A stretch of 64,000 bases of DNA, taken from the NCBI RefSeq assembly GCF_030646925.1, contig NZ_JAUSKL010000004.1, positions 11,064 to 75,063 of the forward strand, written 5' to 3'. Numbering within the stretch: position 1 is the stretch's first letter; each line of letters begins with the position of its first letter. The notes beneath the pieces are model-generated. The model was not told the origin of the DNA. It saw only the letters and a list, made by a program, of their open reading frames with translations, and searched no databases. This stretch comes from Candidatus Binatus sp. Its GTDB lineage: Bacteria > Desulfobacterota > Binatia > Binatales > Binataceae. Below, piece after piece: positions 1 to 64,000 of this stretch. Both the position numbers and the translations under genes were made by a program.

Positions 1-824
1 TTGCGCCGCACGGGATCGTCGGGGCGGGCCGGCTTGATGATCACCTTCGACGAACTGCCGGATAGCTCGATGGCGAGGCTCGCGAGTTCATCAATGGTGA
101 ATTCGTCGGGATTGCCGATGTTGACCGGGCCGATGTGAGCTTCCTGGTTCATCATGCGGACGATCGCGTCGATAATGTCGTCCACGTAAGCGAACGAGCG
201 AGTCTGCTTGCCGTCGCCGTAGATTTCGAGGTCCTCGCCGCGGAGCGCGGCGACGCAGAAGTTCGACACCACGCGGCCGTCGTTGATGGCCATCCGCGGG
301 CCGTAAGTGTTGAAGATGCGGACGATGCGGATATCGACGTTGTTCTGCCGGTGATAGTCCATCATGAGGCATTCGGCGACGCGTTTGCCCTCGTCGTAGC
401 ATGAGCGCACGCCAATCGGGTTCACGTTGCCCCAATACTTTTCGGTCTGCGGATGCTCTTCGGGATCGCCGTAAACCTCGCTGGTCGAAGTGAGCAGGAT
501 GCGGGCGCGGACGCGTTTGGCAAGGCCCAGCATGTTGATGGTGCCCATCACACTGGTCTTGATGGTTTTGACGGGGTTGTACTGGTAGTGCACCGGCGAA
601 GCGGGGCAGGCGAGATTAAAGATGCGATCTACTTCGAGCAGGATCGGCTCGACAATATCGTGGCGGATAAATTCGAAATTGCGTTGATCGAACAGGTGCT
701 CGATGTTGGCGCGCTTGCCGCTGAAGTAGTTGTCCATGCAGATGACTTCATGGCCATCTTTCAGCAGGCGTTCGCAGAGGTGAGAGCCAAGGAATCCGGC
801 GCCGCCGGTTACCAGAGTGCGCAC
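1..824 (-). CDS. UDP-glucuronate decarboxylase (UDP-xylose synthase)-like extended SDR; 3' end runs off the window
   Basis: Manual translation from GTG at 824: [36 protein letters not shown]...; C-terminal [17 protein letters not shown]; GAGGT RBS 8 nt upstream. Absent from the ORF track because it is truncated by the window edge. Confidence 0.9.
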
Positions 825-852
825 AATTGATTACCTCGGATAGCGAAATTCA

Positions 853-2034
853 TTAGCGGCGATTTTCCCGCACGATCGAGAGAACGGTTTCGATAACGTA
901 GTTCACATCCTCGTCGCTCATCGCGTAGTAGATCGGCAACGAGAAACAGCGGCTGAAGACATCTTCGGCGACCGGAAAATCGCCGTTACGATAGCCGTAG
1001 GAGCGCTGATAATAGTGCATCGTGTGGAGCGGGATGCAGTGCACGGAGCATCCGACGCCGCGCTCGCGCAAAATTTCGACGAACTGGTTGCGGCCGATGC
1101 GGAGCCGCTCGGGCCGCAAGCGGAGCACGTACAGATGCCAGGCGTGCTCGATGCCGGGTTCTGAGTAGGGCGCCTGGAGACTCTCGTCGGCGCGAAACGC
1201 GTCGCTATACGCGCGCGCGATCTCAGTGCGGCGGCGCATAAATTCGTCCGAGCGCTTGAGCTGCGCGACGCCGATCGCGGCGTGCACGTCGGAGAGATTG
1301 TACTTGAATCCGAGGTCGTGGATTTCGTAGTACCACGATCCGCTTTGGTCGTAGCGCTTCCACGCGTCCTTGTTCATCCCGTGAAGGCTCGCGACTGCGA
1401 TCTTCTCGGCGAGCGCGTCATCCTCGGTGGTGATCATCCCGCCCTCGGCGGTGGTAAAATTCTTGGTGGCGTAAAAACTGAAGCAAGTGAGGTCGCCGAT
1501 CGCGCCGACCTTGGCCATCCCGCGGCCATCCATGTGGCGCGCGGAGCCGGCGGCATGGGCGGCATCCTCGACGATCTTGAGATCGTAGTCGCGGGCAATC
1601 TTGAGAATGCGATCCATGTCGCAAGTTTGTCCGGCGAAATGGACCGGCAGCAGCGCGCGGACTTTCTTGTTGGCGCCGCTTTCGAGTGCTTCCTCGATGC
1701 GGGCCGGATTGATGTTGAACGTGCCGGGATCGATATCGACGAAGACCGGACGCGCGCCGAGATAGCCGAGTATTTCGGCGGTGGCGGTGAAGGTGAAAGG
1801 GGTGGTGATGACTTCGTCGCCGGGGCCGATACCGAGCGCCCAAAGAGCAAGATGCAGCGCGCCGGTGCAATGCGCGACCGCGAGCGCGTGCTTCGCGCCG
1901 ACGTACTCGGCGAATTCTTTTTCGAAGCGCTTGGCCTTGGGGCCGGTGGTAATCCAGCCGGAGCGCAGGGTGTCGAGAACTTCACGCTCCTCTTCGGGGC
2001 CAATCGAGGGGCGGTGAAAAGCTACTTGTCGCAT
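853..2034 (-). CDS. DegT/DnrJ/EryC1/StrS (ArnB-like) PLP-dependent sugar aminotransferase
   Basis: SGWITTGPK, EDAAHA, CFSFYATKNFTTAEGGMI (PLP Lys), GFKYNLSD, LPIY motifs. Confidence 0.92.
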   Translation of the reverse strand: MRQVAFHRPSIGPEEEREVLDTLRSGWITTGPKAKRFEKEFAEYVGAKHALAVAHCTGALHLALWALGIGPGDEVITTPFTFTATAEILGYLGARPVFVDIDPGTFNINPARIEEALESGANKKVRALLPVHFAGQTCDMDRILKIARDYDLKIVEDAAHAAGSARHMDGRGMAKVGAIGDLTCFSFYATKNFTTAEGGMITTEDDALAEKIAVASLHGMNKDAWKRYDQSGSWYYEIHDLGFKYNLSDVHAAIGVAQLKRSDEFMRRRTEIARAYSDAFRADESLQAPYSEPGIEHAWHLYVLRLRPERLRIGRNQFVEILRERGVGCSVHCIPLHTMHYYQRSYGYRNGDFPVAEDVFSRCFSLPIYYAMSDEDVNYVIETVLSIVRENRR

Positions 2035-2084
2035 TATGGAGAGTTGGGTGGAGTCGGCTTGGTGTTTGACGCTTCAGTCGCGGG

Positions 2085-2116
2085 TTAGTCTTTGGATTAG
2101 TCTTGGGGCTAATCTT
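2085..2116. promoter_or_regulatory. Three imperfect 8-bp direct repeats at 12-bp period in a divergent promoter region
   Basis: TTAGTCTT 2085-2092, TTAGTCTT 2097-2104, CTAATCTT 2109-2116; TATAAG (-10-like) at 2133-2138. Confidence 0.35.
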
Positions 2117-2168
2117 GCGGTACTCGCCGTAGTATAAGGGATAGCTCAAAACGGGAGCAAGGCGGGGT

Positions 2169-3827
2169 TTGATGAGGCATGCACGATGGTTGGCGATCGC
2201 GCTGATCGCAGGCTGGTATGCGTTCGCGCTCGCATTGTTGTATCCGCTGGCCGACGCGCCTGTGGCGGATAGCTGGCTCTTCGCCGCGGCGGTGCGGCGA
2301 TTCATGCATACCGGCGAGGTGCGATTCGCGGGCTTCACGCAGGTGATGCCGGTCGCGCAGGTAATCTATGGCGCGGCGTGGGCGCGCGGCTTCGGGGCCA
2401 ATCCGATCTCGCTGGAAATGTCCACGGTGATGCTCGCGATTCTATGCGGCGTCGCATTTCATGCGTTGTTGCTCCGATGCGGTGCGCGTCCATGGCAGGC
2501 GCTGGCGGCAACTGGTTTGCTCATCTGCAACCCGTGTTTCACGTTTCTCAGTTTTTCGTTCATGACCGAGATTCCGTTTCTGTTGTTGCTGATCGGCGCA
2601 TACCTGGCGTTTGCGAAAGCCGAGGGGGCGCATCGCACGGCGTGGCTCTGGCTCGCGGCGCTGCTGATCGTGATCGATTTCATGATTCGGCCGTTCGGCG
2701 CGATGGCGATTCTCGGATGCGTGGGCGCGATCCTGCTTTATCGCTACAGCGCCTATGGGTGGAATTTTGGCGACGTTAACGACACGGATGATCGACCGAG
2801 TCTTGCAGGGATTCTGGCGCCGTTCGTGGTAGCGTTTGCAGGCTGCGCTTTCATTTGGATTTGGCTGACTGTGCTGGGACCGAAACCGTGGAACCTGCAG
2901 CGCCACGAGAATCACTTCCGGTATCTGCTTTTGGTGTCAATCTCGAATTATCTGCGCGCAGGCGTTCTTGGACCGGCGCTGTATCTCGGTACGGTGCTCG
3001 CACCGATGTCGTTGTTACAACTTGCGAACGCACGATGGCGGCGAGTCGTGCTGATTGCGTCGTCGATTTTCGTGGCCTCGATGGTGCTGATGCATCTGGA
3101 TCACAGCCTGCCGGAATACAGTTGCTTCGGCGGCTGGAGCAATGCGCTGACACTACGCGGGCTGTCCAACCGTTTTTTCTGGGAGAGCTACTGGCAATAC
3201 GGGTTCATAGCTTTCGCAAGTCTTGGTGCCGGAGGGCTGATTCTTGCCTGCGTCCAGGTCGCGATGAAACTGCCGCGGGCGGCGCTCGCGATGGTAATCG
3301 GCGCGGCGATCTACTGGGCGGCGACGGTTCCGCTGTGGTTCTACAATGATCGCTACTACCTGGTGCTTGTGCCCGCGGGTGCGATCATGCTCGGGTTGGC
3401 GCCGCTGCCGCGTAGTCGGCTGATTGCGGGCGCCGGGTTCGCGATGATATTGGCGATGGGAATGATGTCGCTCGGCGGTACATTTGCGTACCAGCGCGGG
3501 CTCGGTGCGGTGCTCGCGGCGCGCGATGCGCTGGAGCGGCAGGGAGTCCCGCGGTCATCGATCGACGCGGGCTATGCGCTGAACGGCCAGGATCTCTATC
3601 GCTATCCGAAACATGGGATCGAGACGATGAAGTTCGAGGCGGGTATCCCGATGATCACATCGAAGCAGATCGCGGATTACACGATCGCGAGCGGGCCGAT
3701 CGAGGGGACGCGGGCAGTGCGCGAGTTCACGTGGCCGGGACCATTCGGAATGGGCCAGCGCAAGATATTCGTGCTGAAACGAATCGACAAGATGCCCGCC
3801 GCTCCAAATCACGTGGGTAGCGACTAG
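2169..3827 (+). CDS. Polytopic GT-C fold (ArnT/PMT-like) glycosyltransferase
   Basis: Many TM helices; periplasmic PVADSW loop after TM1; NP..TFLSFSFMTEIPF; NDRYYL; C-terminal soluble domain. Confidence 0.7.
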   Translation: MMRHARWLAIALIAGWYAFALALLYPLADAPVADSWLFAAAVRRFMHTGEVRFAGFTQVMPVAQVIYGAAWARGFGANPISLEMSTVMLAILCGVAFHALLLRCGARPWQALAATGLLICNPCFTFLSFSFMTEIPFLLLLIGAYLAFAKAEGAHRTAWLWLAALLIVIDFMIRPFGAMAILGCVGAILLYRYSAYGWNFGDVNDTDDRPSLAGILAPFVVAFAGCAFIWIWLTVLGPKPWNLQRHENHFRYLLLVSISNYLRAGVLGPALYLGTVLAPMSLLQLANARWRRVVLIASSIFVASMVLMHLDHSLPEYSCFGGWSNALTLRGLSNRFFWESYWQYGFIAFASLGAGGLILACVQVAMKLPRAALAMVIGAAIYWAATVPLWFYNDRYYLVLVPAGAIMLGLAPLPRSRLIAGAGFAMILAMGMMSLGGTFAYQRGLGAVLAARDALERQGVPRSSIDAGYALNGQDLYRYPKHGIETMKFEAGIPMITSKQIADYTIASGPIEGTRAVREFTWPGPFGMGQRKIFVLKRIDKMPAAPNHVGSD

Positions 3828-3838
3828 CTCGAGATGCG

Positions 3839-5002
3839 TTAGCCGGCGGAGCCGGGGACAGTGCCGGGCGCCGGACCGGGCATGATGTAGGTCGGCACGC
3901 CGGACTTCTGCTCGATCGCTTTTTCGAGCTTCTGCATATCGACCTGATCCTCGATGCCGAGCCGCTCGACTTCCTTTTGCGCGTGCGCCCAGATGCCGGC
4001 GTAGCGACCGTACAGATCCTCGTGCACCTCGACGTAGAGCGCGTCGCCGCGCCATCCGAATTTCACCGGCTGATAGACGAACTGGCCCGGCGTGCCGATT
4101 TTCACCTTGTTGAACAGGCGCTGGATGTCTTCGGGGTAGAGCCGAACGCATCCGTGGCTGACTTCCATCCCGACGCCCCACGGGACGTTGGTGCCGTGCA
4201 GGGCGTAGGAGGGCAGCGTCAATTCGATGCGATAGCGGCCTAGCGGATTGTCGGGATCGGTACCGGAGACGACGTGTTCCGCTTCGCCGTCGCGCTCGAG
4301 ATGTTCCTTGTAGATATTTTCGGGCACCACCCAAGTCGGGTTGCGGGTCTTGCCGCGCACGGTGAAGGCGCCGATCGGGGTTTTCCAATCGTAGCGGCCG
4401 AGCCCGACCGGGAAGGTGTAGACGACGGTCGGCACGATCGCGCCACCTGCGTGTTTCTTGCCCGCGACGTATGCGACGGGTGCGATGCCCTCGACATACG
4501 CGGCCGGCGTGACGCCCGTCTTGCGCTTCTTGTGGCGGACGCCGCCGGTCGGCGAGGGATAGTAGTAGTACACGCGCATCTCGGGGATGTTCAGCACGAT
4601 TCCGACATGCGGCGTATCGGGCAGGATATGTTCGTCGGGCAGGACGATCTGGCGGCCGGCGGGCGGCGCCCACCAATCGATCTTGTCGTTGGCGTTCGAG
4701 ATTTCCCGCGCGGTGACGCCGAACCATCGCCCGACATCGAGCAGCGTGTCGCCCTTCAAAAGCTGGTAAGTGATCAGATTACCGATGATGTTGTCTTTGC
4801 CGTGCGGCAGCGGATAGGCGTAGAGCGGTCGATGCTCGAATTCGTCCTCGGTCCATCCAGCGAGAGCGGGCGGAATCGCGACCAGCGCGACGAGCAGAGT
4901 GATCGAGAGCAATCTGATGGCGGACTTGATCAACTGCTGCAGCACGAGACTGCCGGGTTTTGCATTATCGAGCAGGTGATTTGCTAATTCGGCCAACGAC
5001 AT
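3839..5002 (-). CDS. L,D-transpeptidase (ErfK/YbiS/YcfS type: LysM + YkuD + C-terminal domain); start uncertain (alternative GTG 4945)
   Basis: GDTLLDVGR (LysM), IVLNIPEMRVYY, FPVGLGR, NPLG..IELTLPSYALHGTN..WGVGMEVSHGCVRL catalytic motif, QPVKFGWRGDALYVEVH. Confidence 0.92.
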   Translation of the reverse strand: MSLAELANHLLDNAKPGSLVLQQLIKSAIRLLSITLLVALVAIPPALAGWTEDEFEHRPLYAYPLPHGKDNIIGNLITYQLLKGDTLLDVGRWFGVTAREISNANDKIDWWAPPAGRQIVLPDEHILPDTPHVGIVLNIPEMRVYYYYPSPTGGVRHKKRKTGVTPAAYVEGIAPVAYVAGKKHAGGAIVPTVVYTFPVGLGRYDWKTPIGAFTVRGKTRNPTWVVPENIYKEHLERDGEAEHVVSGTDPDNPLGRYRIELTLPSYALHGTNVPWGVGMEVSHGCVRLYPEDIQRLFNKVKIGTPGQFVYQPVKFGWRGDALYVEVHEDLYGRYAGIWAHAQKEVERLGIEDQVDMQKLEKAIEQKSGVPTYIMPGPAPGTVPGSAG

Positions 5003-5042
5003 CCGCGCATCCCCCTCCGCCAAATCGATCATAACTGCCGCA

Positions 5043-7229
5043 TCAATCGTCAATCAACCGCAGGTTGGCGAACTTGAGCACCAGCAATTTGACGCCGGCA
5101 CGATCGAAATTGATCCAGACCTTGGCGACGGCGCCGCGGCCTTCGCGCTTGCGGATTACGCCGCGGCCGAAAGTCGGATGAATGACGCCGACGCCGACCG
5201 CGAGTCCGTCGGCATTGGCGGCGGGGCCGGGTTCAGGCATCTGGCTGTCGGTATAATCGACGTACGGCTCGCGCGAGAGCGGGCGAATCGGGCCGGCGCC
5301 GCGCTCGGGCTTGATGCGATTGATCAGCGAGCGATCGACTTCGCGCAAAAATCGCGATTCGCGCGATTCCTGGCGCACGCCGTAAATCTCGCGCGAGAGC
5401 GTGTTGGTCAGGTAGAGCAGTTTGCGCGCGCGGGTCATCCCGACGTAGCAGAGGCGGCGCTCCTCTTCGACTTCCTCGCCGCTGTCCTGCGAGCGGCTGT
5501 GCGGAAAGAGGCCTTCCTCCATGCCGGCGATGAAGACGACGGGATATTCGAGGCCCTTCGAGGTGTGGAGCGTCATCAGGGCGACGCGGCCGCCGGCGAC
5601 GTCGAGTTGATCGGCGTCGCTGACAAGCGCGACGCGTTCGAGGAATTCGCCGAGGCCGCCGCCGCTCCGCTCGGCGTCGAAGGCGCCGGCCGCGGTGAGC
5701 ATCTCGGCGAGATTTTGCTTGCGCGCGGGCGCGTCGGGCAGATTGTCGAGGTACGCCTCGAAGCCGCTGTGCGCGACGACCTGCTCGACGATCGCGCGAA
5801 CGCTCAAATCGGACACGCGCGCCATCAGATCGCGCATCCAGGTGTAGAGGTTGCTCGCCTGCTTGGCGATTCGAAGCGCGACTTTGGAGTTGGTTTCGAG
5901 CCGGCCCATCGCTTCAAACGCGGTGATGCCTTCGTGCGCGGCGACTTCGGTCATCACTTCGATCGTTTTGGCGCCGATACCGCGGGTCGGCACGCCGACC
6001 ATCCGCTCGAGTGCGGTCGCGTCGGCGGGGTTGGCAATCACGCGCAGATAGCTCAGCAGGTCCTTGACGTCGCGCTGTTCGTAGAAGCGAACGCCGCCAA
6101 CGACGAAATAAGGGATGCGGCGGCGGACGAGCGCTTCCTCGAGCACGCGCGACTGGGCATTGACGCGGTAGAAGATCACGACGTCGGCGGGGCGCGAGCC
6201 GTTATTCGCGGTGAGGAGGCCAATCTCGCGCGCGATGAAATCCGCTTCGTCGCGTTCGTTGACTCCGGTGAAATACGTGACTGGCTCGCCGGTATCGTTC
6301 TCGGTCCAGAGATTTTTTATTTTGCGCTCGGTGTTATTGCGGATGACGGCGCCGGCAGTCGCGAGAATATTTTTGGTCGAGCGGTAATTTTGTTCGAGCT
6401 TGAAAATTTTCGCAGCCGGGTAGTCGCGCTCGAAATCGAGGATGTTGCGGATGTCTGCGCCGCGCCATCGATAGATGGACTGGTCTTCATCGCCGACCAC
6501 GCACAGATTTCCGGTTTTAGCCGCGAGCGCTTTCACGATTAAATACTGGACGCGGTTGGTGTCCTGGTATTCATCGACCAGCAGATGGGCGGCGCGCCGA
6601 TGCCATCGCTCGAGAACTTCGGGGAACTGCTCGAACAGCAGCCAGGTCTGGAGTTGCAGGTCGCTGAAGTCCATCGAATTTATCGAGCGGAGCCGCGCCT
6701 GGTAGAGCTGGTAGATGCGCGCGATCGATGCCTCGCGGCCGCCTTCGGTCTGCGCGAGCATCTCTTCGGGCGTGACAGCTTCGTTCTTGGCCTGCTCGAT
6801 TCGCGAGCGGACGAGTTCAGGCGGCGGCGAATCGGCCAGCGCGGCATCCTCGAGCACGCGGCGCAGAGTGGTCATCGAATCTGTTTCGTCGAGGATCGAG
6901 AAGTTGCGATCGAAGCCGAGCGCGTGACCCTCCTGGCGCAGGATGCGCGCGCAGGCCGAATGAAACGTGCTGACCCACGGGAGTCGCGCCGCGTCGCCGA
7001 CAATCGCAGCGATCCGCTCGCGCATCTCGTTGGCGGCCTTGTTGGTGAAGGTGACGGCGAGCACTTCGGCGGAAACGGCGGCGCGCTCGGCGAGCAGATG
7101 TGCGATACGATAGGTCAGCACGCGGGTCTTGCCGCTGCCGGCGCCGGCGAGAATCAGGATCGGGCCGCCGCCCGCGAGGACGGCATCGCGCTGTTCGGGA
7201 TTCAGATCGTCGAGTTTCACGGATAACAT
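5043..7229 (-). CDS. pcrA: ATP-dependent DNA helicase PcrA/UvrD
   Basis: LNPEQ, AGAGSGKTRVL, VTFTNKAA, VDEYQDTN, QSIYRWRGAD, LEQNYRST, MTLHTSKGLEY, EEERRLCYVGMTRA. Confidence 0.97.
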   Translation of the reverse strand: MLSVKLDDLNPEQRDAVLAGGGPILILAGAGSGKTRVLTYRIAHLLAERAAVSAEVLAVTFTNKAANEMRERIAAIVGDAARLPWVSTFHSACARILRQEGHALGFDRNFSILDETDSMTTLRRVLEDAALADSPPPELVRSRIEQAKNEAVTPEEMLAQTEGGREASIARIYQLYQARLRSINSMDFSDLQLQTWLLFEQFPEVLERWHRRAAHLLVDEYQDTNRVQYLIVKALAAKTGNLCVVGDEDQSIYRWRGADIRNILDFERDYPAAKIFKLEQNYRSTKNILATAGAVIRNNTERKIKNLWTENDTGEPVTYFTGVNERDEADFIAREIGLLTANNGSRPADVVIFYRVNAQSRVLEEALVRRRIPYFVVGGVRFYEQRDVKDLLSYLRVIANPADATALERMVGVPTRGIGAKTIEVMTEVAAHEGITAFEAMGRLETNSKVALRIAKQASNLYTWMRDLMARVSDLSVRAIVEQVVAHSGFEAYLDNLPDAPARKQNLAEMLTAAGAFDAERSGGGLGEFLERVALVSDADQLDVAGGRVALMTLHTSKGLEYPVVFIAGMEEGLFPHSRSQDSGEEVEEERRLCYVGMTRARKLLYLTNTLSREIYGVRQESRESRFLREVDRSLINRIKPERGAGPIRPLSREPYVDYTDSQMPEPGPAANADGLAVGVGVIHPTFGRGVIRKREGRGAVAKVWINFDRAGVKLLVLKFANLRLIDD

Positions 7230-7326
7230 GGGCGGTGCGAAGTTTCGAAGCCGCCGGGGGAGTGTTCAGGATACCGGCTTCGACGCGCGCCGAAAAGACG
7301 TCGCGGAAAAAGATCGGGATTTTTTG

Positions 7327-7923
7327 GTGGCGACCTACGAACCGTACGACAAATTTTATCGCAAGGCGAAGGCGATGGGATTGCCGTCGCGCGCCGCGTT
7401 CAAGATCGAGGAGATCATCGCGCGGCATCGGATGGCGCCAAAGGGCGCGCGGATCGTGGATTTAGGATGCGCGCCGGGCGGATGGCTCGCGATACTGGCG
7501 CGCGCGGTGGGCACGGGCGGGCGCGTAGTCGGCGTCGATCTGGCGCCGTGCCGCAACGTGTCGGCGGGCGCGATCGCGATCGTGGGCGACATCCTGAATG
7601 AATCGATCGCGGCGCGCGTCGCGAACGAGTTGGGCGGCGGCGCGGACCTCGTCACAAGCGATCTGGCGCCCAAGCTGACGGGAATCGCGGCGAGAGATCA
7701 GGCGCGATCGCGCGAACTGATCGACGCGGCGATCGAGTTTACGGCGCGCGTGCTGAAGCCGGGCGGCGCGATGGTCGCGAAGATGTTCATGGGCGAAGAA
7801 TTCAAGGAAGTGATCGCGGAATTCAAGCAGCGATTTGGCGAGGTCGAGGTAATGCGGACCAAGGCGAGCCGTCCCGGGTCGTCGGAGCTATACGTGATCG
7901 CGCGAAATTTTAAGCGGCGCTAG
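7327..7923 (+). CDS. rlmE: 23S rRNA Um2552 2'-O-methyltransferase RlmE/FtsJ; probable start GTG 7327
   Basis: DKFYRKAKAMGLPSRAAFKIEEI, VDLGCAPGGW, DLVTSDLAP, KMFMG, KASRPGSSELY. Confidence 0.93.
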   Translation: MATYEPYDKFYRKAKAMGLPSRAAFKIEEIIARHRMAPKGARIVDLGCAPGGWLAILARAVGTGGRVVGVDLAPCRNVSAGAIAIVGDILNESIAARVANELGGGADLVTSDLAPKLTGIAARDQARSRELIDAAIEFTARVLKPGGAMVAKMFMGEEFKEVIAEFKQRFGEVEVMRTKASRPGSSELYVIARNFKRR

Positions 7924-8048
7924 GCGCGGAAAATCGGCGGGACTGGTGCGGCTGAAGAGTGCGGCAGTCCAAAGCGCTCCGGTCGTCGCGAATTTATCCT
8001 CGCGATTGATTTCGGGGCGCCCCAGACTGCCGCTAAGCGATCCGCCGC

Positions 8049-10472
8049 TTACGGAGTCAGGTACTGCAGGATGCGGTGATTCTCGCCATCGACGATGTAC
8101 AGATTCTTGCTCGCGTCGGTCGCGACTCCGTCGGGCACGCACATCGTGTTGGGGCTCGGCGTGAAGATGCAAAAGCCCTGGTTAAAGAGACCGCCCTGGC
8201 CAAAGGACTTGTCAGCGATGGTGTCGCCGGGAGTGTTGTACTTGAGCCCGCGATTGTTCGACTTATCCACGATATACACGTTGCCCGAGCTGTCCACTGC
8301 GACGTTTTGCGGCTCCTTGAGGCTCTTGGCGCTGATACCGCCGTTGTTGCCGGTATTGGTGGTGAAGACGTTCAATTGGCCGAAGACCCTGTCTGCACTG
8401 ACACCGCTTACGATCGGCGTGAAGTATTCGAGCGCCCGATTGTTCCCATTGTCCGCCACGTACAAGTTGTTGGAACCGTCAACCGCGACGCCCCACGGAT
8501 TGCACAGAGTGATCGATGACGGACCTGCTCCCCGGTTACACAGGGTGGATACAAAATTGGCCTGCCCGAAAACCCGGTCGGCGGTGGTATTGGTGGTCAG
8601 AGGCGTGTTGTATTCGAGCATACGATCGTTCGCGCTGTCCGAGATATAGACGTTGCCGCCGGAGTCGACAGCGACTCCAAGCGGAATGCAAAGGCTGTTG
8701 GCAGTAACTCCACCGTTGTTGCATGTACCGGTAGTGAAGCTGCCTAACTGGCCGAAGACCTTGTCGGCCGAGACGCCGCTAACGAATGGGGTGTTGAACT
8801 CGAGCACCCGGTTGTTGCTGCTATCGACCACGTACAGGTTGCCGGCCGAGTCAACCGCGACAGCGATCGGAAGGTTCAGGGTAGTTGGCTTGATTCCGCC
8901 ATTATTGGGAGTTCTTACCAGACCGTTCGGTTGTCCGAACACCAGGTTAGCCGCCGCATGGGTAGTGAATGCGGAGATGTTGTTCCAGGCCAGCACTCGG
9001 TTGTTACCGTAGTCCGCGACGTACACACGGTTGGGGACGACCGTCTTATCGATCGCGATGCCGCCATTGTTGAAAGCGGTATCCAACCCCAGGGCGTCCA
9101 CAAGGTTCTGCGCGTTGGTGGTGAACAGCACCTGGCTAACCACTCCGTCGGCGATTGTGTCGGTGGTGACCGGAGTGGTGAAGCTAAGCTCGCGATTGTT
9201 GCCGCAATCGGCAACATAAAGGTTGTTGCCAGTATCGACGGAAACTCCCATCGGAGTGCAGATGCTCGAGGCACTGACACCGCCGAGGTTGCATATGGCG
9301 GAGGAGAAGCTGCCGCCCTGGCCAAACACCTTGTCGGCGGTGGTGCCGCTCACAAATGGCGTATTGATCTCCAACACGCGAGTGTTGCCGGTATCGGCGA
9401 TGTAAACGTTGCCCAAACCGTCAACCGCGACGTCGTTCGGCTTGCACAAGGTGGCAGCGGTAACGATAACTCCGTCATCGTTGCATATGGAACTAGTGAA
9501 GCTATTGTGTTGACCGAAGACCCTGTCGGCGCCGGTGCCGCTACCGATCGGCGTGTTGTACTCGAGCACGCGGTCGTTGTCGGTGTCAGCCACGTAAATG
9601 TTGCTTGAAGCATCGGACGCGACACTTCTGGGGTGGCAGAGTCCGACGTTGTTTACGCCGCTGATGTTGCAGGTTGCCGAGCTAAGGTTATTAAGCTGTC
9701 CGAACACGCGGTCGCCGCTGGTGTCACCCGACCCGGTGACGCCGGTGATAGTTTCCGGGGTGTTAAACTCGAGTACGCGGTTGTTGTCCCGGTCCGCGAT
9801 ATACAAATTGTCTGACTTATCGACTCCAACTCCGGTCGGATTGCAAAGGCTGTCAGAGCTAGGAGCGGCTGAACCCGCATTGCAATCCTTGGTGGCAAAG
9901 GTGCCGAACTGGCCGAATATGTCGTCGGCAATCCGATCAGTAGTGAAAGGGGCGTTGTACTCCAGCACGCGATTGTTGCCGCTGTCTGCAACATAGAGGC
10001 GGCCGGCGCTATCAACTGCAACACTGGTAGGCGTGCAGAGGGAAGAAGCGCTTGGGAGGTTAGTGTTCAGGTTGCAGCCGCCAGTGAAGCGGGTAGGTTG
10101 CCCAATCACGATGTTGGCCGCAGCATGGCTGGCGAAGGCTGAGATGTTGGTCCAGCCAAGTACCCGATGGTTACCGCTATCAACGGCAAAGACCCGGTTG
10201 GGGCTGATGCTTCTGTCGATCGCGACATCGCCCAGCAGGAGACCGGTGGTGTTAACCCCGCGTTCGTCGCGGAAGTTCTGTTGGTTCTCGACGAAATTTA
10301 CTTGGCCCAGCACTCCGTCGGCGGTGTTGTCACCGGCCGAACCTGGGGGAAGGTAGGGCCTGGTGCCGGAGCCGGCCGATGCGGATGACACGCTCATCGC
10401 GGTCGCGCACACGAGAATCGCCGCGGAAAGGACGGTCAGCTTCCACCAATTGAACTTACGTTGTGGTTTCAT
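8049..10472 (-). CDS. Secreted NHL-repeat protein, 12 repeats (probably two six-bladed beta-propellers)
   Basis: Signal peptide (MKPQRKFNWWKLTVLSAAILVCATAMSVSSASA); repeats of LCxPxGVAVDxxGNLYVADxxNNRVLEYNTP...ADRVFGQ counted by eye. Confidence 0.85.
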   Translation of the reverse strand: MKPQRKFNWWKLTVLSAAILVCATAMSVSSASAGSGTRPYLPPGSAGDNTADGVLGQVNFVENQQNFRDERGVNTTGLLLGDVAIDRSISPNRVFAVDSGNHRVLGWTNISAFASHAAANIVIGQPTRFTGGCNLNTNLPSASSLCTPTSVAVDSAGRLYVADSGNNRVLEYNAPFTTDRIADDIFGQFGTFATKDCNAGSAAPSSDSLCNPTGVGVDKSDNLYIADRDNNRVLEFNTPETITGVTGSGDTSGDRVFGQLNNLSSATCNISGVNNVGLCHPRSVASDASSNIYVADTDNDRVLEYNTPIGSGTGADRVFGQHNSFTSSICNDDGVIVTAATLCKPNDVAVDGLGNVYIADTGNTRVLEINTPFVSGTTADKVFGQGGSFSSAICNLGGVSASSICTPMGVSVDTGNNLYVADCGNNRELSFTTPVTTDTIADGVVSQVLFTTNAQNLVDALGLDTAFNNGGIAIDKTVVPNRVYVADYGNNRVLAWNNISAFTTHAAANLVFGQPNGLVRTPNNGGIKPTTLNLPIAVAVDSAGNLYVVDSSNNRVLEFNTPFVSGVSADKVFGQLGSFTTGTCNNGGVTANSLCIPLGVAVDSGGNVYISDSANDRMLEYNTPLTTNTTADRVFGQANFVSTLCNRGAGPSSITLCNPWGVAVDGSNNLYVADNGNNRALEYFTPIVSGVSADRVFGQLNVFTTNTGNNGGISAKSLKEPQNVAVDSSGNVYIVDKSNNRGLKYNTPGDTIADKSFGQGGLFNQGFCIFTPSPNTMCVPDGVATDASKNLYIVDGENHRILQYLTP

Positions 10473-10538
10473 GTGATCCTCTTCGTCGACCTTTTAGCGC
10501 CTGCCAGGCGCCTTGTTACAAAGCACTACCGACCGCAG

Positions 10539-11507
10539 TTATGGGGTGGGGTTCATCTGGTCCAGCAGTTCCCGCGCGCGGGACTGTACCTCGCTATCGG
10601 GACTGCCAAGAGCCTGAGTAAGCCCGGCTTCCCCGTCTGCTCCTCTTTGTGAAAGAAACTCGAGCGCCTGAAGGCGGATCGACGGATCTCGATCCCTGGT
10701 TGCTTCGACCATCAGCGCCACCGTCTGGGGCTCGGTCTGGCTCACCAGTCCGGTAAGCGCGGCCTGCCTTACTGCGAGAGCCGGATCCTTGAGGGCGGCG
10801 CCCAGCGTGGCGGTCGAATCGGGAGCGTCGATATCGGCCAGGACCTGAAGTCCGCTCAGCCGCCGGTCTAGATCGGTGCTGGTGGCGGCGGCGATCGCGA
10901 GGCGCTTGGCGTGATCGGGATCTTTGCTCGACAGCAGTTGCAGCGCGACGGATTGCGCGACGGGATCACCCTTCGCGGCGGCGCGGCGCAGCGCGCCTAG
11001 ATCGCCGCGGTCGGCCGCCTCGTGCAGGTTGTCGGCTTCCGCGACCGCGTACTCGTCGGGCGTGAGCGGTCTTTTTGGCAACGGTTTTTCGTCCGACGAC
11101 TTGTCGATCACGGACGATTCGCGCGCGCTTGACGGCGCCGAATCGCCGAGCACCATCACGACCAGATGCTCATCGCCGTTAGCGCCGGCTCCATTTTCAA
11201 GTATCGCGTAGTTCACGTTGCCGAGGAGTTTTTTTACCGCGTCGCGAAGCAGCAGGTCGGAAAACTGGCCGCGGCTCTCGCGCTTAAGGGCCTTGATACC
11301 TGTGACTTCGAGGCCCGTCTGCCGGGCGACTTCCGCGAGCACGTCGCGCAGCGGCGCGCCGTTCGCGACAACGCTGAGACGATTCTGCTGCCATCGGACG
11401 CTAAACGATTTGTCTGCGGATGCGGCCTCGACGATAGCAGGCAGGAAAAAGAAAAGGATGAGCAACGGCAATCCGAGCGCGTCGAGGAACTTCTGCCTAC
11501 TAATCAT
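10539..11507 (-). CDS. Exported protein: secretin-N0/STN-like N-domain plus C-terminal HEAT/PBS repeats
   Basis: Signal peptide ending VEAA; LSVVANGAPLRDVLAEVARQTGLEV...DAVKKLL (STN-like); ALKDPALAVRQAAL, ATRDRDPSIRLQALE, ALGSPDSEVQSRA (HEAT). Confidence 0.65.
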   Translation of the reverse strand: MISRQKFLDALGLPLLILFFFLPAIVEAASADKSFSVRWQQNRLSVVANGAPLRDVLAEVARQTGLEVTGIKALKRESRGQFSDLLLRDAVKKLLGNVNYAILENGAGANGDEHLVVMVLGDSAPSSARESSVIDKSSDEKPLPKRPLTPDEYAVAEADNLHEAADRGDLGALRRAAAKGDPVAQSVALQLLSSKDPDHAKRLAIAAATSTDLDRRLSGLQVLADIDAPDSTATLGAALKDPALAVRQAALTGLVSQTEPQTVALMVEATRDRDPSIRLQALEFLSQRGADGEAGLTQALGSPDSEVQSRARELLDQMNPTP

Positions 11508-11540
11508 TGTCTAAACGGTTCAAAGATATATATGGAGAGG

Positions 11541-11574
11541 ACGAATCTATATTTCGTTCAGTTGAGATTGTCAA
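11541..11574 (-). promoter_or_regulatory. Sigma70-type promoter for the HEAT/NHL pair, with an overlapping inverted repeat
   Basis: Minus strand TTGACA (11574-11569), 17 nt, TATAGA(TT) (11551-11546); ACGAA-N7-TTCGT at 11541-11557 overlaps the -10. Confidence 0.55.
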
Positions 11575-11730
11575 AGCAACGCAGCGTCACGATTGTGAAA
11601 AAAAGACAGGAATTGAATGCGGAAGCTTAAGCGACCCAATTGGCGTTCGGCCGTGGCGGTAAGATCGTCATCCGGCTGAGCTATCGCGGCGCAGTGGACA
11701 TTGGTCCAGCGGTGCGCGAGAGTTTTAATC

Positions 11731-12558
11731 ATGAGAGCCGTGGGCGGAAGGATGGTCTGTCTGCTGTGGCTGGCAGGATTGCTGGCGGCGTGCGCATGCG
11801 GCCGCTCCGCTCAGCCTTCGAGCGCGACGCAAACGAGTGGCGGTGAATCAGGCGAAGTGCGGGTGCGCGTGACCAGCGTCGGCTTCGATCGCGCGACCGG
11901 GGCGCACTACGTGATGCTGCATGACGACGGGCAGGCGCGCGAACTGCCGATCATGATTGGCGACACCGAGGCGCAGGCAATCCTGCTGGCGCTGCACAAT
12001 ATCAAGCCGGATCGTCCGCTCACGCAGGATCTGCTGCGATCGGTGATCGAGGAGACCGGCAATCGGCTCGATCGAATATTGATCAGCGAGATGCGCGACG
12101 AAGTATTCTACGCGAAGATTTACCTCGACAAGGGCAAGGTGACGATCGACAGCAGGCCGAGCGATGCGATTGCGCTGGCGATGGCGTCGAAGGCGCCGAT
12201 CTACGTCAATAGCAAGCTGTTCGAGGATGCGGACATCGCGATCATTCCGGCGGGCAAGGTGCCGAAGACACAGCACGTGCTCGGGATGACGGTCGAGCAA
12301 CTGACGCCGGAACTGGCAGAATACTTCGGCGGGTCGGGGGCCGGAGTGCTGGTATCTGAAGTCGATGCATCCGCGAAAAAGGCGGGCGTGCTACGCGGCG
12401 ACATCGTGATGAGGGTTGGCAATCATCTGATCTTAGGGCTCGACAAATTCGACGCAGAGGTGGCAGCCGCGAAAGGTCAGGATACGCTGCATCTCACGAT
12501 CCTGCGCGACGGAACATCGCGTACGGTGACGCTCGAAAATCGGGCCGCCGCGAATTAA
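11731..12558 (+). CDS. Lipoprotein: DUF151/bifunctional-nuclease domain fused to a C-terminal PDZ domain
   Basis: Lipobox-like LLAAC(AC); RELPIMIGDTEAQAI, RPLTQDLL, EVFYAKIYL, IDSRPSDAIALA (DUF151); LGMTVEQLTPELAEYFG..GVLVSEV..AGVLRGDIV (PDZ). Confidence 0.8.
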   Translation: MRAVGGRMVCLLWLAGLLAACACGRSAQPSSATQTSGGESGEVRVRVTSVGFDRATGAHYVMLHDDGQARELPIMIGDTEAQAILLALHNIKPDRPLTQDLLRSVIEETGNRLDRILISEMRDEVFYAKIYLDKGKVTIDSRPSDAIALAMASKAPIYVNSKLFEDADIAIIPAGKVPKTQHVLGMTVEQLTPELAEYFGGSGAGVLVSEVDASAKKAGVLRGDIVMRVGNHLILGLDKFDAEVAAAKGQDTLHLTILRDGTSRTVTLENRAAAN

Positions 12559-14280
12559 TCAGGCATTGGCGCTGCGGACGAGAACGCTCGCGATAAAGCG
12601 AGCGTCGATCTCGCGCTCGTTGCCTAGCTCGGCAAATTCGTCTTCCAGCAAATTCAGGCAGGAGTTAAGAAACGCCGCGGTGCGGCTGCGCGCGCCGGAA
12701 TCGAGCCGCTCGGTCAGGGCGGAATCGACCAGGCGGCGGAAGTCGTCATTGAGGCGCGCGGGACGGCCGTGATTGGTCATGATCGCGTCGCGCATCGCAG
12801 TCAGGCGGACGTCCTCGATCGGCTCGATGGCGAGGCGGCGGTCGAGCGCCATCCGTGCGAGCGCGGTGAGGAGCAGTTGGCTGAGCCGGATTTCCCGCGC
12901 GGCCATCTGCGCGCGGAAGTTGGGCGACGCGATATCGATCGCGAACAGGTGCTTGAAGAGTTCGGCGGCGGACTCGACTTGATCGATAATCGCGTAGCTG
13001 AGATGGAGGTCGCGCATGATGCGGAAATCGCGGTAATCGACGCCGCCGGCGCCGTCGAGCGCGCTGTAAAACCGCGGCTGGCGCTCGAGAAAACCGGCGA
13101 GCGCCTCGCGATATGGCGAATCGAGATAAGAAATTTCGCGGGCTTTGACCGAAGTCAGGCCGAGTTTCGCGAGCGCCTGTCCGGCGCGCGTGCGCAGATC
13201 GATCGTGAGGCTGACGCCGAGGCGAAAGAGCAGTTTCAGATGGGTATCGCGCAGATGCTCGATAGCGCTTTGCAGATCGCCGCCGGCGAGATGCTCGAGC
13301 GCGAGGTTCAAGTAGTTGTGGGTCATCTCGACCGCGACGTGAACGGCCTCGAGGTCGCCGAAATCGATCGAGCGGGCGACCAGGACTTCGTTCGACACCA
13401 TCGCCATCTCGCCCTTGAGTTGGCGCTTGCCCTGCATCGCGAAGCCCGCGGTGAGCGCGGTATTGAACAGCGAACTTTCGTAACCGGTGAGCGCGGGCGA
13501 CATCTCGGGCGCGATCAATTCGGTATCGGGCGGCAATTCGGCGCGGCTGGGTTTTTCGTGCGCGGCGCGAATCTTGAGAAATTGCGCGGGATTCAGATAG
13601 GCGAAGACGTTTTGCGCTTCGAAGAAATCGGGGAAGCCGCGGTCGCTGAGCCGCGTGCAGCGGAACTGATAGGCCTGTTCTTCGAGTTCGGCCTCGACGC
13701 CCCAGTAGATTTCCTCCATCAGCGCAGCGAAATAGGTGTAGTCGCGTTCGAAGGCTTCATCGAGGAAATCGGAGATGTGCTGCGAAATTGCGTCGTGGAG
13801 GATGAACTCGATGAGATAGTTTTCGTCGAACTGCACGAAGCGATTCGACGGCGCGTCCGGCGACGACGCGGGATCGTCGAGGCGATGCACCTTGATGTAG
13901 CCGCGCAGCAGGAGCGACATCATTTCCATATCGAGTTGCATCAGGCCGTCGGCCATCCGGCGGCGACCGCCTTCGGACATCGCTTCGATCCACTCGCGCA
14001 TCCGATCGACGTTGGGACGATCGCGATTCCAGCAATCGAGATCGAACAGCGACATTACTTGCTCGGGCAGCGCGAGGCTCAGCAAGTCACCGGCGTCGGC
14101 GGTGCCGATTTCCTTGAGCGTGTAGAAGAGCGTTTCGGGCGAGAAAGATTGGACGAGGCGTTCGGCTTCGGGCGCGGAGAGAATGAGATCGCGCTTCTGG
14201 CGCGCAGGGAGGCCATACAGGAACTCGAGCTTTTCCTGGAACGGCAAATTCAGAAATTCGGATTCGCCTCTTACCGCCAT
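12559..14280 (-). CDS. Conserved hypothetical protein, DUF6178-like
   Basis: LFYTLKEIGTADA, LFDLDCW, ELEEQAYQFRCTRLSDRGFPD, LFRLGVSL motifs recalled from deltaproteobacterial DUF6178 proteins. Confidence 0.6.
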   Translation of the reverse strand: MAVRGESEFLNLPFQEKLEFLYGLPARQKRDLILSAPEAERLVQSFSPETLFYTLKEIGTADAGDLLSLALPEQVMSLFDLDCWNRDRPNVDRMREWIEAMSEGGRRRMADGLMQLDMEMMSLLLRGYIKVHRLDDPASSPDAPSNRFVQFDENYLIEFILHDAISQHISDFLDEAFERDYTYFAALMEEIYWGVEAELEEQAYQFRCTRLSDRGFPDFFEAQNVFAYLNPAQFLKIRAAHEKPSRAELPPDTELIAPEMSPALTGYESSLFNTALTAGFAMQGKRQLKGEMAMVSNEVLVARSIDFGDLEAVHVAVEMTHNYLNLALEHLAGGDLQSAIEHLRDTHLKLLFRLGVSLTIDLRTRAGQALAKLGLTSVKAREISYLDSPYREALAGFLERQPRFYSALDGAGGVDYRDFRIMRDLHLSYAIIDQVESAAELFKHLFAIDIASPNFRAQMAAREIRLSQLLLTALARMALDRRLAIEPIEDVRLTAMRDAIMTNHGRPARLNDDFRRLVDSALTERLDSGARSRTAAFLNSCLNLLEDEFAELGNEREIDARFIASVLVRSANA

Positions 14281-14386
14281 AGTTCACGCCGCAGCCGTTG
14301 CCGCATTGAGGCAAAGTAGCGCGCCGTTCTGGGATGGATCAACCGAGCCCTGATCTTTCGCGGCGGCGCGGCATTGGATATGATCG

Positions 14387-15217
14387 TTGGAACCAGATGA
14401 GAGCCCTTCCTTGCCCTTGAAAAACTCGCAGAGACCAATCGCACTGACAATTTCGGGCAGCGATCCGGGCGGCGGCGCAGGCTTGCAGGCCGACTTGAAG
14501 ACGTTCGCGGCGCTCGGCGTGTACGGCTATTCGGTGCTGACGCAGGTGATCGCGCAAAACAGCACGCACGTCACCGACTACGAACACGCGTCGGAAGATA
14601 TCGTCAGGCATCAGCTCGAGACGCTGCTCGAGGAGAGCATGCCGATCGCGATGAAGACCGGCGCGCTCGCCAATGCCGATATCGTGAAAACAGTGGCGCG
14701 CGCGATCGAGGAGCTCAAGCTGCCAGCGCCGGTAGTCGATCCGGTGCTGGTGTCGAGCAGCGGCGCGCGGCTGCTGGGAACGAAGGGCAAGCGCGCGATT
14801 CGGAAGAATCTGCTGCCGCTGGCGCGTATCGTCACGCCGAATATTCCGGAGGCCGAGGCGCTCGCGCGGATCGATATCGATTCCGATGCGGCGCTGCGCG
14901 AAGCGGCGAAAAAGATCGTCAAGATGGGCGCGCAGGCGGTGGTGATCAAGGGCGGGCATAGCAAGGAAGACAAGTCGGCGAACGATTTGCTCTACGACGG
15001 GAAGAACTTCATCGAGCTGAAGGCGCCGCGAATCGCGGGCGACGGCGCGCACGGAACCGGATGCGCGTTTTCGGCGGCAATCGCGGCGTATCTGGCGCGC
15101 GGCGAGAGTCTTGAGGAATCGGTCCGCGGCGCGAAGCGTTACGTCACGGCGGCACTCAAGAACAGTTTCAAGCTGGGCAAGGGACGCGCGCTACTGGAGC
15201 ATTTCGCGCGCGTGTGA
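14387..15217 (+). CDS. thiD: Hydroxymethylpyrimidine/phosphomethylpyrimidine kinase (start uncertain)
   Basis: ALTISGSDPGGGAGLQADLKTF, AQNS, KTGAL, VVDPVLVSSSG, TPNIPEAE, KGGH, HGTGCAFSAAIAA. Confidence 0.95.
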   Translation: MEPDESPSLPLKNSQRPIALTISGSDPGGGAGLQADLKTFAALGVYGYSVLTQVIAQNSTHVTDYEHASEDIVRHQLETLLEESMPIAMKTGALANADIVKTVARAIEELKLPAPVVDPVLVSSSGARLLGTKGKRAIRKNLLPLARIVTPNIPEAEALARIDIDSDAALREAAKKIVKMGAQAVVIKGGHSKEDKSANDLLYDGKNFIELKAPRIAGDGAHGTGCAFSAAIAAYLARGESLEESVRGAKRYVTAALKNSFKLGKGRALLEHFARV

Positions 15218-15245
15218 CGGTCGCGACGTATCGTAGTCCGCGCGG

Positions 15246-15707
15246 CTAGCGCGCGGCTGGCACCTGAAATTCCTTGAGCGCAGCGCCGAGGTTATGACTC
15301 GGTTTCGAATCCGCACCCATCTTCATCAACGCAAAACGTTCGTCGCCGTCGAGCCGCGACCAGATCGAATCGTTCAAATCGAAGCCCGTTTCACGCGCGC
15401 GCGCAACCAATAATTCAGGGGGCGTCGAAGGCGGTTCCGCGCCGGCGCGCTGAGTATCGGTCAAGGATTTCGGCTCGGTACCGAAACGTCGGAGCATCGC
15501 CTCGCGGATGAAGACCGCAAGCGCGTCGCATTCGTCGGGTGAATTGGACGGCAGGTGACAAATAGCCAGCCGCTCGCCGCGATCGAGCGCCTTCCACGAT
15601 TCGAGGCCGACCTTGAGGCCGACGCGATCGAGCTTGCGGCGCACCGCCATCGGAACGCATTGCAGGCTCTCGTGAATCTCGTCTTCGAATTTGAATTTGC
15701 GAATCAT
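15246..15707 (-). CDS. Nitrate reductase-associated (NarM-like) protein
   Basis: From ATG 15707: FKFEDEIHESLQCVPMAVRRKLDRVGLKVGLESW...WSRLDGDERFALMKMG..SHNL..ALKEF matches the recalled Nitr_red_assoc signature. Confidence 0.8.
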   Translation of the reverse strand: MIRKFKFEDEIHESLQCVPMAVRRKLDRVGLKVGLESWKALDRGERLAICHLPSNSPDECDALAVFIREAMLRRFGTEPKSLTDTQRAGAEPPSTPPELLVARARETGFDLNDSIWSRLDGDERFALMKMGADSKPSHNLGAALKEFQVPAAR

Positions 15708-15809
15708 CAGCGCACCTGAAAAAACAGAGTTGTTACAAGGTTGCATTATGAAACTGGCGCAATCAAGCGGGCGGCTCGCAGGCTGGTTCGTGTTTGCGTG
15801 CGTCAATCG

Positions 15810-15818
15810 TGGTATAGC
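15810..15818 (+). promoter_or_regulatory. Possible extended -10 promoter element for the fds operon
   Basis: TG-g-TATAGC at 15810-15818, 18 nt before the fdsG ATG; no good -35. Confidence 0.3.
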
Positions 15819-15836
15819 CAAATTGAGAGTAGCGGG

Positions 15837-16340
15837 ATGAGCGCAGAGCATTCGACAAACGGCGGCGGATCGAATCCGCAGGAGATCCAGGCGATCGCGG
15901 AGCGCTTCGCGGATACGCCGGGCGGTCTGATGCCGTTGCTGCATGCGGTGCAGGAACGCGTCGGATATGTGCCTGCGGAAGCGGTGCCGATTATCGCGCG
16001 CGCGATGAATCTTTCTCGCGCCGAAGTGCACGGCGTGATCAGCTTTTATCATGACTTCAAGCGCGCGCCGCGCGGCCGCAATGTGATTCGCGTTTGCCGC
16101 GCCGAATCGTGCCAGGCGATGGGTGCGGTCGAATTGGCGTCGCACATTCAGCATAGGCTGGGGATCGGGTTCGGCGAGACGAGCAAGGACGGCGCGTTCA
16201 CGCTCGAGCCGGTGTTTTGCCTGGGCAACTGTGCCTGCTCGCCAGCAATCGTCGTTGGCGACGATATTTACGGGCGCGTGACGAAGGCGCGCTTCGACGA
16301 AATTCTCGCGCGGATGGCTCGCGGAATCGGGCAATCGTGA
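15837..16340 (+). CDS. fdsG: NAD-dependent formate dehydrogenase gamma subunit (NuoE-like 2Fe-2S)
   Basis: LMPLLHAVQERVGYVP, RAEVHGVISFYHDF, VCRAESCQAMG, LEPVFCLGNCACSPA. Confidence 0.93.
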   Translation: MSAEHSTNGGGSNPQEIQAIAERFADTPGGLMPLLHAVQERVGYVPAEAVPIIARAMNLSRAEVHGVISFYHDFKRAPRGRNVIRVCRAESCQAMGAVELASHIQHRLGIGFGETSKDGAFTLEPVFCLGNCACSPAIVVGDDIYGRVTKARFDEILARMARGIGQS

Positions 16341-17965
16341 TGGCGACGACGATTTACATACCGCGCGATTCGAGCGCGATCTCGCTCGGCGCAAACGAAG
16401 TAGCCGACGCAATCCGCGCTGAGGCGTCGCGCCGCGGTATCGACGTGCGAATCGTGCGCAACGGATCGCGCGGGATGTTCGCGCACGAGCCGATGGTCGA
16501 AGTCGCCACCGCGAATGGCCGAATCGCGTACGGACCGGTCAAGCCGAGCGACGTCGCGTCGATGTTCGACGCTGACTTTATTTCGGGATGCGAGCATCAG
16601 TTGCGGATTGGTGTCGCTGAAAAAATTCCGTATCTGAAATCGCAGACGCGCCTGACGTTCGCGCGCATTGGGGTGATCGATCCAGTTTCGCTCGACGATT
16701 ACGTCGCGCACGGCGGGTATCGCGGGCTCAAGCGCGCGCTCGCGATGAGCTCGGAAAATGTTATCGCGGAAGTCACCAGGTCGGGCCTTCGAGGACGCGG
16801 CGGCGCGGGCTTCCCGACCGGAATCAAGTGGAAGACGGCGTTCGATGCGCCGGCGACGCCGAAGTACGTCGTGTGCAATGCGGACGAAGGCGACTCGGGC
16901 ACGTTTTCGGATCGGATGCTGATGGAAGGCGACCCGTTCACGCTGATCGAGGGCATGACGGTCGCGGCGATCGCGATTGGCGCGCGGCGCGGTTACATCT
17001 ATTTGCGCTCGGAATATCCGCATGCGAAGCGCGCGCTCGCGGAAGCGATCGCGGCGGCCTACGCGAAGAATTATTTGGGCAACGACGTCGCAGGATCGAA
17101 GCATTCGTTCGAGCTGGAAGTGCGGATCGGCGCAGGCGCGTATATCTGCGGCGAGGAAACCGCGATGCTCGAGAGTATCGAGGGCAGGCGCGGGATGGTG
17201 CGCGCGAAGCCGCCGATACCGGCGATTGAGGGACTGTTCGGCAAGCCGACGATCATCAACAACGTGATCTCGTTTGCGACGGTGCCGATTATCATGGAAC
17301 GCGGAGCGGAGTTCTATCGTGAGTTCGGCGGCGGTAATTCGCGCGGCACGATTCCGCTGCAACTCGCGGGCAACGCGAAAAATCCCGGGCTGATCGAAAT
17401 GCCGATGGGCGCGACGCTGCGCGAAATCGTCTATGGTTATGGCGGCGGCACGGCGAGCGGAAAACGGGTGCGTGCGGTGCAGGTCGGCGGGCCGCTCGGC
17501 GCGTATTTCAGCGAATCAATGCTCGACGTCGAGCTTGATTATGAGTCAATCGCGGCGCGGGGCGGTATCCTCGGCCATGGCGGGATCGTGGTGTTCGACG
17601 AGACGGCCGACATGGCGCAGATGGCGCGCTACGCGATGGAATTTTGCGCAATCGAATCGTGCGGGAAATGCACGCCGTGCCGGATTGGATCGACGCGCGG
17701 CGCGGAAGTGATCGACGACATTATCAATCGGCGCCGTAGCCGCGAGAGCCTGGAGATCCTGCGCGACCTTTGCGATACGATGAAGTATGGATCGCTCTGC
17801 CTGCTCGGTGGACTCACGCCGCTGCCGGTGCTGAGCGCGCTCAAATTTTTTCCGGAGGACTTCGGGCTCGACGAGGCTGACGTCGAGTTTATCGGGCCGG
17901 ACCTCACGGTTTCAACGATGCGAACTTCGAACGCGGTGACATCGAATGCGATCGCGCCAAGATAG
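16340..17965 (+). CDS. fdsB: NAD-dependent formate dehydrogenase beta subunit (NuoF-like, FMN/4Fe-4S)
   Basis: IYIPRDSSAISLGA, SGLRGRGGAGFPTGIKW, CNADEGDSGTFSDR, GAGAYICGEET, ESCGKCTPCR..SLC. Confidence 0.95.
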   Translation: MATTIYIPRDSSAISLGANEVADAIRAEASRRGIDVRIVRNGSRGMFAHEPMVEVATANGRIAYGPVKPSDVASMFDADFISGCEHQLRIGVAEKIPYLKSQTRLTFARIGVIDPVSLDDYVAHGGYRGLKRALAMSSENVIAEVTRSGLRGRGGAGFPTGIKWKTAFDAPATPKYVVCNADEGDSGTFSDRMLMEGDPFTLIEGMTVAAIAIGARRGYIYLRSEYPHAKRALAEAIAAAYAKNYLGNDVAGSKHSFELEVRIGAGAYICGEETAMLESIEGRRGMVRAKPPIPAIEGLFGKPTIINNVISFATVPIIMERGAEFYREFGGGNSRGTIPLQLAGNAKNPGLIEMPMGATLREIVYGYGGGTASGKRVRAVQVGGPLGAYFSESMLDVELDYESIAARGGILGHGGIVVFDETADMAQMARYAMEFCAIESCGKCTPCRIGSTRGAEVIDDIINRRRSRESLEILRDLCDTMKYGSLCLLGGLTPLPVLSALKFFPEDFGLDEADVEFIGPDLTVSTMRTSNAVTSNAIAPR

Positions 17966-20741
17966 CGATTTCTCGACCCCGCGCCGCGAGTCGGCGCGAA
18001 CCGTCACGCTGGAGATCGACGGCCGTCCGGTCGCGGTGCCCGAAGGAACGTCGGTGATTCGCGCCGCGGCGGAGGCGGGTATCAACATTCCGAAACTGTG
18101 CGCGACCGATTCGCTCGAGCCGTTCGGATCGTGCCGGCTCTGCCTGGTCGAAATCGAAGGACAAAAAGGTTACCCGGCCTCGTGCACGACGCCGGTGCGC
18201 GACGGCTTGAAGGTTCGCACCGAGAGTCCGGCGCTCGCGCGGCTGCGCCGCGGCGTGATGGAACTCTATATTTCGGATCATCCGCTCGATTGCCTCACCT
18301 GTCCGGCGAACGGCAATTGCGAATTGCAGGACATGGCGGGTGCAGTCGGGCTGCGCGAGGTGCGTTATCGCGCCGGCGCGAATCATCTGCACGCGGAAAA
18401 AGACACGTCGAATCCGTATTTCACCTTCGATCCGTCGAAGTGCATCGTGTGTTCGCGATGCGTCCGTGCGTGCGAGGAAGTGCAGGGCACGTATGCGCTG
18501 ACGATCGATGGGCGCGGTTTTTCGTCGGTAGTCTCGCCGGGACAAAAGCAATCGTTCGCCGCGTCCGAATGCGTTTCGTGCGGCGCCTGCGTGCAGGCGT
18601 GTCCGACGGCGACGCTGATGGAAAATTCGGTGATCGAGCTCGGACAGCCGGAGCATAGCGTGGTCACGACGTGTGGCTATTGCGGCGTCGGCTGCTCGTT
18701 CCGCGCGGAGATGAAAGGCGACCTGGTGGCGCGGATGGCGCCGAATCCCAACGGGCAGGCGAATCATGGGCATTCGTGCGTCAAGGGCCGCTTCGCGTGG
18801 GGCTATGCGACGCATCCCGATCGAGTCATGCGGCCGATGATTCGCAAATCGATCGATCAGCCGTGGAACGAAGTCTCGTGGGACGAAGCGATCGCTTACG
18901 CGGCGTCGGAGTTCAAGCGAATCCAGCAAAAATACGGACGCGGCTCGATCGGCGCGATCACGTCGTCGCGATGCACCAACGAGGAAACGTTCCTGGTGCA
19001 GAAACTGGTGCGCGCGGTGTTCGGCAACAACAACGTCGATACCTGCGCGCGCGTTTGTCATTCGCCGACCGGCTACGGACTCAAGACCGCGTTCGGCACT
19101 TCGGCGACGACGCAGGATTTCGATTCGGTGATGCAAGCCGACGTGATGATGGTGATCGGCGCCAACGTGACGGAAGGGCATCCGGTGTTCGCGGCGCAGA
19201 TGAAGCGGCGGCTCCGCCAGGGCGCGCGGCTTATCGTGATCGATCCGCGGGTGACGGAGATCGTGCGATTGCCGCACGTGGCGGCGTCGTATCATTTGCA
19301 GCTCAAGCCGGGGACCAACGTCGCGCTCATCAACGCGATCGCGCACGTGATCGTCACCGAAGATTTGATTGATGAGAAATTCGTGGCGGAGCGATGCGAT
19401 CCGCGCGAGTTCGAAACGTGGAAGCGATTTATCGCGGACGAGCGCAACTCGCCGGAAGCGGCGGAGAAAATCACGGGCGTCGCGGCGGAGCAGATTCGCG
19501 GCGCCGCGCGGATGTATGCGAATGCGCCGAACGGCGCGATCTATTACGGACTCGGCGTCACGGAGCATAGCCAGGGCAGCACGATGGTGCTCGGGATCGC
19601 GAACCTCGCGATGATCACCGGCAATATCGGGCGGCTCGGCGTCGGGGTGAATCCGCTGCGCGGGCAGAACAACGTGCAAGGCGCGTGTGACATGGGATCG
19701 TTCCCGCATGAGTTCAGCGGCTATCGGCATATTTCGGATCCGGTGGTGCGCGCGACCTTCGACGCGGCGTGGGGCGTGCAGGTCGATCCGGAGCCGGGCC
19801 TGCGGATTCCGAACATGTTCGACGCGGCGCTCGACGGCAGCTTCATGGGGCTGTACGTGCAGGGCGAAGACGTCGCGCAATCGGAGCCGAACGGCAAGCA
19901 CGTCACCGCGGCGTTGCAGGCGATGGAATGCATCGTGGTGCAGGATTTGTTCATGAATGAGACCGCGCAGTACGCGCACGTTTTTCTGCCGGGCTCGTCG
20001 TTCCTCGAAAAGAACGGCACGTTTACCAACAGCGAGCGGCGAATCTCGATGGTGCGGAAGGTGACGGCGCCAATAGCTGGCAAGGAAGACTGGGAAATCA
20101 CCTGCGAACTCGCGACGGCGCTCGGCTATCCGATGAAGTATCGGCATCCGTCGGAAATCATGGATGAGATCGCGCGGCTGACGCCGACCTTTTCGGGCGT
20201 GAGTTACGCAAAGCTCGAGCGGCTCGGCTCGGTGCAATGGCCGTGTAATGACAAGGCGCCGGCGGGCACGCCGGTGATGCATATCGGCGAGTTCGTGCGC
20301 GGCAAGGGCAAGCTCTCGATTACTGAGTATGTACCAACTGAGGAACGGACGAATAGCCAGTTCCCGCTGATACTGACTACCGGTCGAATACTAACTCAAT
20401 ATAATGTTGGTACTCAGACGCGGCGAACGGCGAATGCCTCGATGCACGCGGAAGATCGGCTCGAGATTCATCCGGCGGACGCGGAACTGCGCGGGATTCG
20501 CGACGGCGACATGGTCGCGGTCGCAGCGCGGCGCGGCGAGACGCGGCTCCGCGCGTCGATCACGGAGCGGGTGCAGCCGGGCGTGGTGTACACGACGTTT
20601 CATCATCCGGAATCGCACACCAACGACCTGATGAGCGAGCATTCGGACTGGGCGACCAACTGCCCTGAGTACAAGGTGACCGCGGTGCAGGTCAAGGCGC
20701 TGGCGGCGTCGGAGCAGGCGCGCGCGGCCGCGGGCGGCTGA
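17946..20741 (+). CDS. fdsA: NAD-dependent formate dehydrogenase alpha subunit (Mo-bisPGD, Cys-type)
   Basis: IPKLCATDSLEPFGSCRLC, HPLDCLTC, CIVCSRCVRAC, TTCGYCGVGC, DTCARVCHSPT, NPLRGQNNVQG, WATNCPEYKVTAVQV. Confidence 0.96.
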   Translation: MRSRQDSDFSTPRRESARTVTLEIDGRPVAVPEGTSVIRAAAEAGINIPKLCATDSLEPFGSCRLCLVEIEGQKGYPASCTTPVRDGLKVRTESPALARLRRGVMELYISDHPLDCLTCPANGNCELQDMAGAVGLREVRYRAGANHLHAEKDTSNPYFTFDPSKCIVCSRCVRACEEVQGTYALTIDGRGFSSVVSPGQKQSFAASECVSCGACVQACPTATLMENSVIELGQPEHSVVTTCGYCGVGCSFRAEMKGDLVARMAPNPNGQANHGHSCVKGRFAWGYATHPDRVMRPMIRKSIDQPWNEVSWDEAIAYAASEFKRIQQKYGRGSIGAITSSRCTNEETFLVQKLVRAVFGNNNVDTCARVCHSPTGYGLKTAFGTSATTQDFDSVMQADVMMVIGANVTEGHPVFAAQMKRRLRQGARLIVIDPRVTEIVRLPHVAASYHLQLKPGTNVALINAIAHVIVTEDLIDEKFVAERCDPREFETWKRFIADERNSPEAAEKITGVAAEQIRGAARMYANAPNGAIYYGLGVTEHSQGSTMVLGIANLAMITGNIGRLGVGVNPLRGQNNVQGACDMGSFPHEFSGYRHISDPVVRATFDAAWGVQVDPEPGLRIPNMFDAALDGSFMGLYVQGEDVAQSEPNGKHVTAALQAMECIVVQDLFMNETAQYAHVFLPGSSFLEKNGTFTNSERRISMVRKVTAPIAGKEDWEITCELATALGYPMKYRHPSEIMDEIARLTPTFSGVSYAKLERLGSVQWPCNDKAPAGTPVMHIGEFVRGKGKLSITEYVPTEERTNSQFPLILTTGRILTQYNVGTQTRRTANASMHAEDRLEIHPADAELRGIRDGDMVAVAARRGETRLRASITERVQPGVVYTTFHHPESHTNDLMSEHSDWATNCPEYKVTAVQVKALAASEQARAAAGG

Positions 20742-20761
20742 CGACTTCGCGCGAAAAACAG

Positions 20762-21007
20762 GTGGATATCGAGCACCTCGTCATGATGGCCAACGATATC
20801 GGCGCATACTTTGCGGGATATCCTAGCCATGATGAAGCGGTCGTCGCGATTGAGCATCATCTGAGGCATTTCTGGGAACCGCGGATGCGGCGCGATCTGA
20901 TCGAATACGCGGCGCGCGGCGGCGCGGGACTGAAGCCACTGGTGCGCGAAGCGATCGACCTGATGGCGCGACAAACCGGACCCGAAGCGGAAGACCGCAA
21001 CGACTAG
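20762..21007 (+). CDS. fdsD: Formate dehydrogenase delta subunit FdsD
   Basis: LVMMANDIGAYF...HLRHFWEPRMRRDL...GLKPLVREAI. Confidence 0.9.
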   Translation: MDIEHLVMMANDIGAYFAGYPSHDEAVVAIEHHLRHFWEPRMRRDLIEYAARGGAGLKPLVREAIDLMARQTGPEAEDRND

Positions 21008-21011
21008 AATC

Positions 21012-21836
21012 GTGGCGATCGATTCGACAGATCGGATTCGCCGGCGCGACATCGTGAAATGGCAGCGCGGGCGGACCTCGCCGCGCGCGGAAGATCTGGC
21101 GGTCGAAGAGCCGCTCGAGATCCGGCTCGGCGGGCGGCGCTTCACGCTCACGATGCGCACGCCGGGGCACGACGAGGAACTCGCGGCGGGATTTTTATTC
21201 GCCGAGGGATTCATCGATCAGGCGTCGGAGCTGGGCGAAATTCGCCGCGTGCGCGGGCGCAAGGGCGAGCCGGAGCCGAACGCGATTGACGTGATTTTGA
21301 ATGTACCCGCGGAGCGAATGCGCGCGCGCCTCAAGCGAAATTTTGTGATGAGCTCGAGCTGCGGGGTGTGCGGCAAGACCAGTATCGATTCGATTCGGCG
21401 GCGCGTCGAAAGTCCGGCGGATTCGGCGGTCGTCTCGCCGGCCGTGCTGCTTACGCTCGCCGCGAAGCTGCGCGAGGGCCAGCAGATTTTTGCTGCGACC
21501 GGAGGACTGCACGGCGCCGCGATCTTCGATCTCGACGGCGCGATGCTCGCGATTCGCGAGGACGTCGGCCGTCACAACGCAGTCGACAAGGCGATCGGGT
21601 ATGCGCTCGCGAATGCGATGCTGCCGTTGTCGCGGCATCTGATGATGGTGAGCGGGCGGCTGAGCTTCGAGATCGTGCAGAAGGCCGCCGCCGCGGGCGT
21701 GCCGATCCTCGCGGCGGTGTCGGCGCCGTCGTCGCTGGCGGTCGAGCTGGCCGACGAGATCGGCACCACGCTGGTGGGATTTCTGCGCAACGGCAGCTTC
21801 AATATCTACACGCGCCCGGATCGAATCTCGGGATGA
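21012..21836 (+). CDS. fdhD: Formate dehydrogenase accessory sulfurtransferase FdhD/FdsC
   Basis: LAVEEPLEI, MRTPGHDEELAAGFL, SSCGVCG, FAATGGLHGAA, REDVGRHNAVDK, SGRLSFEIVQKA, SAPSSLA. Confidence 0.95.
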   Translation: MAIDSTDRIRRRDIVKWQRGRTSPRAEDLAVEEPLEIRLGGRRFTLTMRTPGHDEELAAGFLFAEGFIDQASELGEIRRVRGRKGEPEPNAIDVILNVPAERMRARLKRNFVMSSSCGVCGKTSIDSIRRRVESPADSAVVSPAVLLTLAAKLREGQQIFAATGGLHGAAIFDLDGAMLAIREDVGRHNAVDKAIGYALANAMLPLSRHLMMVSGRLSFEIVQKAAAAGVPILAAVSAPSSLAVELADEIGTTLVGFLRNGSFNIYTRPDRISG

Positions 21837-21910
21837 GCGATCAGCAGGCATGGCATAGCCGCCGGAACGATCTGGCGCTGAGCGCCGCTTCATTGCCCGC
21901 GCCGCTTCGA

Positions 21911-21931
21911 TGTAATACGACGTGTAATACG
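21911..21931 (+). promoter_or_regulatory. Tandem TGTAATACG repeat, a likely autoregulatory operator of the TA operon
   Basis: Perfect 9-mer at 21911-21919 and 21923-21931, immediately upstream of the RHH antitoxin start. Confidence 0.45.
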
Positions 21932-21941
21932 GTAGAAGAAA

Positions 21942-22256
21942 ATGGCTACAATGAGCATACGACTCGACGCGGAAACGACGGTGTCTATCGAGCGTTTGGC
22001 GCGCGAGAAGGGAAAGAGCAAGTCCGAGATCGTGCGCGACGCGCTTCGCCAATACGCCAAGCGCGACGGCGTTCGTTCTCATCATGGCGAAACCCTTTAC
22101 GATCGAATCAAGGACATCGTCGGAAGCTGCAGTGGCGGCGATGCAGCCCTGTCAGTGGACACGGGTCGAAAGTACGCGGAAATGCTGTGGGAGGAGCGCC
22201 GTGCAAAGCTTGCTCGTGGACGCCGGCCCCCTAATCGCGCTCATCGATCGAGATGA
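21942..22256 (+). CDS. CopG/ribbon-helix-helix antitoxin (VapB-type)
   Basis: MSIRLDAETTVSIERLAREKGKSKSEIVRDAL RHH motif; lies directly upstream of a PIN toxin. Confidence 0.8.
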   Translation: MATMSIRLDAETTVSIERLAREKGKSKSEIVRDALRQYAKRDGVRSHHGETLYDRIKDIVGSCSGGDAALSVDTGRKYAEMLWEERRAKLARGRRPPNRAHRSR

Positions 22257-22605
22257 TCCTTGGCATGCTGCGTGCCGAGACGCTGTAGAGATTCAGGACC
22301 GGCTGCTAACCGTGTGGCCTGCCTTTGCTGAAGCTATGTACATGCTGGGCAAGATCGGCGGTCAGGACCAGCTATTTGAACTCGTCGATCGGCATGCGAT
22401 TGGGTTCGCGTCTCTTGGCCCGGCGGATTTTCCGCGGATGCGCGAACTGATGCGCAAGTATCGCGACTTGCCGATGGATCTTGCGGACGCCGCGTTGGTG
22501 CGCGTGGCGGAGCGGGAAAAGATCAGTCGGATCTTCACGACCGACCGGGGCGATTTCGAACTCTACCGGCCGCATCGGCTCGGACGTTTCCGTATACTCC
22601 CTTAG
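22201..22605 (+). CDS. vapC: PIN-domain toxin (VapC family); start GTG 22201
   Basis: LLVDAGPLIALIDRDDPWH, AEAMYML, YRDLPMDLADAALV, IFTTDRGDF; GGAGGAG RBS just upstream. Confidence 0.9.
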   Translation: MQSLLVDAGPLIALIDRDDPWHAACRDAVEIQDRLLTVWPAFAEAMYMLGKIGGQDQLFELVDRHAIGFASLGPADFPRMRELMRKYRDLPMDLADAALVRVAEREKISRIFTTDRGDFELYRPHRLGRFRILP

Positions 22606-22746
22606 ATGATTCAATCGCCATCTGGCGCGGCCCCTTGAGCGTGCGGAAGGCGCGGCGATAACCTATAGAGTCATGCCGACTCAATTTCTAGCGACTCGGC
22701 CCTCCGGCCCGAGTCGGCTTCGCGTTAAATCAGGCCGGGTTCGCTG

Positions 22747-24501
22747 ATGTATCCGCGAAGGCGGGCGCTCGAGCGAATCGCACGCGAGAAAGTTCTGTAC
22801 GACCGCCATCCCGGCGGCGACATCGCAGTCTGCGTGATCTACCCGAATCAGTATCGGCTCGGGATGGCGAATCTCGGCTTCCAGGCGGTGTTCCATATTT
22901 TCGAATCGGACCCGCGCGTCGCGGCAGATCGCGCATTTCTGCCCGATCCCGACGAGCGCGAGCAATTCGCGACCGGCGCCGAGCGGCTGGTGTCGTTCGA
23001 GCGCGGGCGGCCGCTTTCGGATTTCGACATCCTGGCGTTCTCGATTTCGTTCGAGACCGACTACCTGAATGTTTTGCGAGTGCTGAAGATAGCCGGGATT
23101 CCGGCGCGGCGTTGCGATCGCGCGGGGCGAAGTTTTCCGCTGATCGTTGCGGGCGGCTCGGCAGTTTTTTTGAATCCGGAGCCGATCGCCGACTTTATCG
23201 ATCTGTTTCTGATCGGCGAAGGCGAAGAGATGGTGCCCGAGTTTCTCGAGCGCTATCAGATGACGCGCGGCGCGCCCAATCAAATGCGCGAACTGGCGAG
23301 CGTCGAGGGTGCGTACGTTCCTGAATACTACGCGCCGGTGTACGACGAGACCGGCCGCCTGCAATCGGTGGCGTACTCGGGACCGGGCGGCGCGCAGGTG
23401 AATCGCCGCCTTATTCGCGACTTGAATCGATTCCCGACGTCGTCGTTGATTCTCACCGACGAATCAGTCTTCGGCGACATGTTTTTGGTCGAGGCGAGCC
23501 GCGGCTGCCAGTGGGGATGCCGCTTTTGCGCGGCGGGATTCATGTACCGGCCGATTCGTTATCGCAAGCCGGAGAATCTGATCGCCGAAGCGGAACGCGG
23601 ACTTGGCGAGCGCCGCGTGATCGGACTTGTCGGCGCGGAGATGGCGAGCGTGCCGGGAGTGGCGGAGATCGCGTCGAGGATCGCGGATAAGGGCGGGCGG
23701 CTTTCGCCGTCATCGCTGAAGGCGGATTGCATCTCGCCGGCGTTGGCGTCGGCGCTCGCGCGCGGCGGAAATCAGACGGTGACGGTGGCGCCGGAGGCCG
23801 GCAGCGAGCGGATGCGCAAGGTCATCAACAAGAATCTCACCGAGGTGGAGATTCTGCGCGCGGCCGAGATGATGCTCGGCGAGGGCGTCGCGCACCTGAA
23901 ATTTTATTTCATGATCGGACTCCCCGAGGAGCGCGACGAGGATGTGGTCGCGATCGCGGAGTTGGTGGAAAAAGTGCTGACGCGGGCGCGCGCGCGGCGC
24001 ACGCGAATCGGCTCGGTGACGGTGTCGCTCAATCCGTTCGTGCCGAAGCCTTGGACGCCGTTTCAATGGGATCCGATGCGCGACGCGCGTGAAATCAAGC
24101 GCAAGGTTGCGATGCTGCGCTCACGCGTGATGCGGCTGGGGCAGGTGGAACTCGACGCGGAATCGCCGCGCGATGCGTACTTTCAGACGCTGGTGTCGCG
24201 CGGAGATCGGCGCGTCGCGGGAATTTTAGAGCGGCTGGAAGCGTCGGGCGCGGAAGGCGCCGGAGCGATCTGGCACGAACTGCAAAAGATTCAGCGCGAG
24301 GCGCGCGACCGCGCGAGCGATTTGCCCGATCCGGATTTTTACGTGACGCGCAGCTACGATCATGACGAGTTGCTGCCGTGGGATTTTATCGATCATCATA
24401 TCTACAAGTGGTTTTTGGCCGCGGAACGAAAGAAAGCGCATTTTGAGCATCAGAGTCCGCCTTGCGATGTCGTCCGATGCACTGTGTGTGGGGCGTGTTG
24501 A
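22747..24501 (+). CDS. Radical SAM protein (TIGR03960/YgiQ-like, with B12-binding-like N-region)
   Basis: YPNQYRLGMANLG, VEASRGCQWGCRFC (CxxxCxxC), VAPEAGSERMR, YFMIGLP, FVPKPWTPFQW, C-terminal CxxCxxCGAC-like motif. Confidence 0.88.
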   Translation: MYPRRRALERIAREKVLYDRHPGGDIAVCVIYPNQYRLGMANLGFQAVFHIFESDPRVAADRAFLPDPDEREQFATGAERLVSFERGRPLSDFDILAFSISFETDYLNVLRVLKIAGIPARRCDRAGRSFPLIVAGGSAVFLNPEPIADFIDLFLIGEGEEMVPEFLERYQMTRGAPNQMRELASVEGAYVPEYYAPVYDETGRLQSVAYSGPGGAQVNRRLIRDLNRFPTSSLILTDESVFGDMFLVEASRGCQWGCRFCAAGFMYRPIRYRKPENLIAEAERGLGERRVIGLVGAEMASVPGVAEIASRIADKGGRLSPSSLKADCISPALASALARGGNQTVTVAPEAGSERMRKVINKNLTEVEILRAAEMMLGEGVAHLKFYFMIGLPEERDEDVVAIAELVEKVLTRARARRTRIGSVTVSLNPFVPKPWTPFQWDPMRDAREIKRKVAMLRSRVMRLGQVELDAESPRDAYFQTLVSRGDRRVAGILERLEASGAEGAGAIWHELQKIQREARDRASDLPDPDFYVTRSYDHDELLPWDFIDHHIYKWFLAAERKKAHFEHQSPPCDVVRCTVCGAC

Positions 24502-24531
24502 TGGGTGGGAGAAGTAGAGGGCGGCTGGCAG

Positions 24532-25311
24532 ATGGTTCGACCTATCGCGCTAAATTTTAATCGCGATTTTTGCGGCGGGATACGGCGGGCGGTGGTTGCG
24601 GCGATCGTGCTGATCGCGGCGGCGGCGATCGGTGGCGCTTCGCCGCGTGCATTCGCGGCGGGCATGGCGGAGGAGGACGTGCCGGCGACGTCGGTCGTGC
24701 CGGATTCGACGGAAAGCGCGCCGGCGCCTCCGAGCCTACCGCCGGCGAGCAAGCCGAAGACGAAAGCGGCGGCGCATCCATCGGCGGAGGGGGCCACCGG
24801 CGTGGAAGAAACCGCACCGCCGGCTGCGCCGAAACACACGACCTCGAGCACCTCGCGGACCCGCACGGCGACGAGTCATCATACGTCGAGCCATACCAGC
24901 GCGGCGCCGCAGCACGTCGAAGTCGAGTCGGCAAACGCGCGTCTCAAACTGGTCCAGGACACGCCGGCGTTTTCGTCGCCGTCGAAGAAGAGCCGGCATC
25001 TCGAGCAACTCCATATCGACAAGTTCGTCAATGTGACCGGCAGCACCAGGTACTTTCTGCAGGTGAAGCTCAAGAATGGCGAAGTGGCGTACGTCGAGCC
25101 GGCAGCGGTTAGCCTGATCAAAACTACCGACAAGATTTTTCAGCTCACGCACAACGCGGCGGTGCTCGAGAAGCCGAATCGATGGGCCAAGAAAGTTGCC
25201 GAAGTGCATCAGCCGCACAACGTCCACGTGATCGGAATCGCGCTCGACTACATGATGATCAAGATGAAGAGCGGGCTGGTAGGATTCATCCCGGTGTCGG
25301 CGCTGCAGTAG
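24532..25311 (+). CDS. Exported protein with Pro/Ala/Ser/Thr-rich linker and two bacterial SH3-like domains
   Basis: Signal peptide ending AFA; low-complexity linker; VNVTGSTRYFLQVKLKNGEVAYV and VHVIGIALDYMMIKMKSGLVGFI. Confidence 0.6.
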   Translation: MVRPIALNFNRDFCGGIRRAVVAAIVLIAAAAIGGASPRAFAAGMAEEDVPATSVVPDSTESAPAPPSLPPASKPKTKAAAHPSAEGATGVEETAPPAAPKHTTSSTSRTRTATSHHTSSHTSAAPQHVEVESANARLKLVQDTPAFSSPSKKSRHLEQLHIDKFVNVTGSTRYFLQVKLKNGEVAYVEPAAVSLIKTTDKIFQLTHNAAVLEKPNRWAKKVAEVHQPHNVHVIGIALDYMMIKMKSGLVGFIPVSALQ

Positions 25312-25442
25312 AAGGTCGTGCACCTGTGCGATTGATGCCAGCGTCGGCGCGCGATGCTCCCCCTCGACGATGGCCGCGCGATGCGGTTATAAGTCTCAGC
25401 GGAAGTCCCAAGTGAGCGCGACCTCCGGCCGGAGATTTATCG

Positions 25443-26681
25443 ATGACGCAGCGGGAACGACAGGGATGGATCATTGTTGCGAGCCTTTTCGTAACGCTAG
25501 TGCTGGTCTTCGGCTCGGGTTACAACACGGGCGGCCTGTTTTTCCCGCATCTGCTGAAACACTTCGGATGGAAGCGTGCGCAGTTGTCGATGCTGCAAGG
25601 CGCGGCGCTGCCACTCTCGGCGGGACTTAGCGCGCCGCTGATCGGCTGGATGCTCGATCGAGTCGAGGCGCGCATCGTGATGGTCGCGGGCACCGTGCTG
25701 ACGGCGGCTGCATTTCTGGTTGCGAGCCGGGTCGATTCATTCGGGCCGCTGTTCGGCGCCTACGTGATGCTGGGCGGGGGAATCGGCGCTGCGACGCTGC
25801 TCCCGTGCTCGCTGGTGATCGCGAACTGGTTTGGCGCGCGGCGCGGACTGGCGCTGGGTCTGACTTTCGCCGGTACGTCGCTCGGTGGCGCGCTGATGAC
25901 GATGGTCGGCAGCCGGGCGATCGCGTATGGCGGATGGCGCGCGGGTTACGTCGCGCTCGCGATCCCGATGATCGTGATCGTGATCCCGCTGATCATAATC
26001 GTGGTTCGGACGCGGCCGCCGCAGGCCGATGGTATCAGCGTTTCGCAGGCGAGCGACGCGTTGCCGGGCTTCGAACTGCGGGAGGCGTTTCGCACGCGAT
26101 CGTTCTGGACGATCGCGGCGGCGCAGTTCTTCTTTGCGGCGGTGGCGGCCGGCGCGGGACTGCATCTGATCACCTATCTCACCGAGCTTGGCTACACGCC
26201 GTCGTTCGCGGCGGGGGTGATGAGCGTCGGATTTATTTTTGCGGGCGCGGGCAAACTCGGCATGGGGATCATTGCGGATCGGATCAGCGCGCGGGTCGCG
26301 CTCTCGATCAATTTTCTGCTCGCGGGCGCGGGGATGCTGCTGATCTTCGGCGCGGGCCAAATCGTGGTGCTGGTGCCGTTCGTGCTGATCTTCGGACTCA
26401 CGCTCGGCGCGCCGCTGGTGCTGGTGCCGATGCTGGTGGCGGAGTCGCTCGGCCTGAAGCGCTTCGGGTCGATCGGCGGAATCGCGGGCGTGTTCAATAC
26501 GATTGGCGCGTTCGTGGGACCGGTGGGGGCGGGAAAAATCTACGATGTCACCGGCAGCTACGTCTTTGCTTTCGAGGCGTTCGTGGTGATGTGCGTGCTC
26601 GGCGCGATCGCAGCGTACGCTACGATGTCGTTCGAGTCGGAGCAGGAGCGGGCGGCGACGGCCGCCGCCGCGGCCGCGTGA
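25443..26681 (+). CDS. MFS transporter (OFA/monocarboxylate-like)
   Basis: About 12 TM segments; GWMLDRVEAR, NWFGARRGLALG, GIIADRISAR. Confidence 0.9.
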   Translation: MTQRERQGWIIVASLFVTLVLVFGSGYNTGGLFFPHLLKHFGWKRAQLSMLQGAALPLSAGLSAPLIGWMLDRVEARIVMVAGTVLTAAAFLVASRVDSFGPLFGAYVMLGGGIGAATLLPCSLVIANWFGARRGLALGLTFAGTSLGGALMTMVGSRAIAYGGWRAGYVALAIPMIVIVIPLIIIVVRTRPPQADGISVSQASDALPGFELREAFRTRSFWTIAAAQFFFAAVAAGAGLHLITYLTELGYTPSFAAGVMSVGFIFAGAGKLGMGIIADRISARVALSINFLLAGAGMLLIFGAGQIVVLVPFVLIFGLTLGAPLVLVPMLVAESLGLKRFGSIGGIAGVFNTIGAFVGPVGAGKIYDVTGSYVFAFEAFVVMCVLGAIAAYATMSFESEQERAATAAAAAA

Positions 26682-26775
26682 TGCGGGCCAGGTGCGCCAT
26701 CGAGAGAAGCATCGACGCGCCTATCAAGACTTGCTCAATTTTGATTCGGGCTGGCCGCATGATTACGAATCGCGA

Positions 26776-26791
26776 AGGCACAACTCTTGCG
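26776..26791 (+). promoter_or_regulatory. Candidate sigma54 (-24/-12) promoter upstream of the ArnT-like GT
   Basis: AGGCAC-AACTC-TTGCG; GG (26777) to GC (26789) at the exact 12-nt offset; about 75 nt before the ATG. Confidence 0.5.
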
Positions 26792-26866
26792 CTTCTCCGC
26801 CATCGTGCAAATCAGACCTGAGAAGCATCGAAAGAAGCGGCTATCGATCGAGGTCGCAGCAAGATC

Positions 26867-28435
26867 ATGACTGCGGCAGGTGCAGGCGCGAGCCTTCAGG
26901 TCCGCAGCGAAACGAGTGCGTCGCGGCCGGGCTGGCGGCTTGTCGTCGGCTTCGCGGGCGCAACGATCCTGATTCACTTCCTTACCAACGGTGGATACGG
27001 ATACTTCCGCGACGAGCTTTACTTCATCGCTTGCGGTGAGCATCTGGCGGCGGGCTACGTCGATTTGCCGCCGATGGTCGCGCTGATCGCGAAGCTGAGC
27101 CGCGCGACGATGGGCGATTCGCTGTTCGCGATCCGATTTTCCCCCGCCCTGGCAGGCGGCGCGACCGTCGCGATCGCGGGACTCCTCGCGTGGGAACTCG
27201 GCGGTGGATTCTTCGCGCAGGCGCTCGCGATGCTGGCGGCGTTGACCGTGCCGGTTTATCTCGCATTGGGGAACATGCTCACGATGAATGCGTTCGATCC
27301 GATCTTCTGGATGGGATGCGCGTGGGCGCTGATCAGAATGATCAAGAGCGGCGACTTGCGCTGGTGGTTGGTTTTTGGATTGTCGGCGGGACTCGGGCTG
27401 GAGAACAAGGAATCGATCGTGTTCTTAGGCGCTGCGTTGTTGATTGGGCTAGCGCTGACGCCGCAGCGCAGGCTTCTAACTACCAGGTGGCTATGGCCGG
27501 GCGGGATGGTTGCGCTCGCGATCGCGCTGCCGACGGTGATCTGGCAACTGGCGCATCAGATGCCGATGTACGAGGAATTGAGCAACGTCAAGGGCGGCTC
27601 GAAGAATACTCCGCTCACGCTCTTCAGTTTCTTCGGCGGCCAGATGCTGCTGATGTCGCCGCTCACGCTGCCGATCTGGCTGAGTGGACTTTACTTTTTC
27701 CTGCTAAGTGAGCGGGGGCGCGAGTTGCGCGCGATCGGATGGGCATACGTTGTAGTCTACGGCGCGTTTGTGGTGCTGAAGGGTAAGGTTTACTACATCG
27801 CGCCGTTTTATCCCGTTTTGCTTGCGCCAGGCGCGGTGCAACTGGAGAGCGTGAGTTATGCTTTCTGGCGGCCTGCGGTCCGCTATGCGCTGCCATCGAT
27901 CGTTGCGATCGGCGGAATAGTATTCGCGCCGATGACACTGCCGATACTACCGGTCGAGACCTTCATCAGGTATCAGCGGGCGCTGGGCTTTGCGCAGGTG
28001 AGGACTGAAACGCGCGAGCTGGCCGACTTGCCGCAGACGTTTGCCGACATGTTCGGCTGGCCCGAGATGGTAGCCACGATCGCCAGGGTTTACTGGAGCC
28101 TGCCGCCCGAGGAGCGCAAGGAAGCAGCCATCTATGCGAGGAACTATGGCGAGGCCGCGGCGATCGATTTCTTCGGACCGCGCTATGGTTTGCCGAAGTC
28201 GATCAGCGGTCACATGGCCTACTACCTGTGGGGGCCTGGCGATAGTTCAGGCAAGGTGCTGATAACCGTCGGATCGCGGGAAGAAGGACTAAAGCGTGCC
28301 TACGCCAAAGTCGAGAAGGTGGCGATGGTAGGTACTCGCTACTCGATGCCTGACGAGCATGTGCCGGTCTTTCTGTGCCGCGAATCTACGTTGCCTATTC
28401 AGCAGATGTGGCCGCTCACTAAGGTGTATCAATAG
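26867..28435 (+). CDS. Glycosyltransferase family 39/ArnT-like membrane protein
   Basis: GYGYFRDELYFIACGEHLAAGYVDLPP, TMNAFDPIFW, GLENK, YGEAAAIDFFG..LP..ISGH. Confidence 0.85.
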   Translation: MTAAGAGASLQVRSETSASRPGWRLVVGFAGATILIHFLTNGGYGYFRDELYFIACGEHLAAGYVDLPPMVALIAKLSRATMGDSLFAIRFSPALAGGATVAIAGLLAWELGGGFFAQALAMLAALTVPVYLALGNMLTMNAFDPIFWMGCAWALIRMIKSGDLRWWLVFGLSAGLGLENKESIVFLGAALLIGLALTPQRRLLTTRWLWPGGMVALAIALPTVIWQLAHQMPMYEELSNVKGGSKNTPLTLFSFFGGQMLLMSPLTLPIWLSGLYFFLLSERGRELRAIGWAYVVVYGAFVVLKGKVYYIAPFYPVLLAPGAVQLESVSYAFWRPAVRYALPSIVAIGGIVFAPMTLPILPVETFIRYQRALGFAQVRTETRELADLPQTFADMFGWPEMVATIARVYWSLPPEERKEAAIYARNYGEAAAIDFFGPRYGLPKSISGHMAYYLWGPGDSSGKVLITVGSREEGLKRAYAKVEKVAMVGTRYSMPDEHVPVFLCRESTLPIQQMWPLTKVYQ

Positions 28436-28510
28436 CGCCATTACTGCCTGGTGCTAACCGTTCAGACTGATTCGCCCCGTTTTTGTCCTGAACTGTTCAG
28501 CCTTATATCG

Positions 28511-28534
28511 CACAATTCTAGCTGTCAGATTGTG
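28511..28534. promoter_or_regulatory. Inverted repeat CACAAT-N12-ATTGTG upstream of the tailspike-like gene
   Basis: Perfect 6-bp arms at 28511-28516 and 28529-28534 in an AT-richer intergenic region. Confidence 0.3.
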
Positions 28535-28643
28535 AAATCGCGCTCGATCCTCATCTCGGGCCGTGTCGCAACGTTTGTCCTGCCGGAACGGACCGTCCTT
28601 GTTCGGGAGAACTACGACAAAAGTTCAGACAGGTACCTAGCTG

Positions 28644-31600
28644 ATGGCATCGAAATTTTGCGGCGGACCAGGTTTCAAGGTAGCGGCGGCTTTGCTCGCC
28701 GCAGTCGCGTTGACTATAGCGCTGGCGGAAGCCCAAAGCTTACCGCCGCCAGGGGCTTATCGACCGATTCCAAACTTTACGGGCGTAGGCGCCGGGTTGT
28801 TGTTTCGCACGGCCATCAACGACCGCTTTTCGGGCGTCGAGCCAATCGCGCCGACCCTGATCAGTATCGCGTTCGCGGATCTTCCCCAGGAAGAAGATGG
28901 CGGGGAGTTTTATTGCCATGATTGCCAGGCTACGACTCCTTGCACCGGCGGCGGCGCAGGCGCATGGGTCTTCGGCGAGCGCGGCGTGTGGAACTGCGTC
29001 GCGGGCTCGTTCGATGAGACCACGGGCGGCGATCTAAGCGGGCCATTCAGCAATGCAACCGTCAATACGGTACAGGCAGGTAAGACCCCGGTTACATCGA
29101 GCTATCGAGGAGCTCTTAGCTTGACCGGGAACTCCGGCGACGGCAGCGATCAGATTTCGGGCGTGAGTGTCAACGGCGCGATCAATCCGCGCGCCTTTGG
29201 CGCCGTGGGTCTTACGACGGCGAGCGCCTGTTCAACCGTGGCCAACTCGAACCTCGTCACGATCTCGCCGGCTGGCGATTTCCAAAACGGACAGGCCGTG
29301 ATGTGCGCGCACGCGGGAGCCGCGAACACGGCGACCGCGCCTTCGGCGCTAACGGTGCTTGCGACGGATGTGAGCGGTGCTGGCGCGACGACCTGGACTT
29401 ATAACATCTGTACCTTCGACGCGGTCACCGGCCAGATGAGCGGGTGCGTGACTCAGACCGCGACCAACGCGGCGACCCTCAATTCCGCGCTGAGCGGTGA
29501 AAACAATCTGCTGCATTGGACGAAAGGAACGGGCGGCACCGCGACGGTCATCTACAATCAAACCGGCGTGATTGGGTTGATCCCACTTGGCGTCACTTCG
29601 TTTCGCGACGTCGGCCAGGGAATCGAATCCTTCAATGAGATACCAGCAACGCCTCCAACGGGCCCGCTCAATCAACGTCTTTCGACGACAATAACCAGCG
29701 GAGAAGGAACCACGTCCTTACTGCTGGCAACTGCTGCGACAGCCGGGATCAGCGGACAGTATTTCAGCCACGACGACACTGCCGCGATCCAGTCGGCGTT
29801 CGCGGCGGCACAGAGTAACCAGACGACGCTGCGTTTTCCGACCGGCAAGTACAACTATTTCGGCGCCGGGCTGAGCGGGGCCTCGCAGAAGTTTCTCTCA
29901 ATCGAGGGGGAACCGCCGCTGAAGTCGATCTCGAGCGACCCTGCCAGCCAGTCCGCCATCTACCTCGCGGCGGGCGGCTATTTTATCGACAATTCGGCTG
30001 CAATTGTACAGGTCCAGTTGCGCAACATGACCTTTGTGGGCGGCCTCGGGGCGTTCCGCTCGACCTCGACTGGAGCGGTCGGCGTTGGGGAAAGGAAATT
30101 CTACAACAATGCCTTTCTGGACTTCACGGGCTGCGCGGTCTGCTGGAACGAAGCCGATTCTCCGTACCACTACGTCGAGAACAACAATTTTCGCGGCCTC
30201 GATTCGAACGCGACAATCGGCTACGGCTACGCCGGCAACAACGATTCGAGTCATTTCGTAAATAATACTCTCAACCGGGTGCGAATCGGCATAGCGGACG
30301 CGGGGAAGGGACTCGGACGGAATTACGTCAACAGCAATTTCATCCGCAGTTCAACCGCGCCTTTTTCGCGCGCGGACATTTGGTTTTCCAACACCGGTAT
30401 ATCCTCGGCTGCAACAGTGACCCGGGAGCGATTCGCCAACGAAAATATCAAGGCGGGCGATTATCACGTGCTGGTTGCGGATGCCGATTCTGCGACCCTG
30501 GTCGGCGATCAATTTCCCCTCGCTCCGCACGCGAATTACGGCGCCGGCGAAATAATCCTTGACGGCGCGATCACCAGCGGAGGGGCGGCGCTGACGTCGA
30601 ACACGGCGCATTTCCTGACTTCGGCCCATATCAGTGACTGGGTGCGGATAAAGGGCGCTGGCACGCAGGGCACCTGCGTGTGCGAACTGGTAGGACAGAT
30701 CAATTCAATCGACAGCGATGTGCAGGTCACGCTCGATAGCTCGACCCCGAATGCGAGCGCCACGGTTAGCAGTGCGATGGTGTTTTTCGGGACGGCATCA
30801 AGCAAGGAATTTCAACAGATTGCGGTGACTGATAGTTGGATCGCGGAAGGAGCAGTAACCCCGCAAACGTCCCTTGTTTACACCACCGCGCGAACGATGA
30901 TGGGCTGGTCCATCACAGGCAACACGCTTTACACTCCGAGCATCAACGGCCCGCTTCTCCAGTACCTCCCGCTGTCGGCGACCAACGCCCGCTCCAACCT
31001 CAATCTGATAGCAAACAACAACGGAGCCTCGATGGGGGCCAGTACCGACCCGTCGCAGGGAATGTACGCCTCTAACAACATATCGCCGGTTATGCTGGTC
31101 GATCCGCTGATTCAGATGACGACATGGAATCAGCCGCCGCCTTATCAAACGACGACTAACAATGCGGGCGCAATCGACTACCTGCCCGGCACAACCATCA
31201 ATTCATTTTCGCTCTCGACGGGCGTAACCAGGTCGGCGATTACGGACCGCTCCGGCGGCTCAGACGCCGCGGAAGTGAATTTCACCTCAAGCACCAACCC
31301 GGTGACTCTCATATTCAAGACGTTCACGCCGTCGGTTCTCGGGCTGTCGTGGGTTACTTTCGACTTCAAGAAGGCGAGCAGCTCAGCGCTGACGCATTTC
31401 TTCGTGTCAGTAGCGAAGAGCTCCAGTCCCGGCTGCTGCGCCGGTGGTGTGATCGCGAGCCGGCAAATCGACATTCCCGAGACTGGCGAATGGTACACGC
31501 TATCTATCCCGTTCGTTCCAACCGATACGACCACTTCGATCAACCTGTCGTTTCAAGCTGTAGGCGTCGATCCGAGCATCGAGACCGGCAGCATCGATAT

Positions 31601-31826
31601 TGGACGCGTGCATGTGTATCAACACGAAACGCCAGTTGACCTGAGCATCCTTCAAACCAGCGCGGCGGGAATCGAATATGGCCTTCCCAGCGTCGCGATG
31701 GGAGGAGGAGCCGCGCCGACGCTGGGCACGATCGGGGGGGGCGGTCCGGCGACGGCGGGCCAGAACTCGTGGCTGAAGCTATTCGATTCGACCGGCGCTG
31801 CGATCTACGTCCCGATCTGGAAGTAG
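28644..31826 (+). CDS. Secreted 1060-aa tailspike/pectate-lyase-like beta-helix protein
   Basis: Signal peptide ending AEA; Cys motif YCHDCQATTPCTGGGAGAW; DDTAAIQSAFAAA..TLRFPTGKY (beta-helix cap); Asn/Ser/Thr-rich coils; fibre-like C-terminus. Confidence 0.6.
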   Translation: MASKFCGGPGFKVAAALLAAVALTIALAEAQSLPPPGAYRPIPNFTGVGAGLLFRTAINDRFSGVEPIAPTLISIAFADLPQEEDGGEFYCHDCQATTPCTGGGAGAWVFGERGVWNCVAGSFDETTGGDLSGPFSNATVNTVQAGKTPVTSSYRGALSLTGNSGDGSDQISGVSVNGAINPRAFGAVGLTTASACSTVANSNLVTISPAGDFQNGQAVMCAHAGAANTATAPSALTVLATDVSGAGATTWTYNICTFDAVTGQMSGCVTQTATNAATLNSALSGENNLLHWTKGTGGTATVIYNQTGVIGLIPLGVTSFRDVGQGIESFNEIPATPPTGPLNQRLSTTITSGEGTTSLLLATAATAGISGQYFSHDDTAAIQSAFAAAQSNQTTLRFPTGKYNYFGAGLSGASQKFLSIEGEPPLKSISSDPASQSAIYLAAGGYFIDNSAAIVQVQLRNMTFVGGLGAFRSTSTGAVGVGERKFYNNAFLDFTGCAVCWNEADSPYHYVENNNFRGLDSNATIGYGYAGNNDSSHFVNNTLNRVRIGIADAGKGLGRNYVNSNFIRSSTAPFSRADIWFSNTGISSAATVTRERFANENIKAGDYHVLVADADSATLVGDQFPLAPHANYGAGEIILDGAITSGGAALTSNTAHFLTSAHISDWVRIKGAGTQGTCVCELVGQINSIDSDVQVTLDSSTPNASATVSSAMVFFGTASSKEFQQIAVTDSWIAEGAVTPQTSLVYTTARTMMGWSITGNTLYTPSINGPLLQYLPLSATNARSNLNLIANNNGASMGASTDPSQGMYASNNISPVMLVDPLIQMTTWNQPPPYQTTTNNAGAIDYLPGTTINSFSLSTGVTRSAITDRSGGSDAAEVNFTSSTNPVTLIFKTFTPSVLGLSWVTFDFKKASSSALTHFFVSVAKSSSPGCCAGGVIASRQIDIPETGEWYTLSIPFVPTDTTTSINLSFQAVGVDPSIETGSIDIGRVHVYQHETPVDLSILQTSAAGIEYGLPSVAMGGGAAPTLGTIGGGGPATAGQNSWLKLFDSTGAAIYVPIWK

Positions 31827-31875
31827 CCGGCGCGCCCGATTACGTGAGCGTCGTGGATTGAGGGCGCATCTTATC

Positions 31876-32502
31876 TCAGCCGGGCCGCGGCGGCTTGAGC
31901 GCGAGGATCGAGCGGACCTTGGCTGCGATGTCGGATGCGTTCAGAACGTCGGTGATGATCGCGGCGGCATCCGCGCCTGCCGAGAGGACCTCGGGTATCG
32001 ACGCCTCGGTGATCCCGCCGATCGCGACGATCGGCAGGCGCACCGCGGCGCGTACGGCGCGCAAATTAGCGAGTCCCTGGCCCGCGACATTCTGCTTCAA
32101 TCCACCGGGGTACATCGGGCCGAATCCGATGTAGTCCGCGCCACCGCGCTCGGCGGCGAGAGCCTGCTCGACGGTGTGGGTGGAAATGCCGATGAGCAAT
32201 TCGCGGCCGACCAACAGACGCGCAGCTTCCAGCGGAAGATCGGTCTGGCCGAGGTGGACGCCATGCGCCTCGGCGAGCATCGCGATATCGACGCGGTCAT
32301 TCACGATCAGAATCGCGCTGCGCTGGCGGCATCGCGATGCGATCGCGCGGGCGGCGGCGAGCAGCTCGCGCGCCGGCGTATCCTTCATCCGGAGCTGCAT
32401 GACGCGCGCGCCGGCGTCGAGGTACGTGTCGGCCAGCGCGACGGGGTCGTGCCCGTTCGCCGAATCGACCATCGCGTAAAAATGCGAGGGGATAAGAGTC
32501 AT
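31876..32502 (-). CDS. thiE: Thiamine-phosphate synthase (start ATG 32502 overlaps the ntrC stop)
   Basis: VMQLRMKD, LIVNDRVDIA, GVHLGQTDLP, GISTH, ADYIGFGPMY, PIVAIGGI. Confidence 0.94.
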   Translation of the reverse strand: MTLIPSHFYAMVDSANGHDPVALADTYLDAGARVMQLRMKDTPARELLAAARAIASRCRQRSAILIVNDRVDIAMLAEAHGVHLGQTDLPLEAARLLVGRELLIGISTHTVEQALAAERGGADYIGFGPMYPGGLKQNVAGQGLANLRAVRAAVRLPIVAIGGITEASIPEVLSAGADAAAIITDVLNASDIAAKVRSILALKPPRPG

Positions 32503-34001
32503 TCGGCAGGATACTTGGTGAGGATGATTTTGTGGTCGGTGATTTTTTTGCGCAGCGTGTTGCGATTGAGCCCGAGCATCCGGGCGGCGCGCACCTGGTT
32601 GCCGCCGGAGCGTTTGAGGGCGAGTTCGACCAGCGGACGTTCGATTTCGGCGACGAGGCGATGATAGAGGTCGCGCGGTTCTTCGCCGCCGGGCGCGTCG
32701 AACCAGGTTGCGATGCGCCCCGAGATGATTTCGGAAAGCGTTCCGCTGTCGGACGCCGAGGAATTGGAGGCTGCGGCTGCTCCCGGGCGCGTGAGCTCGA
32801 TATCTTCGCCGCGAATCGTGCTGCCGGGAGCGAGCAGCGCCGCGCGCATCACGTTGTTCTCGAGTTCGCGCACGTTGCCGGGCCAATTGTAGGAGGCGAG
32901 CTTGGCGCGCGCTTCGGGGCTGATGGTGGTGGCGCGCGCGCCCATCTCCTGCGAGGCCTTGCCGACAAAGTAATCCGTGAGCTCGGCGATATCTTCGCGG
33001 CGTTCGCGCAGCGCGGGCATCTGGATCGGAATCACACGCAGCCGGAAGTAGAGATCCTCGCGGAACTTGCGCGCGGCGACCAGGGTCTCGAGGTCCTGAT
33101 TGGTCGCGGCGATCACGCGCGCCTTGAGTTTGAGCGTTTCGACGCTGCCGACGCGATTGAATTCGCGCTCTTGCAGCACGCGGAGCAGCTTCGGCTGCAA
33201 CTCGATCGGCAGGTCGCCGATTTCGTCGAGGAAGATGGTGCCCTGGTCGGCCATCTCGAATTTGCCGGCGCGGCGTTCGGTCGCGCCGGTGAACGAACCG
33301 CGCTCGTGGCCGAACAGTTCGCTTTCGAGCAGGCCCTGCGGAATCGCGGAGCAATTGACCGCGACGAACGGCGAGCGCCATCGCGCCGATTTGAAGTGAA
33401 TCGCGCGCGCGACCAGTTCCTTGCCGGTGCCGCTCTCGCCGCTCAGCAGAACTGTCGCGTCGTTGGTGACGACGCGGCCGATCAGCTTATAGACTTCCTG
33501 CATCGCAGGACTGCGGCCGATGATCTCGCCGCCGACGAGTTGGCGATTGACTTCGTCTTTGAGGCGATCGAGGTCGGCGGCTTGCGAAGCGACCTCGACC
33601 GCGCGCTTGACCGCGGCGGCCACCAGATCGAGGTTGGCGAACGGCTTGGTGAGGTAGTCGTGCGCGCCCCGCTTCATCGCTTCGACGGCGTTGTTCATCG
33701 TGCTGGCGGCGGTGATCACGATGATCAAACTGCGCAGCGCTTCGGCGTGCGCAGTCGAGAGCACCTCGAGGCCGCCGCTGCCGGGCATAATGATATCGAG
33801 CAGGGCGACGTCGAAGCGGTTGGTGCGGAGTGCAGCCAGCGCGGCGCCGCTATCGATCGCTTCCTCGACGCGATAGCCGTCGGCCTCGAGGCGATGACGC
33901 AGGACGAGGCGGATGGCCGGATCGTCGTCGGCGATCAGGACGGCGGCGGAGTTGCCGGAATCTTTGAGTCGTTCGACGAAGTTAGGGTCCGTTACACCCA
34001 T
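32499..34001 (-). CDS. ntrC: Sigma54-dependent response regulator NtrC
   Basis: Receiver ADDD..DIIMP..KPF; AAA+ GESGTGKE, ESELFGHERGSFTGA, FREDLYFRL, WPGNVRELEN; HTH GGNQVRAARMLGLNRNTLRKKI. Confidence 0.88.
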   Translation of the reverse strand: MGVTDPNFVERLKDSGNSAAVLIADDDPAIRLVLRHRLEADGYRVEEAIDSGAALAALRTNRFDVALLDIIMPGSGGLEVLSTAHAEALRSLIIVITAASTMNNAVEAMKRGAHDYLTKPFANLDLVAAAVKRAVEVASQAADLDRLKDEVNRQLVGGEIIGRSPAMQEVYKLIGRVVTNDATVLLSGESGTGKELVARAIHFKSARWRSPFVAVNCSAIPQGLLESELFGHERGSFTGATERRAGKFEMADQGTIFLDEIGDLPIELQPKLLRVLQEREFNRVGSVETLKLKARVIAATNQDLETLVAARKFREDLYFRLRVIPIQMPALRERREDIAELTDYFVGKASQEMGARATTISPEARAKLASYNWPGNVRELENNVMRAALLAPGSTIRGEDIELTRPGAAAASNSSASDSGTLSEIISGRIATWFDAPGGEEPRDLYHRLVAEIERPLVELALKRSGGNQVRAARMLGLNRNTLRKKITDHKIILTKYPAE

Positions 34002-34077
34002 GTTAGAGCTCACGGAGAGACATCGTAACAAGAAGTGCAATCTTGTCGCGAACGGCGGAGAGCATCTTTTTTGGAAC

Positions 34078-35175
34078 TCAACTGTTCGACGAAAGCGAAA
34101 TCGGCAGGATCGCCTTGAAGGTCATCCCGTCGCTCGATGCGGCGTTGCCCTTGGCGCGATCGACGACGCCGCGTTGCGCCCACAATCTACCGCCGTGAAG
34201 CGCGATAATCCGCTGGCAGAGCACGAGTCCGAGGCCGGTCCCGGCGGGCTTGGTGGTGAAGAAGGGAGTGAAAAGCTGGGACAGTTGCTCTTCGGAGATG
34301 CCGGCGCCGCTATCGCTCACCTCGACGCCGAGGAACTGGCGGCGACGGCCCTCGGCAGCCATCCGGAATTCGGTTTCGATGCGTGTATGGAGCCGGATCG
34401 TGCCGGAGGAACCGATCGCCTCGGCGGCATTCTTGATCAGATTGAGGAAGGCGCGCACCAGCGCGCCCTCGTCGCCGACCACCGCGGGCAGACTCGGGTC
34501 GAAGTCCTGAATCAGCACGACACCCTCGGGCGGCTGGGGAAACAGGCCGGCCAGCCGCAGCGCCTGATGCAATACCTGGTGGATGTTCACGTCGTCCTGG
34601 GCCAGCGGTTGCGGTCCGCTGACGGCGAGCACCTGTTCGACCAGCGACGCGATGCGATTGACGCCGTCGAGGATGACGCCGCAATACTGCTGGCCCCTTT
34701 CGTCGCGCGGGAACATCCCGGCCAGCAACTCAGCGGCGCCCTTGATGCCGGTGAGCGGGTTTTTGACCTCGTGCGCGAGTCCGGCGGGCGATAGCCGCAG
34801 GTTGAGGTCACCGGTGGTCGCGGCGCTGGCGGCGCCTTTCTCATGCGACAGGTCGTGCAAAAGGACGATTGCGCCGGTGGTCAGGCCCGCTTCGTCGCGA
34901 AGCGGGGAGACTTCGGCGCGGACCGAAAGCTTGCGCGGGGCCATCGCCAGGATCGATTCGGGATCGCCGAGGTCCTGACCGCTGGCGAGGCACAACGCGA
35001 CCATCCGAGCCAGCCACTCATTCTGCCGGATGAGCTCGCCGACGGTCGCTTCGCCGACCGGTGATGCGCCGAGCATCGTCTCGGCGGCCGGGTTGGCGAA
35101 TTGCGGGCTCATCTGGGGCGAGAGCACGACGATCGCGTCGGTCAGGTTATCGACGATGTCGCGCCAGAGATTCAT
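34078..35175 (-). CDS. ntrB: PAS-containing sensor histidine kinase NtrB
   Basis: PAS ANPAAETML; AGLAHEVKNPLTGIKGAAELL; NLIKNAAEA, DSGAGI, PFFTTKPAGTGLGL. Confidence 0.85.
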   Translation of the reverse strand: MNLWRDIVDNLTDAIVVLSPQMSPQFANPAAETMLGASPVGEATVGELIRQNEWLARMVALCLASGQDLGDPESILAMAPRKLSVRAEVSPLRDEAGLTTGAIVLLHDLSHEKGAASAATTGDLNLRLSPAGLAHEVKNPLTGIKGAAELLAGMFPRDERGQQYCGVILDGVNRIASLVEQVLAVSGPQPLAQDDVNIHQVLHQALRLAGLFPQPPEGVVLIQDFDPSLPAVVGDEGALVRAFLNLIKNAAEAIGSSGTIRLHTRIETEFRMAAEGRRRQFLGVEVSDSGAGISEEQLSQLFTPFFTTKPAGTGLGLVLCQRIIALHGGRLWAQRGVVDRAKGNAASSDGMTFKAILPISLSSNS

Positions 35176-35422
35176 TTTGAGATGGTACTTGGAGAGCCGA
35201 CCGGGGCGATCGTGTCGCCTGGATGAAGATAACACAAAGGTGAGTTGAGGCTAAAGGAAGGATCGAAAAATCGAGCGTTCGATTCCGCAATCGCGCTGAG
35301 TTTTACAAGAATTATTCAAACTCGTTCAATGGATGCATTAGATTTTTTAATGGCTTATCCACCCGCGAAGGGTTGATCCTCCTCGCCTCGGTGGGTAGCG
35401 TTGGCAAGGTTTTGCGGGGAGT

Positions 35423-36406
35423 ATGCGGACGGCGAAGTTTATCAAGGGCATTTGTATGGTACTGGCGGCGAGCTTGATGCTCCTCGTTGGCGGCCCCATT
35501 TCCGCTTTTGCCGACGAATCGTTCACCAGCCCCACGCGGGGATTGCTCGATCCTCCGGCGCCCAGCCTGACCAGGCAATCGAGCGGATTCGAACTCGAAA
35601 CGCCGGCTGAGCAAGGTGCGGCGCCAATCAACCGATTCGTGTTGCGAGCGCCGAAGCCGGTGGCGCCGTTTCCGATCCAGATGAGCCGGTACGTGAAGCG
35701 ATACCTGAGCGATTACCTGACCGCGCCCGACGCGCTGCAGGACTCGTTCGATCGCAGCCAGCCGTACCTGCCGGAAATGGTGAGGGTGCTGCGTAGTTAC
35801 GGCTTGCCCGACGACCTGGTTTACCTGGCCTTTGCGGAAAGCGAGTTTTCCAAGAAGGGCAAGGGACCCTGGCAGTTTAACCTTGATACGGCGCGCCGAT
35901 TCGGCTTGCACGTGGATTCGTACGTCGATGAGCGGCGCGACCCGGTGCTTTCGACCAAGGCCGCGGCGGAGTACCTCGCGACGTTGCACGACGCCGCTGG
36001 CGACGACTGGCCGATGACGGTGGTGGGATGGAACAACGGGGACCAGTCGATCGATCGGTACTGGTCGTTGCGAGGCCCGAACTTCGAGAAATTCGGTAAT
36101 CGGCTGCCGCGGCGCACCAAGATGCTACTGGGCCGGTTCATGGCGGTTACCTATATAGCCCGGCACGCGGAAAGCTACGGTATCACGACCATCAAGCTCG
36201 ACGTGCCGCCGCCGTATCAGACGCTGCGAGTTCACGGCGGCACTGCGCTCAGCCGAATTGCGCTGGATCACGGCACCACGCTGAAGCGCATCCATGAGCT
36301 AAATCCGGCGTTGCTGCGGGACGTAGTTCCTGCCTACGGGCGCAGCTACAGCGTCCGGATTCCGATCGAGCAGCGCGCCAGTTCGGGACTCGCCACGCAC
36401 TTCTAG
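35423..36406 (+). CDS. MltD-like lytic murein transglycosylase (SLT + LysM-like C-terminus)
   Basis: Signal peptide; GLPDDLVYLAFAES, GPWQF..TARRFGL..VDERRDPVLSTKAAAEYL; LKRIHELNPALL. Confidence 0.85.
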   Translation: MRTAKFIKGICMVLAASLMLLVGGPISAFADESFTSPTRGLLDPPAPSLTRQSSGFELETPAEQGAAPINRFVLRAPKPVAPFPIQMSRYVKRYLSDYLTAPDALQDSFDRSQPYLPEMVRVLRSYGLPDDLVYLAFAESEFSKKGKGPWQFNLDTARRFGLHVDSYVDERRDPVLSTKAAAEYLATLHDAAGDDWPMTVVGWNNGDQSIDRYWSLRGPNFEKFGNRLPRRTKMLLGRFMAVTYIARHAESYGITTIKLDVPPPYQTLRVHGGTALSRIALDHGTTLKRIHELNPALLRDVVPAYGRSYSVRIPIEQRASSGLATHF

Positions 36407-36857
36407 ATTCCTCAATTAGATTCGGCAAATTTGGTTTGGTTTCACGAAGTACGACCGAAACATCGGCGGCTGAAAACGTCGCTTGAGCGGGAACGAATCG
36501 AAGATGAATGGATTTCGCGTCCAAAGCGCGAATAAATTGCGCTTGGCTGCTGAATGATGATCTGGCATCATCGAGTCGTCGCAAATTGTCTTTGAGCAAA
36601 TTCTACTAGATTCACATCGAAATGGGGCATTCAGAGGTTTCGTTCCTTCGCGAGTCTCAAAACCAAGCCCGAAAACGATGGTTGCACGCTGGCGCGATTA
36701 CTCCGGACGGCGGGGCGGAGCACGTTCCAAGGCAGCGCGCCCAGGGTTAGCAACGCAATTTATACATCGCTTCTAGTCTCCAGATGGACTGATGCTTCTT
36801 CGCAAGGTACGTCGATGGTCTTTCTCGTGAATGGACGCTGGAGGGGTGGGAGAACTG

Positions 36858-38321
36858 ATGGATATCGAGCGAGTAGTCGCGCATTCGAGGGGTGGTCTGG
36901 GGGCACGGCAGAAACGGAAGATCGCCACTAAAATTGCAACGGCAGTTGGCGCGGCGATCTTGTGGGCGGTCGCACTGGCAGGATGCAACAGCGGCGGAGG
37001 AGGCGCGGTGAGCCCGGCGGGCCAAGCCGGGGTCCGCGACGAATTCGAGCATCATCGCGGTCGATTGCATCACGCAAAGGGCGTATGTGCCGCTGCCCGG
37101 CCTGAACGACAATCTGCACGGACAAGTCGCAGTGCTCGATTTGAGCGTCGATCCCGACCAGGCCAACCCGCTGATTACGATCATCGATATCGGACAAATC
37201 GCGTTGCCGCGAGCGGCGGCGGTGCATCTTGAAAGCGGTACCGTGCTGGTGCTGGTGGACAACGTGCTCGATACGGGCGTGCTGCTGCTGATCAATGAGG
37301 CCGACAACTCGCTCAGCGCGATTGCTTTCCCGACCGGCAGCCGTCCCGGCGAAAACTCGGGCGTGGTGGTCGATCCGGAAAACCTGACCGCGCTGATCTC
37401 GATGACCGACTCGGTCGATGATTGCACGGCTGGACTCGGCGGATGCACCAGGCGGTGTTCAATCTCACCTCGCGCACATTTGGTCCGCTGATTTTGACGT
37501 TGTTCGACGTGGATAGTTTCGCGCTGAACTTTTCGGACAACGTGGCGCTCTTTTCGTCCGATCTGGTTACGCCGCAACTTTTGGCGGTGAACGTACCGAA
37601 GGCGGACGTCTGCTCGATTATCGACAAGAACGTGGAGAATCTCAACGCCGATCCGGACGGGATCGCGGTGGATCCGACCACCAATATCTGGGTCGCGGGG
37701 AACTTCGAATCGCCACTCGCTTCGGTGATCAATTTTAACGGTTCGACCTTTACTGGCAGCGGCACTCTGACCTGCACGCTGACGGAGGCCGGCACGCCGC
37801 CCAATTCGATTAATCACGACACGGGGACTGGCGCATCGGGGATGGCGGGGGTGGCGATCAATCCGCGGACGCATCAGGCGCTCGTGACGGCGGTGGACGG
37901 CAATCAGATCGCGCTGCTAAGCCTCCCGAAGAAGACACTGACGCAAATAACGGCCGCGGACGTCAGCAGCGTGAGCGCCACTATCCCGCCGGATCCGGAG
38001 GGCACAGACTTCAACGCGGCAGAATTTCCGTACGGTGTCGTAATCGATAGTTGTCAAAATCGGGGCTACGTACTGGACGACAGCCGGAGCTTTCTGGCGC
38101 AGGTGGATCTGAAGACTCTCCAGAAGCATCCCGAGGTGATCGGCACGGCGCTGCCTGCGGGCACCTGCGCCGGCGTATCCACCTCGTTCCAATGTGACAA
38201 CGGCAACGGAGTGCGATTCTATCCGCTACCCGGGGCGTCGAGCAGTTCATCGATTCCGCTGCCAGCACAGTTTTCCGATGAACCTTACAAGCGCCGGAAG
38301 AGCGCGAAGTATCGAAACTAA
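36858..38321 (+). pseudogene. Beta-propeller-like lipoprotein (about 487 aa if repaired) broken by two frameshifts
   Basis: Frame 0 gives the signal and lipobox ALAGC (Cys codon 36984). The coherent sequence continues in the +1 frame from about 37024 (KPGSATNSSIIAVDCITQRAYVPLP...LGGCT) and returns to frame 0 at about 37449 (QAVFNLTSRTFG...). Frame 0 has a stop at 37230-37232. Confidence 0.75.
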
Positions 38322-38351
38322 CAAGTCAAATTTGATCGTCCATCTTTTCGG

Positions 38352-41300
38352 ATGAGGGCAGCTTCGATGACCAAACCTAGTTTCACGAAAGGATCAGAAG
38401 TGCCGGGTATTTCCAGCGAAGGAAGGCAATTGCCGCGGCGCCTGTCGTTCAGAGCGTCGCTTGTCTGGCTTAGCCTGCTCGCGATGCTACTGGTCCCGCT
38501 GAACGTTATGAGTGGCAGCCGCCTTCCCGGCGAACGTCGCGCGCATCATGGCGCTCGCCATCACCACCGTGGTCGTGATGGAGTACCGACTGACCCTCCC
38601 CCGCGGACAGGTCGTTTAGCAGCGGCAGAATGCGAGGTGCCCTCCGGATTGGCAAAGCTGTCCAAGTGTATCGGCAGCGATACGGCCAAAACGGTGATAA
38701 TCGGGGGCGCAACTGGAACGGGAGACTGCGCCGGCAGCGGCGTCACTGCCTATGTAGATCAGGCGGCGATGACGATGGGGCGGATCACGATTAACGCTGG
38801 CAGCGCACTCAAGGTGTTCGATCGGACAGCGCAATTGCCTGTGAAAGTCCATACTACCGGTATGGATGTGTTCGGCACCTTTGAAGTTGGTAACCCGGTG
38901 TGCCCGATCGGCACCATCAATCCTGCGACGGTGGTGAAGTTTACCTTCAAAGGACCTAAAGATCCCACCTGCACCAACAACAGTTGTCCCGGCTATACCA
39001 AGGGAATCCAGGTCGAGAAGGGCGGTACGCTTCGGATGTTTGGGGCGAAAGGAGCGCCTGCCAAAGGTGTGAGTTGGACCAATCTCGCAGACGCGGCAGG
39101 TCCGATAACCTACGACGCGGCCCACAACGTCAAGCGCCCGGCGAAATCACCCACCCAGATCGTGGTGGCTGACGACGTAACAGTGAAACCGAACGCATGG
39201 CAGGCGAACGATGTGATAGCGGTCGCAGGCACTGGCTTCAGTCCGTTCGAGACCGAGTTCGTAACTATTCTGAGCTTCGGCGCACTGACGGCGGCAGGCC
39301 GGATCGTTAACCTTTCACCATTCACGCCGCTCAAGTTCTACCATTTCGGTTCGTTGCCGCCGACCAAGGGGACAGTCAGCACCTGCAAGGACAAGAATGG
39401 CGCGCTGGTTCCGGCTTCTTTTTGCGACAAGGAGGATAGGAACTTTGGCGTTGACGAGCGAGCCGAAGTGGCGCTTATCAGCCGCAACATCAAGCTAAAC
39501 TCGGACACGCCGGCCGCGGGAATTGACAATCATTGGGGCGGAGAAACGCGGTTCATCGCGGGCTTTGCGGAGGTATCGATCCAGGGAGTCGAAATCGAGA
39601 AGTTTGGCAAGGAAAAGCTTGGGAGCTATCCTTTGCATTTCCATATGGATGGCGACGTGGTGAAGAGCGGATCGAAGGTGCTGCTCAACGCGAATAGCAT
39701 CCATCATAGCTACAACAAGTGCATCACCGTACATTCGACCCAGAATCTGACTATCACGAATAACGTGTGCGCGCGGATCGTCGGGCACATCTTCTACGAG
39801 GAAATCGGCGACGAGGATAACATCACGTTCACCCACAATTTGGGCCTGGGCGCGATGAGCAATTCGTTCGACATCAACGACTCCTTCAACGCGACCGATA
39901 ACACCGGATACAAGAGGGACGGCCTGATCAAGGCTTACTGGTGGCCGGGCGACTACCTGGTCGATCCACTCAACCTGGCTACCAACAAACTGCCGTTCGA
40001 TGCGTTCAAGATTCGCGACACCGACGATCCGTCGAATGGGACGGCGGGCCAATGCTTCAAGTTTGGCGATCCGAACGGTGCCGATAACGGCTCCTTTCTT
40101 CCAGCTGACCCATCGACCCCTCCATGTAAATCGACAGACTACTACCTCGAGCCCCCATCAGGATTCTGGATTGTCAATCCGAGTGCCAAGCTGAGTGCCA
40201 ATTCGATAGGTGGGTGCCAGGGAGAAGGCAAGGGCTACTGGTACGTGCCACCTTCGAGAGGACCCTTGGGCAGCAAGAAATTCATCCCGGTCGGCACCTA
40301 CGCCGGCTTAGGCGATCCGCACGGAGAATTCACCGACAATCGCGTTCACGGCTGCGATTCCGGACTCTACAGCGGTGACCAGCAGGATATCACAGCGGAA
40401 GCGCTGCAGCCCTATCAGAACGGAGTAAAGTCGTCGACCAGCCATCCGGTGGTCGGAGAATTCACCGGAATCGTAGCGACGCGTAACCGCAATCGGGGGC
40501 TTTGGTTGCGACCTAATTTCTACACCGTAAGGGATGCCCGGCTCGCGACTAATCGGGATAGCGTGTCGCTGGTGACTTCCGGAGGCCCTGACGGCAACTA
40601 TCCCGGAATCTATTCGCTGTTTAAAGATGCGGTAGTAGTAGGAGTCAGCCAGAATAACGTCGATCGTTTTGGACCATGCCCGGGCATCAGGAATATTGCC
40701 AATTTTTCCCAGGCAGGCGGCGGTAGATTCGGTTGCATCGACAAGACAACCGCCAAGAAAGGCTCGACAGGCACCGGCGGCGACCTAATCGGCAACGGTT
40801 ACCCCGACAACCGATGGAACCTGGCCGGATACATGATCTATGACGGTCCGGCGCTGATATTCCATGACCGCTTCGTCAATTTCAAAGTCGATCCAACCAA
40901 TCTGCTGACGACCACCGACGCAGCTTTTCTCAGCACTCCGCCGCCGCCAACTCCTCCGCCTCCTAGCGGAGTGTACGAAGGTGATGCCGCGTTGGGATGG
41001 TTTCAGGGCAATCAAAGCTCCTATCCGACCGCGACCGCAAGTAAGGACCTGGTCTGGGACAAGACGGATTTTCGGCATCAGGTATATACTGATCAGGTCA
41101 AGATTTCCGGCTTCCTGGATGGCGACAAGAACACTGCAATTATCGATCTCGACGGGACGCTTAGCCGCTACAAGGTCAAGGCAATCAGCGATACGACCTT
41201 GGACGGGCACCTGCATCCAATTTCGCTCAACAACCTGGAGCTGAATGCCGCGGGCGGCGATCCCGGCGGTTCAGTTGATGAGTGCCAGGCAACTGGGAAA

Positions 41301-42455
41301 CAGGATGCGAAGCTCGAGGGACGCGCCAGCGCGAACCTGTCGCCAGGAGAAGTAGGAGCGCTCGAATTCGAGGCGCTATTTCCGAATCCGCCCGCACCGG
41401 ACGCGAAGGTTGATGACAAACGGCACGAGCAGAAAATTTCATTCACCAAGGACTCGACAGAATTCAGCGGAGCGCTCCTTCAACATCCAGTCATGGTTCT
41501 GGACGGCCGCGATGCGCAAGGGATTTGGGAGCCTAAGGTGCAGTCTGGTTATGGCTACACCGTAAGCGCGAGCGCGGGCCTCCCTGCGGTCGTGCATGTA
41601 GGCTTGGCGGACGTCGTGAAGCCTAACATCACGGAAGACACGCCTTTCTACGTGCGGGTGGGTATCTGCTATCAAGGCACTGGCACCAACGCACAGAATG
41701 GACATCCTAAGGAAGGCGCTTTAACCGTTACTCAAGGCTACAGATCTTGGGGCGGAGGTGGCGTCGATCCTGCCGATCAGCTAATCAGGACGGCCTACAA
41801 CCAGTTGGATGGCCAGGCCAATGGACTGACCAAGACCGAGTCTTGCTTCAATATTGACCATCAAAACTATGTCAAGAACCAGACCTGTCCATCGGTTGGA
41901 GTGTTTCCGTTGCTGAGTGATACCTGCCCGGCGGGTGCGGACAAGAAAGACACCACGCGCAAGCTGTGCATCTACTCGAAGAAGACCTTGGAAGAGGCCG
42001 ATTCGACCTGTACCAATCCCTCGTGTCTCGTTTCCGGAGGGAAGCCGGTGCTGGACAAGTATTTCTATGATCCGACTACGGGCTGGCTCTTCTTCAACGT
42101 CGCACAGACCAGGGCCAACGCGCTCGGACCTTCGCCGCTGGGTGCATGTACGGGAGCAACCACAGATCCGTACTTTTGTCCCTCGAAGACAGGAGGCGAG
42201 AGTTACTATGTGTGTCCGGCTGAGGGGTGCTTTAGCTACGCCGTCACTTTGAACGATCCAAGCTGGGCTCCGGCGGCGTCCAACTGTCCGGATCCTTACG
42301 TCGCATACGGCACTCCGGCGACACCAACGCTCGATGGCAAACTGGTATCGGTTATCGATAGCAGCACAGTGACTCGGGTTCAGGACGCGGGAAAGGACGG
42401 TAAGTTCCCGCACTACAATCCGGCCGCCGAGCCGAAGGACTGCGTAACGCCGTAG
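38352..42455 (+). CDS. Secreted G8-domain, CEMIP/TMEM2-like beta-helix protein (1367 aa)
   Basis: Hydrophobic signal/anchor; G8-like KGIQVEKGGTLRMFG, SWTNL; DERAEVALISRNIK; LGSYPLHFHMDGD; SIHHSYNKCITVHST; GHIFYEEIGDE; SGFWIVNP; GYMIYDGP, collinear with motifs recalled from CEMIP/TMEM2. Confidence 0.82.
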   Translation: MRAASMTKPSFTKGSEVPGISSEGRQLPRRLSFRASLVWLSLLAMLLVPLNVMSGSRLPGERRAHHGARHHHRGRDGVPTDPPPRTGRLAAAECEVPSGLAKLSKCIGSDTAKTVIIGGATGTGDCAGSGVTAYVDQAAMTMGRITINAGSALKVFDRTAQLPVKVHTTGMDVFGTFEVGNPVCPIGTINPATVVKFTFKGPKDPTCTNNSCPGYTKGIQVEKGGTLRMFGAKGAPAKGVSWTNLADAAGPITYDAAHNVKRPAKSPTQIVVADDVTVKPNAWQANDVIAVAGTGFSPFETEFVTILSFGALTAAGRIVNLSPFTPLKFYHFGSLPPTKGTVSTCKDKNGALVPASFCDKEDRNFGVDERAEVALISRNIKLNSDTPAAGIDNHWGGETRFIAGFAEVSIQGVEIEKFGKEKLGSYPLHFHMDGDVVKSGSKVLLNANSIHHSYNKCITVHSTQNLTITNNVCARIVGHIFYEEIGDEDNITFTHNLGLGAMSNSFDINDSFNATDNTGYKRDGLIKAYWWPGDYLVDPLNLATNKLPFDAFKIRDTDDPSNGTAGQCFKFGDPNGADNGSFLPADPSTPPCKSTDYYLEPPSGFWIVNPSAKLSANSIGGCQGEGKGYWYVPPSRGPLGSKKFIPVGTYAGLGDPHGEFTDNRVHGCDSGLYSGDQQDITAEALQPYQNGVKSSTSHPVVGEFTGIVATRNRNRGLWLRPNFYTVRDARLATNRDSVSLVTSGGPDGNYPGIYSLFKDAVVVGVSQNNVDRFGPCPGIRNIANFSQAGGGRFGCIDKTTAKKGSTGTGGDLIGNGYPDNRWNLAGYMIYDGPALIFHDRFVNFKVDPTNLLTTTDAAFLSTPPPPTPPPPSGVYEGDAALGWFQGNQSSYPTATASKDLVWDKTDFRHQVYTDQVKISGFLDGDKNTAIIDLDGTLSRYKVKAISDTTLDGHLHPISLNNLELNAAGGDPGGSVDECQATGKQDAKLEGRASANLSPGEVGALEFEALFPNPPAPDAKVDDKRHEQKISFTKDSTEFSGALLQHPVMVLDGRDAQGIWEPKVQSGYGYTVSASAGLPAVVHVGLADVVKPNITEDTPFYVRVGICYQGTGTNAQNGHPKEGALTVTQGYRSWGGGGVDPADQLIRTAYNQLDGQANGLTKTESCFNIDHQNYVKNQTCPSVGVFPLLSDTCPAGADKKDTTRKLCIYSKKTLEEADSTCTNPSCLVSGGKPVLDKYFYDPTTGWLFFNVAQTRANALGPSPLGACTGATTDPYFCPSKTGGESYYVCPAEGCFSYAVTLNDPSWAPAASNCPDPYVAYGTPATPTLDGKLVSVIDSSTVTRVQDAGKDGKFPHYNPAAEPKDCVTP

Positions 42456-42539
42456 TGACGAGATCTAGCAGGGTGTGGCATGAGGTCGAACGATTAACCC
42501 CGCAAACGGGCGTCGAGCGCACCCAGGATTGAAATTCGG

Positions 42540-44303
42540 ATGCAAGCGAAGTTTGGGAGAAATATCGAACGTTTGGCTGGAGCATCGAGTATGGTGACTC
42601 TTCGAGGTCTGACAACCTGGCGCAACGGGCGAAGTCGAGTGAGTTACTCGATTGTAAGTGTCGCGCTGCTGGCGATGGCATTCGGTTGGGCTATCCAGCT
42701 TGCAGGACCTAGTAGCGCCCGCGCTGACGAGCTAACTGAGGTAGCGAACCGATCGCTGAATGAACCAGGAATCTTCTCAACGGCAGAGCCGTCGGTTCAG
42801 GCAGAAGTTGCAGGCCAGCCGCAGAGACGTCTGAAGGGCGCGCCGCCTGATCCTTGTTTGAAGAACCTGCCGGTTCCGGTGCCGCAAGGCGGAGCGCATC
42901 GAGTGATCCAGTTGGTCAACTGTTCGAGCCAGACCATGCTGGGAGCTGCGAACGCCGCTGCGAGATTCGGAACACCACTCACTCCGGTATTGCCGCGCGA
43001 GAAGACCTGGGTGCTGAAACCTGCGGGATCGCCCAACAACGCAAACGTTCTGACCATCGACATACCGCCGCAATGGGAAAATACCAAACCCGAAGGCAGT
43101 GTAGGTCCACGGCTCTGGGCGAGAACTGGTTGTCGATATGATGTCGCGTCGGATCGGGCGCAGTGCGAGACAGGCGGCTGCGGCGGCAAGTACGATTGCA
43201 GCAAGGCCAAGCTGGGAGCATCAGTCGGGACAACAGTTTCGGAGTGGACCTTCTACGAGCCAGTTGAGAGCGGCGATCACAAGATCAAGTACTTCAAGGA
43301 TTCCCCGGATATCAGCGCGGTGGATGGAGTGAATCTGAACATGGACATCCAGCCGCTCGGCGGCAGCCCAAAAGATCCGTTTGACGCGCAAGGCGGTCAC
43401 GATATCGGATGGCTGGCGGAAAACTACCCGCTCAGCCAACACGGCAAGGATCTTCGGGCAGCGGGCAAATGCGACCCCGATTTTCGGCTCAAGCGATCGG
43501 ATCTCACGACCGGCTTGTATGCATTTGTGATCGTAGCGAACGACCGCAAACCGAAGGGAGGAGATGGGACGGTGGCCTGCTTCTCGAATTGCGCTAGATA
43601 CGCCTACCCGACACCGCCGGATAAGAGCTGCGACGCCAGCGATCGCGATTCGAAGTGCTATAAGTGGAAGGCTTTTTGTCTCGGCGATCCTACGCAATAC
43701 GGCCAGAAGTGCACTAAAGACAGTGACTGTCCGGTGGCGGGTTCGTGTTGGGATAATCCAGGCTCTAAACTCGACCATACCTGCCAGGGCCGGGCATTCA
43801 TCAAGAAGAACACCTGTCCCGAAAAAGTTTGTACCTTTCCTTACAACTATAGAGATCCGGTCAACGGTACAGTCTTCAAATCCACACAGCCTCCGTTCGG
43901 CAATTGCGACGATGTCAGCACGGACAAGCGCGACTGCATCGGCGACGACACCATTCACGAGGTATTGCCCAAGGCGTATTCGTGGCCCAACGATCCGCAG
44001 GTTTACGGTGGCGACGCGAAAGCCTACCGAGTCATCATCGCGCCAGGCGGCACCAACATCCCGATTACGCCCTTGGCACCCATTCCGGTATGCAGCACGC
44101 TGCCCGGGATATACGACTATTCCAAGTGGTATGGAGGGGCGGGGAAGTGCATAAACGGGAACACCGACTGCCATCCCTGCGACATCGAGCTAAACAAAAA
44201 CGGCGCGGTGTTCGGGGTAGCGCGTCCGAGACCTGATTCGTGGTCTTGCAACCTTCCTCCCGCGGCTTCCGGGAACGACGGGGTTATCTGCAAGTGGAAG
44301 TAG
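42540..44303 (+). CDS. Secreted thaumatin-like (PR-5 fold) protein with Cys-rich insertions (587 aa; start uncertain)
   Basis: Signal ending SARA; IQLVNCS, RLWARTGC..D...QCETGGCGG..DC, TVSEWTF, DSPDISAVDGVNLNM, AYSWPND; 26 Cys counted. Confidence 0.85.
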   Translation: MQAKFGRNIERLAGASSMVTLRGLTTWRNGRSRVSYSIVSVALLAMAFGWAIQLAGPSSARADELTEVANRSLNEPGIFSTAEPSVQAEVAGQPQRRLKGAPPDPCLKNLPVPVPQGGAHRVIQLVNCSSQTMLGAANAAARFGTPLTPVLPREKTWVLKPAGSPNNANVLTIDIPPQWENTKPEGSVGPRLWARTGCRYDVASDRAQCETGGCGGKYDCSKAKLGASVGTTVSEWTFYEPVESGDHKIKYFKDSPDISAVDGVNLNMDIQPLGGSPKDPFDAQGGHDIGWLAENYPLSQHGKDLRAAGKCDPDFRLKRSDLTTGLYAFVIVANDRKPKGGDGTVACFSNCARYAYPTPPDKSCDASDRDSKCYKWKAFCLGDPTQYGQKCTKDSDCPVAGSCWDNPGSKLDHTCQGRAFIKKNTCPEKVCTFPYNYRDPVNGTVFKSTQPPFGNCDDVSTDKRDCIGDDTIHEVLPKAYSWPNDPQVYGGDAKAYRVIIAPGGTNIPITPLAPIPVCSTLPGIYDYSKWYGGAGKCINGNTDCHPCDIELNKNGAVFGVARPRPDSWSCNLPPAASGNDGVICKWK

Positions 44304-44348
44304 CCGGACCGCAACCAGCTCGGCGAAGTAAGTAAGAACAGCTAGAAA

Positions 44349-44390
44349 GAGGTGTGCGGCAGGGATCGATTACTGCCGCACACTTCATTT
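44349..44390 (+). terminator. Intrinsic terminator closing the G8/thaumatin gene run
   Basis: 11-bp perfect stem GTGTGCGGCAG (44352-44362)/CTGCCGCACAC (44373-44383) followed by TTCATTT. Confidence 0.75.
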
Positions 44391-44452
44391 CGGGCAGATC
44401 AATTCCGGGATGTTTCAATCATTCGCGCCGCGCGGGTATCCTGAAGGACCAG

Positions 44453-45736
44453 ATGATCAGCGCTGACGAAGCTCTCCAAATCGTGCTCGACAATGTGAGT
44501 CCGCTCGGCGTCGAGCGGGTCGCGATGGTCGATGCGCTCGGCAGGATGCTGGCCGAGGAGATCCGCTCCTCGCGCGATATCCCGGGCTTCGACAACTCCG
44601 CGATGGATGGCTACGCGGTGCGCGCGGCCGATATCGCGAGTGCGTCGGAGAGCAATCCGGTCAGGCTGGCCGTGGTCGAGACCGTGGGCGCGGGGCAGAT
44701 ACCGACGCGCCGGGTCAAGGCCGGAGAGGCGGTGCGCACGATGACCGGTGCGCCGATCGCGGAAGGCGCCGACGCGATAATCCAGGTCGAGCGCACGCGC
44801 GGCGGCGGCGATAGCGTCGAGATCCTGGCGCCGGCCGAGGCGCGATCGTTCATCCGGCCGCGCGGCGAGGATCTCAAGCTTGGGCAGTTGGTGATGTCGG
44901 TGGGGAAACGGCTCACGCCGGCGGACCTCGGGATGCTCGCGTCGGTGAATCGCGCGATGGTCGAGGTGAATCGGCGTCCGCGGGTCGCAATCGTTGCGAC
45001 GGGCGACGAGCTGGTGGATGTCGATCAGCCGCCCGTGGGCGCGCAGGTCGTGAACTCGAGCGCATACGCGTTGGCGGGTGCGACGCTTGAATGCGGCGGC
45101 CTGCCGACGATCCTGAAAGTGGCGCGCGACGAGCGCGACGAGATCACCGCGCGGCTCGCCGAGGCGATGACGTTCGACGTGGTGCTCTCGACCGGCGGCG
45201 TGTCGGTCGGGCAGTTCGATCACGTCAAGGGCGCGCTCGACGCGCTCGGGATGAAGCAGTTGTTTCATGGCGTCGCACAGCGGCCGGGGCGTCCGCTCAA
45301 GTTCGGCACTTGTGGCTACCGGCCGATTTTCGGTTTGCCGGGGAATCCGGTCTCGACGCTGGTCTGCTTCTATCTTTACGCGCGCCCCGCGATTCTGAAG
45401 ATGGGCGGCCGGCGCGACGTTGGGCTGCCGCGGGTGCGGGCGCGATGCGGCGTCGATATCAAAATCGCGAAGGACCTGACCGAGTTTGTGCGAGTGAAGC
45501 TCGCGCGCGACGGCGATCAAATCGTGGCGACGCCGACCGGCAATCAGGGGTCGGGAATTTTGAGTTCGATGTCGCTGTCGGACGGGCTGCTGATCGGACC
45601 GGCGGCGACGAATCTACTCGAAAAAGGCGCTCAGGCGATGGTCTTGTTGGTCGGCGGAACCGAAACGCTGGGCGCGGACGCGGGCGGCGCGGTGACGGAA
45701 GACACGCTGTTTACGTCGCGGCGCCAGAGCCATTGA
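44453..45736 (+). CDS. moeA: Molybdopterin molybdotransferase
   Basis: From ATG 44453: DIPGFDNSAMDGYAV, MTGAPIAEGADA, IVATGDEL, STGGVSVG, RPGRPL, LPGNPVS, QGSGILSSM. Confidence 0.96.
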   Translation: MISADEALQIVLDNVSPLGVERVAMVDALGRMLAEEIRSSRDIPGFDNSAMDGYAVRAADIASASESNPVRLAVVETVGAGQIPTRRVKAGEAVRTMTGAPIAEGADAIIQVERTRGGGDSVEILAPAEARSFIRPRGEDLKLGQLVMSVGKRLTPADLGMLASVNRAMVEVNRRPRVAIVATGDELVDVDQPPVGAQVVNSSAYALAGATLECGGLPTILKVARDERDEITARLAEAMTFDVVLSTGGVSVGQFDHVKGALDALGMKQLFHGVAQRPGRPLKFGTCGYRPIFGLPGNPVSTLVCFYLYARPAILKMGGRRDVGLPRVRARCGVDIKIAKDLTEFVRVKLARDGDQIVATPTGNQGSGILSSMSLSDGLLIGPAATNLLEKGAQAMVLLVGGTETLGADAGGAVTEDTLFTSRRQSH

Positions 45737-45933
45737 ATGACCAGCGTCACGGCGGCGCCGAAGATCGCGGAAGCGAGGATCAGGCTCGACACTCTCATCC
45801 CGACGAAGACGCCGAACGGCAACAGGTAGAACTTGATCAGGTCGAACTGATAGTTCGCGTAGATGACGTACAAAACCCAGAGGACGAGGATGGCGCCTAA
45901 GATGAATCTGGGGGTTTTGACAAATGCGGGCAT
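45631..45933 (-). CDS. LapA/DUF1049-like small membrane protein
   Basis: Two TM segments flanking a short beta-rich loop (ANYQFDLIKFYLL), ILASAIFGAAV, then a basic WRR. Confidence 0.6.
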   Translation of the reverse strand: MPAFVKTPRFILGAILVLWVLYVIYANYQFDLIKFYLLPFGVFVGMRVSSLILASAIFGAAVTLVIQWLWRRDVNSVSSVTAPPASAPSVSVPPTNKTIA

Positions 45934-46055
45934 CGCGGCGCGGCCTCCTGAGGGTGCGATGTGAAAAGCTTGTCCGCTGAAATCGCGCTTGTCAACGCAG
46001 CGACATGGGGTGGAAATGCCGATGCAGCCAAATTCACTGCGGCCGAAGGAGATCG

Positions 46056-46535
46056 ATGCGGTTCCGCGTAGGCAACGGATTCGACTTTCATCCGCTCGAA
46101 GCGGGCCGGCGGCTGGTGCTCGGCGGAGTCGAGATCGCGCATGAGAAGGGGCTGCGCGGGCATTCGGACGCCGACGTAGCGGCGCACGCGCTCGCCAACG
46201 CGATCCTGGGGGCGATCGGTGCGGGCGACTTGGGGCGTCATTTCCCGGACAGCGATCCGCAGTACAAGGATGCGGACTCGATCGCGCTGCTCGCGCAGGT
46301 CGGCAAACTTGCGCGCGAGCGCGGATGGCGCCTCGGCAACGCGGACCTTACGATATTTGCGCAGGCACCGCGCCTGAAGCCGTACCTGGATGCGATGCGC
46401 GGGCGAATCGCGGCGGCGCTCGAGGCGGACCAATCGACGATCAATGTGAAGGCGTCGAGTCCGGAAGGAATCGGCGCGCTGGGTCGCGGCGACGGAATGG
46501 CGGCGGCGGCAATCGTGATGCTCGAGGCGGATTAA
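46056..46535 (+). CDS. ispF: 2-C-methyl-D-erythritol 2,4-cyclodiphosphate synthase
   Basis: From ATG 46056: RVGNGFDFH, LVLGGVEI, GHSDADVAAHA, GDLGRHFPDSDP, NVKA. Confidence 0.95.
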   Translation: MRFRVGNGFDFHPLEAGRRLVLGGVEIAHEKGLRGHSDADVAAHALANAILGAIGAGDLGRHFPDSDPQYKDADSIALLAQVGKLARERGWRLGNADLTIFAQAPRLKPYLDAMRGRIAAALEADQSTINVKASSPEGIGALGRGDGMAAAAIVMLEAD

Positions 46536-46689
46536 CGAGCCGCGAGCATCGTCGCGACGCAGCGGTAGGATGGCGGTGCAGTCGAATCACGGCATCTGAG
46601 CTGCTGGCGTTAGATTCAGATCGCGCTCGAAACAAGCCGGAGAGATGGGAAAATCGCAGATGCTCGCGCGCTCGCGGGTCGTCGCGACG

Positions 46690-46705
46690 TGGCAGCGCTC
46701 TTGCT
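46690..46705 (+). promoter_or_regulatory. Candidate sigma54 (-24/-12) promoter upstream of the GlsB/YeaQ/YmgE gene
   Basis: TGGCAGCGCTCTTGCT; GG (46691) to GC (46703) at the 12-nt offset; overlapped by the inverted repeat GCTCTTG/CAAGAGC (46697-46718). Confidence 0.55.
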
Positions 46706-46765
46706 CTCCCTCAAGAGCAGCGGCGGATCACGGCATCCGCGTCCTGACAGGGAGGGTTAAGCGAC

Positions 46766-47005
46766 ATGTTCGCATGGATTTTTATCGGACTAATCTCGGG
46801 CTGGCTCGCCGGCAAGATCGTCAATGGCAACGGCTACGGCGTGATGGCGGATATCGCGCTTGGCTTGGTCGGCGGAATCGTGGGCGGGATGATTTTCGCG
46901 ATCCTTGGCGTGCAGGCGCATAACTTCGTCGGCGCGATCCTGATGTCCACCGCAGGCGCAACGACGCTGGTGATCGCGACGCGAATTATCCGCGACGAAA
47001 TCTGA
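46766..47005 (+). CDS. GlsB/YeaQ/YmgE family stress-response membrane protein
   Basis: WIFIGLISGWLAGKI..G.GVMADIALGLVGGIVGG..F...GA. Confidence 0.9.
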   Translation: MFAWIFIGLISGWLAGKIVNGNGYGVMADIALGLVGGIVGGMIFAILGVQAHNFVGAILMSTAGATTLVIATRIIRDEI

Positions 47006-47116
47006 TTGGCCTAATCAACCGGCTCGCCCAAAATCGAATAGCCGTTCGCCATCCTGAATAAACGAACGCCCCTCGGTTGCCCGCTATCGCGCTTTCACTC
47101 AGACTGATCGGCGCTG

Positions 47117-48151
47117 GTGGCGATGAAACTGAGGGGCGCAATATCGGGATTCGGCGAGGTCGCGGCAAGGGCTCATCTGCCGGGATGGTGCACGCGCGAC
47201 AACGTGAATATCAGCGCGGTGCACGATCCGGTTGCCGAGCGCAGGCATGAGGCAATTCGGCTGATCAAGAGTGTCCGGGTTTATGACGATCTCCGCTTGA
47301 TGCTCGACGGCGAGGCGGTGGACTTCGTCGATATCGCGAGTCCGCCGGCGCTGCACGCCCGTTCGATTCGCGCGGCGCTCGAGGCCGGCGCGCACGTACT
47401 GGTCGAAAAGCCGCTCTGCCTCGATTTCGGGGAATTCCATCGGTTGAAGCGCCTGGCGGTCGAAAAACGCCGCGTGCTGATGTGCGTGCACAACTGGAAG
47501 TATGCGCCGCCGTATGCGGCGGCGCGGCGCGCGATCGAGCAAGGGCGTCTCGGTGAAGTTTGGTCCATCACGATCGATCGACTGCGCACCGAGCCCGCGG
47601 GCGCGGGCGGCGCTGGCGGCAAGTGGCGAACGTCGTCGGCGTCGGGCGGCGGAATCCTGATCGATCATGGCTGGCACGTTTTCTACCTGATGCACTGGCT
47701 GCTGGGCGGCGCCACACCCTTCTCGATTTCCGCGCGCCTCGAGACGCCGGCTGGTTGCGAGGTGGACGAAGTGGCAAGAGTGAATATCCTGTTTGAGAAC
47801 GGCGTAACCGCGAAGTCCCATCTTTCGTGGCGCGCATCGAGCCGCCGAACGTCGGCGAAAATCCTGGGTGCGCTCGGGCTTATGGTAATAGAAGGTGACC
47901 GGGTCATCCTGAGCAAAATGGACGGGAGCACAGAAGATCTGTCGGCGCCTGACGTCGCCGCCGATTCGTACCATCCGGCGTGGTTCGGCGGCGTGGCCGA
48001 GGAGTTCGAGCAGGCGGTTGCAACAGGTCCCGATTCGATTGTCGCGCGGCAGAATCTTGCCGAGGCCGGCGCGGCGATTGGCATGATCGCGGCTGCACGA
48101 GAATCGGCGACGATTGGCGGCGAGGACGTCGATATGCCGAAGGTAACTTGA
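47117..48151 (+). CDS. Gfo/Idh/MocA family oxidoreductase
   Basis: GAISGFGEVA, VDIASPPALH, HVLVEKPL, GGGILIDHGWH. Confidence 0.9.
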   Translation: MAMKLRGAISGFGEVAARAHLPGWCTRDNVNISAVHDPVAERRHEAIRLIKSVRVYDDLRLMLDGEAVDFVDIASPPALHARSIRAALEAGAHVLVEKPLCLDFGEFHRLKRLAVEKRRVLMCVHNWKYAPPYAAARRAIEQGRLGEVWSITIDRLRTEPAGAGGAGGKWRTSSASGGGILIDHGWHVFYLMHWLLGGATPFSISARLETPAGCEVDEVARVNILFENGVTAKSHLSWRASSRRTSAKILGALGLMVIEGDRVILSKMDGSTEDLSAPDVAADSYHPAWFGGVAEEFEQAVATGPDSIVARQNLAEAGAAIGMIAAARESATIGGEDVDMPKVT

Positions 48152-48183
48152 GCATCGGCGGAAATTCCCTAAAATCGACCTTT

Positions 48184-48296
48184 CTGACCGACTGACCGCT
48201 CGGACGGTAGCTTGACTTATCTGATATGGACGGTAGAGTTGCCTCTTGACCGAATGGTTAGGCTAATCGGTGGTGCGGAGGATCAAATCGGTCAGT
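48184..48296 (+). promoter_or_regulatory. Promoter and repeated TGACCG/CGGTCA operator-like half-sites upstream of tetR-hpn
   Basis: CTGACCG 48184, ACTGACCG 48191, TTGACCG 48246, CGGTCAGT 48289; GGACGGTAG twice; TTGACT-N16-TAGAGT at 48212-48239. Confidence 0.5.
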
Positions 48297-48374
48297 CCGG
48301 GCGGTCGATCGTGAAGATTTGCGCGAAGATTGGTGGCACAAATTACGAAATAAGGGGCAGGATTTCAGGCATCT

Positions 48375-49028
48375 ATGGGCGCATCGCAGGCTAAAGGGAT
48401 CGAGCAACGGGCTGGGTCGCAGGATTCACGCGACGAGATATTGAAAGCCGCGATGCATCTGTTTGCCGATCGCGGATTTCATGAAACCTCGATGTCCGAG
48501 GTCGCGCGCGAGGCGCGGGTCAGCAAGGCGCTGATTTTCTGGCATTTCAAGACCAAGGAAGAGCTGTTCGTCGCGGTGTTGAATCGATTGCTCGAGCCGT
48601 ACGTGATCGATTTTGCGGAAGAGGCGGGGGCCCTGGATGAGCGCGCCCAGATTCAGAAGCTGGTCGAGTTCTATCTGCTGTTCGTGCGTGAGAATGTGAG
48701 TTCGGTGCGTTTCTTCCTGGCGCAGATGCTCCACGATCCGCATCTGTCGGAGAGTCTCAACGAACAAGTGCTGCGGCTCTACAGCGGCTACCGGGATTTG
48801 CTGACCGAGCTGATAGCGCGGTCGCAGGAAAAGGGCATCTGCACTCGCCGTTTCGCGCCCGAGGCGGCGACCAGTTTCCTGCTGTCGGCGCTGAATGGTT
48901 TATTGATCGAACATCTGTTCATGGGCGCCAAAGCGGTGGATTCGGAGGGCGCAGTCGCGATGGTGGGGGAGTGGCTGTTCGGCGACTCGAAGGAACCATC
49001 GCCAGAAGGCGGCAATCCGGCTGCCTGA
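48375..49028 (+). CDS. TetR/AcrR family transcriptional regulator
   Basis: ILKAAMHLFADRGFHETSMSEVAREARVSKALIFWHFKTKEELF. Confidence 0.95.
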   Translation: MGASQAKGIEQRAGSQDSRDEILKAAMHLFADRGFHETSMSEVAREARVSKALIFWHFKTKEELFVAVLNRLLEPYVIDFAEEAGALDERAQIQKLVEFYLLFVRENVSSVRFFLAQMLHDPHLSESLNEQVLRLYSGYRDLLTELIARSQEKGICTRRFAPEAATSFLLSALNGLLIEHLFMGAKAVDSEGAVAMVGEWLFGDSKEPSPEGGNPAA

Positions 49029-49059
49029 TTTTCTGAACGAGTAGAGAGAACATCCAAAG

Positions 49060-50064
49060 ATGCGCATTCCGCTTAGACAGATGATCGATCTCGGCCGGTA
49101 TATCGGTTCCAAAAAGCGCGCGGGCGAGAAATATTTCCCGTTGGTGTTGATGCTCGAACCGCTGCACGCGTGCAACCTCGCCTGTATCGGTTGCGGGCGA
49201 ATCGTCGAGTACAAGGACACGATTCGCGACATGATGACGCTCGACGAGGCGCTCAGGTCGGCGGAGGAAGCGAACGCGCCGATCGTTTCGATCTGCGGCG
49301 GCGAACCGCTGATGTACAAGCATATCGCGCCGCTGACCAAGGGATTGATCGAGCAGCAGAAGCGCCACGTGATGATCTGCACCAACGCGATCCTGCTCGA
49401 GCGCTTCGTCAAACAGGTCGAGCCAAGCCCGTACTTGAGCTTCAATATCCATCTTGACGGGATGCGCGAGACCAACGATCGCGTGACCGATCGCCAGGGT
49501 CATTTCGACATCGTGGTGAAGATGATCAAGATGCTGAAGGAGAAGGGCTATCGCGTGCAGACCAATACGACGGTCTTCCGCGAGACCACCAGCGAGGAAC
49601 TCGAGGACATGATCAAGTTCCTGACGACGCTGAAGGTGGATGGGATGCTGCTCAGCCCGGGCTATCACTACCAGGTGCTGGGCAATGACGAGGTGTACCT
49701 CAAGAAAGAGGAGATGCCTCACAAGTTCATGAAGGTTCGCGACATGGCGAACGACTACAAGATCGTCAACACGCCGATCTACCTCGACTACCTGGTCGGC
49801 AAGCGCGATCTGACCTGCAGTCCGTGGACGACGGTGACGCGCAATCCGCAAGGATGGAAGGGCCCCTGCTACCTGATCACCAACGGGCATTACAAGACGT
49901 TTGAAGAAATGCACGCGGCGACCGATTGGGAATATTACCGGACCAAGCAGGACATCCGATGCCGCGACTGCAAGCTGCATTCGGGATTCGAGGGCACGGT
50001 CGCGCTCGATTTCGGCAAGAACCTGAAAGATTCGTGGCGGATGGTCCGTCACTACGTGGCCTAG
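49060..50064 (+). CDS. hpnH: Adenosyl-hopene transferase (hopanoid radical SAM)
   Basis: FPLVLMLEPLHACNLACIGCGRI, VSICGGEPL, CSPWTTVTRNPQGWKGPCYLI, CRDCKLHSGFE. Confidence 0.93.
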   Translation: MRIPLRQMIDLGRYIGSKKRAGEKYFPLVLMLEPLHACNLACIGCGRIVEYKDTIRDMMTLDEALRSAEEANAPIVSICGGEPLMYKHIAPLTKGLIEQQKRHVMICTNAILLERFVKQVEPSPYLSFNIHLDGMRETNDRVTDRQGHFDIVVKMIKMLKEKGYRVQTNTTVFRETTSEELEDMIKFLTTLKVDGMLLSPGYHYQVLGNDEVYLKKEEMPHKFMKVRDMANDYKIVNTPIYLDYLVGKRDLTCSPWTTVTRNPQGWKGPCYLITNGHYKTFEEMHAATDWEYYRTKQDIRCRDCKLHSGFEGTVALDFGKNLKDSWRMVRHYVA

Positions 50065-50075
50065 AAGAAAAAGCA

Positions 50076-50966
50076 TTGTTCGACCTCGATCGCTATCTGA
50101 AAGAGCGCGCCCAACTGATCGACCGGGAGTTGGCGGCCAGTATCGATGAGCCTCGGGGCGCGGCGGCGCGCCTGTACGAGGCGATGCGCTACAGCTTGCT
50201 CGCGGGCGGCAAACGGCTGCGGCCGGTGCTGGTGCTCGCGTCGTGCGAGGCGGTGGGCGGAAAGATCGAAGCTGCGATGGGACTCGCGTGCGCAGTCGAG
50301 ATGATTCACACCTATTCGCTGATTCATGACGACCTGCCGTGCATGGACGACGACGATTTCCGGCGCGGACGCCCGACCAATCACAAAGTTTATGGCGAAG
50401 CGATCGCGACGCTCGCTGGCGATGCCCTGCTGACCGACGCGTTCGAGGTGCTGGTGCGCAAGTCGCCGGACAGCGCGGAGCCGAGGATCGTGCTCGAGAC
50501 AATCGCGGAACTGGCGAACGCGGCAGGCTCGGCAGGGATGGTCGGCGGGCAGGTGATCGATCTGCTCGGCGAGGGCAAGTCGAAGACGATCGACGAGCTC
50601 GAGGAACTGCACGCGAAGAAGACGGGCGCACTGTTTTTGGCGTCGGTGCGCGGCGGCGCTCGGCTCGGCGGCGCGAACGAATCGCAGATCGAATCGCTGG
50701 ATGCGTACGCGCGGGCGCTCGGCCTCGCGTTCCAGGTCGTGGATGATTTGCTCGACGTGCAAGGCACGCCTGAACAGATGGGCAAGCGCACACAGAAGGA
50801 TCAGGAGCGCGGCAAGGCGACCTATCCGGCGATATTGGGAATCGAACGATCGGTCGATTTGGCGCGCGAACTCGAAAGCAGGGCTAATCGCGCGCTTAAG
50901 GGCTTCGACGCCGGCGCCGAGCCGCTCAGGCATCTCGCGACGTTCGTGGTGGAGCGCAAGCTGTGA
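50076..50966 (+). CDS. ispA: Farnesyl/geranylgeranyl diphosphate synthase (start TTG 50076)
   Basis: AMRYSLLAGGKRLRP, HTYSLIHDDLPCMDDDDFRRGRPTNH, GGQVIDL, KKTGALF, FQVVDDLLD. Confidence 0.93.
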   Translation: MFDLDRYLKERAQLIDRELAASIDEPRGAAARLYEAMRYSLLAGGKRLRPVLVLASCEAVGGKIEAAMGLACAVEMIHTYSLIHDDLPCMDDDDFRRGRPTNHKVYGEAIATLAGDALLTDAFEVLVRKSPDSAEPRIVLETIAELANAAGSAGMVGGQVIDLLGEGKSKTIDELEELHAKKTGALFLASVRGGARLGGANESQIESLDAYARALGLAFQVVDDLLDVQGTPEQMGKRTQKDQERGKATYPAILGIERSVDLARELESRANRALKGFDAGAEPLRHLATFVVERKL

Positions 50967-52027
50967 GCGAGCTGTCGGCAATCGCGATCGGGCATCAGCA
51001 ACCGCGCCAGGCGATGCTGGTCGAGCTGGGGCGTCTCGAGCTGCGCGACTATACGCCGCCGCGTCCCGGGCCCGGCGAGCTGTTGATCGAAGTGCGCTGC
51101 GCGCTTAGCTGCGGCACCGATCTGAAAACATTTCGCCGCGGTCATCCGATTTGGAAACTGCCGACGCCGTTCGGTCACGAATTTTCAGGCGTGGTGGTCG
51201 AAGCCGGCGCGGGCGTGAAGTCATTCAAGGCGGGCGACGAAGTGATGGCGGCGCCGACTGCGCCGTGCGGGATTTGCTTCTACTGCCAACACGGGCAGGA
51301 AAATCTGTGCGCGCTCGCGATGGACAAGATGGTGATGGGCGCGTACGCAGACCTGCTGCTGCTGCCGGCGCACGTCGTCGCGCGCAACACGTTTATCAAG
51401 CCAGTGGGATTGCCGTTCGAGGAGGCCGCGCTGCTGGAACCGCTCTCGTGCGTGATTCATGCGCAGGAAATGGCGCATCCGCAGAAATCGGAATCGGTGC
51501 TGATTATTGGCGGAGGCGCATTCGGCCTGATGCACATGCTCGGGCTGAAAGCGTCGGGGGTGCGCGAGGTAGCGGTGCTCGGACGCGGCGCACAGCGGCT
51601 CAAGTGGGCCGCGGAAATGGGCGCCGACGAGGTGATCGATGCGCGCGGCGACGGTGCGATCGCGGAAGTGGCGCGGCTCAACGGCGGCTTCGGGCCGGAC
51701 CTCGTAATCGAATGCACCGGCCAGGTTCAGGGCTGGGAGGATGCGCTCGCGCGGGTGCGTCGCGGCGGCCGGGTGGTGTTTTTCGGCGGATGTCCGTCCG
51801 GCACGAAGCTCAGCGTCGATACGCGCCGGATGCATTACGACAATCTGACATTGATTGCGCCGTTTCATTCTCGTCCGCGCGACGTGCGGCGCGCGTTTGA
51901 ATTGCTGGCGGCGCGGACGGCGGGATTTGGCGCGATCGTGAATGCGCGGCGCTCGCTCAGCGAACTGGCGGAAGTATTTGCGATGCTCGAGCGCGGCGAG
52001 GTGCTGAAGTGCGCGGTAATTCCGTAG
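50963..52027 (+). CDS. Zinc-dependent MDR dehydrogenase (sorbitol/polyol dehydrogenase-like)
   Basis: CGTD, GHEFSG, CGICFYC...NLC structural Zn, LLEPLSC, GGGAFG; start overlaps the ispA stop. Confidence 0.9.
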   Translation: MSELSAIAIGHQQPRQAMLVELGRLELRDYTPPRPGPGELLIEVRCALSCGTDLKTFRRGHPIWKLPTPFGHEFSGVVVEAGAGVKSFKAGDEVMAAPTAPCGICFYCQHGQENLCALAMDKMVMGAYADLLLLPAHVVARNTFIKPVGLPFEEAALLEPLSCVIHAQEMAHPQKSESVLIIGGGAFGLMHMLGLKASGVREVAVLGRGAQRLKWAAEMGADEVIDARGDGAIAEVARLNGGFGPDLVIECTGQVQGWEDALARVRRGGRVVFFGGCPSGTKLSVDTRRMHYDNLTLIAPFHSRPRDVRRAFELLAARTAGFGAIVNARRSLSELAEVFAMLERGEVLKCAVIP

Positions 52028-52153
52028 CGGTCGTTCGAGGCGAGTCGCGCGCGCATGACAACCGTTGTCAGAGCGCCGGATCGTGTCGGAGGGGCCGCAG
52101 GCAATGCGGGAAGATGGTGGCGGGAGCGGGATGAGGATCAAGCTGGGAGAAAT

Positions 52154-54109
52154 ATGAGTCAGGCAATTTCTATCGACAATATGGCGGCGCTGTCGCCGCA
52201 CGACGAGTTCGTGGCCAAGGTCGATTACACGATCGAACGCGCGCAAAATTCGCTGCTCGCGCTGCAGAAGCCCGAGGGCTACTGGCACGGCGCGCTCGAA
52301 GCGAACGCGGAGATGAACGCCGAGTACATCATCTTCACCCACTTCATGGACACGGTCGATATCGAACTCGAAGCGCGGCTCAAAAAATATCTGCTCGATA
52401 CGCAGAGCGCGGACGGAAGCTGGAGTCTCTTTCCGGGCGGCGAGGGCTATCTGTCGAGCACGATCGAGGCCTACTTCGCGCTCAAGCTGACGGGCATGCG
52501 GGCTGGCGACGAACCGATGGCGCAGGCGCGGCGCTGGATCCTGGCGAAGGGCGGAATCGTGAACTGCGGCACGCTCGCCCGCTTCTACCTGGCGGCGATG
52601 GGGCAGATCACGTGGGACGCGACCGCCGCGCTGCCGATCGAAATCGTGCTGCTGCCGAACTGGTTTCCGATCAACATTTACGAATTGGGATCGTGGGCGC
52701 GCGGCACGCTGATGGCCTTGATGCTGATGCAGACGGCTCGGCCGGCCAAGCAGATCGACTATCAGAGGGGCATCCTGGAGCTGTATATACAGCCGCCGCA
52801 TTTCACGAAGTTCAAGCAGCCGCGCGGCAAGAAGCTGCTCTCGCTGCGCAATTTGCTTAACGTTGGAGATCGGGGACTACGCCTTTACGACAAGCACAAT
52901 GTTGCGTCGCTGCGCGCTAGTGCGATCCGCAAGACGGAAGAATGGATCGTCGACCATCAGGATGAAAACGGCTCGTGGGGCGGAATCGAGCCGTGCTATC
53001 TGCTGAGCGCGATGGCGCTCAAGGCGATTGGCTATCGCAACGATCATCCGGTGCTGAGAAAGGCGATCGCTGCTTCGCGCGAACTCGTCTGGGATTTTCC
53101 GGATAGCGCGCTATACATGCCGTGCGTTTCGCCCAACTGGGACTCGGCGTTGGCGGGGCGCGCATTGCTGGACTCGGGAATTGCGGGAGATCATCCGGCG
53201 CTGCGCAAGGCGGCGTCGTGGTTTATCGATCACCAGATTTTCAATAAGGGCGATTGGTCGGTGAAGCGGCCAGCGCTCGAAGCGGGCGGATGGGCATTTC
53301 AGTTCTACAACGACTCCTACCCCGACGTGGACGATTCGGCGGTGATACTTTCGGTGCTGGCCGAGTCGAGCGTGGGTGACGCGGCGGCGAAAGAACGATC
53401 GATGCGCGCCGGCGCGAACTGGGTAATGGGGATGCAATCGAAGGACGGCGGATTTGCCGCGTTCGATGCCGACAACGATTCGACCTGGATGAATCATTTG
53501 CCGCTCGCGGACGTCGAGGCGGTCACCGATCCCTCGTGCCCCGATCTCACCGGCCGCGTGCTCGACATGATGGCGTCGGTCGGCTATCGGAGCGATCATC
53601 CGGTCGCCAAACGCGCGATCGAATGGCTGAAGCGCAATCAATCGAGCCACGGCGGATGGTGGGGCCGGTGGGGCGTGAATTACATCTACGGAACCTCGTC
53701 GGCGTTGTCGGGCTTGCGCGCGATCGGCGTCGATATGAAGCAGCCGTGGATCAGGCGCGCGGTCGCGTGGCTTAAGTCTAAGCAGAACGCCGATGGCGGA
53801 TGGGGCGAGAGCCCGCTCTCGGACCAGGATCCGGCGTGGCACGGGCGCGGCACGAGTACGGCGTCGCAGACCGCGTGGGCATTGATTGCGCTGGTCGCGG
53901 GCGAGGACGACGTAAGCGAATCCGCGATGCGCGGCGCGCAGTGGCTCTCAGAGCGGCAGAACGACGACGGCGCTTGGGACGAGACGGAGCATACCGGCAA
54001 CGGTTTCCCGAATCATTTTTATCTTCGCTACCATTTGTATGCGCATTATTTTCCGCTGATGGCGCTCGGACGTTTTCGGCGGCGGCTAATGGAACGGTCG
54101 GCGCGTTAG
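52154..54109 (+). CDS. shc: Squalene-hopene cyclase (HpnF)
   Basis: QW repeats (QKPEGYW, QSADGSW, QDENGSW, QNADGGW), YPDVDDSA (DxDD), GWWGRWGVNYIYGT, GNGFPNHFYLRY. Confidence 0.97.
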   Translation: MSQAISIDNMAALSPHDEFVAKVDYTIERAQNSLLALQKPEGYWHGALEANAEMNAEYIIFTHFMDTVDIELEARLKKYLLDTQSADGSWSLFPGGEGYLSSTIEAYFALKLTGMRAGDEPMAQARRWILAKGGIVNCGTLARFYLAAMGQITWDATAALPIEIVLLPNWFPINIYELGSWARGTLMALMLMQTARPAKQIDYQRGILELYIQPPHFTKFKQPRGKKLLSLRNLLNVGDRGLRLYDKHNVASLRASAIRKTEEWIVDHQDENGSWGGIEPCYLLSAMALKAIGYRNDHPVLRKAIAASRELVWDFPDSALYMPCVSPNWDSALAGRALLDSGIAGDHPALRKAASWFIDHQIFNKGDWSVKRPALEAGGWAFQFYNDSYPDVDDSAVILSVLAESSVGDAAAKERSMRAGANWVMGMQSKDGGFAAFDADNDSTWMNHLPLADVEAVTDPSCPDLTGRVLDMMASVGYRSDHPVAKRAIEWLKRNQSSHGGWWGRWGVNYIYGTSSALSGLRAIGVDMKQPWIRRAVAWLKSKQNADGGWGESPLSDQDPAWHGRGTSTASQTAWALIALVAGEDDVSESAMRGAQWLSERQNDDGAWDETEHTGNGFPNHFYLRYHLYAHYFPLMALGRFRRRLMERSAR

Positions 54110-54119
54110 AGCTTGCGCG

Positions 54120-55289
54120 ATGAAAGCGATTTCAATTCTAGGCTCGACCGGTTCGGTGGGCGTGACGACGCTGGACGTCGTCGGCCGCTTCAAGGATCGA
54201 TTTCGCATCGTCGCGATGGCGGCTGGCCGCAACCTGGATTTGTTCGCCGAGCAAGTCAAAGCGTTTCGCCCCGAACTGGTTTCGGTCGCGACGCCGGAAC
54301 TCGCGAAGGAACTCGCTGAACGAATCGGCGGCGAACGCGTGACGATCGTTCATGGACTCGAAGGCGCGATCGCGGTCGCGACGCATCCTGAATCGAAGCT
54401 GGTGATGTCGGCGCTGGTCGGCGCGATGGGACTCAGGCCGACGTTGGCGGCGATCAACGCGGGCAAGGATATCGCGTTTGCGAACAAGGAAGTGCTGGTG
54501 ATCGCGGGCGAGTTGATCACGGCCGCGGTGGAGAAAAATCGCGTGCGCCTGTTGCCGGTCGATAGCGAGCACAACGCGATCTTTCAGTGCCTCGAAGGGC
54601 GCGGCCGCGCCGGGCTGAAGAGAATCATCCTCACCGCGTCGGGCGGGCCGTTTCGCGAACTGCCGGCCGATCGATTCGCGTCGATTACGATCGAGCAGGC
54701 GCTGAAGCATCCGACCTGGACGATGGGCAGCAAGATTACGATCGATTCGGCGACGCTGATGAACAAGGGCCTCGAGGTGATCGAGGCGCGCTGGCTGTTC
54801 GATCTCACCGCGGCGCAAATTTCCGTGGTGATTCATCCGCAGAGCGTGATCCATTCGATGGTCGAGATGGTCGATGGGTCGGTGATCGCAGAGATGGCGA
54901 TTCCCGACATGGCGATTCCGGTGGCGTACGCACTTGCGTATCCGGATCGCTTGCCGATGCCGCATCTGAAGCGGCTGTCGCTGGTTGAAACCTCGAAACT
55001 TACATTTGAAGACCCCGACCTGGGGCGCTTTCCGTGCTTGAGGCTCGCTTATGACGCGCTCGAAGCGGGGCACACGATGCCGGCTTGCCTGAACGCTGCG
55101 AATGAAGAATTGGTGGCAGGATTTCTCGGCGGGAGAGTGCGTTTCGCCGACATCCCGGGGCATCTCGAATCGGTGATGGCGCGTCATCCGAATGCGCCCG
55201 CGCGGACGATCGAGGACCTGCTGGAGACGGACGGATGGGCACGCGCGGCGGCGCGAGAACTGATCGCGGCGAAATCGGTCGCGGCTTGA
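54120..55289 (+). CDS. dxr: 1-deoxy-D-xylulose-5-phosphate reductoisomerase
   Basis: ILGSTGSVG, ANKEVLV, PVDSEHNAIFQ, LTASGGPF, HPTWTMGSKITIDSATLMNKGLEVIEA. Confidence 0.97.
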   Translation: MKAISILGSTGSVGVTTLDVVGRFKDRFRIVAMAAGRNLDLFAEQVKAFRPELVSVATPELAKELAERIGGERVTIVHGLEGAIAVATHPESKLVMSALVGAMGLRPTLAAINAGKDIAFANKEVLVIAGELITAAVEKNRVRLLPVDSEHNAIFQCLEGRGRAGLKRIILTASGGPFRELPADRFASITIEQALKHPTWTMGSKITIDSATLMNKGLEVIEARWLFDLTAAQISVVIHPQSVIHSMVEMVDGSVIAEMAIPDMAIPVAYALAYPDRLPMPHLKRLSLVETSKLTFEDPDLGRFPCLRLAYDALEAGHTMPACLNAANEELVAGFLGGRVRFADIPGHLESVMARHPNAPARTIEDLLETDGWARAAARELIAAKSVAA

Positions 55290-55293
55290 GATC

Positions 55294-56217
55294 ATGGGCA
55301 GCGTGCAAACAAATCCGCAGATCAACCCGGCGTTCGCGCTGGCGTCGATTCCAACGTCGGCGCCGCCGGCTGGTGATTTCGACCTCGTGAGCGCGTATGA
55401 ATTCTGCGCGCGGCTGGCGCGATCGCACTACGAAAACTTCACCGTCGCGTCGTGGCTGATGCCGCGCGAGATGCGGCCGCACATGTACGCGATTTATGCG
55501 TACGCGCGGATGGCCGACGATTTCGCGGATGAGCATCACGATGTCGCGATGCTCGATGATTGGGAGCGGCAACTCGACGGGGCCTACGATGGCACGCCGC
55601 GGCATCCGGTGTTTATCGCACTCGCGGACACGGTGCGCCGCTTCGAAATTCCGCGCGCGCCGTTCAAGAATCTGCTCGTGGCGTTTCGCTCCGACGTAAA
55701 CTTCAAGGGGTTCGACACGCTGGACGATCTGTTCGCGTACTCGCGCAATTCGGCGAATCCGGTTGGTCGGCTGGTGCTCTACCTGTTCGGTTATTGCGAC
55801 GCAGAGCGACAACGGTTGTCGGACCTGGTGTGCAGCGGATTGCAGCTCGCGAATTTCTGGCAGGACGTCGCGATCGATCTGACCAAGGGCCGAATCTATC
55901 TGCCGCGGCGTGACATGGAAAAGTTTGGCGTGAGTGCGGCGGAGCTCGAGGCGCATACGCCGTCGAAGCAATTTATCGAACTGATGCGTCATGAAGTGGG
56001 CGTCGCGCGCGCGATGCTGCTGGAGGGCGGCGAGCTGCATCGCGTCGTGGACAAGCGGCTGCGCCGCGACATCGTGATGTTCGCCGGCGGCGGGCTCGCG
56101 ATCCTGCGCGCGATCGAGCGGGTCGGATACGACGTGGTTCGCGCACGGCCTGAACTCAAGAAATTCGACTATCTCAAACTGGGATGGAGCGCGCTGCGTG
56201 GGCGGCTCGAGGGCTGA
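55294..56217 (+). CDS. hpnC: Hydroxysqualene synthase
   Basis: ARSHYENFTVASWL, YAYARMADDFADE, YSRNSANPVGRLVL, LQLANFWQDV..D..GRIYLP. Confidence 0.92.
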   Translation: MGSVQTNPQINPAFALASIPTSAPPAGDFDLVSAYEFCARLARSHYENFTVASWLMPREMRPHMYAIYAYARMADDFADEHHDVAMLDDWERQLDGAYDGTPRHPVFIALADTVRRFEIPRAPFKNLLVAFRSDVNFKGFDTLDDLFAYSRNSANPVGRLVLYLFGYCDAERQRLSDLVCSGLQLANFWQDVAIDLTKGRIYLPRRDMEKFGVSAAELEAHTPSKQFIELMRHEVGVARAMLLEGGELHRVVDKRLRRDIVMFAGGGLAILRAIERVGYDVVRARPELKKFDYLKLGWSALRGRLEG

Positions 56218-56218
56218 A

Positions 56219-57121
56219 GTGGCGGTCGCGGCATCGGCGTCCTCGAGCGCGCACAACGGCGCTTTGCTGGAAGCGGACTACGAGCGATGCGCGCAAGTGA
56301 CGCGTCGATCGTCGTCGAATTTTTACTACGCCTTCATGCTGCTGCCGGCGGAGCGGCGCCGCGCGCTGCATGCGGTGTACGCGTTCTGCCGTTTCGTGGA
56401 TGACATCGCAGACGATGAATCGGTGCGCGATCCGGCGTATCTGCTGGACAAATGGCGCGACGAATTGGGACGCGTCTACGCGGGCGATCCAACGCGGCCG
56501 GTGTCGCGGGCGCTGGCCGACAGCGTGCGGCGATTCAGGATTCCGCGGCGGCATTTCGAAGATGTGATCGCGGGCGTTGAGATGGATCTCTCGCGCGATC
56601 GCTATCCTACGTTCGAGGAGCTCAGGCTGTACTGCTATCGCGTCGCGTCGGCGGTGGGACTGATTTGCATCGAGATTTTCGGGTACCGGAATCCGTCGGC
56701 GAAATCGTATGCGGAGAATCTCGGTATCGCATTTCAGCTCACGAATATTTTGCGCGACGTGCGGGAAGATGCCGGACGCAAGCGAATTTATCTTCCGCTC
56801 GAAGACCTGAAACGATTCGGCGTCAGCGAGGATGACATCCTGCGCGGCGTCTATAGCGGCAATTTTGTCAGCCTGATGGATTTTGAAGCGAAACGAGCGC
56901 GGCAATTTTACGAACTCGCGCTTGGACAACTTGCTCCAGAAGATCGAGCGACGCTGCTGACGGCGGAAGCGATGCGATTAATTTACGGCGCGCTGCTCGA
57001 GCGGATTATCAAATCGAATTATCGCGTGCTCGATCGGCGTCACAGCCTTTCGGCGCCGCACAAACTTTACCTGGTCGGGCGCGCGTGGGCCGCAAGTCGA
57101 TTAAGCGCGCGGATCGGATGA
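56219..57121 (+). CDS. hpnD: Presqualene diphosphate synthase (alternative start GTG 56198)
   Basis: SSSNFYYAFMLLP, YAFCRFVDDIAD, YCYRVASAVG, AFQLTNILRDVRED. Confidence 0.92.
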   Translation: MAVAASASSSAHNGALLEADYERCAQVTRRSSSNFYYAFMLLPAERRRALHAVYAFCRFVDDIADDESVRDPAYLLDKWRDELGRVYAGDPTRPVSRALADSVRRFRIPRRHFEDVIAGVEMDLSRDRYPTFEELRLYCYRVASAVGLICIEIFGYRNPSAKSYAENLGIAFQLTNILRDVREDAGRKRIYLPLEDLKRFGVSEDDILRGVYSGNFVSLMDFEAKRARQFYELALGQLAPEDRATLLTAEAMRLIYGALLERIIKSNYRVLDRRHSLSAPHKLYLVGRAWAASRLSARIG

Positions 57122-57134
57122 CACTTAATTCCGA

Positions 57135-58508
57135 ATGACCACAACCAATACGATGCCTGGCGCGAAGGATGTGGTCGTAATCGGCGCCGGATTCGCCGGA
57201 CTTAGCGCCGCCGTCGCGCTGGCCAGCAAGGGGTTTCGCGTCGTCGTGCTCGAAGGCAAGCCGGCGCTGGGCGGACGCGCGTATTCGTTCTCCGACGCGG
57301 AGACCGGGGATTTCGTCGATAACGGCCAGCACGTGCTGATGGGTTGCTACAGCGAGACGCTCGATTTTATCGAACAGATCGGCGCGCGCGACAAGCTGGT
57401 ATTTCAGGAGGATCTCGAAATCGAAATGCTGGCCGGAGCGGGACGAAGCGCGCGGCTTCGGACCAGCCGGCTGCCGGGGCCGTTGCATATGTCGGGCGCG
57501 CTGCTCGGTTATGGTCATCTGACGACGCGCGAGCGAGTCGCGGCGATGCGCGCGGGGTTCAAGTTGCTGGCGATGCGCCGGCGCGGAGAGTTGAAGAATC
57601 TGACGGTGTCCGAGTTGATGGATCGGCTCGGGCAGTCGGAAAATGCGCGGCAATGTTTTTGGTATCCGATATCGGTCGCGACTCTGAATGACGAGCCCGA
57701 ATCGTCGTCGGCGGAATTGCTGGCGGAGGTTCTGAAGCGCGCATTTTTTTCGCGCCGCCGCGACTCGGCGTTTGTCTATTCGCGGGTGGGGCTCAGCGAT
57801 CTCTATTGCACGGGCGCGAAACAGTTCATCGAGCGTGCGGGCGGCGCGGTCGAAACGCGGGCGACGGTTGAGATGCTCGAACCGGGTGAGGGCGGAAGAA
57901 TCCAGAGCGTGAGGCTTCGCGGCGGACGGCGAATCGAGGCGTCGAATTTCATCGCGGCGGTGCCGGCGCCCCAGTTGATGCGGCTCTTGCCGGAGAACGC
58001 GGTCGCCAACAATTTCTTCGCGCGGCTGGCGGGGCTGTCCAGTTCGCCGATTATCTGCGCGCACGTATGGTTCGATCGCGAAATCACCGACTCGCCGTTC
58101 GTAGGATTTATCGACACGACTACGCAATGGATGTTCAACAAGCGGCGCATCTTCAGCGAGCGCGGCGAGCAGCATCCGGGGTACCTGAGTTTCGTGATCA
58201 GCGGCGCGCGCAAGCTGATCGATCTGGGCAACGACGAATTGATCGCAATCGTGATGCGCGATCTAAAGCGGATGATACCGGCCGCGGCGGAAGCGAACGT
58301 CGTCAAATGGCTGGTGCTCAAGGAAAAACAGGCGACGATGGCGCCCGACCTGAGTTCGCATGAACTGCGGCCGACGGTCGAGACGCCGATCCCGAATTTT
58401 TTTCTGGCGGGCGACTGGATCCAGACCGGGCTGCCCGCAACGATCGAAAGCGCGGTGATTGCGGGACGCGCGGCAGCAAATGCGATAGTATCGCGGGCGG
58501 GCGGATAA
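57135..58508 (+). CDS. hpnE: Hydroxysqualene dehydroxylase (FAD)
   Basis: IGAGFAGLSAA, LGGRAYSF, VDNGQHVLMGCY, LAGDWIQTGLPATIESAV. Confidence 0.92.
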   Translation: MTTTNTMPGAKDVVVIGAGFAGLSAAVALASKGFRVVVLEGKPALGGRAYSFSDAETGDFVDNGQHVLMGCYSETLDFIEQIGARDKLVFQEDLEIEMLAGAGRSARLRTSRLPGPLHMSGALLGYGHLTTRERVAAMRAGFKLLAMRRRGELKNLTVSELMDRLGQSENARQCFWYPISVATLNDEPESSSAELLAEVLKRAFFSRRRDSAFVYSRVGLSDLYCTGAKQFIERAGGAVETRATVEMLEPGEGGRIQSVRLRGGRRIEASNFIAAVPAPQLMRLLPENAVANNFFARLAGLSSSPIICAHVWFDREITDSPFVGFIDTTTQWMFNKRRIFSERGEQHPGYLSFVISGARKLIDLGNDELIAIVMRDLKRMIPAAAEANVVKWLVLKEKQATMAPDLSSHELRPTVETPIPNFFLAGDWIQTGLPATIESAVIAGRAAANAIVSRAGG

Positions 58509-58511
58509 GCG

Positions 58512-59525
58512 ATGGCGCCGGAAAAAACAAGGACCGCGCTCGTCACCGGCGCCAACGGATTTGTCGGGAGCCACGTTGCGCGCGCGTTGCTGGCGCGCGG
58601 CGATCGCGTGCGGGTGCTGGTGCGCGAGCAGGCTGATCTGCGCGCGCTGGCCGGCCTCGACGTGGAAATAATCCGCGGCGATTTGCGCTACTTCGATTCG
58701 GTCGAGCGCGCGGTCAAAGGATGCGACGAGGTCTATCACGTCGCGGCTGATTACCGGCTGTGGGTGACGGATCCCGCGCCGATGTACGCCACCAACGTCG
58801 AGGGGACCCGGCACGTGCTGCGCGCGGCTGCGGCATCGGGCGTAGTACGAATCGTATATACGAGCACCGTGGGGGCGCTGGGGATACCGCACGGCGGAAT
58901 CGGGAAGGAGGACACGCCGTCCTCGCTCGACGATATGCCGGGGCATTATAAGCGATCGAAATTCATGGCGGAGCAGGAGGCGCTCGCGGCGGCCAAAAGC
59001 GGCGTGCCGGTGGTAATCGTGAATCCTTCAACGCCGATCGGCGCGCTCGATTTCAAGCCGACTCCGACCGGACGAATCATCGTGGATTTTCTGAATCGGC
59101 GGATGCCGGCTTACGTCGAGACGGGGCTGAATTTGGTCGATGTCGAGGACGTCGCGCGCGGCCATCTGCTGGCGGCGGAGCGCGGACGTATCGGTGAAAA
59201 ATACATTTTGGGCGGGGAAAACGTCACGCTCAGGGATTTTCTGGGACGCCTCGCGAGCATTTCGGGACTGCCCGCACCGGTTTTGCGGATTCCGTACGCG
59301 GTTGCGTTTGGCTACGCGCTCGGTGCGGAAGCGTTTGCCCGCGCGGTGACGCGCCGGGCGCCGCGCGCGAGCCTGACCGAAGTGCGGATGTCGCGCAAAC
59401 GGATGTTCTTCGATTCGTCGAAAGCGCAGGCGGAGCTGGGCTACGAGCCCAAGGCGATCGAAGGTGCGCTTCGTAGCGCGATCGAGTTTTATCAGTCGCA
59501 AATTACGTCCAGGAGCGCTGCATAG
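58512..59525 (+). CDS. hpnA: Hopanoid-associated NAD-dependent epimerase/dehydratase
   Basis: VTGANGFVG, HVAADYRLW, HYKRSKF, VNPSTPIG..D.KPTPTG, ERGRIGEKYILG. Confidence 0.9.
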   Translation: MAPEKTRTALVTGANGFVGSHVARALLARGDRVRVLVREQADLRALAGLDVEIIRGDLRYFDSVERAVKGCDEVYHVAADYRLWVTDPAPMYATNVEGTRHVLRAAAASGVVRIVYTSTVGALGIPHGGIGKEDTPSSLDDMPGHYKRSKFMAEQEALAAAKSGVPVVIVNPSTPIGALDFKPTPTGRIIVDFLNRRMPAYVETGLNLVDVEDVARGHLLAAERGRIGEKYILGGENVTLRDFLGRLASISGLPAPVLRIPYAVAFGYALGAEAFARAVTRRAPRASLTEVRMSRKRMFFDSSKAQAELGYEPKAIEGALRSAIEFYQSQITSRSAA

Positions 59526-59528
59526 CCA

Positions 59529-60500
59529 ATGCGTCTGCTGCTACTGACTATTGCGCTGCGTCCGTACGTATTCATTTTCCTGGCGAGTTTTTTACTAATT
59601 GCAATAGTCAATTTCGGAATCCGCACTACTATACTGTTCGGGGTGCTGACTTACGTGGTGTCGCTCGCGTGCGAGTGGTCGTCGGTGCACAACGGGTTCC
59701 CGTTCGGCTTGTATCACTATATCGAGACGACTCGCGGGCGCGAGCTTTGGGTGTTCGGCGTGCCTTTCATGGACTCGCTGTCATTTACGTTCCTGGGCTT
59801 CGCGAGTTACACGGTGGCGTTGCTGCTGAGTGCGCCGCTTTATCGGCGCGGCGCGGACGTGCGGCTGCTCGACACGTGGGAGATACGGCGCGCGCCGCGG
59901 GTGTGGCTGATGGCGGCGCTATTCATGGTCATGATTGACCTGGTGGTCGATCCGCTGAGCGTGCTGGGCGACAGGTGGTTTCTCGGCAAGATTTTCTGGT
60001 ACGACCCGCCGGGGCCTCATTTCGGGGTGCCGATCAGCAACTATCTGGGCTGGTATTTGGTGGCGGCGATCACGATCGCGATTTTCCAGTTCCTCGACGC
60101 GCGGCTGAATCGAAGCGGGGATGCGCCGCAGGGAGCGATGCCGTCGTTGCCGTCGCGCGCGCTGCTCGGGGCGGCGCTTTATTCGGGAATAGTCATTTTC
60201 GGTATCACGATGCTATTTCGAATCGGCGCGCCGAATATAGGATGGGCGGCGGTGTTTATATATTTGCCGTTCCTGGTATTAGCCATTCATATACTCACTC
60301 GGCGGGATTGCTATGGCGACGCCGCCGCGGTCGAGCGCCATCTGAAAGATTTTCCCTATGAGCGTGGCTTGCCGGTGTGGAAGGGCGACGCCGAGAAAAG
60401 GGCACGAGTGTCGAACGGGCCGGGTGCGTTGGCGGGCGATCCAGCACCCTCACCTGCCTCGTCGCGTTCCGCGACTTCGGCTTCCTCTCCCGTAAGATAA
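59529..60500 (+). CDS. CruF/DUF422 'carotenoid biosynthesis' membrane hydratase-like protein
   Basis: EWSSVHNGFPFGLYHY, FGVP, IDLVVDP, WYD..G.HFGVPISNYLGW. Confidence 0.8.
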   Translation: MRLLLLTIALRPYVFIFLASFLLIAIVNFGIRTTILFGVLTYVVSLACEWSSVHNGFPFGLYHYIETTRGRELWVFGVPFMDSLSFTFLGFASYTVALLLSAPLYRRGADVRLLDTWEIRRAPRVWLMAALFMVMIDLVVDPLSVLGDRWFLGKIFWYDPPGPHFGVPISNYLGWYLVAAITIAIFQFLDARLNRSGDAPQGAMPSLPSRALLGAALYSGIVIFGITMLFRIGAPNIGWAAVFIYLPFLVLAIHILTRRDCYGDAAAVERHLKDFPYERGLPVWKGDAEKRARVSNGPGALAGDPAPSPASSRSATSASSPVR

Positions 60501-60614
60501 CGGGCGAGGGAATCAGGACGGAGCGGCGCGGCTTTCAATATATTTGGGGTTGTGACAAGCCGTTGTAGCAAACGTGAATCGTCGATCTTTAATCGGACCG
60601 CAGAGGAAACACAG

Positions 60615-61415
60615 ATGCTGCTAAAAGACAAAGTCGTGTTGGTCACGGGCGCAGGCTCTGGAATCGGACAAGCGAGCGCGATTCGATTTGCGCAGGAAGG
60701 CGCCAAGGTAATGGTCGCCGACGTGCGAGCGGAATCGGCCAGCAACACCGCCGCGATGATCGAGAAGGCCGCGGGCACTGCGAAATCGATCGCAGTGGAC
60801 GTGCGAATCGGGGCGCAAGTCGAGCGCATGGTCAACGAAACGGTCAAAGCGTTCGGCCGGCTCGATGTGCTGTTCAACAACGCCGGCGTGTACGTGCCGA
60901 AGAACGTCGTCGATACCACCGAAGAGGAATGGGACTGGGTGGTGGACGTTTGCATGAAGGGCGTGTTCTTCGGGTGCAAGTACGCGATTCCGCAGATGAT
61001 CAAGCAGGGCGGCGGCGTGATTATCAATACGGCGAGCGGCGCGGGCCTCGAGGGGGTGCCGAATCTCGGCGCGTATCAGGCGGCGAAGGGCGGCGTGGTG
61101 ATCATGTCGAAGGGAATTGCGCTGGATTTCGCGCGGCATCAGATTCGATGCGTTTCGATTTGTCCGGGCGTGATCGAGACGCCGATCGCGGAGAATTGCA
61201 ACCAGGCGCCGGCCGGGAGTTCGTCGCAGGTGTGGGAGCGCACGGGCAATATGCATCCGCTGGGGCGCAACGGAAAGCCGGAGGAGGTCGCGGCGCTGGC
61301 GGCGTTCCTCGCTTCGGACCAGGCGGCGTTTATCACCGGAGTGGCGGTGCCGATCGACGGCGGATTCAATGCGGGCGCGTTCATCCCGCCGAACCGGTCG
61401 CGCGCCTCTTCTTAG
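60615..61415 (+). CDS. Classical SDR oxidoreductase
   Basis: TGAGSGIG, NNAG, YQAAK, CPG, DGG. Confidence 0.92.
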   Translation: MLLKDKVVLVTGAGSGIGQASAIRFAQEGAKVMVADVRAESASNTAAMIEKAAGTAKSIAVDVRIGAQVERMVNETVKAFGRLDVLFNNAGVYVPKNVVDTTEEEWDWVVDVCMKGVFFGCKYAIPQMIKQGGGVIINTASGAGLEGVPNLGAYQAAKGGVVIMSKGIALDFARHQIRCVSICPGVIETPIAENCNQAPAGSSSQVWERTGNMHPLGRNGKPEEVAALAAFLASDQAAFITGVAVPIDGGFNAGAFIPPNRSRASS

Positions 61416-62169
61416 CGGAGGGGAGGTCGCCGTCGTAAGCGATCGCTTCGAGGGCGTCGGCGATAGATTTAGTCGCGCGCCCGAGATTGCGAATCATCTT
61501 GGGCAATTCGAGCACGACGCCGGGATTGCGCACGAAAAAGGAGGTCGCGGCAAGCGGGCGCACGCGGCCCTGCTCGTCGAGCATCTCCGCGCCGGGAACT
61601 TCGTCGTCCACTTCGTCGAGCACGGCGCGAATCGAGATGAATGGAATTCCGCGAACGCTCGCTTCGTCGGCGATAGCGGCGGTTTCCATGTCGACGGCGA
61701 TAGCGCCGGTGTGGTCTTTGGCGCGGCGTTTCTCGGCGGCGCTGATCACGCGATGCATGGTCAGCATCGCGCCGATCGAGTGGCGGAGACCGGCGCGAGT
61801 CAGCGCGCGGCCAGCGTCCTGAAGGTCTGATGCTGCGATCGAATCGACGCGCCGCGCGACTTCGCTGCCGGCGTCGAGCATCAGAATCCGATCGGCGAGA
61901 ACCAGATCTCCGGGCTTGAGACCGGCGGAGAGCGCGCCGGCCACGCCAGTGGCAATTATTTTTTCGGGCTCTGGAACGAGTTCGAATGCGCTGAGCGCGG
62001 TTTCGCGCGCGCGGCGATGCCCGATGCCGTGACCGATCACGGTGAACTGCTTGCCCGCGACGGTCGCGGTGAACCCGTGCAAGCCGTGGTGCGAAATCGG
62101 CGATCGAGGTTTGCAGCGTCGTTTGAACGGCGCGATCTCGCGGGCGAATGCGTAGAAGAGCAGTATCAC
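61381..62169 (-). CDS. hpnG: Purine nucleoside phosphorylase-fold protein, probable adenosylhopane nucleosidase
   Basis: GIG, TGVAGALSAGLKPGDLVL, AVDMETAAIA..RGIPFISIRAVLD, GRVRP; position at the hpn cluster. Confidence 0.75.
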   Translation of the reverse strand: MILLFYAFAREIAPFKRRCKPRSPISHHGLHGFTATVAGKQFTVIGHGIGHRRARETALSAFELVPEPEKIIATGVAGALSAGLKPGDLVLADRILMLDAGSEVARRVDSIAASDLQDAGRALTRAGLRHSIGAMLTMHRVISAAEKRRAKDHTGAIAVDMETAAIADEASVRGIPFISIRAVLDEVDDEVPGAEMLDEQGRVRPLAATSFFVRNPGVVLELPKMIRNLGRATKSIADALEAIAYDGDLPSAKKRRATGSAG

Positions 62170-62326
62170 TGAAGCGATCTCATAGCTGGAAATCCGCGCG
62201 ACGGTTGAGCGTCGGCGCAGATGTTAGCAGAATTGCTGCGGTGCGCTTCATCCACGAGATTTATTTCACCGCTTCATCCAGTTTGCACGATGCTGGCGCA
62301 AACCAGCGCGAGCGCGGGAACTACGA

Positions 62327-63187
62327 TTGAAGCGGCTGATCGTCAATGGTGACGACTTCGGCCGGTCGCCGGAGATCAACGCCGGCATCGTGAGAGCGCA
62401 TCGCGAGGGAATCCTGGGCAGCGCGAGCCTGATGGTCGCAGAGCCGGCGGCGCGCGAGGCAGCCGAGTTGGCGAAGAGCAATCCTGCGCTCGACGTCGGG
62501 CTGCATGCGGTGGTGTGCCGGGGGCGGAGCGTGCTGAATTCGTCGCGGCTCGCGGGCGCTGTCGGCGACTCGGGCGAGTTTATCGAGAGTCCGGTTACGG
62601 CGGGGATGCGATATTTTTTCGACCGCTTGCTGCGGGCGAAGATGCGCGATGAATTGCGGGCGCAAGTCGAGCGGCATCTTGAGTTGATTGGATACTTGAA
62701 TCACATCGATGGCCATCTGAACTTTCATGTGCATCCGTTGGTCGCCGACATCCTCGTGGAGCTTGCAGTCGAGTACAAAGTGCCGTGTATCCGGTTGCCG
62801 CGGGAGCGCGTGATGACGACGCTTAGGTTGCGGCGCGATCATGCGGCGCGAAAATTGATCGAGTCGGTAATTTTTCGGACGCTCTCGAGGCGCACGCGCC
62901 GATTGATGGCCGAGCGAGGACTCAAATCGACGGATGCGCTCTTCGGACTGCATCAGAGCGGGCATCTGAGCGAGGACTACGTCGTGGGCGTGATCGAAAA
63001 ATTGCGCGACGGCGCGACCGAACTCTATTTTCATCCGGCGGCCGATGTAGGCGGCGTTCCTCCGCCGGCCGAGGCGCAGCTTGAGGTCGAAATTCTCACC
63101 AGCGCGCGCGTTCGCGAGTCGATCGATCGGCGCGCAATCAAGTTGATCACGTTCGCGGAGTTGGGAAGAGGGGAAGGAGAGGAGTAA
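62327..63187 (+). CDS. hpnK: ChbG/HpnK (YdjC) family deacetylase
   Basis: LIVNGDDFG, SASLMV, VGLH, HIDGHLNFHVHP, GLHQSG, ELYFHP. Confidence 0.8.
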   Translation: MKRLIVNGDDFGRSPEINAGIVRAHREGILGSASLMVAEPAAREAAELAKSNPALDVGLHAVVCRGRSVLNSSRLAGAVGDSGEFIESPVTAGMRYFFDRLLRAKMRDELRAQVERHLELIGYLNHIDGHLNFHVHPLVADILVELAVEYKVPCIRLPRERVMTTLRLRRDHAARKLIESVIFRTLSRRTRRLMAERGLKSTDALFGLHQSGHLSEDYVVGVIEKLRDGATELYFHPAADVGGVPPPAEAQLEVEILTSARVRESIDRRAIKLITFAELGRGEGEE

Positions 63188-63215
63188 AGAAACCGAAACC
63201 CCTTACGGGTTTCGG
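63185..63215 (-). terminator. Hairpin whose U-tract faces the minus strand (possibly bidirectional)
   Basis: Stem CCGAAACCC (63193-63201)/GGGTTTCGG (63207-63215); followed on the minus strand by TTTCTTT. Confidence 0.5.
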
Positions 63216-63594
63216 GCTTCCCGTCCGGAAGATGCGCGCTACGCGCTGTTAGTATGAGGAAAAGGAGTTCAGTGAGGCACTGTTCGCGCTTGGGAGGTAT
63301 CGCGATCGGGGCGCGGGACCAGGCTGATCACGTTTGCGGACCTGGCGCGCGACGCTGGCGACGAGAGAAAAGAAAAGATCCGGGATTCTTCGGCGTCGCA
63401 GCCTTAGCCTCAGAATGACAAATTTGGTGAAATTTGGTTCCTGGAGCAAGTTCACAAACTCTCAGAAATAACAAGATTGTGAAATTCGCTTAATGCTGCG
63501 TCTCTGCGAGAGTTGTGAAATTTTCAAAGTTGGAGCGGTTCGTCCGTTGCTGAAAAATTCAAACACTGTCAGCAGAGGATCGTCATGGGGGGAC

Positions 63595-64000
63595 GTGAGC
63601 ATCAGGCTGGCGGTGCGCAGCGATCTCGCGCGCATCGTGGAGATTTACAACTACTACGTCATCAACACGCCGATCACATTCGACCTGCATCCGTTTACGC
63701 CTGAACAGCGCGTGAAATGGTTCGAGGAGCACGCCGGTACCGCGCGGCATCGGCTGTTCGTCGCGGAAGATGGGTGCAGGGTCGTGGGATATGCCGGCAG
63801 CGGGCAATTTCGCGACAAGGCGGCGTATGACACCAGCGTCGAGACGACAATCTACTGCGCGCACGATGCGCTAGGGCGCGGGATTGGATCGATGTTGTAT
63901 CGGACGCTGTTCGCGGCGCTGAAGAATGAGGACATCCACCGGATCCTCGCGGGAATAACGATTCCGAACGAGGCGTCGGTGAGGATGCATCGACGATTTG
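63595..64000 (+). CDS. GNAT N-acetyltransferase (YncA/phosphinothricin acetyltransferase-like); runs off the window
   Basis: Manual translation from GTG 63595: MSIRLAVRSDLARIVEIYNYYVINTPITFD...VVGYA..FRDKAAYDTSVETTIY...GRGIGSMLY...AGITIPNEASVRMH. Confidence 0.9.
   Translation, partial: MSIRLAVRSDLARIVEIYNYYVINTPITFDLHPFTPEQRVKWFEEHAGTARHRLFVAEDGCRVVGYAGSGQFRDKAAYDTSVETTIYCAHDALGRGIGSMLYRTLFAALKNEDIHRILAGITIPNEASVRMHRRF

Follow-up and report, generated by a model that had tools for sequence, protein, structure and literature searches.

The window (the whole stretch of 64,000 nucleotides analysed here) carries three co-oriented reading units, referred to as g1, g2 and g3, with a gap of 30 bp between g1 and g2 and, if g3 starts at 42540, of 84 bp between g2 and g3. 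An earlier sequence-only reading of this DNA had reported these three co-oriented units and the same two gaps, and its coordinates were reproduced. The features of the locus, with the evidence for each, are as follows:

36407-36857, no strand assigned: AT-richer spacer upstream of g1, presumed promoter or leader region (GC 51% vs 61% for the window)
36858-38321, + strand: g1, pseudogene of a beta-propeller lipoprotein (three-frame translation, tblastn, Logan contig)
38352-42455, + strand: g2, intact gene for a 1367-aa exported G8 and right-handed beta-helix protein (Pfam, phmmer)
42456-42638, no strand assigned: g2-g3 spacer of 84-183 bp, the length varying with the start chosen for g3 (fold z-score +1.2)
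42540-44303, + strand: g3, thaumatin-fold exoprotein of 554-587 aa (Pfam, phmmer, AF2/Foldseek)
44351-44391, + strand: hairpin resembling an intrinsic terminator, followed by a T-rich tail, in the g3-moeA interval (sequence, fold, inverted repeat I1)

The AT-richer character of 36407-36857, which had been pointed out from the letters, was borne out by the GC values above. A sigma-70 scan showed no enrichment and placed no consensus site inside this spacer, a sigma-54-like site was likewise not found there, and comparison with the upstream regions of relatives revealed no common sequence, while an Rfam search of 36000-45000 at E ≤ 0.1 returned no match. A lower GC content than in the flanking genes had also been claimed, together with a proposal to calculate GC and codon usage. 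This calculation gave a GC3 of 0.66 in g2 and g3 (0.661 and 0.659) against 0.74-0.82 in six flanking genes measured, with g1 intermediate at 0.74; GC and GC3 were both higher in SLT and moeA, the flanking housekeeping genes. The low GC3 common to g2 and g3 suggests that these two are accessory genes that move laterally and have gathered at a single variable site flanked by housekeeping genes.

The first gene, g1, is a pseudogene in this genome, disrupted by two frame-breaking indels. Translated with table 11, the gene is divided between two frames, and in-frame stops occur at 37230 and at other positions; against intact homologues, one extra nucleotide is seen near 37009-37012 and four nucleotides are missing after 37449. 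In tblastn, the intact homologues from L005 and L007 matched g1 in two frames at 58-70% identity, and the source annotation retains just a 288-aa C-terminal piece (P0297). We weighed programmed frameshifting and discarded it: the intact homologues found are single-frame, the lesions consist of an insertion and a 4-nt deletion, and the wrong frame contains stops. Three exported-protein genes had been listed earlier; g2 is intact, but g1, the propeller gene to which the role of a membrane-anchored scaffold had been assigned, is frameshifted here.

Could the g1 frameshifts, or the adjacency of g2 and g3, have arisen from metagenome mis-assembly or sequencing error? The source contig (81.6 kb) is metagenome-assembled, and the g1 homologue of another MAG (L052) is also frame-split, at sites other than those in g1. 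Both g1 indels (+1 nt, -4 nt), however, lie in non-homopolymer context and were reproduced in an independent Logan assembly of groundwater run X1, which was identical to the window over 35800-38225 with 0 differences and 0 gaps. Logan contigs of run X1 covered 41800-44700 with one SNP at an even depth of ~13, and because an 8256-bp Logan contig covers g2-g3-moeA, the g2-g3 adjacency was not created by the original assembly. We regard an artefactual origin as extremely improbable.

The identification of the g1 fold as a beta-propeller proved correct, in that the intact relatives of g1 are beta-propeller lipoproteins. The lipobox at the g1 start reads LAGC (Cys43 at 36984-36986), and a lipobox was present in all 12 of the 12 g1 homologues, as L-(A/T/S)-(G/A)-C in 11 and as G-S-G-C in L048. 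The AF2 model of an intact homologue was a propeller (pLDDT 80, pTM 0.79) with Foldseek matches to YncE, WD40 and YVTN proteins. Pfam returned no match for g1 or for its intact homologue, and NCBIfam none for g1, g2 or g3. The g1 family comprises 71 members only, one of which was named 'YncE' by one source. Like E. coli YncE and the archaeal YVTN propellers, the modelled homologue is an all-beta propeller, with YncE among the top Foldseek matches (E 9e-9), but identity is ~10-12%, and g1 is lipid-anchored. Since the resemblance is at the fold level only, no YncE or YVTN membership is claimed for g1.

The second gene, g2, matched the Pfam families CEMIP_beta-hel (PF24606; 2.2e-40, 139 bits) and G8 (PF10162; 1.7e-6, 28.4 bits vs a cut-off of 22.9, residues 130-246), and phmmer aligned it to PDB entry 8c6i, the TMEM2 ectodomain structure (E 1.6e-23 over residues 365-505, with weaker stretches beyond). 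The earlier assignment of g2 as a CEMIP/TMEM2-like G8 protein was thus upheld by both Pfam domains and by a solved structure. Two motifs are common to g2 and TMEM2, HFH (YP.HFH..GD) and IHHS..CITVH (SIHHS..CITVH), and g2 keeps every column that is invariant in an alignment of 31 members. An N-terminal hydrophobic segment lies at residues 36-50 of the protein, which contains 30 Cys; g3 has 26 Cys and such a segment as well, and these features agree with the export proposed for both. As in the vertebrate proteins TMEM2 (CEMIP2) and CEMIP/KIAA1199/HYBID, G8 is followed by a right-handed beta-helix in an extracytoplasmic protein, whereas g2 is bacterial and carries a long, Cys-rich C-terminal part peculiar to it, with no GG or lectin-type accessory domain among its Pfam matches at E ≤ 0.01. 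The human TMEM2 and CEMIP proteins are hyaluronan-degrading, and both their active site and their mechanism remain under debate. To our knowledge, hyaluronan is not to be expected in groundwater or soil bacteria. We propose that the His-rich beta-helix core common to g2 and TMEM2 may enable g2 to bind or cleave a polysaccharide outside the cell. Whether TMEM2 has intrinsic activity is itself debated, with one study arguing in favour (PMC10474455), which gives no information on catalytic residues.

For g3, the earlier description as thaumatin-like was confirmed by a Pfam match to Thaumatin (PF00314; 4.5e-14, 53.1 bits vs a cut-off of 27.4) and by the three-domain thaumatin fold of its AF2 model (pLDDT 74), for which Foldseek returned osmotin, Mal d 2 and thaumatin (4l2j, 3zs3, 1z3q) with target TM-scores of 0.65-0.71 and a probability of 1.0; 7p22, the solved bacterial thaumatin-like protein of Amycolatopsis rifamycinica, was also among the matches. 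The phmmer match to zeamatin (1du5) reached 1.8e-10, and the conserved WARTGC...C.TG.CGG block was found in g3. In the cleft, a Glu (..SEW.. block) and an Asp (DIS block) line up with zeamatin and do not vary across the family, while the next cleft position is Asp in g3 and Asn in most family members by consensus. The PR-5 and GH152 thaumatin-like proteins share the fold and the PF00314 match but are compact, with ~200 aa and 16 Cys (8 disulfides), as against 554-587 aa and 26 Cys in g3, which is enlarged by sizeable insertions and extended at its C-terminus; because of the insertions, the alignment of g3 with thaumatin covers ~385 columns. Homologues of g3 numbered 326, in Methylocella, Nitrospira and Acidobacteria among others, and we know of no tested member in this distinct bacterial family. 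Literature searches on bacterial G8/CEMIP proteins and on bacterial thaumatin-like proteins found only animal, plant or fungal work. By analogy with PR-5 and GH152 proteins, g3 may bind or hydrolyse a polymer of the beta-glucan type.

The togetherness of propeller lipoprotein and G8 protein that had been remarked on in the window recurs elsewhere as a conserved pair. A g1 homologue stood beside G8 in 13 of 80 loci, on the same strand at a median distance of -49 bp; gene order was reversed in L028 and L048, and the pair was also found in L163, L164 and L166-L168. Many of the 71 g1 family members sit on contigs equal in length to that of a listed G8 homologue. In these last five loci the gap is 36-165 bp, comparable to the 30 bp of the window, so that the Binataceae-type propeller-lipoprotein and G8 cassette agrees with the window in its two families, their order and their small gap, and differs in that the window's lipoprotein gene is frameshifted twice and followed by an extra thaumatin-like gene. 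The source labels for the cassette genes are hypothetical protein and 'G8 domain-containing protein'. All g1-linked G8 genes lie within one clade of the G8 tree, inside which the window's G8 falls, and within that clade g1 was lost several times with no thaumatin gene gained. Other recurrent neighbours of G8 genes (CoA-transferase, Rieske oxygenase, amidohydrolase, cyclase, hybrid kinase, ABC ATPase) occurred at variable distance and strand and were read as chance matches to members of large paralogous families.

No such conservation was seen between G8 and thaumatin. With a thaumatin-family profile, a thaumatin-like gene was found within 10 kb of the G8 homologues in 0 of 79 genome loci (1.14 Mb of flank; 63 loci with ≥ 2 kb downstream). 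In the reverse direction, a G8 profile detected a G8 gene near the thaumatin-like gene in 1 of 80 loci, 26 of which had ≥ 4.5 kb of flank. In this locus (L121) the G8 cassette lies on the opposite strand, divergent, with an NHL gene and tRNA-Sec between it and the thaumatin gene; L121 comes from a distant lineage and has the two genes no more than 5 kb apart, its G8 44% and its thaumatin 50% identical to those of the window. The adjacency search proposed earlier, run on these G8 and thaumatin loci, therefore yielded a single loose case that was absent from a close relative. L163, 82% identical to L121 in DNA over the cassette, lacks a thaumatin gene on the far side of the tRNA. The closest relative found, L167 (G8 75% identical), has no thaumatin-like gene within 10 kb of G8; in the nearest relatives whose sequence continues past G8 (L167, L168, L004, L005, L007 and L008), the gene that follows is something else or convergent; and L166 keeps the g1-G8 pair on a contig that ends at the G8 stop. 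From the other side, no conserved neighbour family accompanied the g3 thaumatin-like gene, whose homologues in Methylocella silvestris (L001) and L002 sit among his and rib genes. The G8-thaumatin pairing that had been read as a system is, on the loci compared, confined to this genome, L121 being a loose and divergent co-occurrence beyond a tRNA, and so falls under the refuting condition, uniqueness to this genome, that the sequence-only reading had set.

We considered whether g2 and g3 could nonetheless form a lineage-specific operon, co-transcribed and cooperating on one extracellular glycan, with g3 perhaps capturing the substrate in place of the decayed propeller. The strong terminator reported after g3 was recovered as a hairpin at 44351-44384 with a G+C-rich stem of 12-14 bp and a T-rich tail (TTCATTTC); the fold of 44300-44410, which contains it, reached -43.6 kcal/mol (z -4.4), and 0 of 200 shuffles were equally stable. 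The g2-g3 spacer showed no terminator-like structure, either by its fold z-score or in a terminator-site scan, and a search for RNA runs covering the g2-g3 junction returned none. Because g2 and g3 are co-oriented, with no terminator-like structure between them and the only strong hairpin after g3, their co-transcription in this organism is possible. Equal GC3 in g2 and g3, inactivation of g1 beside an intact g2 and the second, loose co-occurrence in L121 also fit an operon. The adjacency, however, was present in 0 of 79 G8 loci and in 1 of 26 usable thaumatin loci, the latter not an operon, and g1 losses in the G8 clade went without thaumatin gain. Moreover, the g3 start is uncertain, with candidates at ATG 42540, ATG 42591 (GGAG upstream) and GTG 42639 (annotated), so that the gap is 84 to 183 bp, and the 135-183 bp before the better-supported starts leave room for a separate promoter. 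We consider a functional operon of this kind unlikely.

Alternatively, the three genes might have been linked in a donor and acquired from it horizontally as one islet. Their GC and GC3 below those of SLT and moeA would be in keeping with this, as would the observation that, of the window's genes, only g1 and g2 and none of the flanking genes were found beside the relatives' G8; the near-identical GC3 of g2 and g3 would also fit joint acquisition and is a point against the explanation we prefer. On the other hand, no donor-like arrangement was found among ~160 loci, the GC3 of g1 is intermediate, and direct repeats flanking g1-g3, tRNA genes and mobility genes were all absent. The nearest relatives of g3 (Methylocella, 67%) and of g2 (Binataceae-type MAGs) belong to different groups. 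Such an islet appears quite improbable.

Collectively, the locus is probably a decayed g1-G8 cassette beside which an independently distributed thaumatin-like gene was placed, and not a three-component system. The sequence-only reading had seen a three-gene glycan-attack system, which is unsupported because only g1 and g2 travel together in other bacteria. In the explanation we prefer, the cassette would have consisted of a membrane-tethered beta-propeller lipoprotein, inactivated here by the two indels, and a large exported TMEM2/CEMIP-like G8/beta-helix protein, still intact. The enlarged product of g3 belongs to a different, disulfide-rich family, encoded otherwise by a stand-alone gene in many soil bacteria, and would act independently of g2. 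There is a small chance of a partner replacement, in which the propeller lipoprotein decayed and a newly acquired, co-transcribed thaumatin-fold glycan binder became the new substrate-capturing partner of the TMEM2-like enzyme; if true, this would be a natural experiment indicating that enzymes of the G8/beta-helix type depend on a glycan-presenting subunit that can be exchanged.

These results remove a false lead, as the two 'eukaryote-associated' folds stand side by side as a one-off and not as a system. What they leave are separate and modest findings. The g2 product is an intact bacterial relative of TMEM2/CEMIP that keeps the His-rich core of the human proteins. Its usual propeller-lipoprotein partner appears dispensable, given the pseudogene here and the repeated loss within the clade. 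The g3 family is a large, unstudied bacterial group of oversized thaumatin-fold proteins. Each of these could serve as a simple model protein.

The sequence-only reading of this region had joined a propeller lipoprotein, a CEMIP/TMEM2-like G8 protein and a thaumatin-like protein into one three-gene system for attacking or sensing glycans. Most of its observations were correct: three co-oriented reading units, 30 and 84 bp apart, occupy the plus strand of 36858-44303, the spacer upstream of the first is AT-richer as claimed (51% GC), the lower GC content reappears as a GC3 of 0.66 in g2 and g3 versus 0.74-0.82 in the six flanking genes measured, and a strong terminator-like hairpin closes the run. 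The features are as follows.

36858-38321, plus strand: g1, propeller-lipoprotein unit
38352-42455, plus strand: g2, G8/CEMIP-like protein, 1367 aa
42540-44303, plus strand: g3, thaumatin-like protein
44351-44391: strong hairpin with a T-rich tail, 3' of g3
Upstream flank: sigma-54 response regulator and PAS kinase (minus strand), then SLT transglycosylase
Downstream flank: moeA, ispF and GFO oxidoreductase

The flanking genes are housekeeping or regulatory. The PAS histidine kinase and sigma-54-dependent response regulator (32499-35235, minus strand) are transcribed away from g1-g2-g3, and a search of the g1 leader found no sigma-54-type promoter, so there is no evident tie between this pair and the trio. 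A single contig of Logan, an independent assembly of metagenome runs, covers g2, g3 and moeA, which shows that the g2-g3 adjacency is real.

The identities proposed for g2 and g3 were borne out. The g2 product matched Pfam CEMIP_beta-hel (2.2e-40) and G8 (above cut-off) as well as the TMEM2 ectodomain structure 8c6i (E 1.6e-23), with the HFH and IHHS..CITVH blocks among the shared sequence; it has an N-terminal hydrophobic segment and 30 cysteines, and the conserved residue is present at each invariant position of the family alignment. The g3 product, with an N-terminal hydrophobic segment and 26 cysteines, matched the Pfam family Thaumatin (4.5e-14) and structures of plant PR-5 proteins. Its AlphaFold2 model (pLDDT 74) superposed on osmotin, Mal d 2 and thaumatin (target TM-scores 0.65-0.71) and also matched the solved bacterial thaumatin-like protein of Amycolatopsis (7p22). 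The start of g3 is ambiguous among three candidates within 42540-42639: ATG 42540 lacks a clear Shine-Dalgarno sequence, ATG 42591 has GGAG 8 nt upstream and yields a protein whose signal peptide is typical, and the source annotation begins the gene at GTG 42639 (554 aa). Near its 3' end, position 44282 is G in the window and A in the Logan contig of groundwater-metagenome run X1, which reflects either variation in the population or a difference between the two consensus sequences.

For g1, the family assignment as a propeller lipoprotein stood, while the sequence-only reading had overlooked that the window's copy is broken. Its N-terminus is a good lipoprotein signal (…AVALAGC, Cys43), downstream of which the frame hits stops and the conserved sequence shifts to another frame and later returns. 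Intact homologues (L005, L007 and others) are single-frame proteins of 450-500 aa, all with a lipobox, and align to the window over two frames at 58-70% identity. DNA-level comparison with homologues located a 1-nt insertion near 37009-37012, where a TGA arises in the frame carrying the rest of the protein, and a 4-nt deletion after 37449, by which the Gly codon of an invariant C-T-G motif is lost; both lesions are outside homopolymer runs. Logan contigs of the groundwater-metagenome run reproduced 35800-38225 without one difference; the window was probably assembled from these reads too, so the agreement rules out assembler error, though not an error in the library. The source annotation retains only a 288-aa tail (P0297). 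In view of the lesions, the matching contigs and this annotation, we read g1 as a recent pseudogene. Pfam and NCBIfam hold no model for the family; the AlphaFold2 model built for the intact homologue of L005 from a 12-sequence alignment (pLDDT 80, pTM 0.79) is an all-beta propeller with YncE, WD40 and YVTN propellers as top Foldseek matches, and "beta-propeller lipoprotein" describes the family fairly. A g1 homologue adjoining G8 in another metagenome-assembled genome (L052:8323-9684) is split into three frame pieces at sites unlike the window's, through errors in the sequencing or because this copy is decaying too.

We examined 79 genome loci around G8 homologues (up to 10 kb per side, 1.14 Mb of flanks in total, at least 2 kb downstream in 63), and no thaumatin-like ORF turned up in these flanks, either by phmmer with g3 or by a profile built from 30 thaumatin-like homologues. 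The g1 family was the sole neighbour recurring beside G8 (13 of 80 loci, same strand, median 49 bp upstream), with the order reversed in L028 and L048; further pairs occurred in L163, L164 and L166-L168. A distant g1 relative (35% identity) had no link to a G8 gene. The closest relative, L167 (G8 75% identical), carries an intact g1, then G8, then an unrelated gene 80 bp on; this same-strand gene (L167:6036-6668), spaced like that of the window and unrelated to g3, is cut by the contig end. The g1-G8 pair is followed by a convergent gene in L168, L004, L005 and L008, and in L166 the contig stops at the G8 stop codon. Every g1-linked G8 gene fell in one clade of the G8 tree together with several g1-less members, so the partnership arose once and was lost repeatedly; the window's pseudogene looks like one more loss under way, with g2 meanwhile keeping its invariant columns. 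Paired G8/CEMIP-like paralogues on different contigs (L026 and L036 of Xenophilus sp. L33; L064 and L072; L047 and L057) indicate that the family expands within genomes.

From the thaumatin side, 80 metagenome loci, 26 of them with a flank of 4.5 kb or more to one side, gave one match to the G8 profile, L121, in which an NHL-propeller gene, g1 and G8 all lie on the strand opposite to the thaumatin-like gene, with a tRNA-Sec gene in between. L163 shares this block and the tRNA-Sec (82% DNA identity over 7.9 kb) and has no thaumatin-like gene beyond it. The 680-aa NHL-repeat beta-propeller gene (L121:6842-8884, minus strand; L163:4905-6947, plus strand) lies directly upstream of g1-G8, making a three-gene cassette variant with two different propellers that has no counterpart in the window. 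The tRNA-Sec genes (L121:9382-9476; L163:4387-4482) are 100% identical over 97 bp, the loci otherwise 82%, and gene content on their far side is wholly different, suggesting a variable spot or an integration site. Elsewhere, in Methylocella silvestris and L002, the thaumatin-like gene stands alone amid his and rib genes; clustering of all flanking ORFs gave g3 no conserved partner, and the best 120 g2 and best 120 g3 homologues had no contig size in common beyond the window's own 81,581 bp. Judged by the refuting outcome that the sequence-only reading had itself named, a pairing unique to this genome, the three-gene system is unsupported. No repeats, tRNA or mobility genes marking an island were found around g1-g2-g3; that g2 and g3 have equal GC3 is consistent with accessory genes collected in one variable spot.

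Co-transcription of g2 and g3 is possible, as the gap of 84-183 bp holds no terminator-like fold and the only hairpin of the stretch comes after g3; no evidence for joint action emerged in this analysis. We consider it very improbable that the thaumatin-fold protein has functionally replaced the lost propeller partner. The g2 product would be a beta-helix protein, either exported or anchored by its N-terminus, that probably binds or cleaves extracellular polysaccharide through a His-rich core also present in TMEM2, and an intact g1 would tether or feed such an enzyme at the membrane. Given its thaumatin fold, classed by CAZy as GH152 (PMC11800479), g3 is likely a glucan binder or weak glucanase. 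The trio's genes and their folds are real, and they do not form a three-gene system. What remains is a further member of an unstudied propeller-lipoprotein/G8 cassette whose partner has decayed, a stand-alone member of a large family of bacterial thaumatin-like proteins, and the juxtaposition of these two, which is due to chance or specific to the lineage.

Follow-up and report, generated by a model that had tools for sequence, protein, structure and literature searches.

The closest described relatives of the protein analyzed here are the animal proteins TMEM2 (CEMIP2, human and mouse; PDB 8C6I) and its paralogue CEMIP (KIAA1199/HYBID). Whether TMEM2 is itself an enzyme is contested: in one study the purified human ectodomain was inactive, its active site could not be assigned and no catalytic or Ca-binding residue was designated in its beta-helix (PMC10206443), whereas in the hands of another group purified TMEM2 was active, and this activity required calcium (PMC10474455). 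Hyaluronan degradation is abolished by mutating R265, D273 and D286 of TMEM2 or R187 of CEMIP, all of which lie in the lectin-like domain GG-1 (PMC10206443, PMC12423501). Fibrocystin (PKHD1) and PKHD1L1 contain TMEM2-homology modules that are lectin-free and consist of G8, beta-helix and domain X (bioRxiv 10.64898/2026.10.19.758525). No papers on bacterial members of the G8/CEMIP-beta-helix family were found in the literature searched.

The window, a stretch of 64,000 nucleotides from Candidatus Binatus sp., contains an uninterrupted open reading frame of 1367 aa (Table 1), with an alternative start at 38367; the recorded gene-caller product begins at M6 and comprises 1362 aa. An earlier note, made from the sequence alone, had described this gene as a near full-length bacterial homologue of the CEMIP/TMEM2 proteins, collinear with them over more than 800 aa and not only in G8. 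All motifs that it quoted could be located in the product, namely DERAEVALISRNI (aa 368-380), YPLHFHM (aa 426-432), SIHHSYNKCITVHST (aa 449-463), GHIFYEEIGDE (aa 478-488), FWIVNP (aa 605-610), GYW (aa 628-630) and YDGP (aa 830-833), together with the His-rich N-terminal linker (HHGARHHHRGR, aa 65-75) and the poly-Pro insert. The protein has 30 cysteines, every one of them after residue 93 and 13 after residue 1100.

Table 1 Features of the G8 gene and its upstream neighbour, in window coordinates
Feature	Position	Strand	Basis or remark
Upstream beta-propeller lipoprotein gene, split over three frames (apparent pseudogene)	36831..38321	+	tblastn
Whole gene, G8 / CEMIP-type beta-helix / domain-X protein, predicted to be exported	38352..42455	+	ORF, Pfam, hhalign, Foldseek
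N-terminal hydrophobic segment ASLVWLSLLAMLLVPLNVMSG (aa 35-55), preceded by RR	38454..38516	+	hydropathy maximum 2.31 at residue 36
His/Arg- and Pro-rich linker (aa 56-92), contains HHGARHHHRGR	38517..38627	+	sequence
G8 domain (aa 130-246), first beta-helix turns	38739..39089	+	PF10162 28.4 bits, cut-off 22.9
Small sandwich-like insert (aa ~260-362), W283..D287 motif	39129..39437	+	boundaries approximate
CEMIP-type parallel beta-helix core (aa ~363-850), YDGP at end	39438..40901	+	PF24606 139 bits, cut-off 27.3
Polar signature common to vertebrate TMEM2	39453..39815	+	each residue >=90% in 71 bacterial and 11 vertebrate sequences
Poly-Pro insert PPPPTPPPP (aa 863-871)	40938..40964	+	family-variable; consensus without conserved residues here
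Putative domain X equivalent, expanded and rich in Cys (aa ~880-1320)	40989..42311	+	hhalign runs to TMEM2 1177
EF-hand-like acidic loop DGDKNTAIIDLDG (aa 923-935)	41118..41156	+	matches TMEM2 943-955 DGDKNS....D.DG

We found that the protein is a genuine long-range homologue of the TMEM2/CEMIP core, with G8, a small sandwich, beta-helix and a putative domain X in the order seen in TMEM2 and, through Pfam, in CEMIP; throughout, CEMIP was compared by way of the Pfam CEMIP models and TMEM2 by way of sequences and a profile. The Pfam search returned CEMIP_beta-hel at 2.2e-40 and G8 at 1.7e-6. The TMEM2 ectodomain (8c6i) was the sole PDB match of the single sequence in phmmer (1.6e-23) and the only one at E<=1 for the family profile (3.4e-62), which aligned in five collinear pieces. 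Among these, G8 fell on 8c6i chain positions 55-163 (about TMEM2 137-245), profile positions 221-435 and 529-770 on chain positions 335-541 and 580-806 (about TMEM2 417-623 and 662-888), and positions 848-868, in the acidic loop, on 861-881. Comparison of the bacterial profile with a vertebrate TMEM2 profile (hhalign) gave a single alignment of 852 columns at 28% identity (probability 100, E 3.4e-58), spanning TMEM2 127-1177 from G8 to the end of domain X, which bears out the collinearity over more than 800 aa. The AlphaFold (AF2) model (pLDDT 87, pTM 0.90), of high pLDDT in the beta-helix core, likewise had 8c6i as its top and sole strong Foldseek match (E 5.1e-34, TM 0.56/0.53). The similarity is thus not confined to G8 and generic repeats.

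The likeness extends to the N-terminus, where a hydrophobic segment precedes a linker, and to a Cys-rich, presumably extracytoplasmic body. The hydrophobic segment bears no lipobox and, judging from its sequence, would serve either as signal peptide or as signal anchor, the choice between cleavage and anchoring being a matter of prediction; by a hydrophobicity heuristic, such a segment occurs in nearly all of 58 relatives. Basic, Pro-rich linkers are alike in the close relatives P0005, P0007 and P0028. Within the sandwich insert, W283 and D287 are conserved as W427 and D431 of TMEM2. Compared with TMEM2, the bacterial loop at TMEM2 627-662 is longer and that at 733-756 is shorter.

The C-terminal stretch fits a divergent, enlarged TMEM2 domain X. 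Pfam CEMIP_X (PF24605) gave no match at E<=10; nevertheless, the hhalign alignment passes through TMEM2 993-1177 with collinear conserved pairs (bacterial/TMEM2) at Y1069/1044, C1106/1074, G1244/1126 and C1293/1149, the third of these within the motif KYFYDPTTGWLFF (aa 1236-1248). Relative to TMEM2, this region is enlarged by Cys-rich inserts, with insertions of 70 and 23 aa. The earlier note had set apart a Cys-rich C-terminal domain; its richness in cysteine is real, but according to the profile alignment it is largely an expanded domain X and not an extra domain.

The description 'near full-length' was, on the other hand, too generous. In both the hhalign and MAFFT alignments, TMEM2 262-415 (GG-1/lectin-like) is a gap opposite residues 258-259 of the bacterial protein, and since the profile alignment stops at TMEM2 1177, GG-2 and the C-terminal helix (TMEM2 1178-1383) are without a counterpart; beyond the C1312/TMEM2 C1166 pair, ~55 residues are left in the bacterial protein against ~215 in TMEM2. 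Consistently, the ILEI/PANDER Pfam domain, of which animal TMEM2 has two (scoring 3.7e-37), had no match in the bacterial protein at E<=10. Because GG-1 lacks a counterpart, so do R265, D273 and D286 of TMEM2 and R187 of CEMIP. Every residue tied to hyaluronan degradation (PMC10206443; PMC12423501) is therefore missing; this is one half of what the earlier note said would refute its reading, the other half being a similarity confined to G8 and generic repeats. The absence makes it highly improbable that the protein acts on hyaluronan in the manner of TMEM2 and CEMIP, as a bacterial hyaluronidase or a depolymerase of glycosaminoglycans, which the earlier note implied, even though it shares the TMEM2 core and the acidic loop, and TMEM2 activity is calcium-dependent (PMC10474455). 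The setting argues in the same direction: the DNA comes from a groundwater metagenome, the family is found in bacteria that live free in soil, groundwater and the sea, and no uronate or amino-sugar catabolic genes were seen nearby, so that hyaluronan is an unlikely substrate. Neither Pfam nor PDB searches revealed sequence similarity to the classical hyaluronidases (GH56, PL8, GH84).

What the bacterial and animal proteins do share is a set of ~30 polar residues, six His among them, conserved at >=90% in both 71 bacterial sequences and 11 vertebrate TMEM2 sequences. The beta-helix signature comprises D368, R370, R378, Y426, H429, H431, S449, H452, C457, H461, H479 and E484, equivalent to TMEM2 D480, R482, R490, Y547, H550, H552, S573, H576, C581, H585, H603 and E608, and we regard it as a candidate functional site, with a putative catalytic or metal-binding role. 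The shared set further includes a D-x-D-x-N...D-x-D loop (DGDKN...D.DG), in which D923, D925, D932 and D934 do not vary among the 71 bacteria and are retained by TMEM2. Spaced as they are at loop positions 1, 3, 5 and 12, its Asp/Asn residues suggest that the loop may bind Ca2+.

Taken together, we consider it probable that the protein is an exported, glycan-active beta-helix enzyme, a core-only relative of TMEM2/CEMIP whose substrate is probably not hyaluronan. A disulfide-rich protein would be exported by means of the N-terminal signal or anchor, which is followed by the basic, Pro-rich linker, and the exported part would consist of the G8 turns, the small sandwich, the CEMIP-type parallel beta-helix and the enlarged domain X, without GG domains. 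It would bind a polysaccharide of the envelope or the extracellular space and cleave it, or modify it in some other way, at a site formed by the beta-helix His, Asp, Glu and Arg residues common to TMEM2, with Ca2+ possibly held by the conserved Asp loop. The lectin-free layout is the same as that of the fibrocystin/PKHD1L1 modules, a likeness that we draw from their published description and not from sequence; the fibrocystin modules differ in sitting inside a 4000-aa receptor.

After TMEM2, the nearest structural neighbours of the model are all glycan-cleaving enzymes: the Foldseek runners-up, at E 2e-8 or weaker, were lyases of capsules, depolymerases of phages, GH110 and GH87. A right-handed parallel beta-helix is common to the bacterial protein and the Klebsiella K1 capsule lyase (7W1C), phage tailspike depolymerases, GH110, GH87 and the fucoidan lyase FdlA (E 1e-8 to 1e-2, TM 0.12-0.19), but the resemblance is one of generic fold only, with no sequence-level match. 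No Pfam or NCBIfam model or catalytic motif of the GH/PL beta-helix families (e.g. GH28, GH87, GH110, PL1/3/6/9) matched. This lack of a canonical catalytic motif counts against an enzyme, as do the lack of sugar-utilisation neighbours and the dispute over the activity of TMEM2, the closest characterised relative (PMC10206443 vs PMC10474455). The same observations leave some room for a non-catalytic surface or periplasmic protein serving glycan binding, adhesion or scaffolding, in which the conserved residues would act in folding or ligand binding only, and so do the two fibrocystin modules with G8, beta-helix and domain X, which have no known activity (bioRxiv 10.64898/2026.10.19.758525). We hold this alternative to be somewhat unlikely, given that six His together with Asp, Glu and Arg are invariant from Binataceae to vertebrates over 2.46 substitutions per site; conservation this deep more often marks a chemical site than a scaffold. 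The glycan-cleaving structural neighbours and the activity of purified TMEM2 in one group's hands (PMC10474455) likewise argue for an enzyme.

The genomic context of the G8 genes contains no carbohydrate-utilisation genes, and the genes that recur beside them are of generic kinds (SDR, luciferase-like, CoA-transferase). One neighbour is conserved: in a close subclade, a lipoprotein gene immediately precedes the G8 gene in the same orientation, and the two adjoin in 13 of 80 genome loci and in three more close relatives. The fold of its product was confirmed to be of the 7-bladed-propeller type. In this subclade, the G8 protein may cooperate with the membrane-tethered propeller lipoprotein. Within the window, tblastn with an intact 484-aa homologue (L001) placed the gene at 37039-37449 and 37449-38276 in different frames, with the lipobox in a third ORF; this apparently frameshifted state of the presumed partner counts against a working pair here. 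The thaumatin-like downstream neighbour is not conserved in relatives.

The protein is one of a large bacterial family that has diversified vertically and whose members, of 1250-1450 aa, databases already name 'G8 domain-containing protein'. Full-length matches numbered at least 366, the best 120 of which are 40-78% identical to the query and cover 71-100% of it, and 157 relatives came from species-representative genomes of several phyla; at 50% identity, the relatives formed 2727, 1281 and 147 clusters for E up to 1e-3, 1e-10 and 1e-30, respectively. Members occur in Binataceae, Acidobacteriota (Bryobacteraceae), Methylomirabilota, Burkholderiales and further groups, and cultured Variovorax and Xenophilus are among them. 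The protein is collinear with this family over its full length, carries the putative export segment at its N-terminus as well as the family's invariant residues and Cys pattern, and does not differ from it in kind; its own features are the His-rich linker, the poly-Pro insert, the frameshifted partner and the unique thaumatin-like neighbour.

The earlier note had also hoped for a clue to the origin of the animal proteins. In the tree, the branch that connects vertebrate TMEM2 to the 71 bacterial sequences measures 2.46 substitutions per site, compared with at most 0.73 for branches within the bacterial family, and the tree is silent on the direction of transfer. That the gene was recently acquired from an animal by horizontal transfer, or that it represents the lineage which directly donated the animal genes, is scarcely credible in view of this branch, of a family found in several bacterial phyla with identities of 35-78%, and of the different bacterial and animal domain architectures; the GC content of 0.57 across 38-44 kb, slightly below that of the flanks (~0.62), is the one observation in its favour.

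As for the enzymology of TMEM2 and CEMIP, the value of the bacterial protein is tempered: its many relatives already bear a label in databases, and the lectin domain that holds all current hyaluronan mutagenesis data is missing. The protein, proposed earlier as a tractable model for the catalytic mechanism, is plausible as a model for the conserved core and not for hyaluronan recognition, with GG-1 and its residues absent. What a core-only family does offer is a limited set of residues that bacteria and vertebrates have both kept and that can be mutated in both systems, and expressible orthologues exist in the cultured Variovorax and Xenophilus strains; Variovorax jilinensis and Xenophilus sp. 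L33 are two sources of orthologues. As a long shot, H429, H431, H452, H461, H479, D368, R370, E484 and the Asp loop 923-934 might be the true active centre of the CEMIP/TMEM2/fibrocystin superfamily, possibly metal-dependent and with a chemistry unlike that of Asp/Glu hydrolases and Ca-lyases, the propeller lipoprotein presenting the substrate in bacteria as GG-1 would in animals. If that were true, the dispute over the enzymatic nature of TMEM2 could be resolved with a small bacterial protein.

The uninterrupted reading frame of the G8 gene encodes a product of 1367 aa (P0001, hereafter the G8 protein), and a public gene call of the same protein starts five codons further in, giving 1362 aa of identical sequence. 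All of the motifs that the earlier note had quoted in proposing a near full-length homologue of the animal CEMIP/TMEM2 proteins were found in P0001 at collinear positions, together with the His-rich linker (residues 65–75) and the poly-Pro stretch (residues 863–871). Of its 30 Cys, 13 follow residue 1100 and none precedes residue 94. The Cys-rich C-terminal domain of that note is indeed a Cys-rich C-terminal third, but one that consists mostly of an enlarged domain X, with inserts of 70 and 23 residues, across which conserved positions remain collinear (for example, P0001/TMEM2 Y1069/Y1044, C1106/C1074, G1244/G1126 and C1293/C1149). Given its hydrophobic N-terminal segment, which nearly all relatives share, and an even number of Cys located only in the mature part, P0001 is predicted to be exported.

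Features of the window and polar residues shared by P0001 and TMEM2 (residues as P0001/TMEM2 numbering)
Feature	Position	Strand	Remarks
PMT_2 glycosyltransferase gene	26867-28435		adjoins the 1060-aa protein gene
1060-aa secreted protein	28644-31826	+	no Pfam match
Partner gene	36831-38321	+	split over three reading frames
Partner ORF with lipobox	36831-37232
Match to homologue residues 56-190	37039-37449
Match to homologue residues 192-468	37449-38276		other frame
G8 gene	38352-42455	+	1367 aa (P0001)
Thaumatin-like gene	42540-44303	+	587 aa; PF00314 4.5e-14; secreted; Cys-rich
Shared polar residues	D287/431, E302/446, H331/471		≥90% in both groups
Shared polar residues	D368/480, R370/482, R378/490		≥90% in both groups
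Shared polar residues	Y426/547, H429/550, H431/552		≥90% in both groups
Shared polar residues	S449/573, H452/576, C457/581, H461/585		≥90% in both groups
Shared polar residues	H479/603, E484/608, N496/620		≥90% in both groups
Shared polar residues	W606/666, N617/677, Q623/683, W630/688		≥90% in both groups
Shared polar residues	N663/719, R664/720, H666/722		≥90% in both groups
Shared polar residues	W718/788, R720/790		≥90% in both groups
Shared polar residues	Y830/874, D831/875		≥90% in both groups
Shared polar residues	D923/943, D925/945, D932/952, D934/954, N960/980		≥90% in both groups

Several searches bear on the relationship to TMEM2. In Pfam, P0001 matched CEMIP_beta-hel (E = 2.2e-40; 139 bits, cut-off 27.3) and G8 (E = 1.7e-6); no NCBIfam model matched. 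Among all PDB sequences, the human TMEM2 ectodomain (8c6i) was the sole match, both with the single sequence (E = 1.6e-23) and with a profile built from 58 bacterial relatives (E = 3.4e-62, in five collinear pieces). Comparing a profile of the bacterial family with one of 11 vertebrate TMEM2 sequences yielded a single alignment that spans 852 columns (E = 3.4e-58, probability 100, 28% identity) and extends from the start of G8 at TMEM2 residue 127 to the end of domain X at residue 1177. A confident AlphaFold2 model of residues 87–1286 (pLDDT 87, pTM 0.90) again placed 8c6i first when compared with the PDB using Foldseek (E = 5.1e-34, TM 0.56/0.53), followed by a Klebsiella capsule lyase, phage depolymerases, GH110, GH87 and a fucoidan lyase, all 26 orders of magnitude weaker and with TM < 0.2. 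Since 8c6i was the only or the top match in the sequence, profile and structure searches, the likeness is specific rather than a generic beta-helix resemblance, and P0001 is a true TMEM2/CEMIP homologue.

The two proteins differ in their lectin-like domains. In animal TMEM2 the Pfam order is G8, ILEI (GG-1), CEMIP_beta-hel, CEMIP_X and a second ILEI (GG-2), whereas a Pfam search of the bacterial protein to E ≤ 10 gave no ILEI match. With both hhalign and MAFFT, TMEM2 residues 262–415 have no counterpart in the bacterial protein, whose residues 258 and 259 flank the gap, and nothing bacterial aligned past TMEM2 residue 1177. According to the crystal-structure paper, R265, D273 and D286 all sit in lectin-like domain 1; loss of activity has been reported for no other TMEM2 substitutions, and the authors could not assign an active site to the beta-helix (PMC10206443). 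A review from 2025 also links activity to GG-1, through CEMIP R187 and mouse TMEM2 H248 and A303 (PMC12423501). Because the whole GG-1 domain is absent from P0001, so are the implicated residues, and the bacterial protein is the TMEM2 core alone. With the lectin domain missing and the hosts free-living, hyaluronan is an unlikely substrate. The reading put forward in the earlier note is partly supported: homology to the TMEM2 core holds, but the residue check that the note proposed came out negative, the implicated residues being lost with their domain. The protein does not offer a model for hyaluronan recognition.

Within that core, an alignment of 71 bacterial proteins (to about 35% identity) and 11 vertebrate TMEM2 sequences contained 106 columns with the same residue at ≥90% conservation in both groups. 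Excluded from the alignments was P0220, a Lingula anatina 'cell surface hyaluronidase' of 1375 aa, which carries an ADH_N domain mid-protein and two CEMIP_beta-hel stretches; its gene model is probably a fusion or wrongly predicted. The shared His run lies on successive predicted beta-helix strands (model strands 342–349, 363–367, 372–378 and 393–397), and in the loop D923-G-D-K-N-T-A-I-I-D-L-D934-G, Asp/Asn occupy positions 1, 3, 5 and 12, spaced as in a calcium loop of the EF-hand type. Calcium is reported to be necessary for TMEM2 activity (PMC10474455). The His run and the D923–D934 loop are a candidate catalytic or metal site.

Directly upstream of the G8 gene, across a gap of 30 nt, lies a homologue of a beta-propeller lipoprotein family (the partner; roughly 445–540 aa) with a conserved lipobox, no Pfam match and a predicted fold (pTM 0.77) resembling the YncE, YVTN and WD40 propellers. 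In 13 of the 80 representative loci, and in three more close relatives, the partner and the G8 gene are adjacent, an arrangement confined to the close subclade; the partner is upstream on the same strand everywhere but at L030 and L049, which have it downstream. It is intact in relatives such as L001 and L088. In the window, it carries two frameshifts that compensate for each other, one near 37030 and the other near 37449. A second, independent assembly of that groundwater run (Logan) was identical, with no indels, but, coming from the same sample, is not independent proof against assembly error; the gene is apparently a pseudogene here, unless both assemblies share an error.

Taken together, a glycan-active beta-helix protein is the best-supported reading of P0001. 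It would most likely be an enzyme that depolymerises or modifies a polysaccharide, whether of the envelope or from the environment, using the conserved beta-helix residues and the D923–D934 loop as a calcium site; in the close subclade, it would act jointly with the membrane-tethered propeller partner. The chief competing reading, in which P0001 binds or scaffolds without catalysis, gains from the unsettled activity of TMEM2 itself.

The remaining flanking genes are housekeeping or unrelated (SLT transglycosylase, PAS histidine kinase, thiE, PMT_2 glycosyltransferase, MFS transporter and MoeA). The thaumatin-like gene follows the G8 gene after 84 nt, and GC content over 38–44 kb, which spans both, is 0.57 versus about 0.62 elsewhere in the window. 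A tblastn search found no thaumatin-like gene beside the G8 gene in any of 86 loci; at L088 none lies downstream, and at L089 the incomplete downstream ORF is unrelated. The adjacency therefore looks specific to this Candidatus Binatus sp. genome, and a conserved three-gene system of propeller lipoprotein, G8 and thaumatin-like genes was rejected. A carbohydrate-utilisation context was likewise discarded: clustering of neighbour ORFs across 80 loci gave generic families only (SDR, luciferase-like, CoA-transferase, ADH and acyl-CoA dehydrogenase), with no recurring sugar-utilisation genes. The 1060-aa secreted protein showed no kinship with the G8 protein by BLASTP. The window PMT_2 gene lies about 10 kb upstream of the propeller–G8 pair, and in L087, the locus of a relative with 73% identity, the pair is directly preceded by two PMT_2 (ArnT/GT39-like) glycosyltransferase genes (563–3918). 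These genes possibly hint at a loose tie to envelope glycosylation.

The phylogeny suggested for settling the direction of transfer did not reveal one. In an unrooted FastTree analysis of 1080 trimmed columns, built without CEMIP, fibrocystin modules or non-animal eukaryotes, vertebrate TMEM2 formed one clade on a very long branch to the bacterial family (2.46 substitutions per site), compared with no branch above 0.73 inside that family. On these branch lengths, a recent transfer between bacteria and vertebrates is excluded in either direction.

Relatives are numerous. A word-indexed search returned at least 366 significant proteins, the best 120 of which are all 1100–1480 aa long, 40–78% identical and pre-annotated with PF24606 (most with G8 too). 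Where these carry a name, it is 'G8 domain-containing protein', and their sources are Candidatus Binatus/Binataceae, Bryobacteraceae, Acidobacteriaceae and NC10. An exhaustive phmmer search over 1.84 billion cluster representatives matched 2727 clusters at E up to 1e-3, 1281 at 1e-10 and 147 at 1e-30. Counting one genome per species, relatives are encoded at 157 loci, the best 80 of which include Binataceae and 'delta proteobacterium' MAGs, Bryobacterales, Methylomirabilota, Burkholderiales, Halioglobus, Shewanella, Myxococcota and Rhizomicrobium. The window sequence is itself present in a groundwater metagenome run. A literature search found no paper on bacterial members; P0001 belongs to an already catalogued bacterial family of putative function. 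Cultured carriers include Variovorax jilinensis J22P168 (L033) and Xenophilus sp. L33, which has two copies (L027 and L038); their members are full-length, at 42–43% identity, and these isolates offer a practical entry point for genetics and expression. P0001 itself has moderate interest as a way to reach the site conserved across the CEMIP/TMEM2 superfamily.

Follow-up and report, generated by a model that had tools for sequence, protein, structure and literature searches.

Hopanoids are bacterial "sterols", and among them bacteriohopanetetrol (BHT) and the compounds derived from it serve as major biomarkers in geochemistry. A hopanoid operon of Candidatus Binatus sp. carries a gene for a Zn-dependent MDR between ispA and shc, which raises the question of whether its product forms BHT from ribosylhopane. 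An earlier note on this DNA had put the gene forward for this step, to which it knew of no firmly assigned gene, and the step is still unassigned in the 2025-26 literature (PMC12583986, PMC13459092). We analyzed the gene in a window of 64,000 nucleotides of contig NZ_JAUSKL010000004.1, where the hopanoid genes are arranged as follows.

48375..61415, + strand: co-directional hopanoid super-operon of tetR, hpnH, ispA, the MDR gene, shc, dxr, hpnC, hpnD, hpnE, hpnA, a cruF-like gene and an SDR gene (Pfam, NCBIfam)
49060..50064, + strand: hpnH, adenosylhopane synthase (TIGR03470, 384 bits, cut-off 225)
49926..50966, + strand: ispA, farnesyl-diphosphate synthase, as the longest ORF (NF045485 FPPsyn, 375 bits, cut-off 275)
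50963..50966, + strand: GTGA start/stop overlap of ispA and the MDR gene, translational coupling, with GGAG 8 nt upstream (sequence, ~42 Binataceae loci)
50963..52027, + strand: A-type Zn-dependent MDR of the polyol/threonine-dehydrogenase branch, 354 aa, GTG start (ORF, translation)
52055..54109, + strand: shc, squalene-hopene cyclase (TIGR01507, 722 bits, cut-off 431)
58512-59525: hpnA (TIGR03466, 462 bits, cut-off 368)
61381..62169, - strand: hpnG-like nucleosidase/phosphorylase (TIGR03468, 97 bits, under the cut-off of 187)
62327..63187, + strand: hpnK, YdjC-type deacetylase (TIGR03473, 252 bits, cut-off 232.6)

The gene order of the super-operon is conserved among Binataceae loci, and the hpnG-like gene also holds the same place in them. 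A promoter scan found promoter-like sites upstream of tetR only; inside the super-operon, the promoter and terminator scan gave nothing above chance, with terminator-like sites at or below the chance level. The true start of ispA probably lies downstream of the hpnH stop codon, and shc starts 27 nt past the MDR stop codon. The order ispA-MDR-shc was found in 41 of 41 Binataceae loci (L004-L044), as far as each contig extends, and in eight of nine other Binataceae genomes; in the ninth the two genes are on separate contigs, with shc at a contig end. In the loci and genomes of Binataceae that were examined, this conserved co-directional placement and the coupling to ispA make the MDR gene a member of the hopanoid operon.

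The coupling had been noticed before as an overlap of the MDR start with the ispA stop, and it was found at every Binataceae junction examined. The GTG start and the ispA stop codon (50964-50966) share the four nucleotides GTGA, and the junction ...GAGCG.AA..TGTGA... is invariant across ~42 Binataceae loci. Because indels in the 16-residue N-terminal extension of the MDR are all multiples of 3 in these loci and the frame stays open, we consider that the overlapping GTG start is used; the same evidence ruled out the alternative downstream start M18. Sister A-type proteins begin at the MLxxLLxPG position and do not have the extension. Its residues 1-11 are predicted to be disordered in the AF2 model (pLDDT <50), which leaves a membrane-anchoring amphipathic helix at this end of the protein unsupported.

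The 354-aa ORF is intact at exactly 50963-52027 (+) by ORF call and translation, and it is under purifying selection (dN/dS ~0.20; 0.05-0.21 in neighboring genes). The protein shows the Zn-MDR superfamily fold, a GroES-like catalytic domain and a Rossmann cofactor domain, with matches above cut-off to ADH_N (PF08240, 91 bits) and ADH_zinc_N (PF00107, 77.6 bits), and its AF2 model (pLDDT 93.2) gave TM scores of 0.86-0.89 against MDR structures. The sorbitol-dehydrogenase-type zinc ligands reported earlier were confirmed as C50, H72, E73 and E159, and both the catalytic Cys/His/Glu set and the structural Cys4 set are invariant in family alignments. The features within the gene are the following.

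50963..51013, + strand: Binataceae-specific N-terminal extension of ~16-17 residues, poorly conserved (absent from sister A-type proteins)
51107..51121, + strand: SCGTD, catalytic Zn ligand Cys50 and proton-relay Thr52 (invariant in the family alignment)
51173..51184, + strand: GHEF, catalytic Zn ligands His72 and Glu73 (sequence, family alignment)
51266..51310, + strand: structural zinc lobe of Cys102, Cys105, Cys108 and Cys116 (all four Cys invariant)
51431..51451, + strand: LLEPLSC, with Glu159-Pro160 as the fourth Zn ligand position of polyol-dehydrogenase type (sequence, PDB alignment)
51575..51598, + strand: VLGRGAQR, end of Rossmann strand beta-2 with an Arg and no acidic residue (aligned with ILSTRQATKRR of 4ej6/4ejm)
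51863..51877, + strand: FHSRP, the family motif FHxTP with the clade-fixed change T304R (Binataceae against 96 other A-type sequences)

Among characterized enzymes, the top matches in both sequence and fold were TDH, SDH, ketose reductase, BDH, xylitol DH and arabinitol DH, which places the MDR in the polyol/threonine-dehydrogenase branch. However, it reached none of the NCBIfam equivalog models. The top model was that of TDH, for which the MDR scored 139-140 bits against L-threonine 3-dehydrogenase cut-offs of 458 (TIGR00692) and 380 (NF003808). The scores for IolM (128 against 450 bits), GatD (91 against 550) and IdnD (88 against 469) were also far below their cut-offs. Orthology to sorbitol/L-iditol 2-dehydrogenase was likewise not seen among the equivalog models, and the identity to SDH structures was 28%. 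The name "sorbitol/L-iditol 2-dehydrogenase" on relatives is an automatic JGI label.

The best sequence match over the full length (E 3e-40), and also the best fold match (TM 0.86-0.89, 30% identity), was PDB 4ej6/4ejm, a putative zinc-binding dehydrogenase of Sinorhizobium meliloti 1021 from structural genomics. It has the same Zn ligands and a beta-2 end without an acidic residue; however, the identity is only ~30%, and no hopanoid context is known for it. TDH, SDH/ketose reductase and (2R,3R)-butanediol DH (2dfv, 1pl6, 1e3j, 6ie0) share the fold and the Cys/His/Glu(+Glu) zinc site with the MDR. In addition, TDH shares the structural zinc lobe, and the predicted NADP-type loop resembles that of whitefly ketose reductase (1e3j). 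In contrast, these enzymes are only 23-29% identical to the MDR, and the motifs CGTDLKxxRRGHP, FGGCxxGT and FHxTP are specific to the A family. The cofactor motif GGGAFG occupies residues 183-188, and from the Arg and the missing acid at the beta-2 end a preference for NADP(H) is predicted. The MDR has VLGRG at this loop, with an Arg and no Asp, whereas its B-type partner described below has IIGADL(F) with an Asp, a distinction drawn by a sequence rule only. The cell-free conversion of ribosylhopane to BHT, which has been without an assigned enzyme ever since its first description, is NADPH-dependent (Bodlenner 2015, as cited in PMC12583986).

The A/B module is widespread: A-type genes usually directly adjoin a gene for a second Zn-MDR, here called B, which is a distant relative with 27-31% identity to A. 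The A clade has an SH-aLRT support of 100 and includes the Binataceae MDRs, which group with their A-type counterparts from other Binatia families (SH-aLRT 80). In those families the arrangement is a divergent Nudix gene followed by A and B, and an adjacent B is present at ~48 of 80 metagenomic A-type loci. No B-type gene was found within the window. Instead, contig C33 of the same genome (G000) carries a Nudix gene at 49973-50407 (-) and, after 123 bp, a B gene at 50531-51559 (+), with A missing; this B gene is 57% identical to the sibling B, and the locus shows GroEL synteny. Because this old Nudix-B locus has no A and A now lies between ispA and shc, A moved from the Nudix-A-B locus to the ispA/shc junction in the Binataceae ancestor, and B was left behind. 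B is kept, unlinked from A, in nine of nine other Binataceae genomes (71-88% identity) and occurs in none of the 27 A-lacking Binatia genomes. Throughout the class Binatia, gains and losses of A and B have thus gone together, and the retention of B elsewhere in the genome points to a retained ancestral pathway. It is a clean case in which one gene was cut out of a two-gene module and became translationally coupled within a lipid operon, the other gene persisting elsewhere.

We do not claim faster evolution or neofunctionalization after the move. Although the stem of the Binataceae A clade is long (0.46), root-to-tip lengths (~0.74 against 0.56-0.67) and the identity of A to its sibling orthologues (46-51%) are much like those of SHC and HpnH. 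Conserved positions carry just three clade-fixed changes, T304R, T49S and G167A, of which T304R alone is notable. Every family-invariant residue is kept, including K55, H72, E73, H291, Y292 and H302.

The same family has been recruited to hopanoid genes in a second phylum. The acidobacterial hopanoid clusters contain ug2/ug1, described as Zn-binding alcohol dehydrogenases (Sinninghe Damste et al. 2017, Front Microbiol 8:968, PMC5462960); their linkage was thus already published, and the Binataceae MDR is a further member of that family. Like the Binataceae MDR, ug2 is an A-type protein (37-41% identity, within the well-supported A clade) of ~350 aa with a predicted NADP-type loop, encoded among squalene/hopanoid genes. 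However, the acidobacterial A is still beside B (hpnA-B-A-sqs/hpnC; the loci read ispH-hpnA-B-A-sqs(-shc)), whereas in Binataceae A alone has moved (ispA-A-shc) and B has stayed at the ancestral Nudix locus, and the disordered N-terminal extension is an extra of the Binataceae protein. Because the acidobacterial A genes form a different A subclade, with their B genes in the B clade (support 98), we consider this recruitment independent. The A/B pair is therefore a definable dehydrogenase module, to which the MDR belongs, and hopanoid clusters of two phyla have each acquired it on their own; the independent acidobacterial pairs make a lineage-specific link to hopanoid/isoprenoid lipid synthesis credible.

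Does A then make BHT wherever BHT is made? The genome itself needs BHT, since it encodes HpnH, the HpnG-like protein and HpnK within the window and HpnI and HpnJ on contig C23. We searched 608 genomes, mainly of one class, and scored homologues in the class Binatia as absent at a threshold of E<=1e-45. A was absent from 18 SHC-positive genomes of sibling Binatia families, although 16 of them had HpnH over the cut-off and six also HpnI, and no MDR was found inside the shc-hpnCDE-hpnG-hpnH clusters of these 16 genomes. Conversely, 11 of the 29 Binatia genomes without SHC had an A-type gene, and the A/B module also occurs in a family of this phylum that is SHC-negative. When Binataceae were left out, the association of A with SHC in Binatia was not significant (Fisher p=0.23). 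Outside this set, Chloracidobacterium thermophilum has no ug2 yet produces both BHT and BHT cyclitol ether (PMC5462960), and no comparable candidate was seen close to the hpn clusters in 48 Alphaproteobacteria with hpnH (PMC12583986). The co-occurrence with hpnH and hpnG across hopanoid producers, which the earlier note had suggested as a check, therefore largely failed. Its proposal that an operon oxidoreductase fits the BHT step stood as far as operon membership, the NADP-type loop and the BHT-consuming HpnI/J/K go, but not for a general enzyme, which the MDR cannot be. Because the MDR gene is missing from related bacteria that share the hopanoid side-chain genes, the MDR is probably a lineage-specific accessory enzyme rather than the general BHT-making enzyme, and the field is narrowed to this extent.

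Our preferred reading, to which we give a probability of about 0.45, is that the MDR is an accessory NADPH-dependent polyol/carbonyl reductase, relocated to the hopanoid operon, that would serve a lineage-specific step of extended-hopanoid synthesis. Judging from its motifs and relatives, A would reduce the keto or aldehyde group of a polyhydroxylated, sugar-like substrate with NADPH and is probably still in one pathway with the NAD-type B; an oxidizing and then a reducing enzyme form the usual route for the epimerization or isomerization of polyols. In Binataceae and acidobacteria the substrate would come from the synthesis of extended hopanoids, where it would be part of the ribose-derived C5 side chain (ribosylhopane/BHT) or else a precursor of a sugar or cyclitol head group, which we propose because A was inserted in a coupled operon here and the A/B pair stands independently in acidobacterial clusters. 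The step would be accessory and lineage-specific rather than the universal reduction of ribosylhopane to BHT. Several observations speak against this reading. The A/B module occurs in SHC-negative genomes, so the ancestral A/B substrate cannot be a hopanoid, and the association with SHC is lost without Binataceae, as mentioned above. The Binataceae copy shows no clear active-site change and may thus simply keep a non-hopanoid function. In both phyla A adjoins early genes (ispA, shc, sqs/hpnC and ispH) and not hpnG or hpnH. Finally, the family is functionally heterogeneous, since the neighbors of some A/B pairs are acetoin-dehydrogenase-like E1/E2 genes (six loci) or a small cupin gene past B (16 metagenome loci). 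Other neighbors are LysE (eight loci) and, in Binatia, Nudix; no third gene consistent across these contexts revealed the ancestral pathway.

In the strongest rival, somewhat unlikely in our judgment, A keeps an ancestral role with B on a soluble polyol, ketose or sugar phosphate, and a neutral rearrangement was fixed with no hopanoid substrate involved. The phyletic coupling of A and B with B in all Binataceae, the conserved active site, the module in SHC-negative genomes and a divergence from sibling orthologues no larger than that of SHC or HpnH are all in line with it. So are the non-hopanoid contexts of relatives at 40-57% identity, which include Nudix, cupin, a ribulose-phosphate epimerase with an HPS-like gene, an acetoin-dehydrogenase-like complex and a sigma-54 regulator. 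However, a passenger would have been inserted in the middle of a tight operon, with a 4-nt overlap that is invariant family-wide and a sequence under purifying selection, and the independent building of the same family into acidobacterial squalene/hopanoid operons would be an unlikely coincidence.

It is unlikely, in turn, that A is a lineage-limited BHT reductase, which in Binataceae (and in Acidobacteria perhaps together with ug1/ug2) would reduce the open-chain aldehyde of ribosylhopane to BHT with NADPH, while other hopanoid producers would have a non-orthologous reductase. The step has no assigned enzyme, the genome has the side-chain proteins from HpnH to HpnK, the gene is coupled to ispA within the operon, its family was recruited to hopanoid clusters twice, and the NADP-type loop fits the NADPH dependence of the cell-free activity. 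Ribosylhopane, moreover, is a 5-substituted ribose and thus a plausible substrate for a sugar-type reductase; it is released by a nucleosidase-type enzyme, as is 5-deoxyribose. We see a similarly small chance that A (alone here, with B in Acidobacteria) catalyzes the last BHT step in these lineages, or that the pair controls the stereochemical configuration of the tetrol side chain, after pre-adaptation as a reductase of ribose-like sugars; such an origin would explain both the module in hopanoid-free bacteria and its two pulls into hopanoid operons. Nevertheless, the 16 HpnH-bearing Binatia genomes without A and their MDR-free clusters, the BHT of C. thermophilum and the Alphaproteobacteria count against a BHT reductase. 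The nearest characterized relatives act on secondary alcohols or ketones rather than aldoses, and the persistent B partner and conserved active site favor the ancestral function. In addition, the operon holds three further oxidoreductases, HpnA, the SDR and a GFO oxidoreductase, which are equally good candidates for the BHT step; the SDR beside hpnG scores above the cut-off of the "glucose 1-dehydrogenase" subfamily. HpnA, a "hopanoid-associated sugar epimerase", resembles the MDR in being an NAD(P)-dependent oxidoreductase that travels with hopanoid genes and is likewise suspected of a role in BHT formation, but it has an extended-SDR fold. A functional triad of HpnA, A and B was rejected, as HpnA was above the cut-off only in family f4 and Binataceae and, within Binatia, is not distributed in step with the A/B pair.

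Less probable still is an action on an isoprenoid precursor or a prenyl alcohol or aldehyde, such as farnesol/farnesal salvage or a sugar phosphate of the MEP pathway. Its appeal lies in the early neighbors in both phyla (ispA, shc and dxr here; ispH and sqs in Acidobacteriota; ug2 ahead of hpnC-D-E). However, the family-invariant pocket residues (K55, H291, Y292, H302 and RRGH at 58-61) are polar or basic, unlike those of prenol dehydrogenases, the MEP pathway needs no such step to be complete, and many A/B-bearing genomes show no isoprenoid linkage. An oxidation of the ribosylhopane hemiacetal to a lactone, ribonylhopane, like that by archaeal MDR glucose dehydrogenases, is very improbable: although ribonylhopane is a known natural hopanoid and the Pfam Glu_dehyd_C match is above the cut-off (46.5 against 34.9 bits), the match is confined to the generic cofactor domain, reduction is the more likely direction for an enzyme with an NADP-type loop in a biosynthetic operon, and the nearest structures are TDH, SDH and BDH rather than glucose dehydrogenases.

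An MDR gene also lies near shc in another lineage of the phylum (genome G027, locus L072). We judged this proximity coincidental, as the sister genome G066 is without the gene and the protein is B-like; it overlaps a DeoC-type aldolase gene by 4 nt and is located 575 bp from shc.

The zinc dehydrogenase gene MDR lies in a co-directional block of tetR, hpnH, ispA, MDR, shc, dxr, hpnC, hpnD, hpnE, hpnA, a CruF-like membrane protein gene and an SDR gene, downstream of which an hpnG-like gene in convergent orientation is followed by hpnK. In a scan of the block, promoter-like sites were located solely in the region upstream of tetR. The relevant features are as follows:

47117-48151, + strand: GFO/IDH/MocA-family oxidoreductase, just upstream of tetR
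50963-52027, + strand: MDR, GTG start, 354 aa
59529-60500, + strand: CruF/Caroten_synth-like (PF04240) membrane protein, 3 nt past hpnA
60552-61415, + strand: classical SDR, last operon gene, convergent with the hpnG-like gene; NF005559, 240 bits vs. a cut-off of 215
61381-62169, - strand: hpnG-like gene; TIGR03468, 97 bits vs. a cut-off of 187

The earlier note had described a Zn-MDR whose start overlaps the ispA stop, and the intact open reading frame, the zinc ligands and the overlap were all confirmed, the MDR start (GTG) and the ispA stop having GTGA in common. Because this junction was invariant across about 42 Binataceae loci, and because indels in the 16-residue N-terminal extension of MDR were always multiples of three with the frame open throughout, the start overlapping ispA is the used one and the ispA-MDR coupling is genuine. 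Each of the 41 public-genome Binataceae loci has the order ispA-MDR-shc, as do eight of nine additional Binataceae genomes; in the ninth, the genes were on separate contigs, with shc at a contig end. MDR identity among Binataceae was 66-87%, and its dN/dS of about 0.20 was a little above that of most neighbouring genes. The longest ispA reading frame begins with TTG at 49926 and shares 139 nt with the hpnH 3' end; just past the hpnH stop (50046-50120), neither an ATG nor a GTG start for ispA was present. Two long-read MAGs (loci L044 and L046) carried the same operon with MDR, shc and hpnH split or frame-shifted, a pattern that suggests indel errors of assembly rather than pseudogenisation. 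Contigs labelled Candidatus Acidiferrales or Acidoferrum (locus L035; proteins P0070 and P0088) with a Binataceae-type tetR-hpnH-ispA-MDR arrangement, 76% identical to the window, are probably Binataceae contigs mis-binned into acidobacterial MAGs.

The Binataceae MDR proteins (A-type, or A) formed a single tight cluster at 50% clustering, with next relatives at most 49% identical, and in the tree their clade (support 100) joined homologues of other Binatia families (support 80). In those families, A is not near shc; a small divergent Nudix gene precedes it and a distant Zn-MDR partner (B-type, or B; 27-31% identical to A) directly follows. Another contig (C33) of the window's own genome carries the old A locus:

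C33:49973-50407, - strand: Nudix gene
C33:50531-51559, + strand: B-type MDR gene (predicted NAD-type)

Only 123 bp separate the two genes where other Binatia families have A, which is absent there; this B shares 57% identity with sibling B genes, and the same GroEL gene is close by. From this remnant, we conclude that, in the Binataceae ancestor, A was relocated from the Nudix-A-B locus to the junction of ispA and shc. The nine other Binataceae genomes all retain B (71-88% identity), far from A, and B was present in none of 27 A-lacking Binatia genomes; thus A and B behave as one functional unit despite their separation.

MDR has the Pfam domains ADH_N and ADH_zinc_N, catalytic zinc ligands assigned from the sequence as C50, H72, E73 and E159, a Cys4 structural zinc lobe (C102/105/108/116) and the dinucleotide fold motif GGGAFG. 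It attained no NCBIfam equivalog, the top one being threonine dehydrogenase (140 bits vs. a cut-off of 380). By both sequence and fold, the closest solved relative was the unannotated S. meliloti 4ej6/4ejm, followed by threonine, sorbitol, butanediol, xylitol and arabinitol dehydrogenases (AF2 model pLDDT 93.2; TM 0.86-0.89 to the nearest structures), and the characterised structural neighbours all act on secondary alcohols or ketones with flanking oxygen functions. Since strand beta-2 ends in VLGRG, with an Arg and without an acidic residue, the usual Rossmann rule predicts NADP(H) as the cofactor. An NAD-type and NADP-type enzyme pair is a classical design for polyol epimerisation or isomerisation via a keto intermediate. 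The family-invariant residues K55, H72, E73, H291, Y292, H302 and the RRGH stretch are all retained in Binataceae proteins, in which changes at conserved positions are limited to T304R, T49S and G167A; identity to sibling orthologues is 46-51%, a divergence similar to that of SHC or HpnH in the same genome pairs, and neofunctionalisation is therefore not claimed. Judging from sequence, context and distribution, on which all our functional statements rest, the reading we favour, at slightly below even odds (about 0.45), is an NADPH-dependent carbonyl reductase. In this reading, A would reduce the carbonyl of a sugar-like substrate with NADPH, would continue to work together with B and, in Binataceae, would perform an accessory step of extended-hopanoid synthesis on the ribose-derived side chain or a head-group precursor.

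Among acidobacterial hopanoid-cluster genes, ug2, upstream of hpnC-D-E, encodes a Zn-binding alcohol dehydrogenase some 350 aa long, and ug1 lies downstream of hpnA-hpnG (Sinninghe Damste et al. 2017, PMC5462960). Binataceae A is itself a ug2-type Zn-MDR within a hopanoid cluster; what is new here is its relocation away from its partner gene. Named Acidobacteriota proteins showed the gene order ispH-hpnA-B-A-sqs, with shc next in one complete genome. In the tree, acidobacterial A genes fell inside the A family like those of Binatia, but in a separate subclade, and their partners fell within the B clade (support 98). A metagenome scan with the A-type alignment as query gave 80 loci, including about 48 in which B adjoins A, two Binataceae operons and two acidobacterial-type loci adjoining hpnA and squalene synthase. 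The A/B module was thus recruited to isoprenoid/hopanoid operons at least twice independently. Given the tight coupling in Binataceae, such double recruitment is hard to put down to chance, and the hopanoid linkage of MDR is real. These observations weigh against MDR being a passenger with an unrelated function, a doubtful but appreciable alternative.

MDR had been proposed earlier as the reductase converting ribosylhopane to bacteriohopanetetrol (BHT), a step said to have no assigned gene. The premise was borne out: according to a 2025 Geobiology study, the enzyme responsible "has not yet been established", and around the alphaproteobacterial hpn clusters surveyed there, with 48 genomes containing hpnH, no candidates were seen besides hpnA, hpnB, hpnL and hpnM (PMC12583986). 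In a 2026 review, the step likewise lacks an assigned enzyme (PMC13459092). Away from the main operon, another contig (C23) of the same genome holds:

C23:84962-87642: adjacent hpnJ (714 bits, cut-off 578) and hpnI (316 bits, cut-off 310)

With hpnK inside the window, the whole BHT cyclitol ether branch is encoded, and the organism thus has need of BHT. The co-occurrence of MDR with hpnH and hpnG, however, largely failed among 51 SHC-positive and 29 SHC-negative genomes of class Binatia (overall sampling, 608 genomes, mostly one class). A was absent from 19 of the SHC-positive genomes, 18 of which had no homologue at E<=1e-45; HpnH exceeded its cut-off in 16 of these 18, and HpnI also did so in six. 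The hopanoid clusters of A-lacking Binatia, ordered shc-hpnC-D-E-hpnG-hpnH, contain no MDR gene. Moreover, A was carried by 11 of the 29 SHC-negative genomes and by one SHC-negative family elsewhere in the phylum. The A-SHC association in Binatia had p=0.04 when Binataceae were included and p=0.23 when they were left out. Chloracidobacterium thermophilum produces BHT and BHT cyclitol ether with ug2 absent (PMC5462960). Taken together, the proposal is partly supported: its hopanoid linkage stands, and a general ribosylhopane reductase is excluded; a ribosylhopane reductase restricted to this lineage, where BHT is needed, is conceivable but unlikely. An early isoprenoid role, which the ispA junction would suit, is very improbable, and lactone formation from ribosylhopane by this predicted reductase can be given hardly any weight.

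The super-operon of Binataceae is a derived state, consolidated to include precursor-supply genes as well. Sibling Binatia loci (L073-L078) had a minimal cluster, shc-hpnC-hpnD-hpnE-hpnG-hpnH, without ispA, hpnA, the CruF-like gene, SDR and MDR; dxr was also present in L078. The SDR, conserved in Binataceae loci, exceeds the cut-off of the NCBIfam "glucose 1-dehydrogenase" subfamily and, as an aldose-C1-type enzyme beside hpnG, is a candidate for ribosylhopane redox chemistry at least as good as MDR. The GFO/IDH/MocA oxidoreductase, a further sugar-type enzyme, keeps its position in nearly every Binataceae locus (53-77% identity). HpnA, the SDR and this oxidoreductase would equally be candidates for the missing reductase in this operon.

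The CruF-like gene has no carotenoid genes nearby, is kept in every Binataceae operon (73-89% identity) and may encode a tailoring enzyme of the hopanoid or squalene hydratase type. The hpnG-like gene is the genome's sole HpnG candidate. With 43-78% identity inside Binataceae, it evolves more quickly than the adjacent genes, and its product is a divergent HpnG or perhaps a nucleosidase instead of a phosphorylase. The A/B module is a widespread uncharacterised unit of two or three genes. A Cupin_2 protein (about 125-190 aa) was near A/B in 16 metagenome loci, directly after B (A-B-cupin) in 12, and acetoin-dehydrogenase-like E1alpha/E1beta/E2 genes were near the pair, itself mostly in B-A order, in six (these contexts comprise L085, L087, L096, L098, L100, L113-L118, L127 and others).
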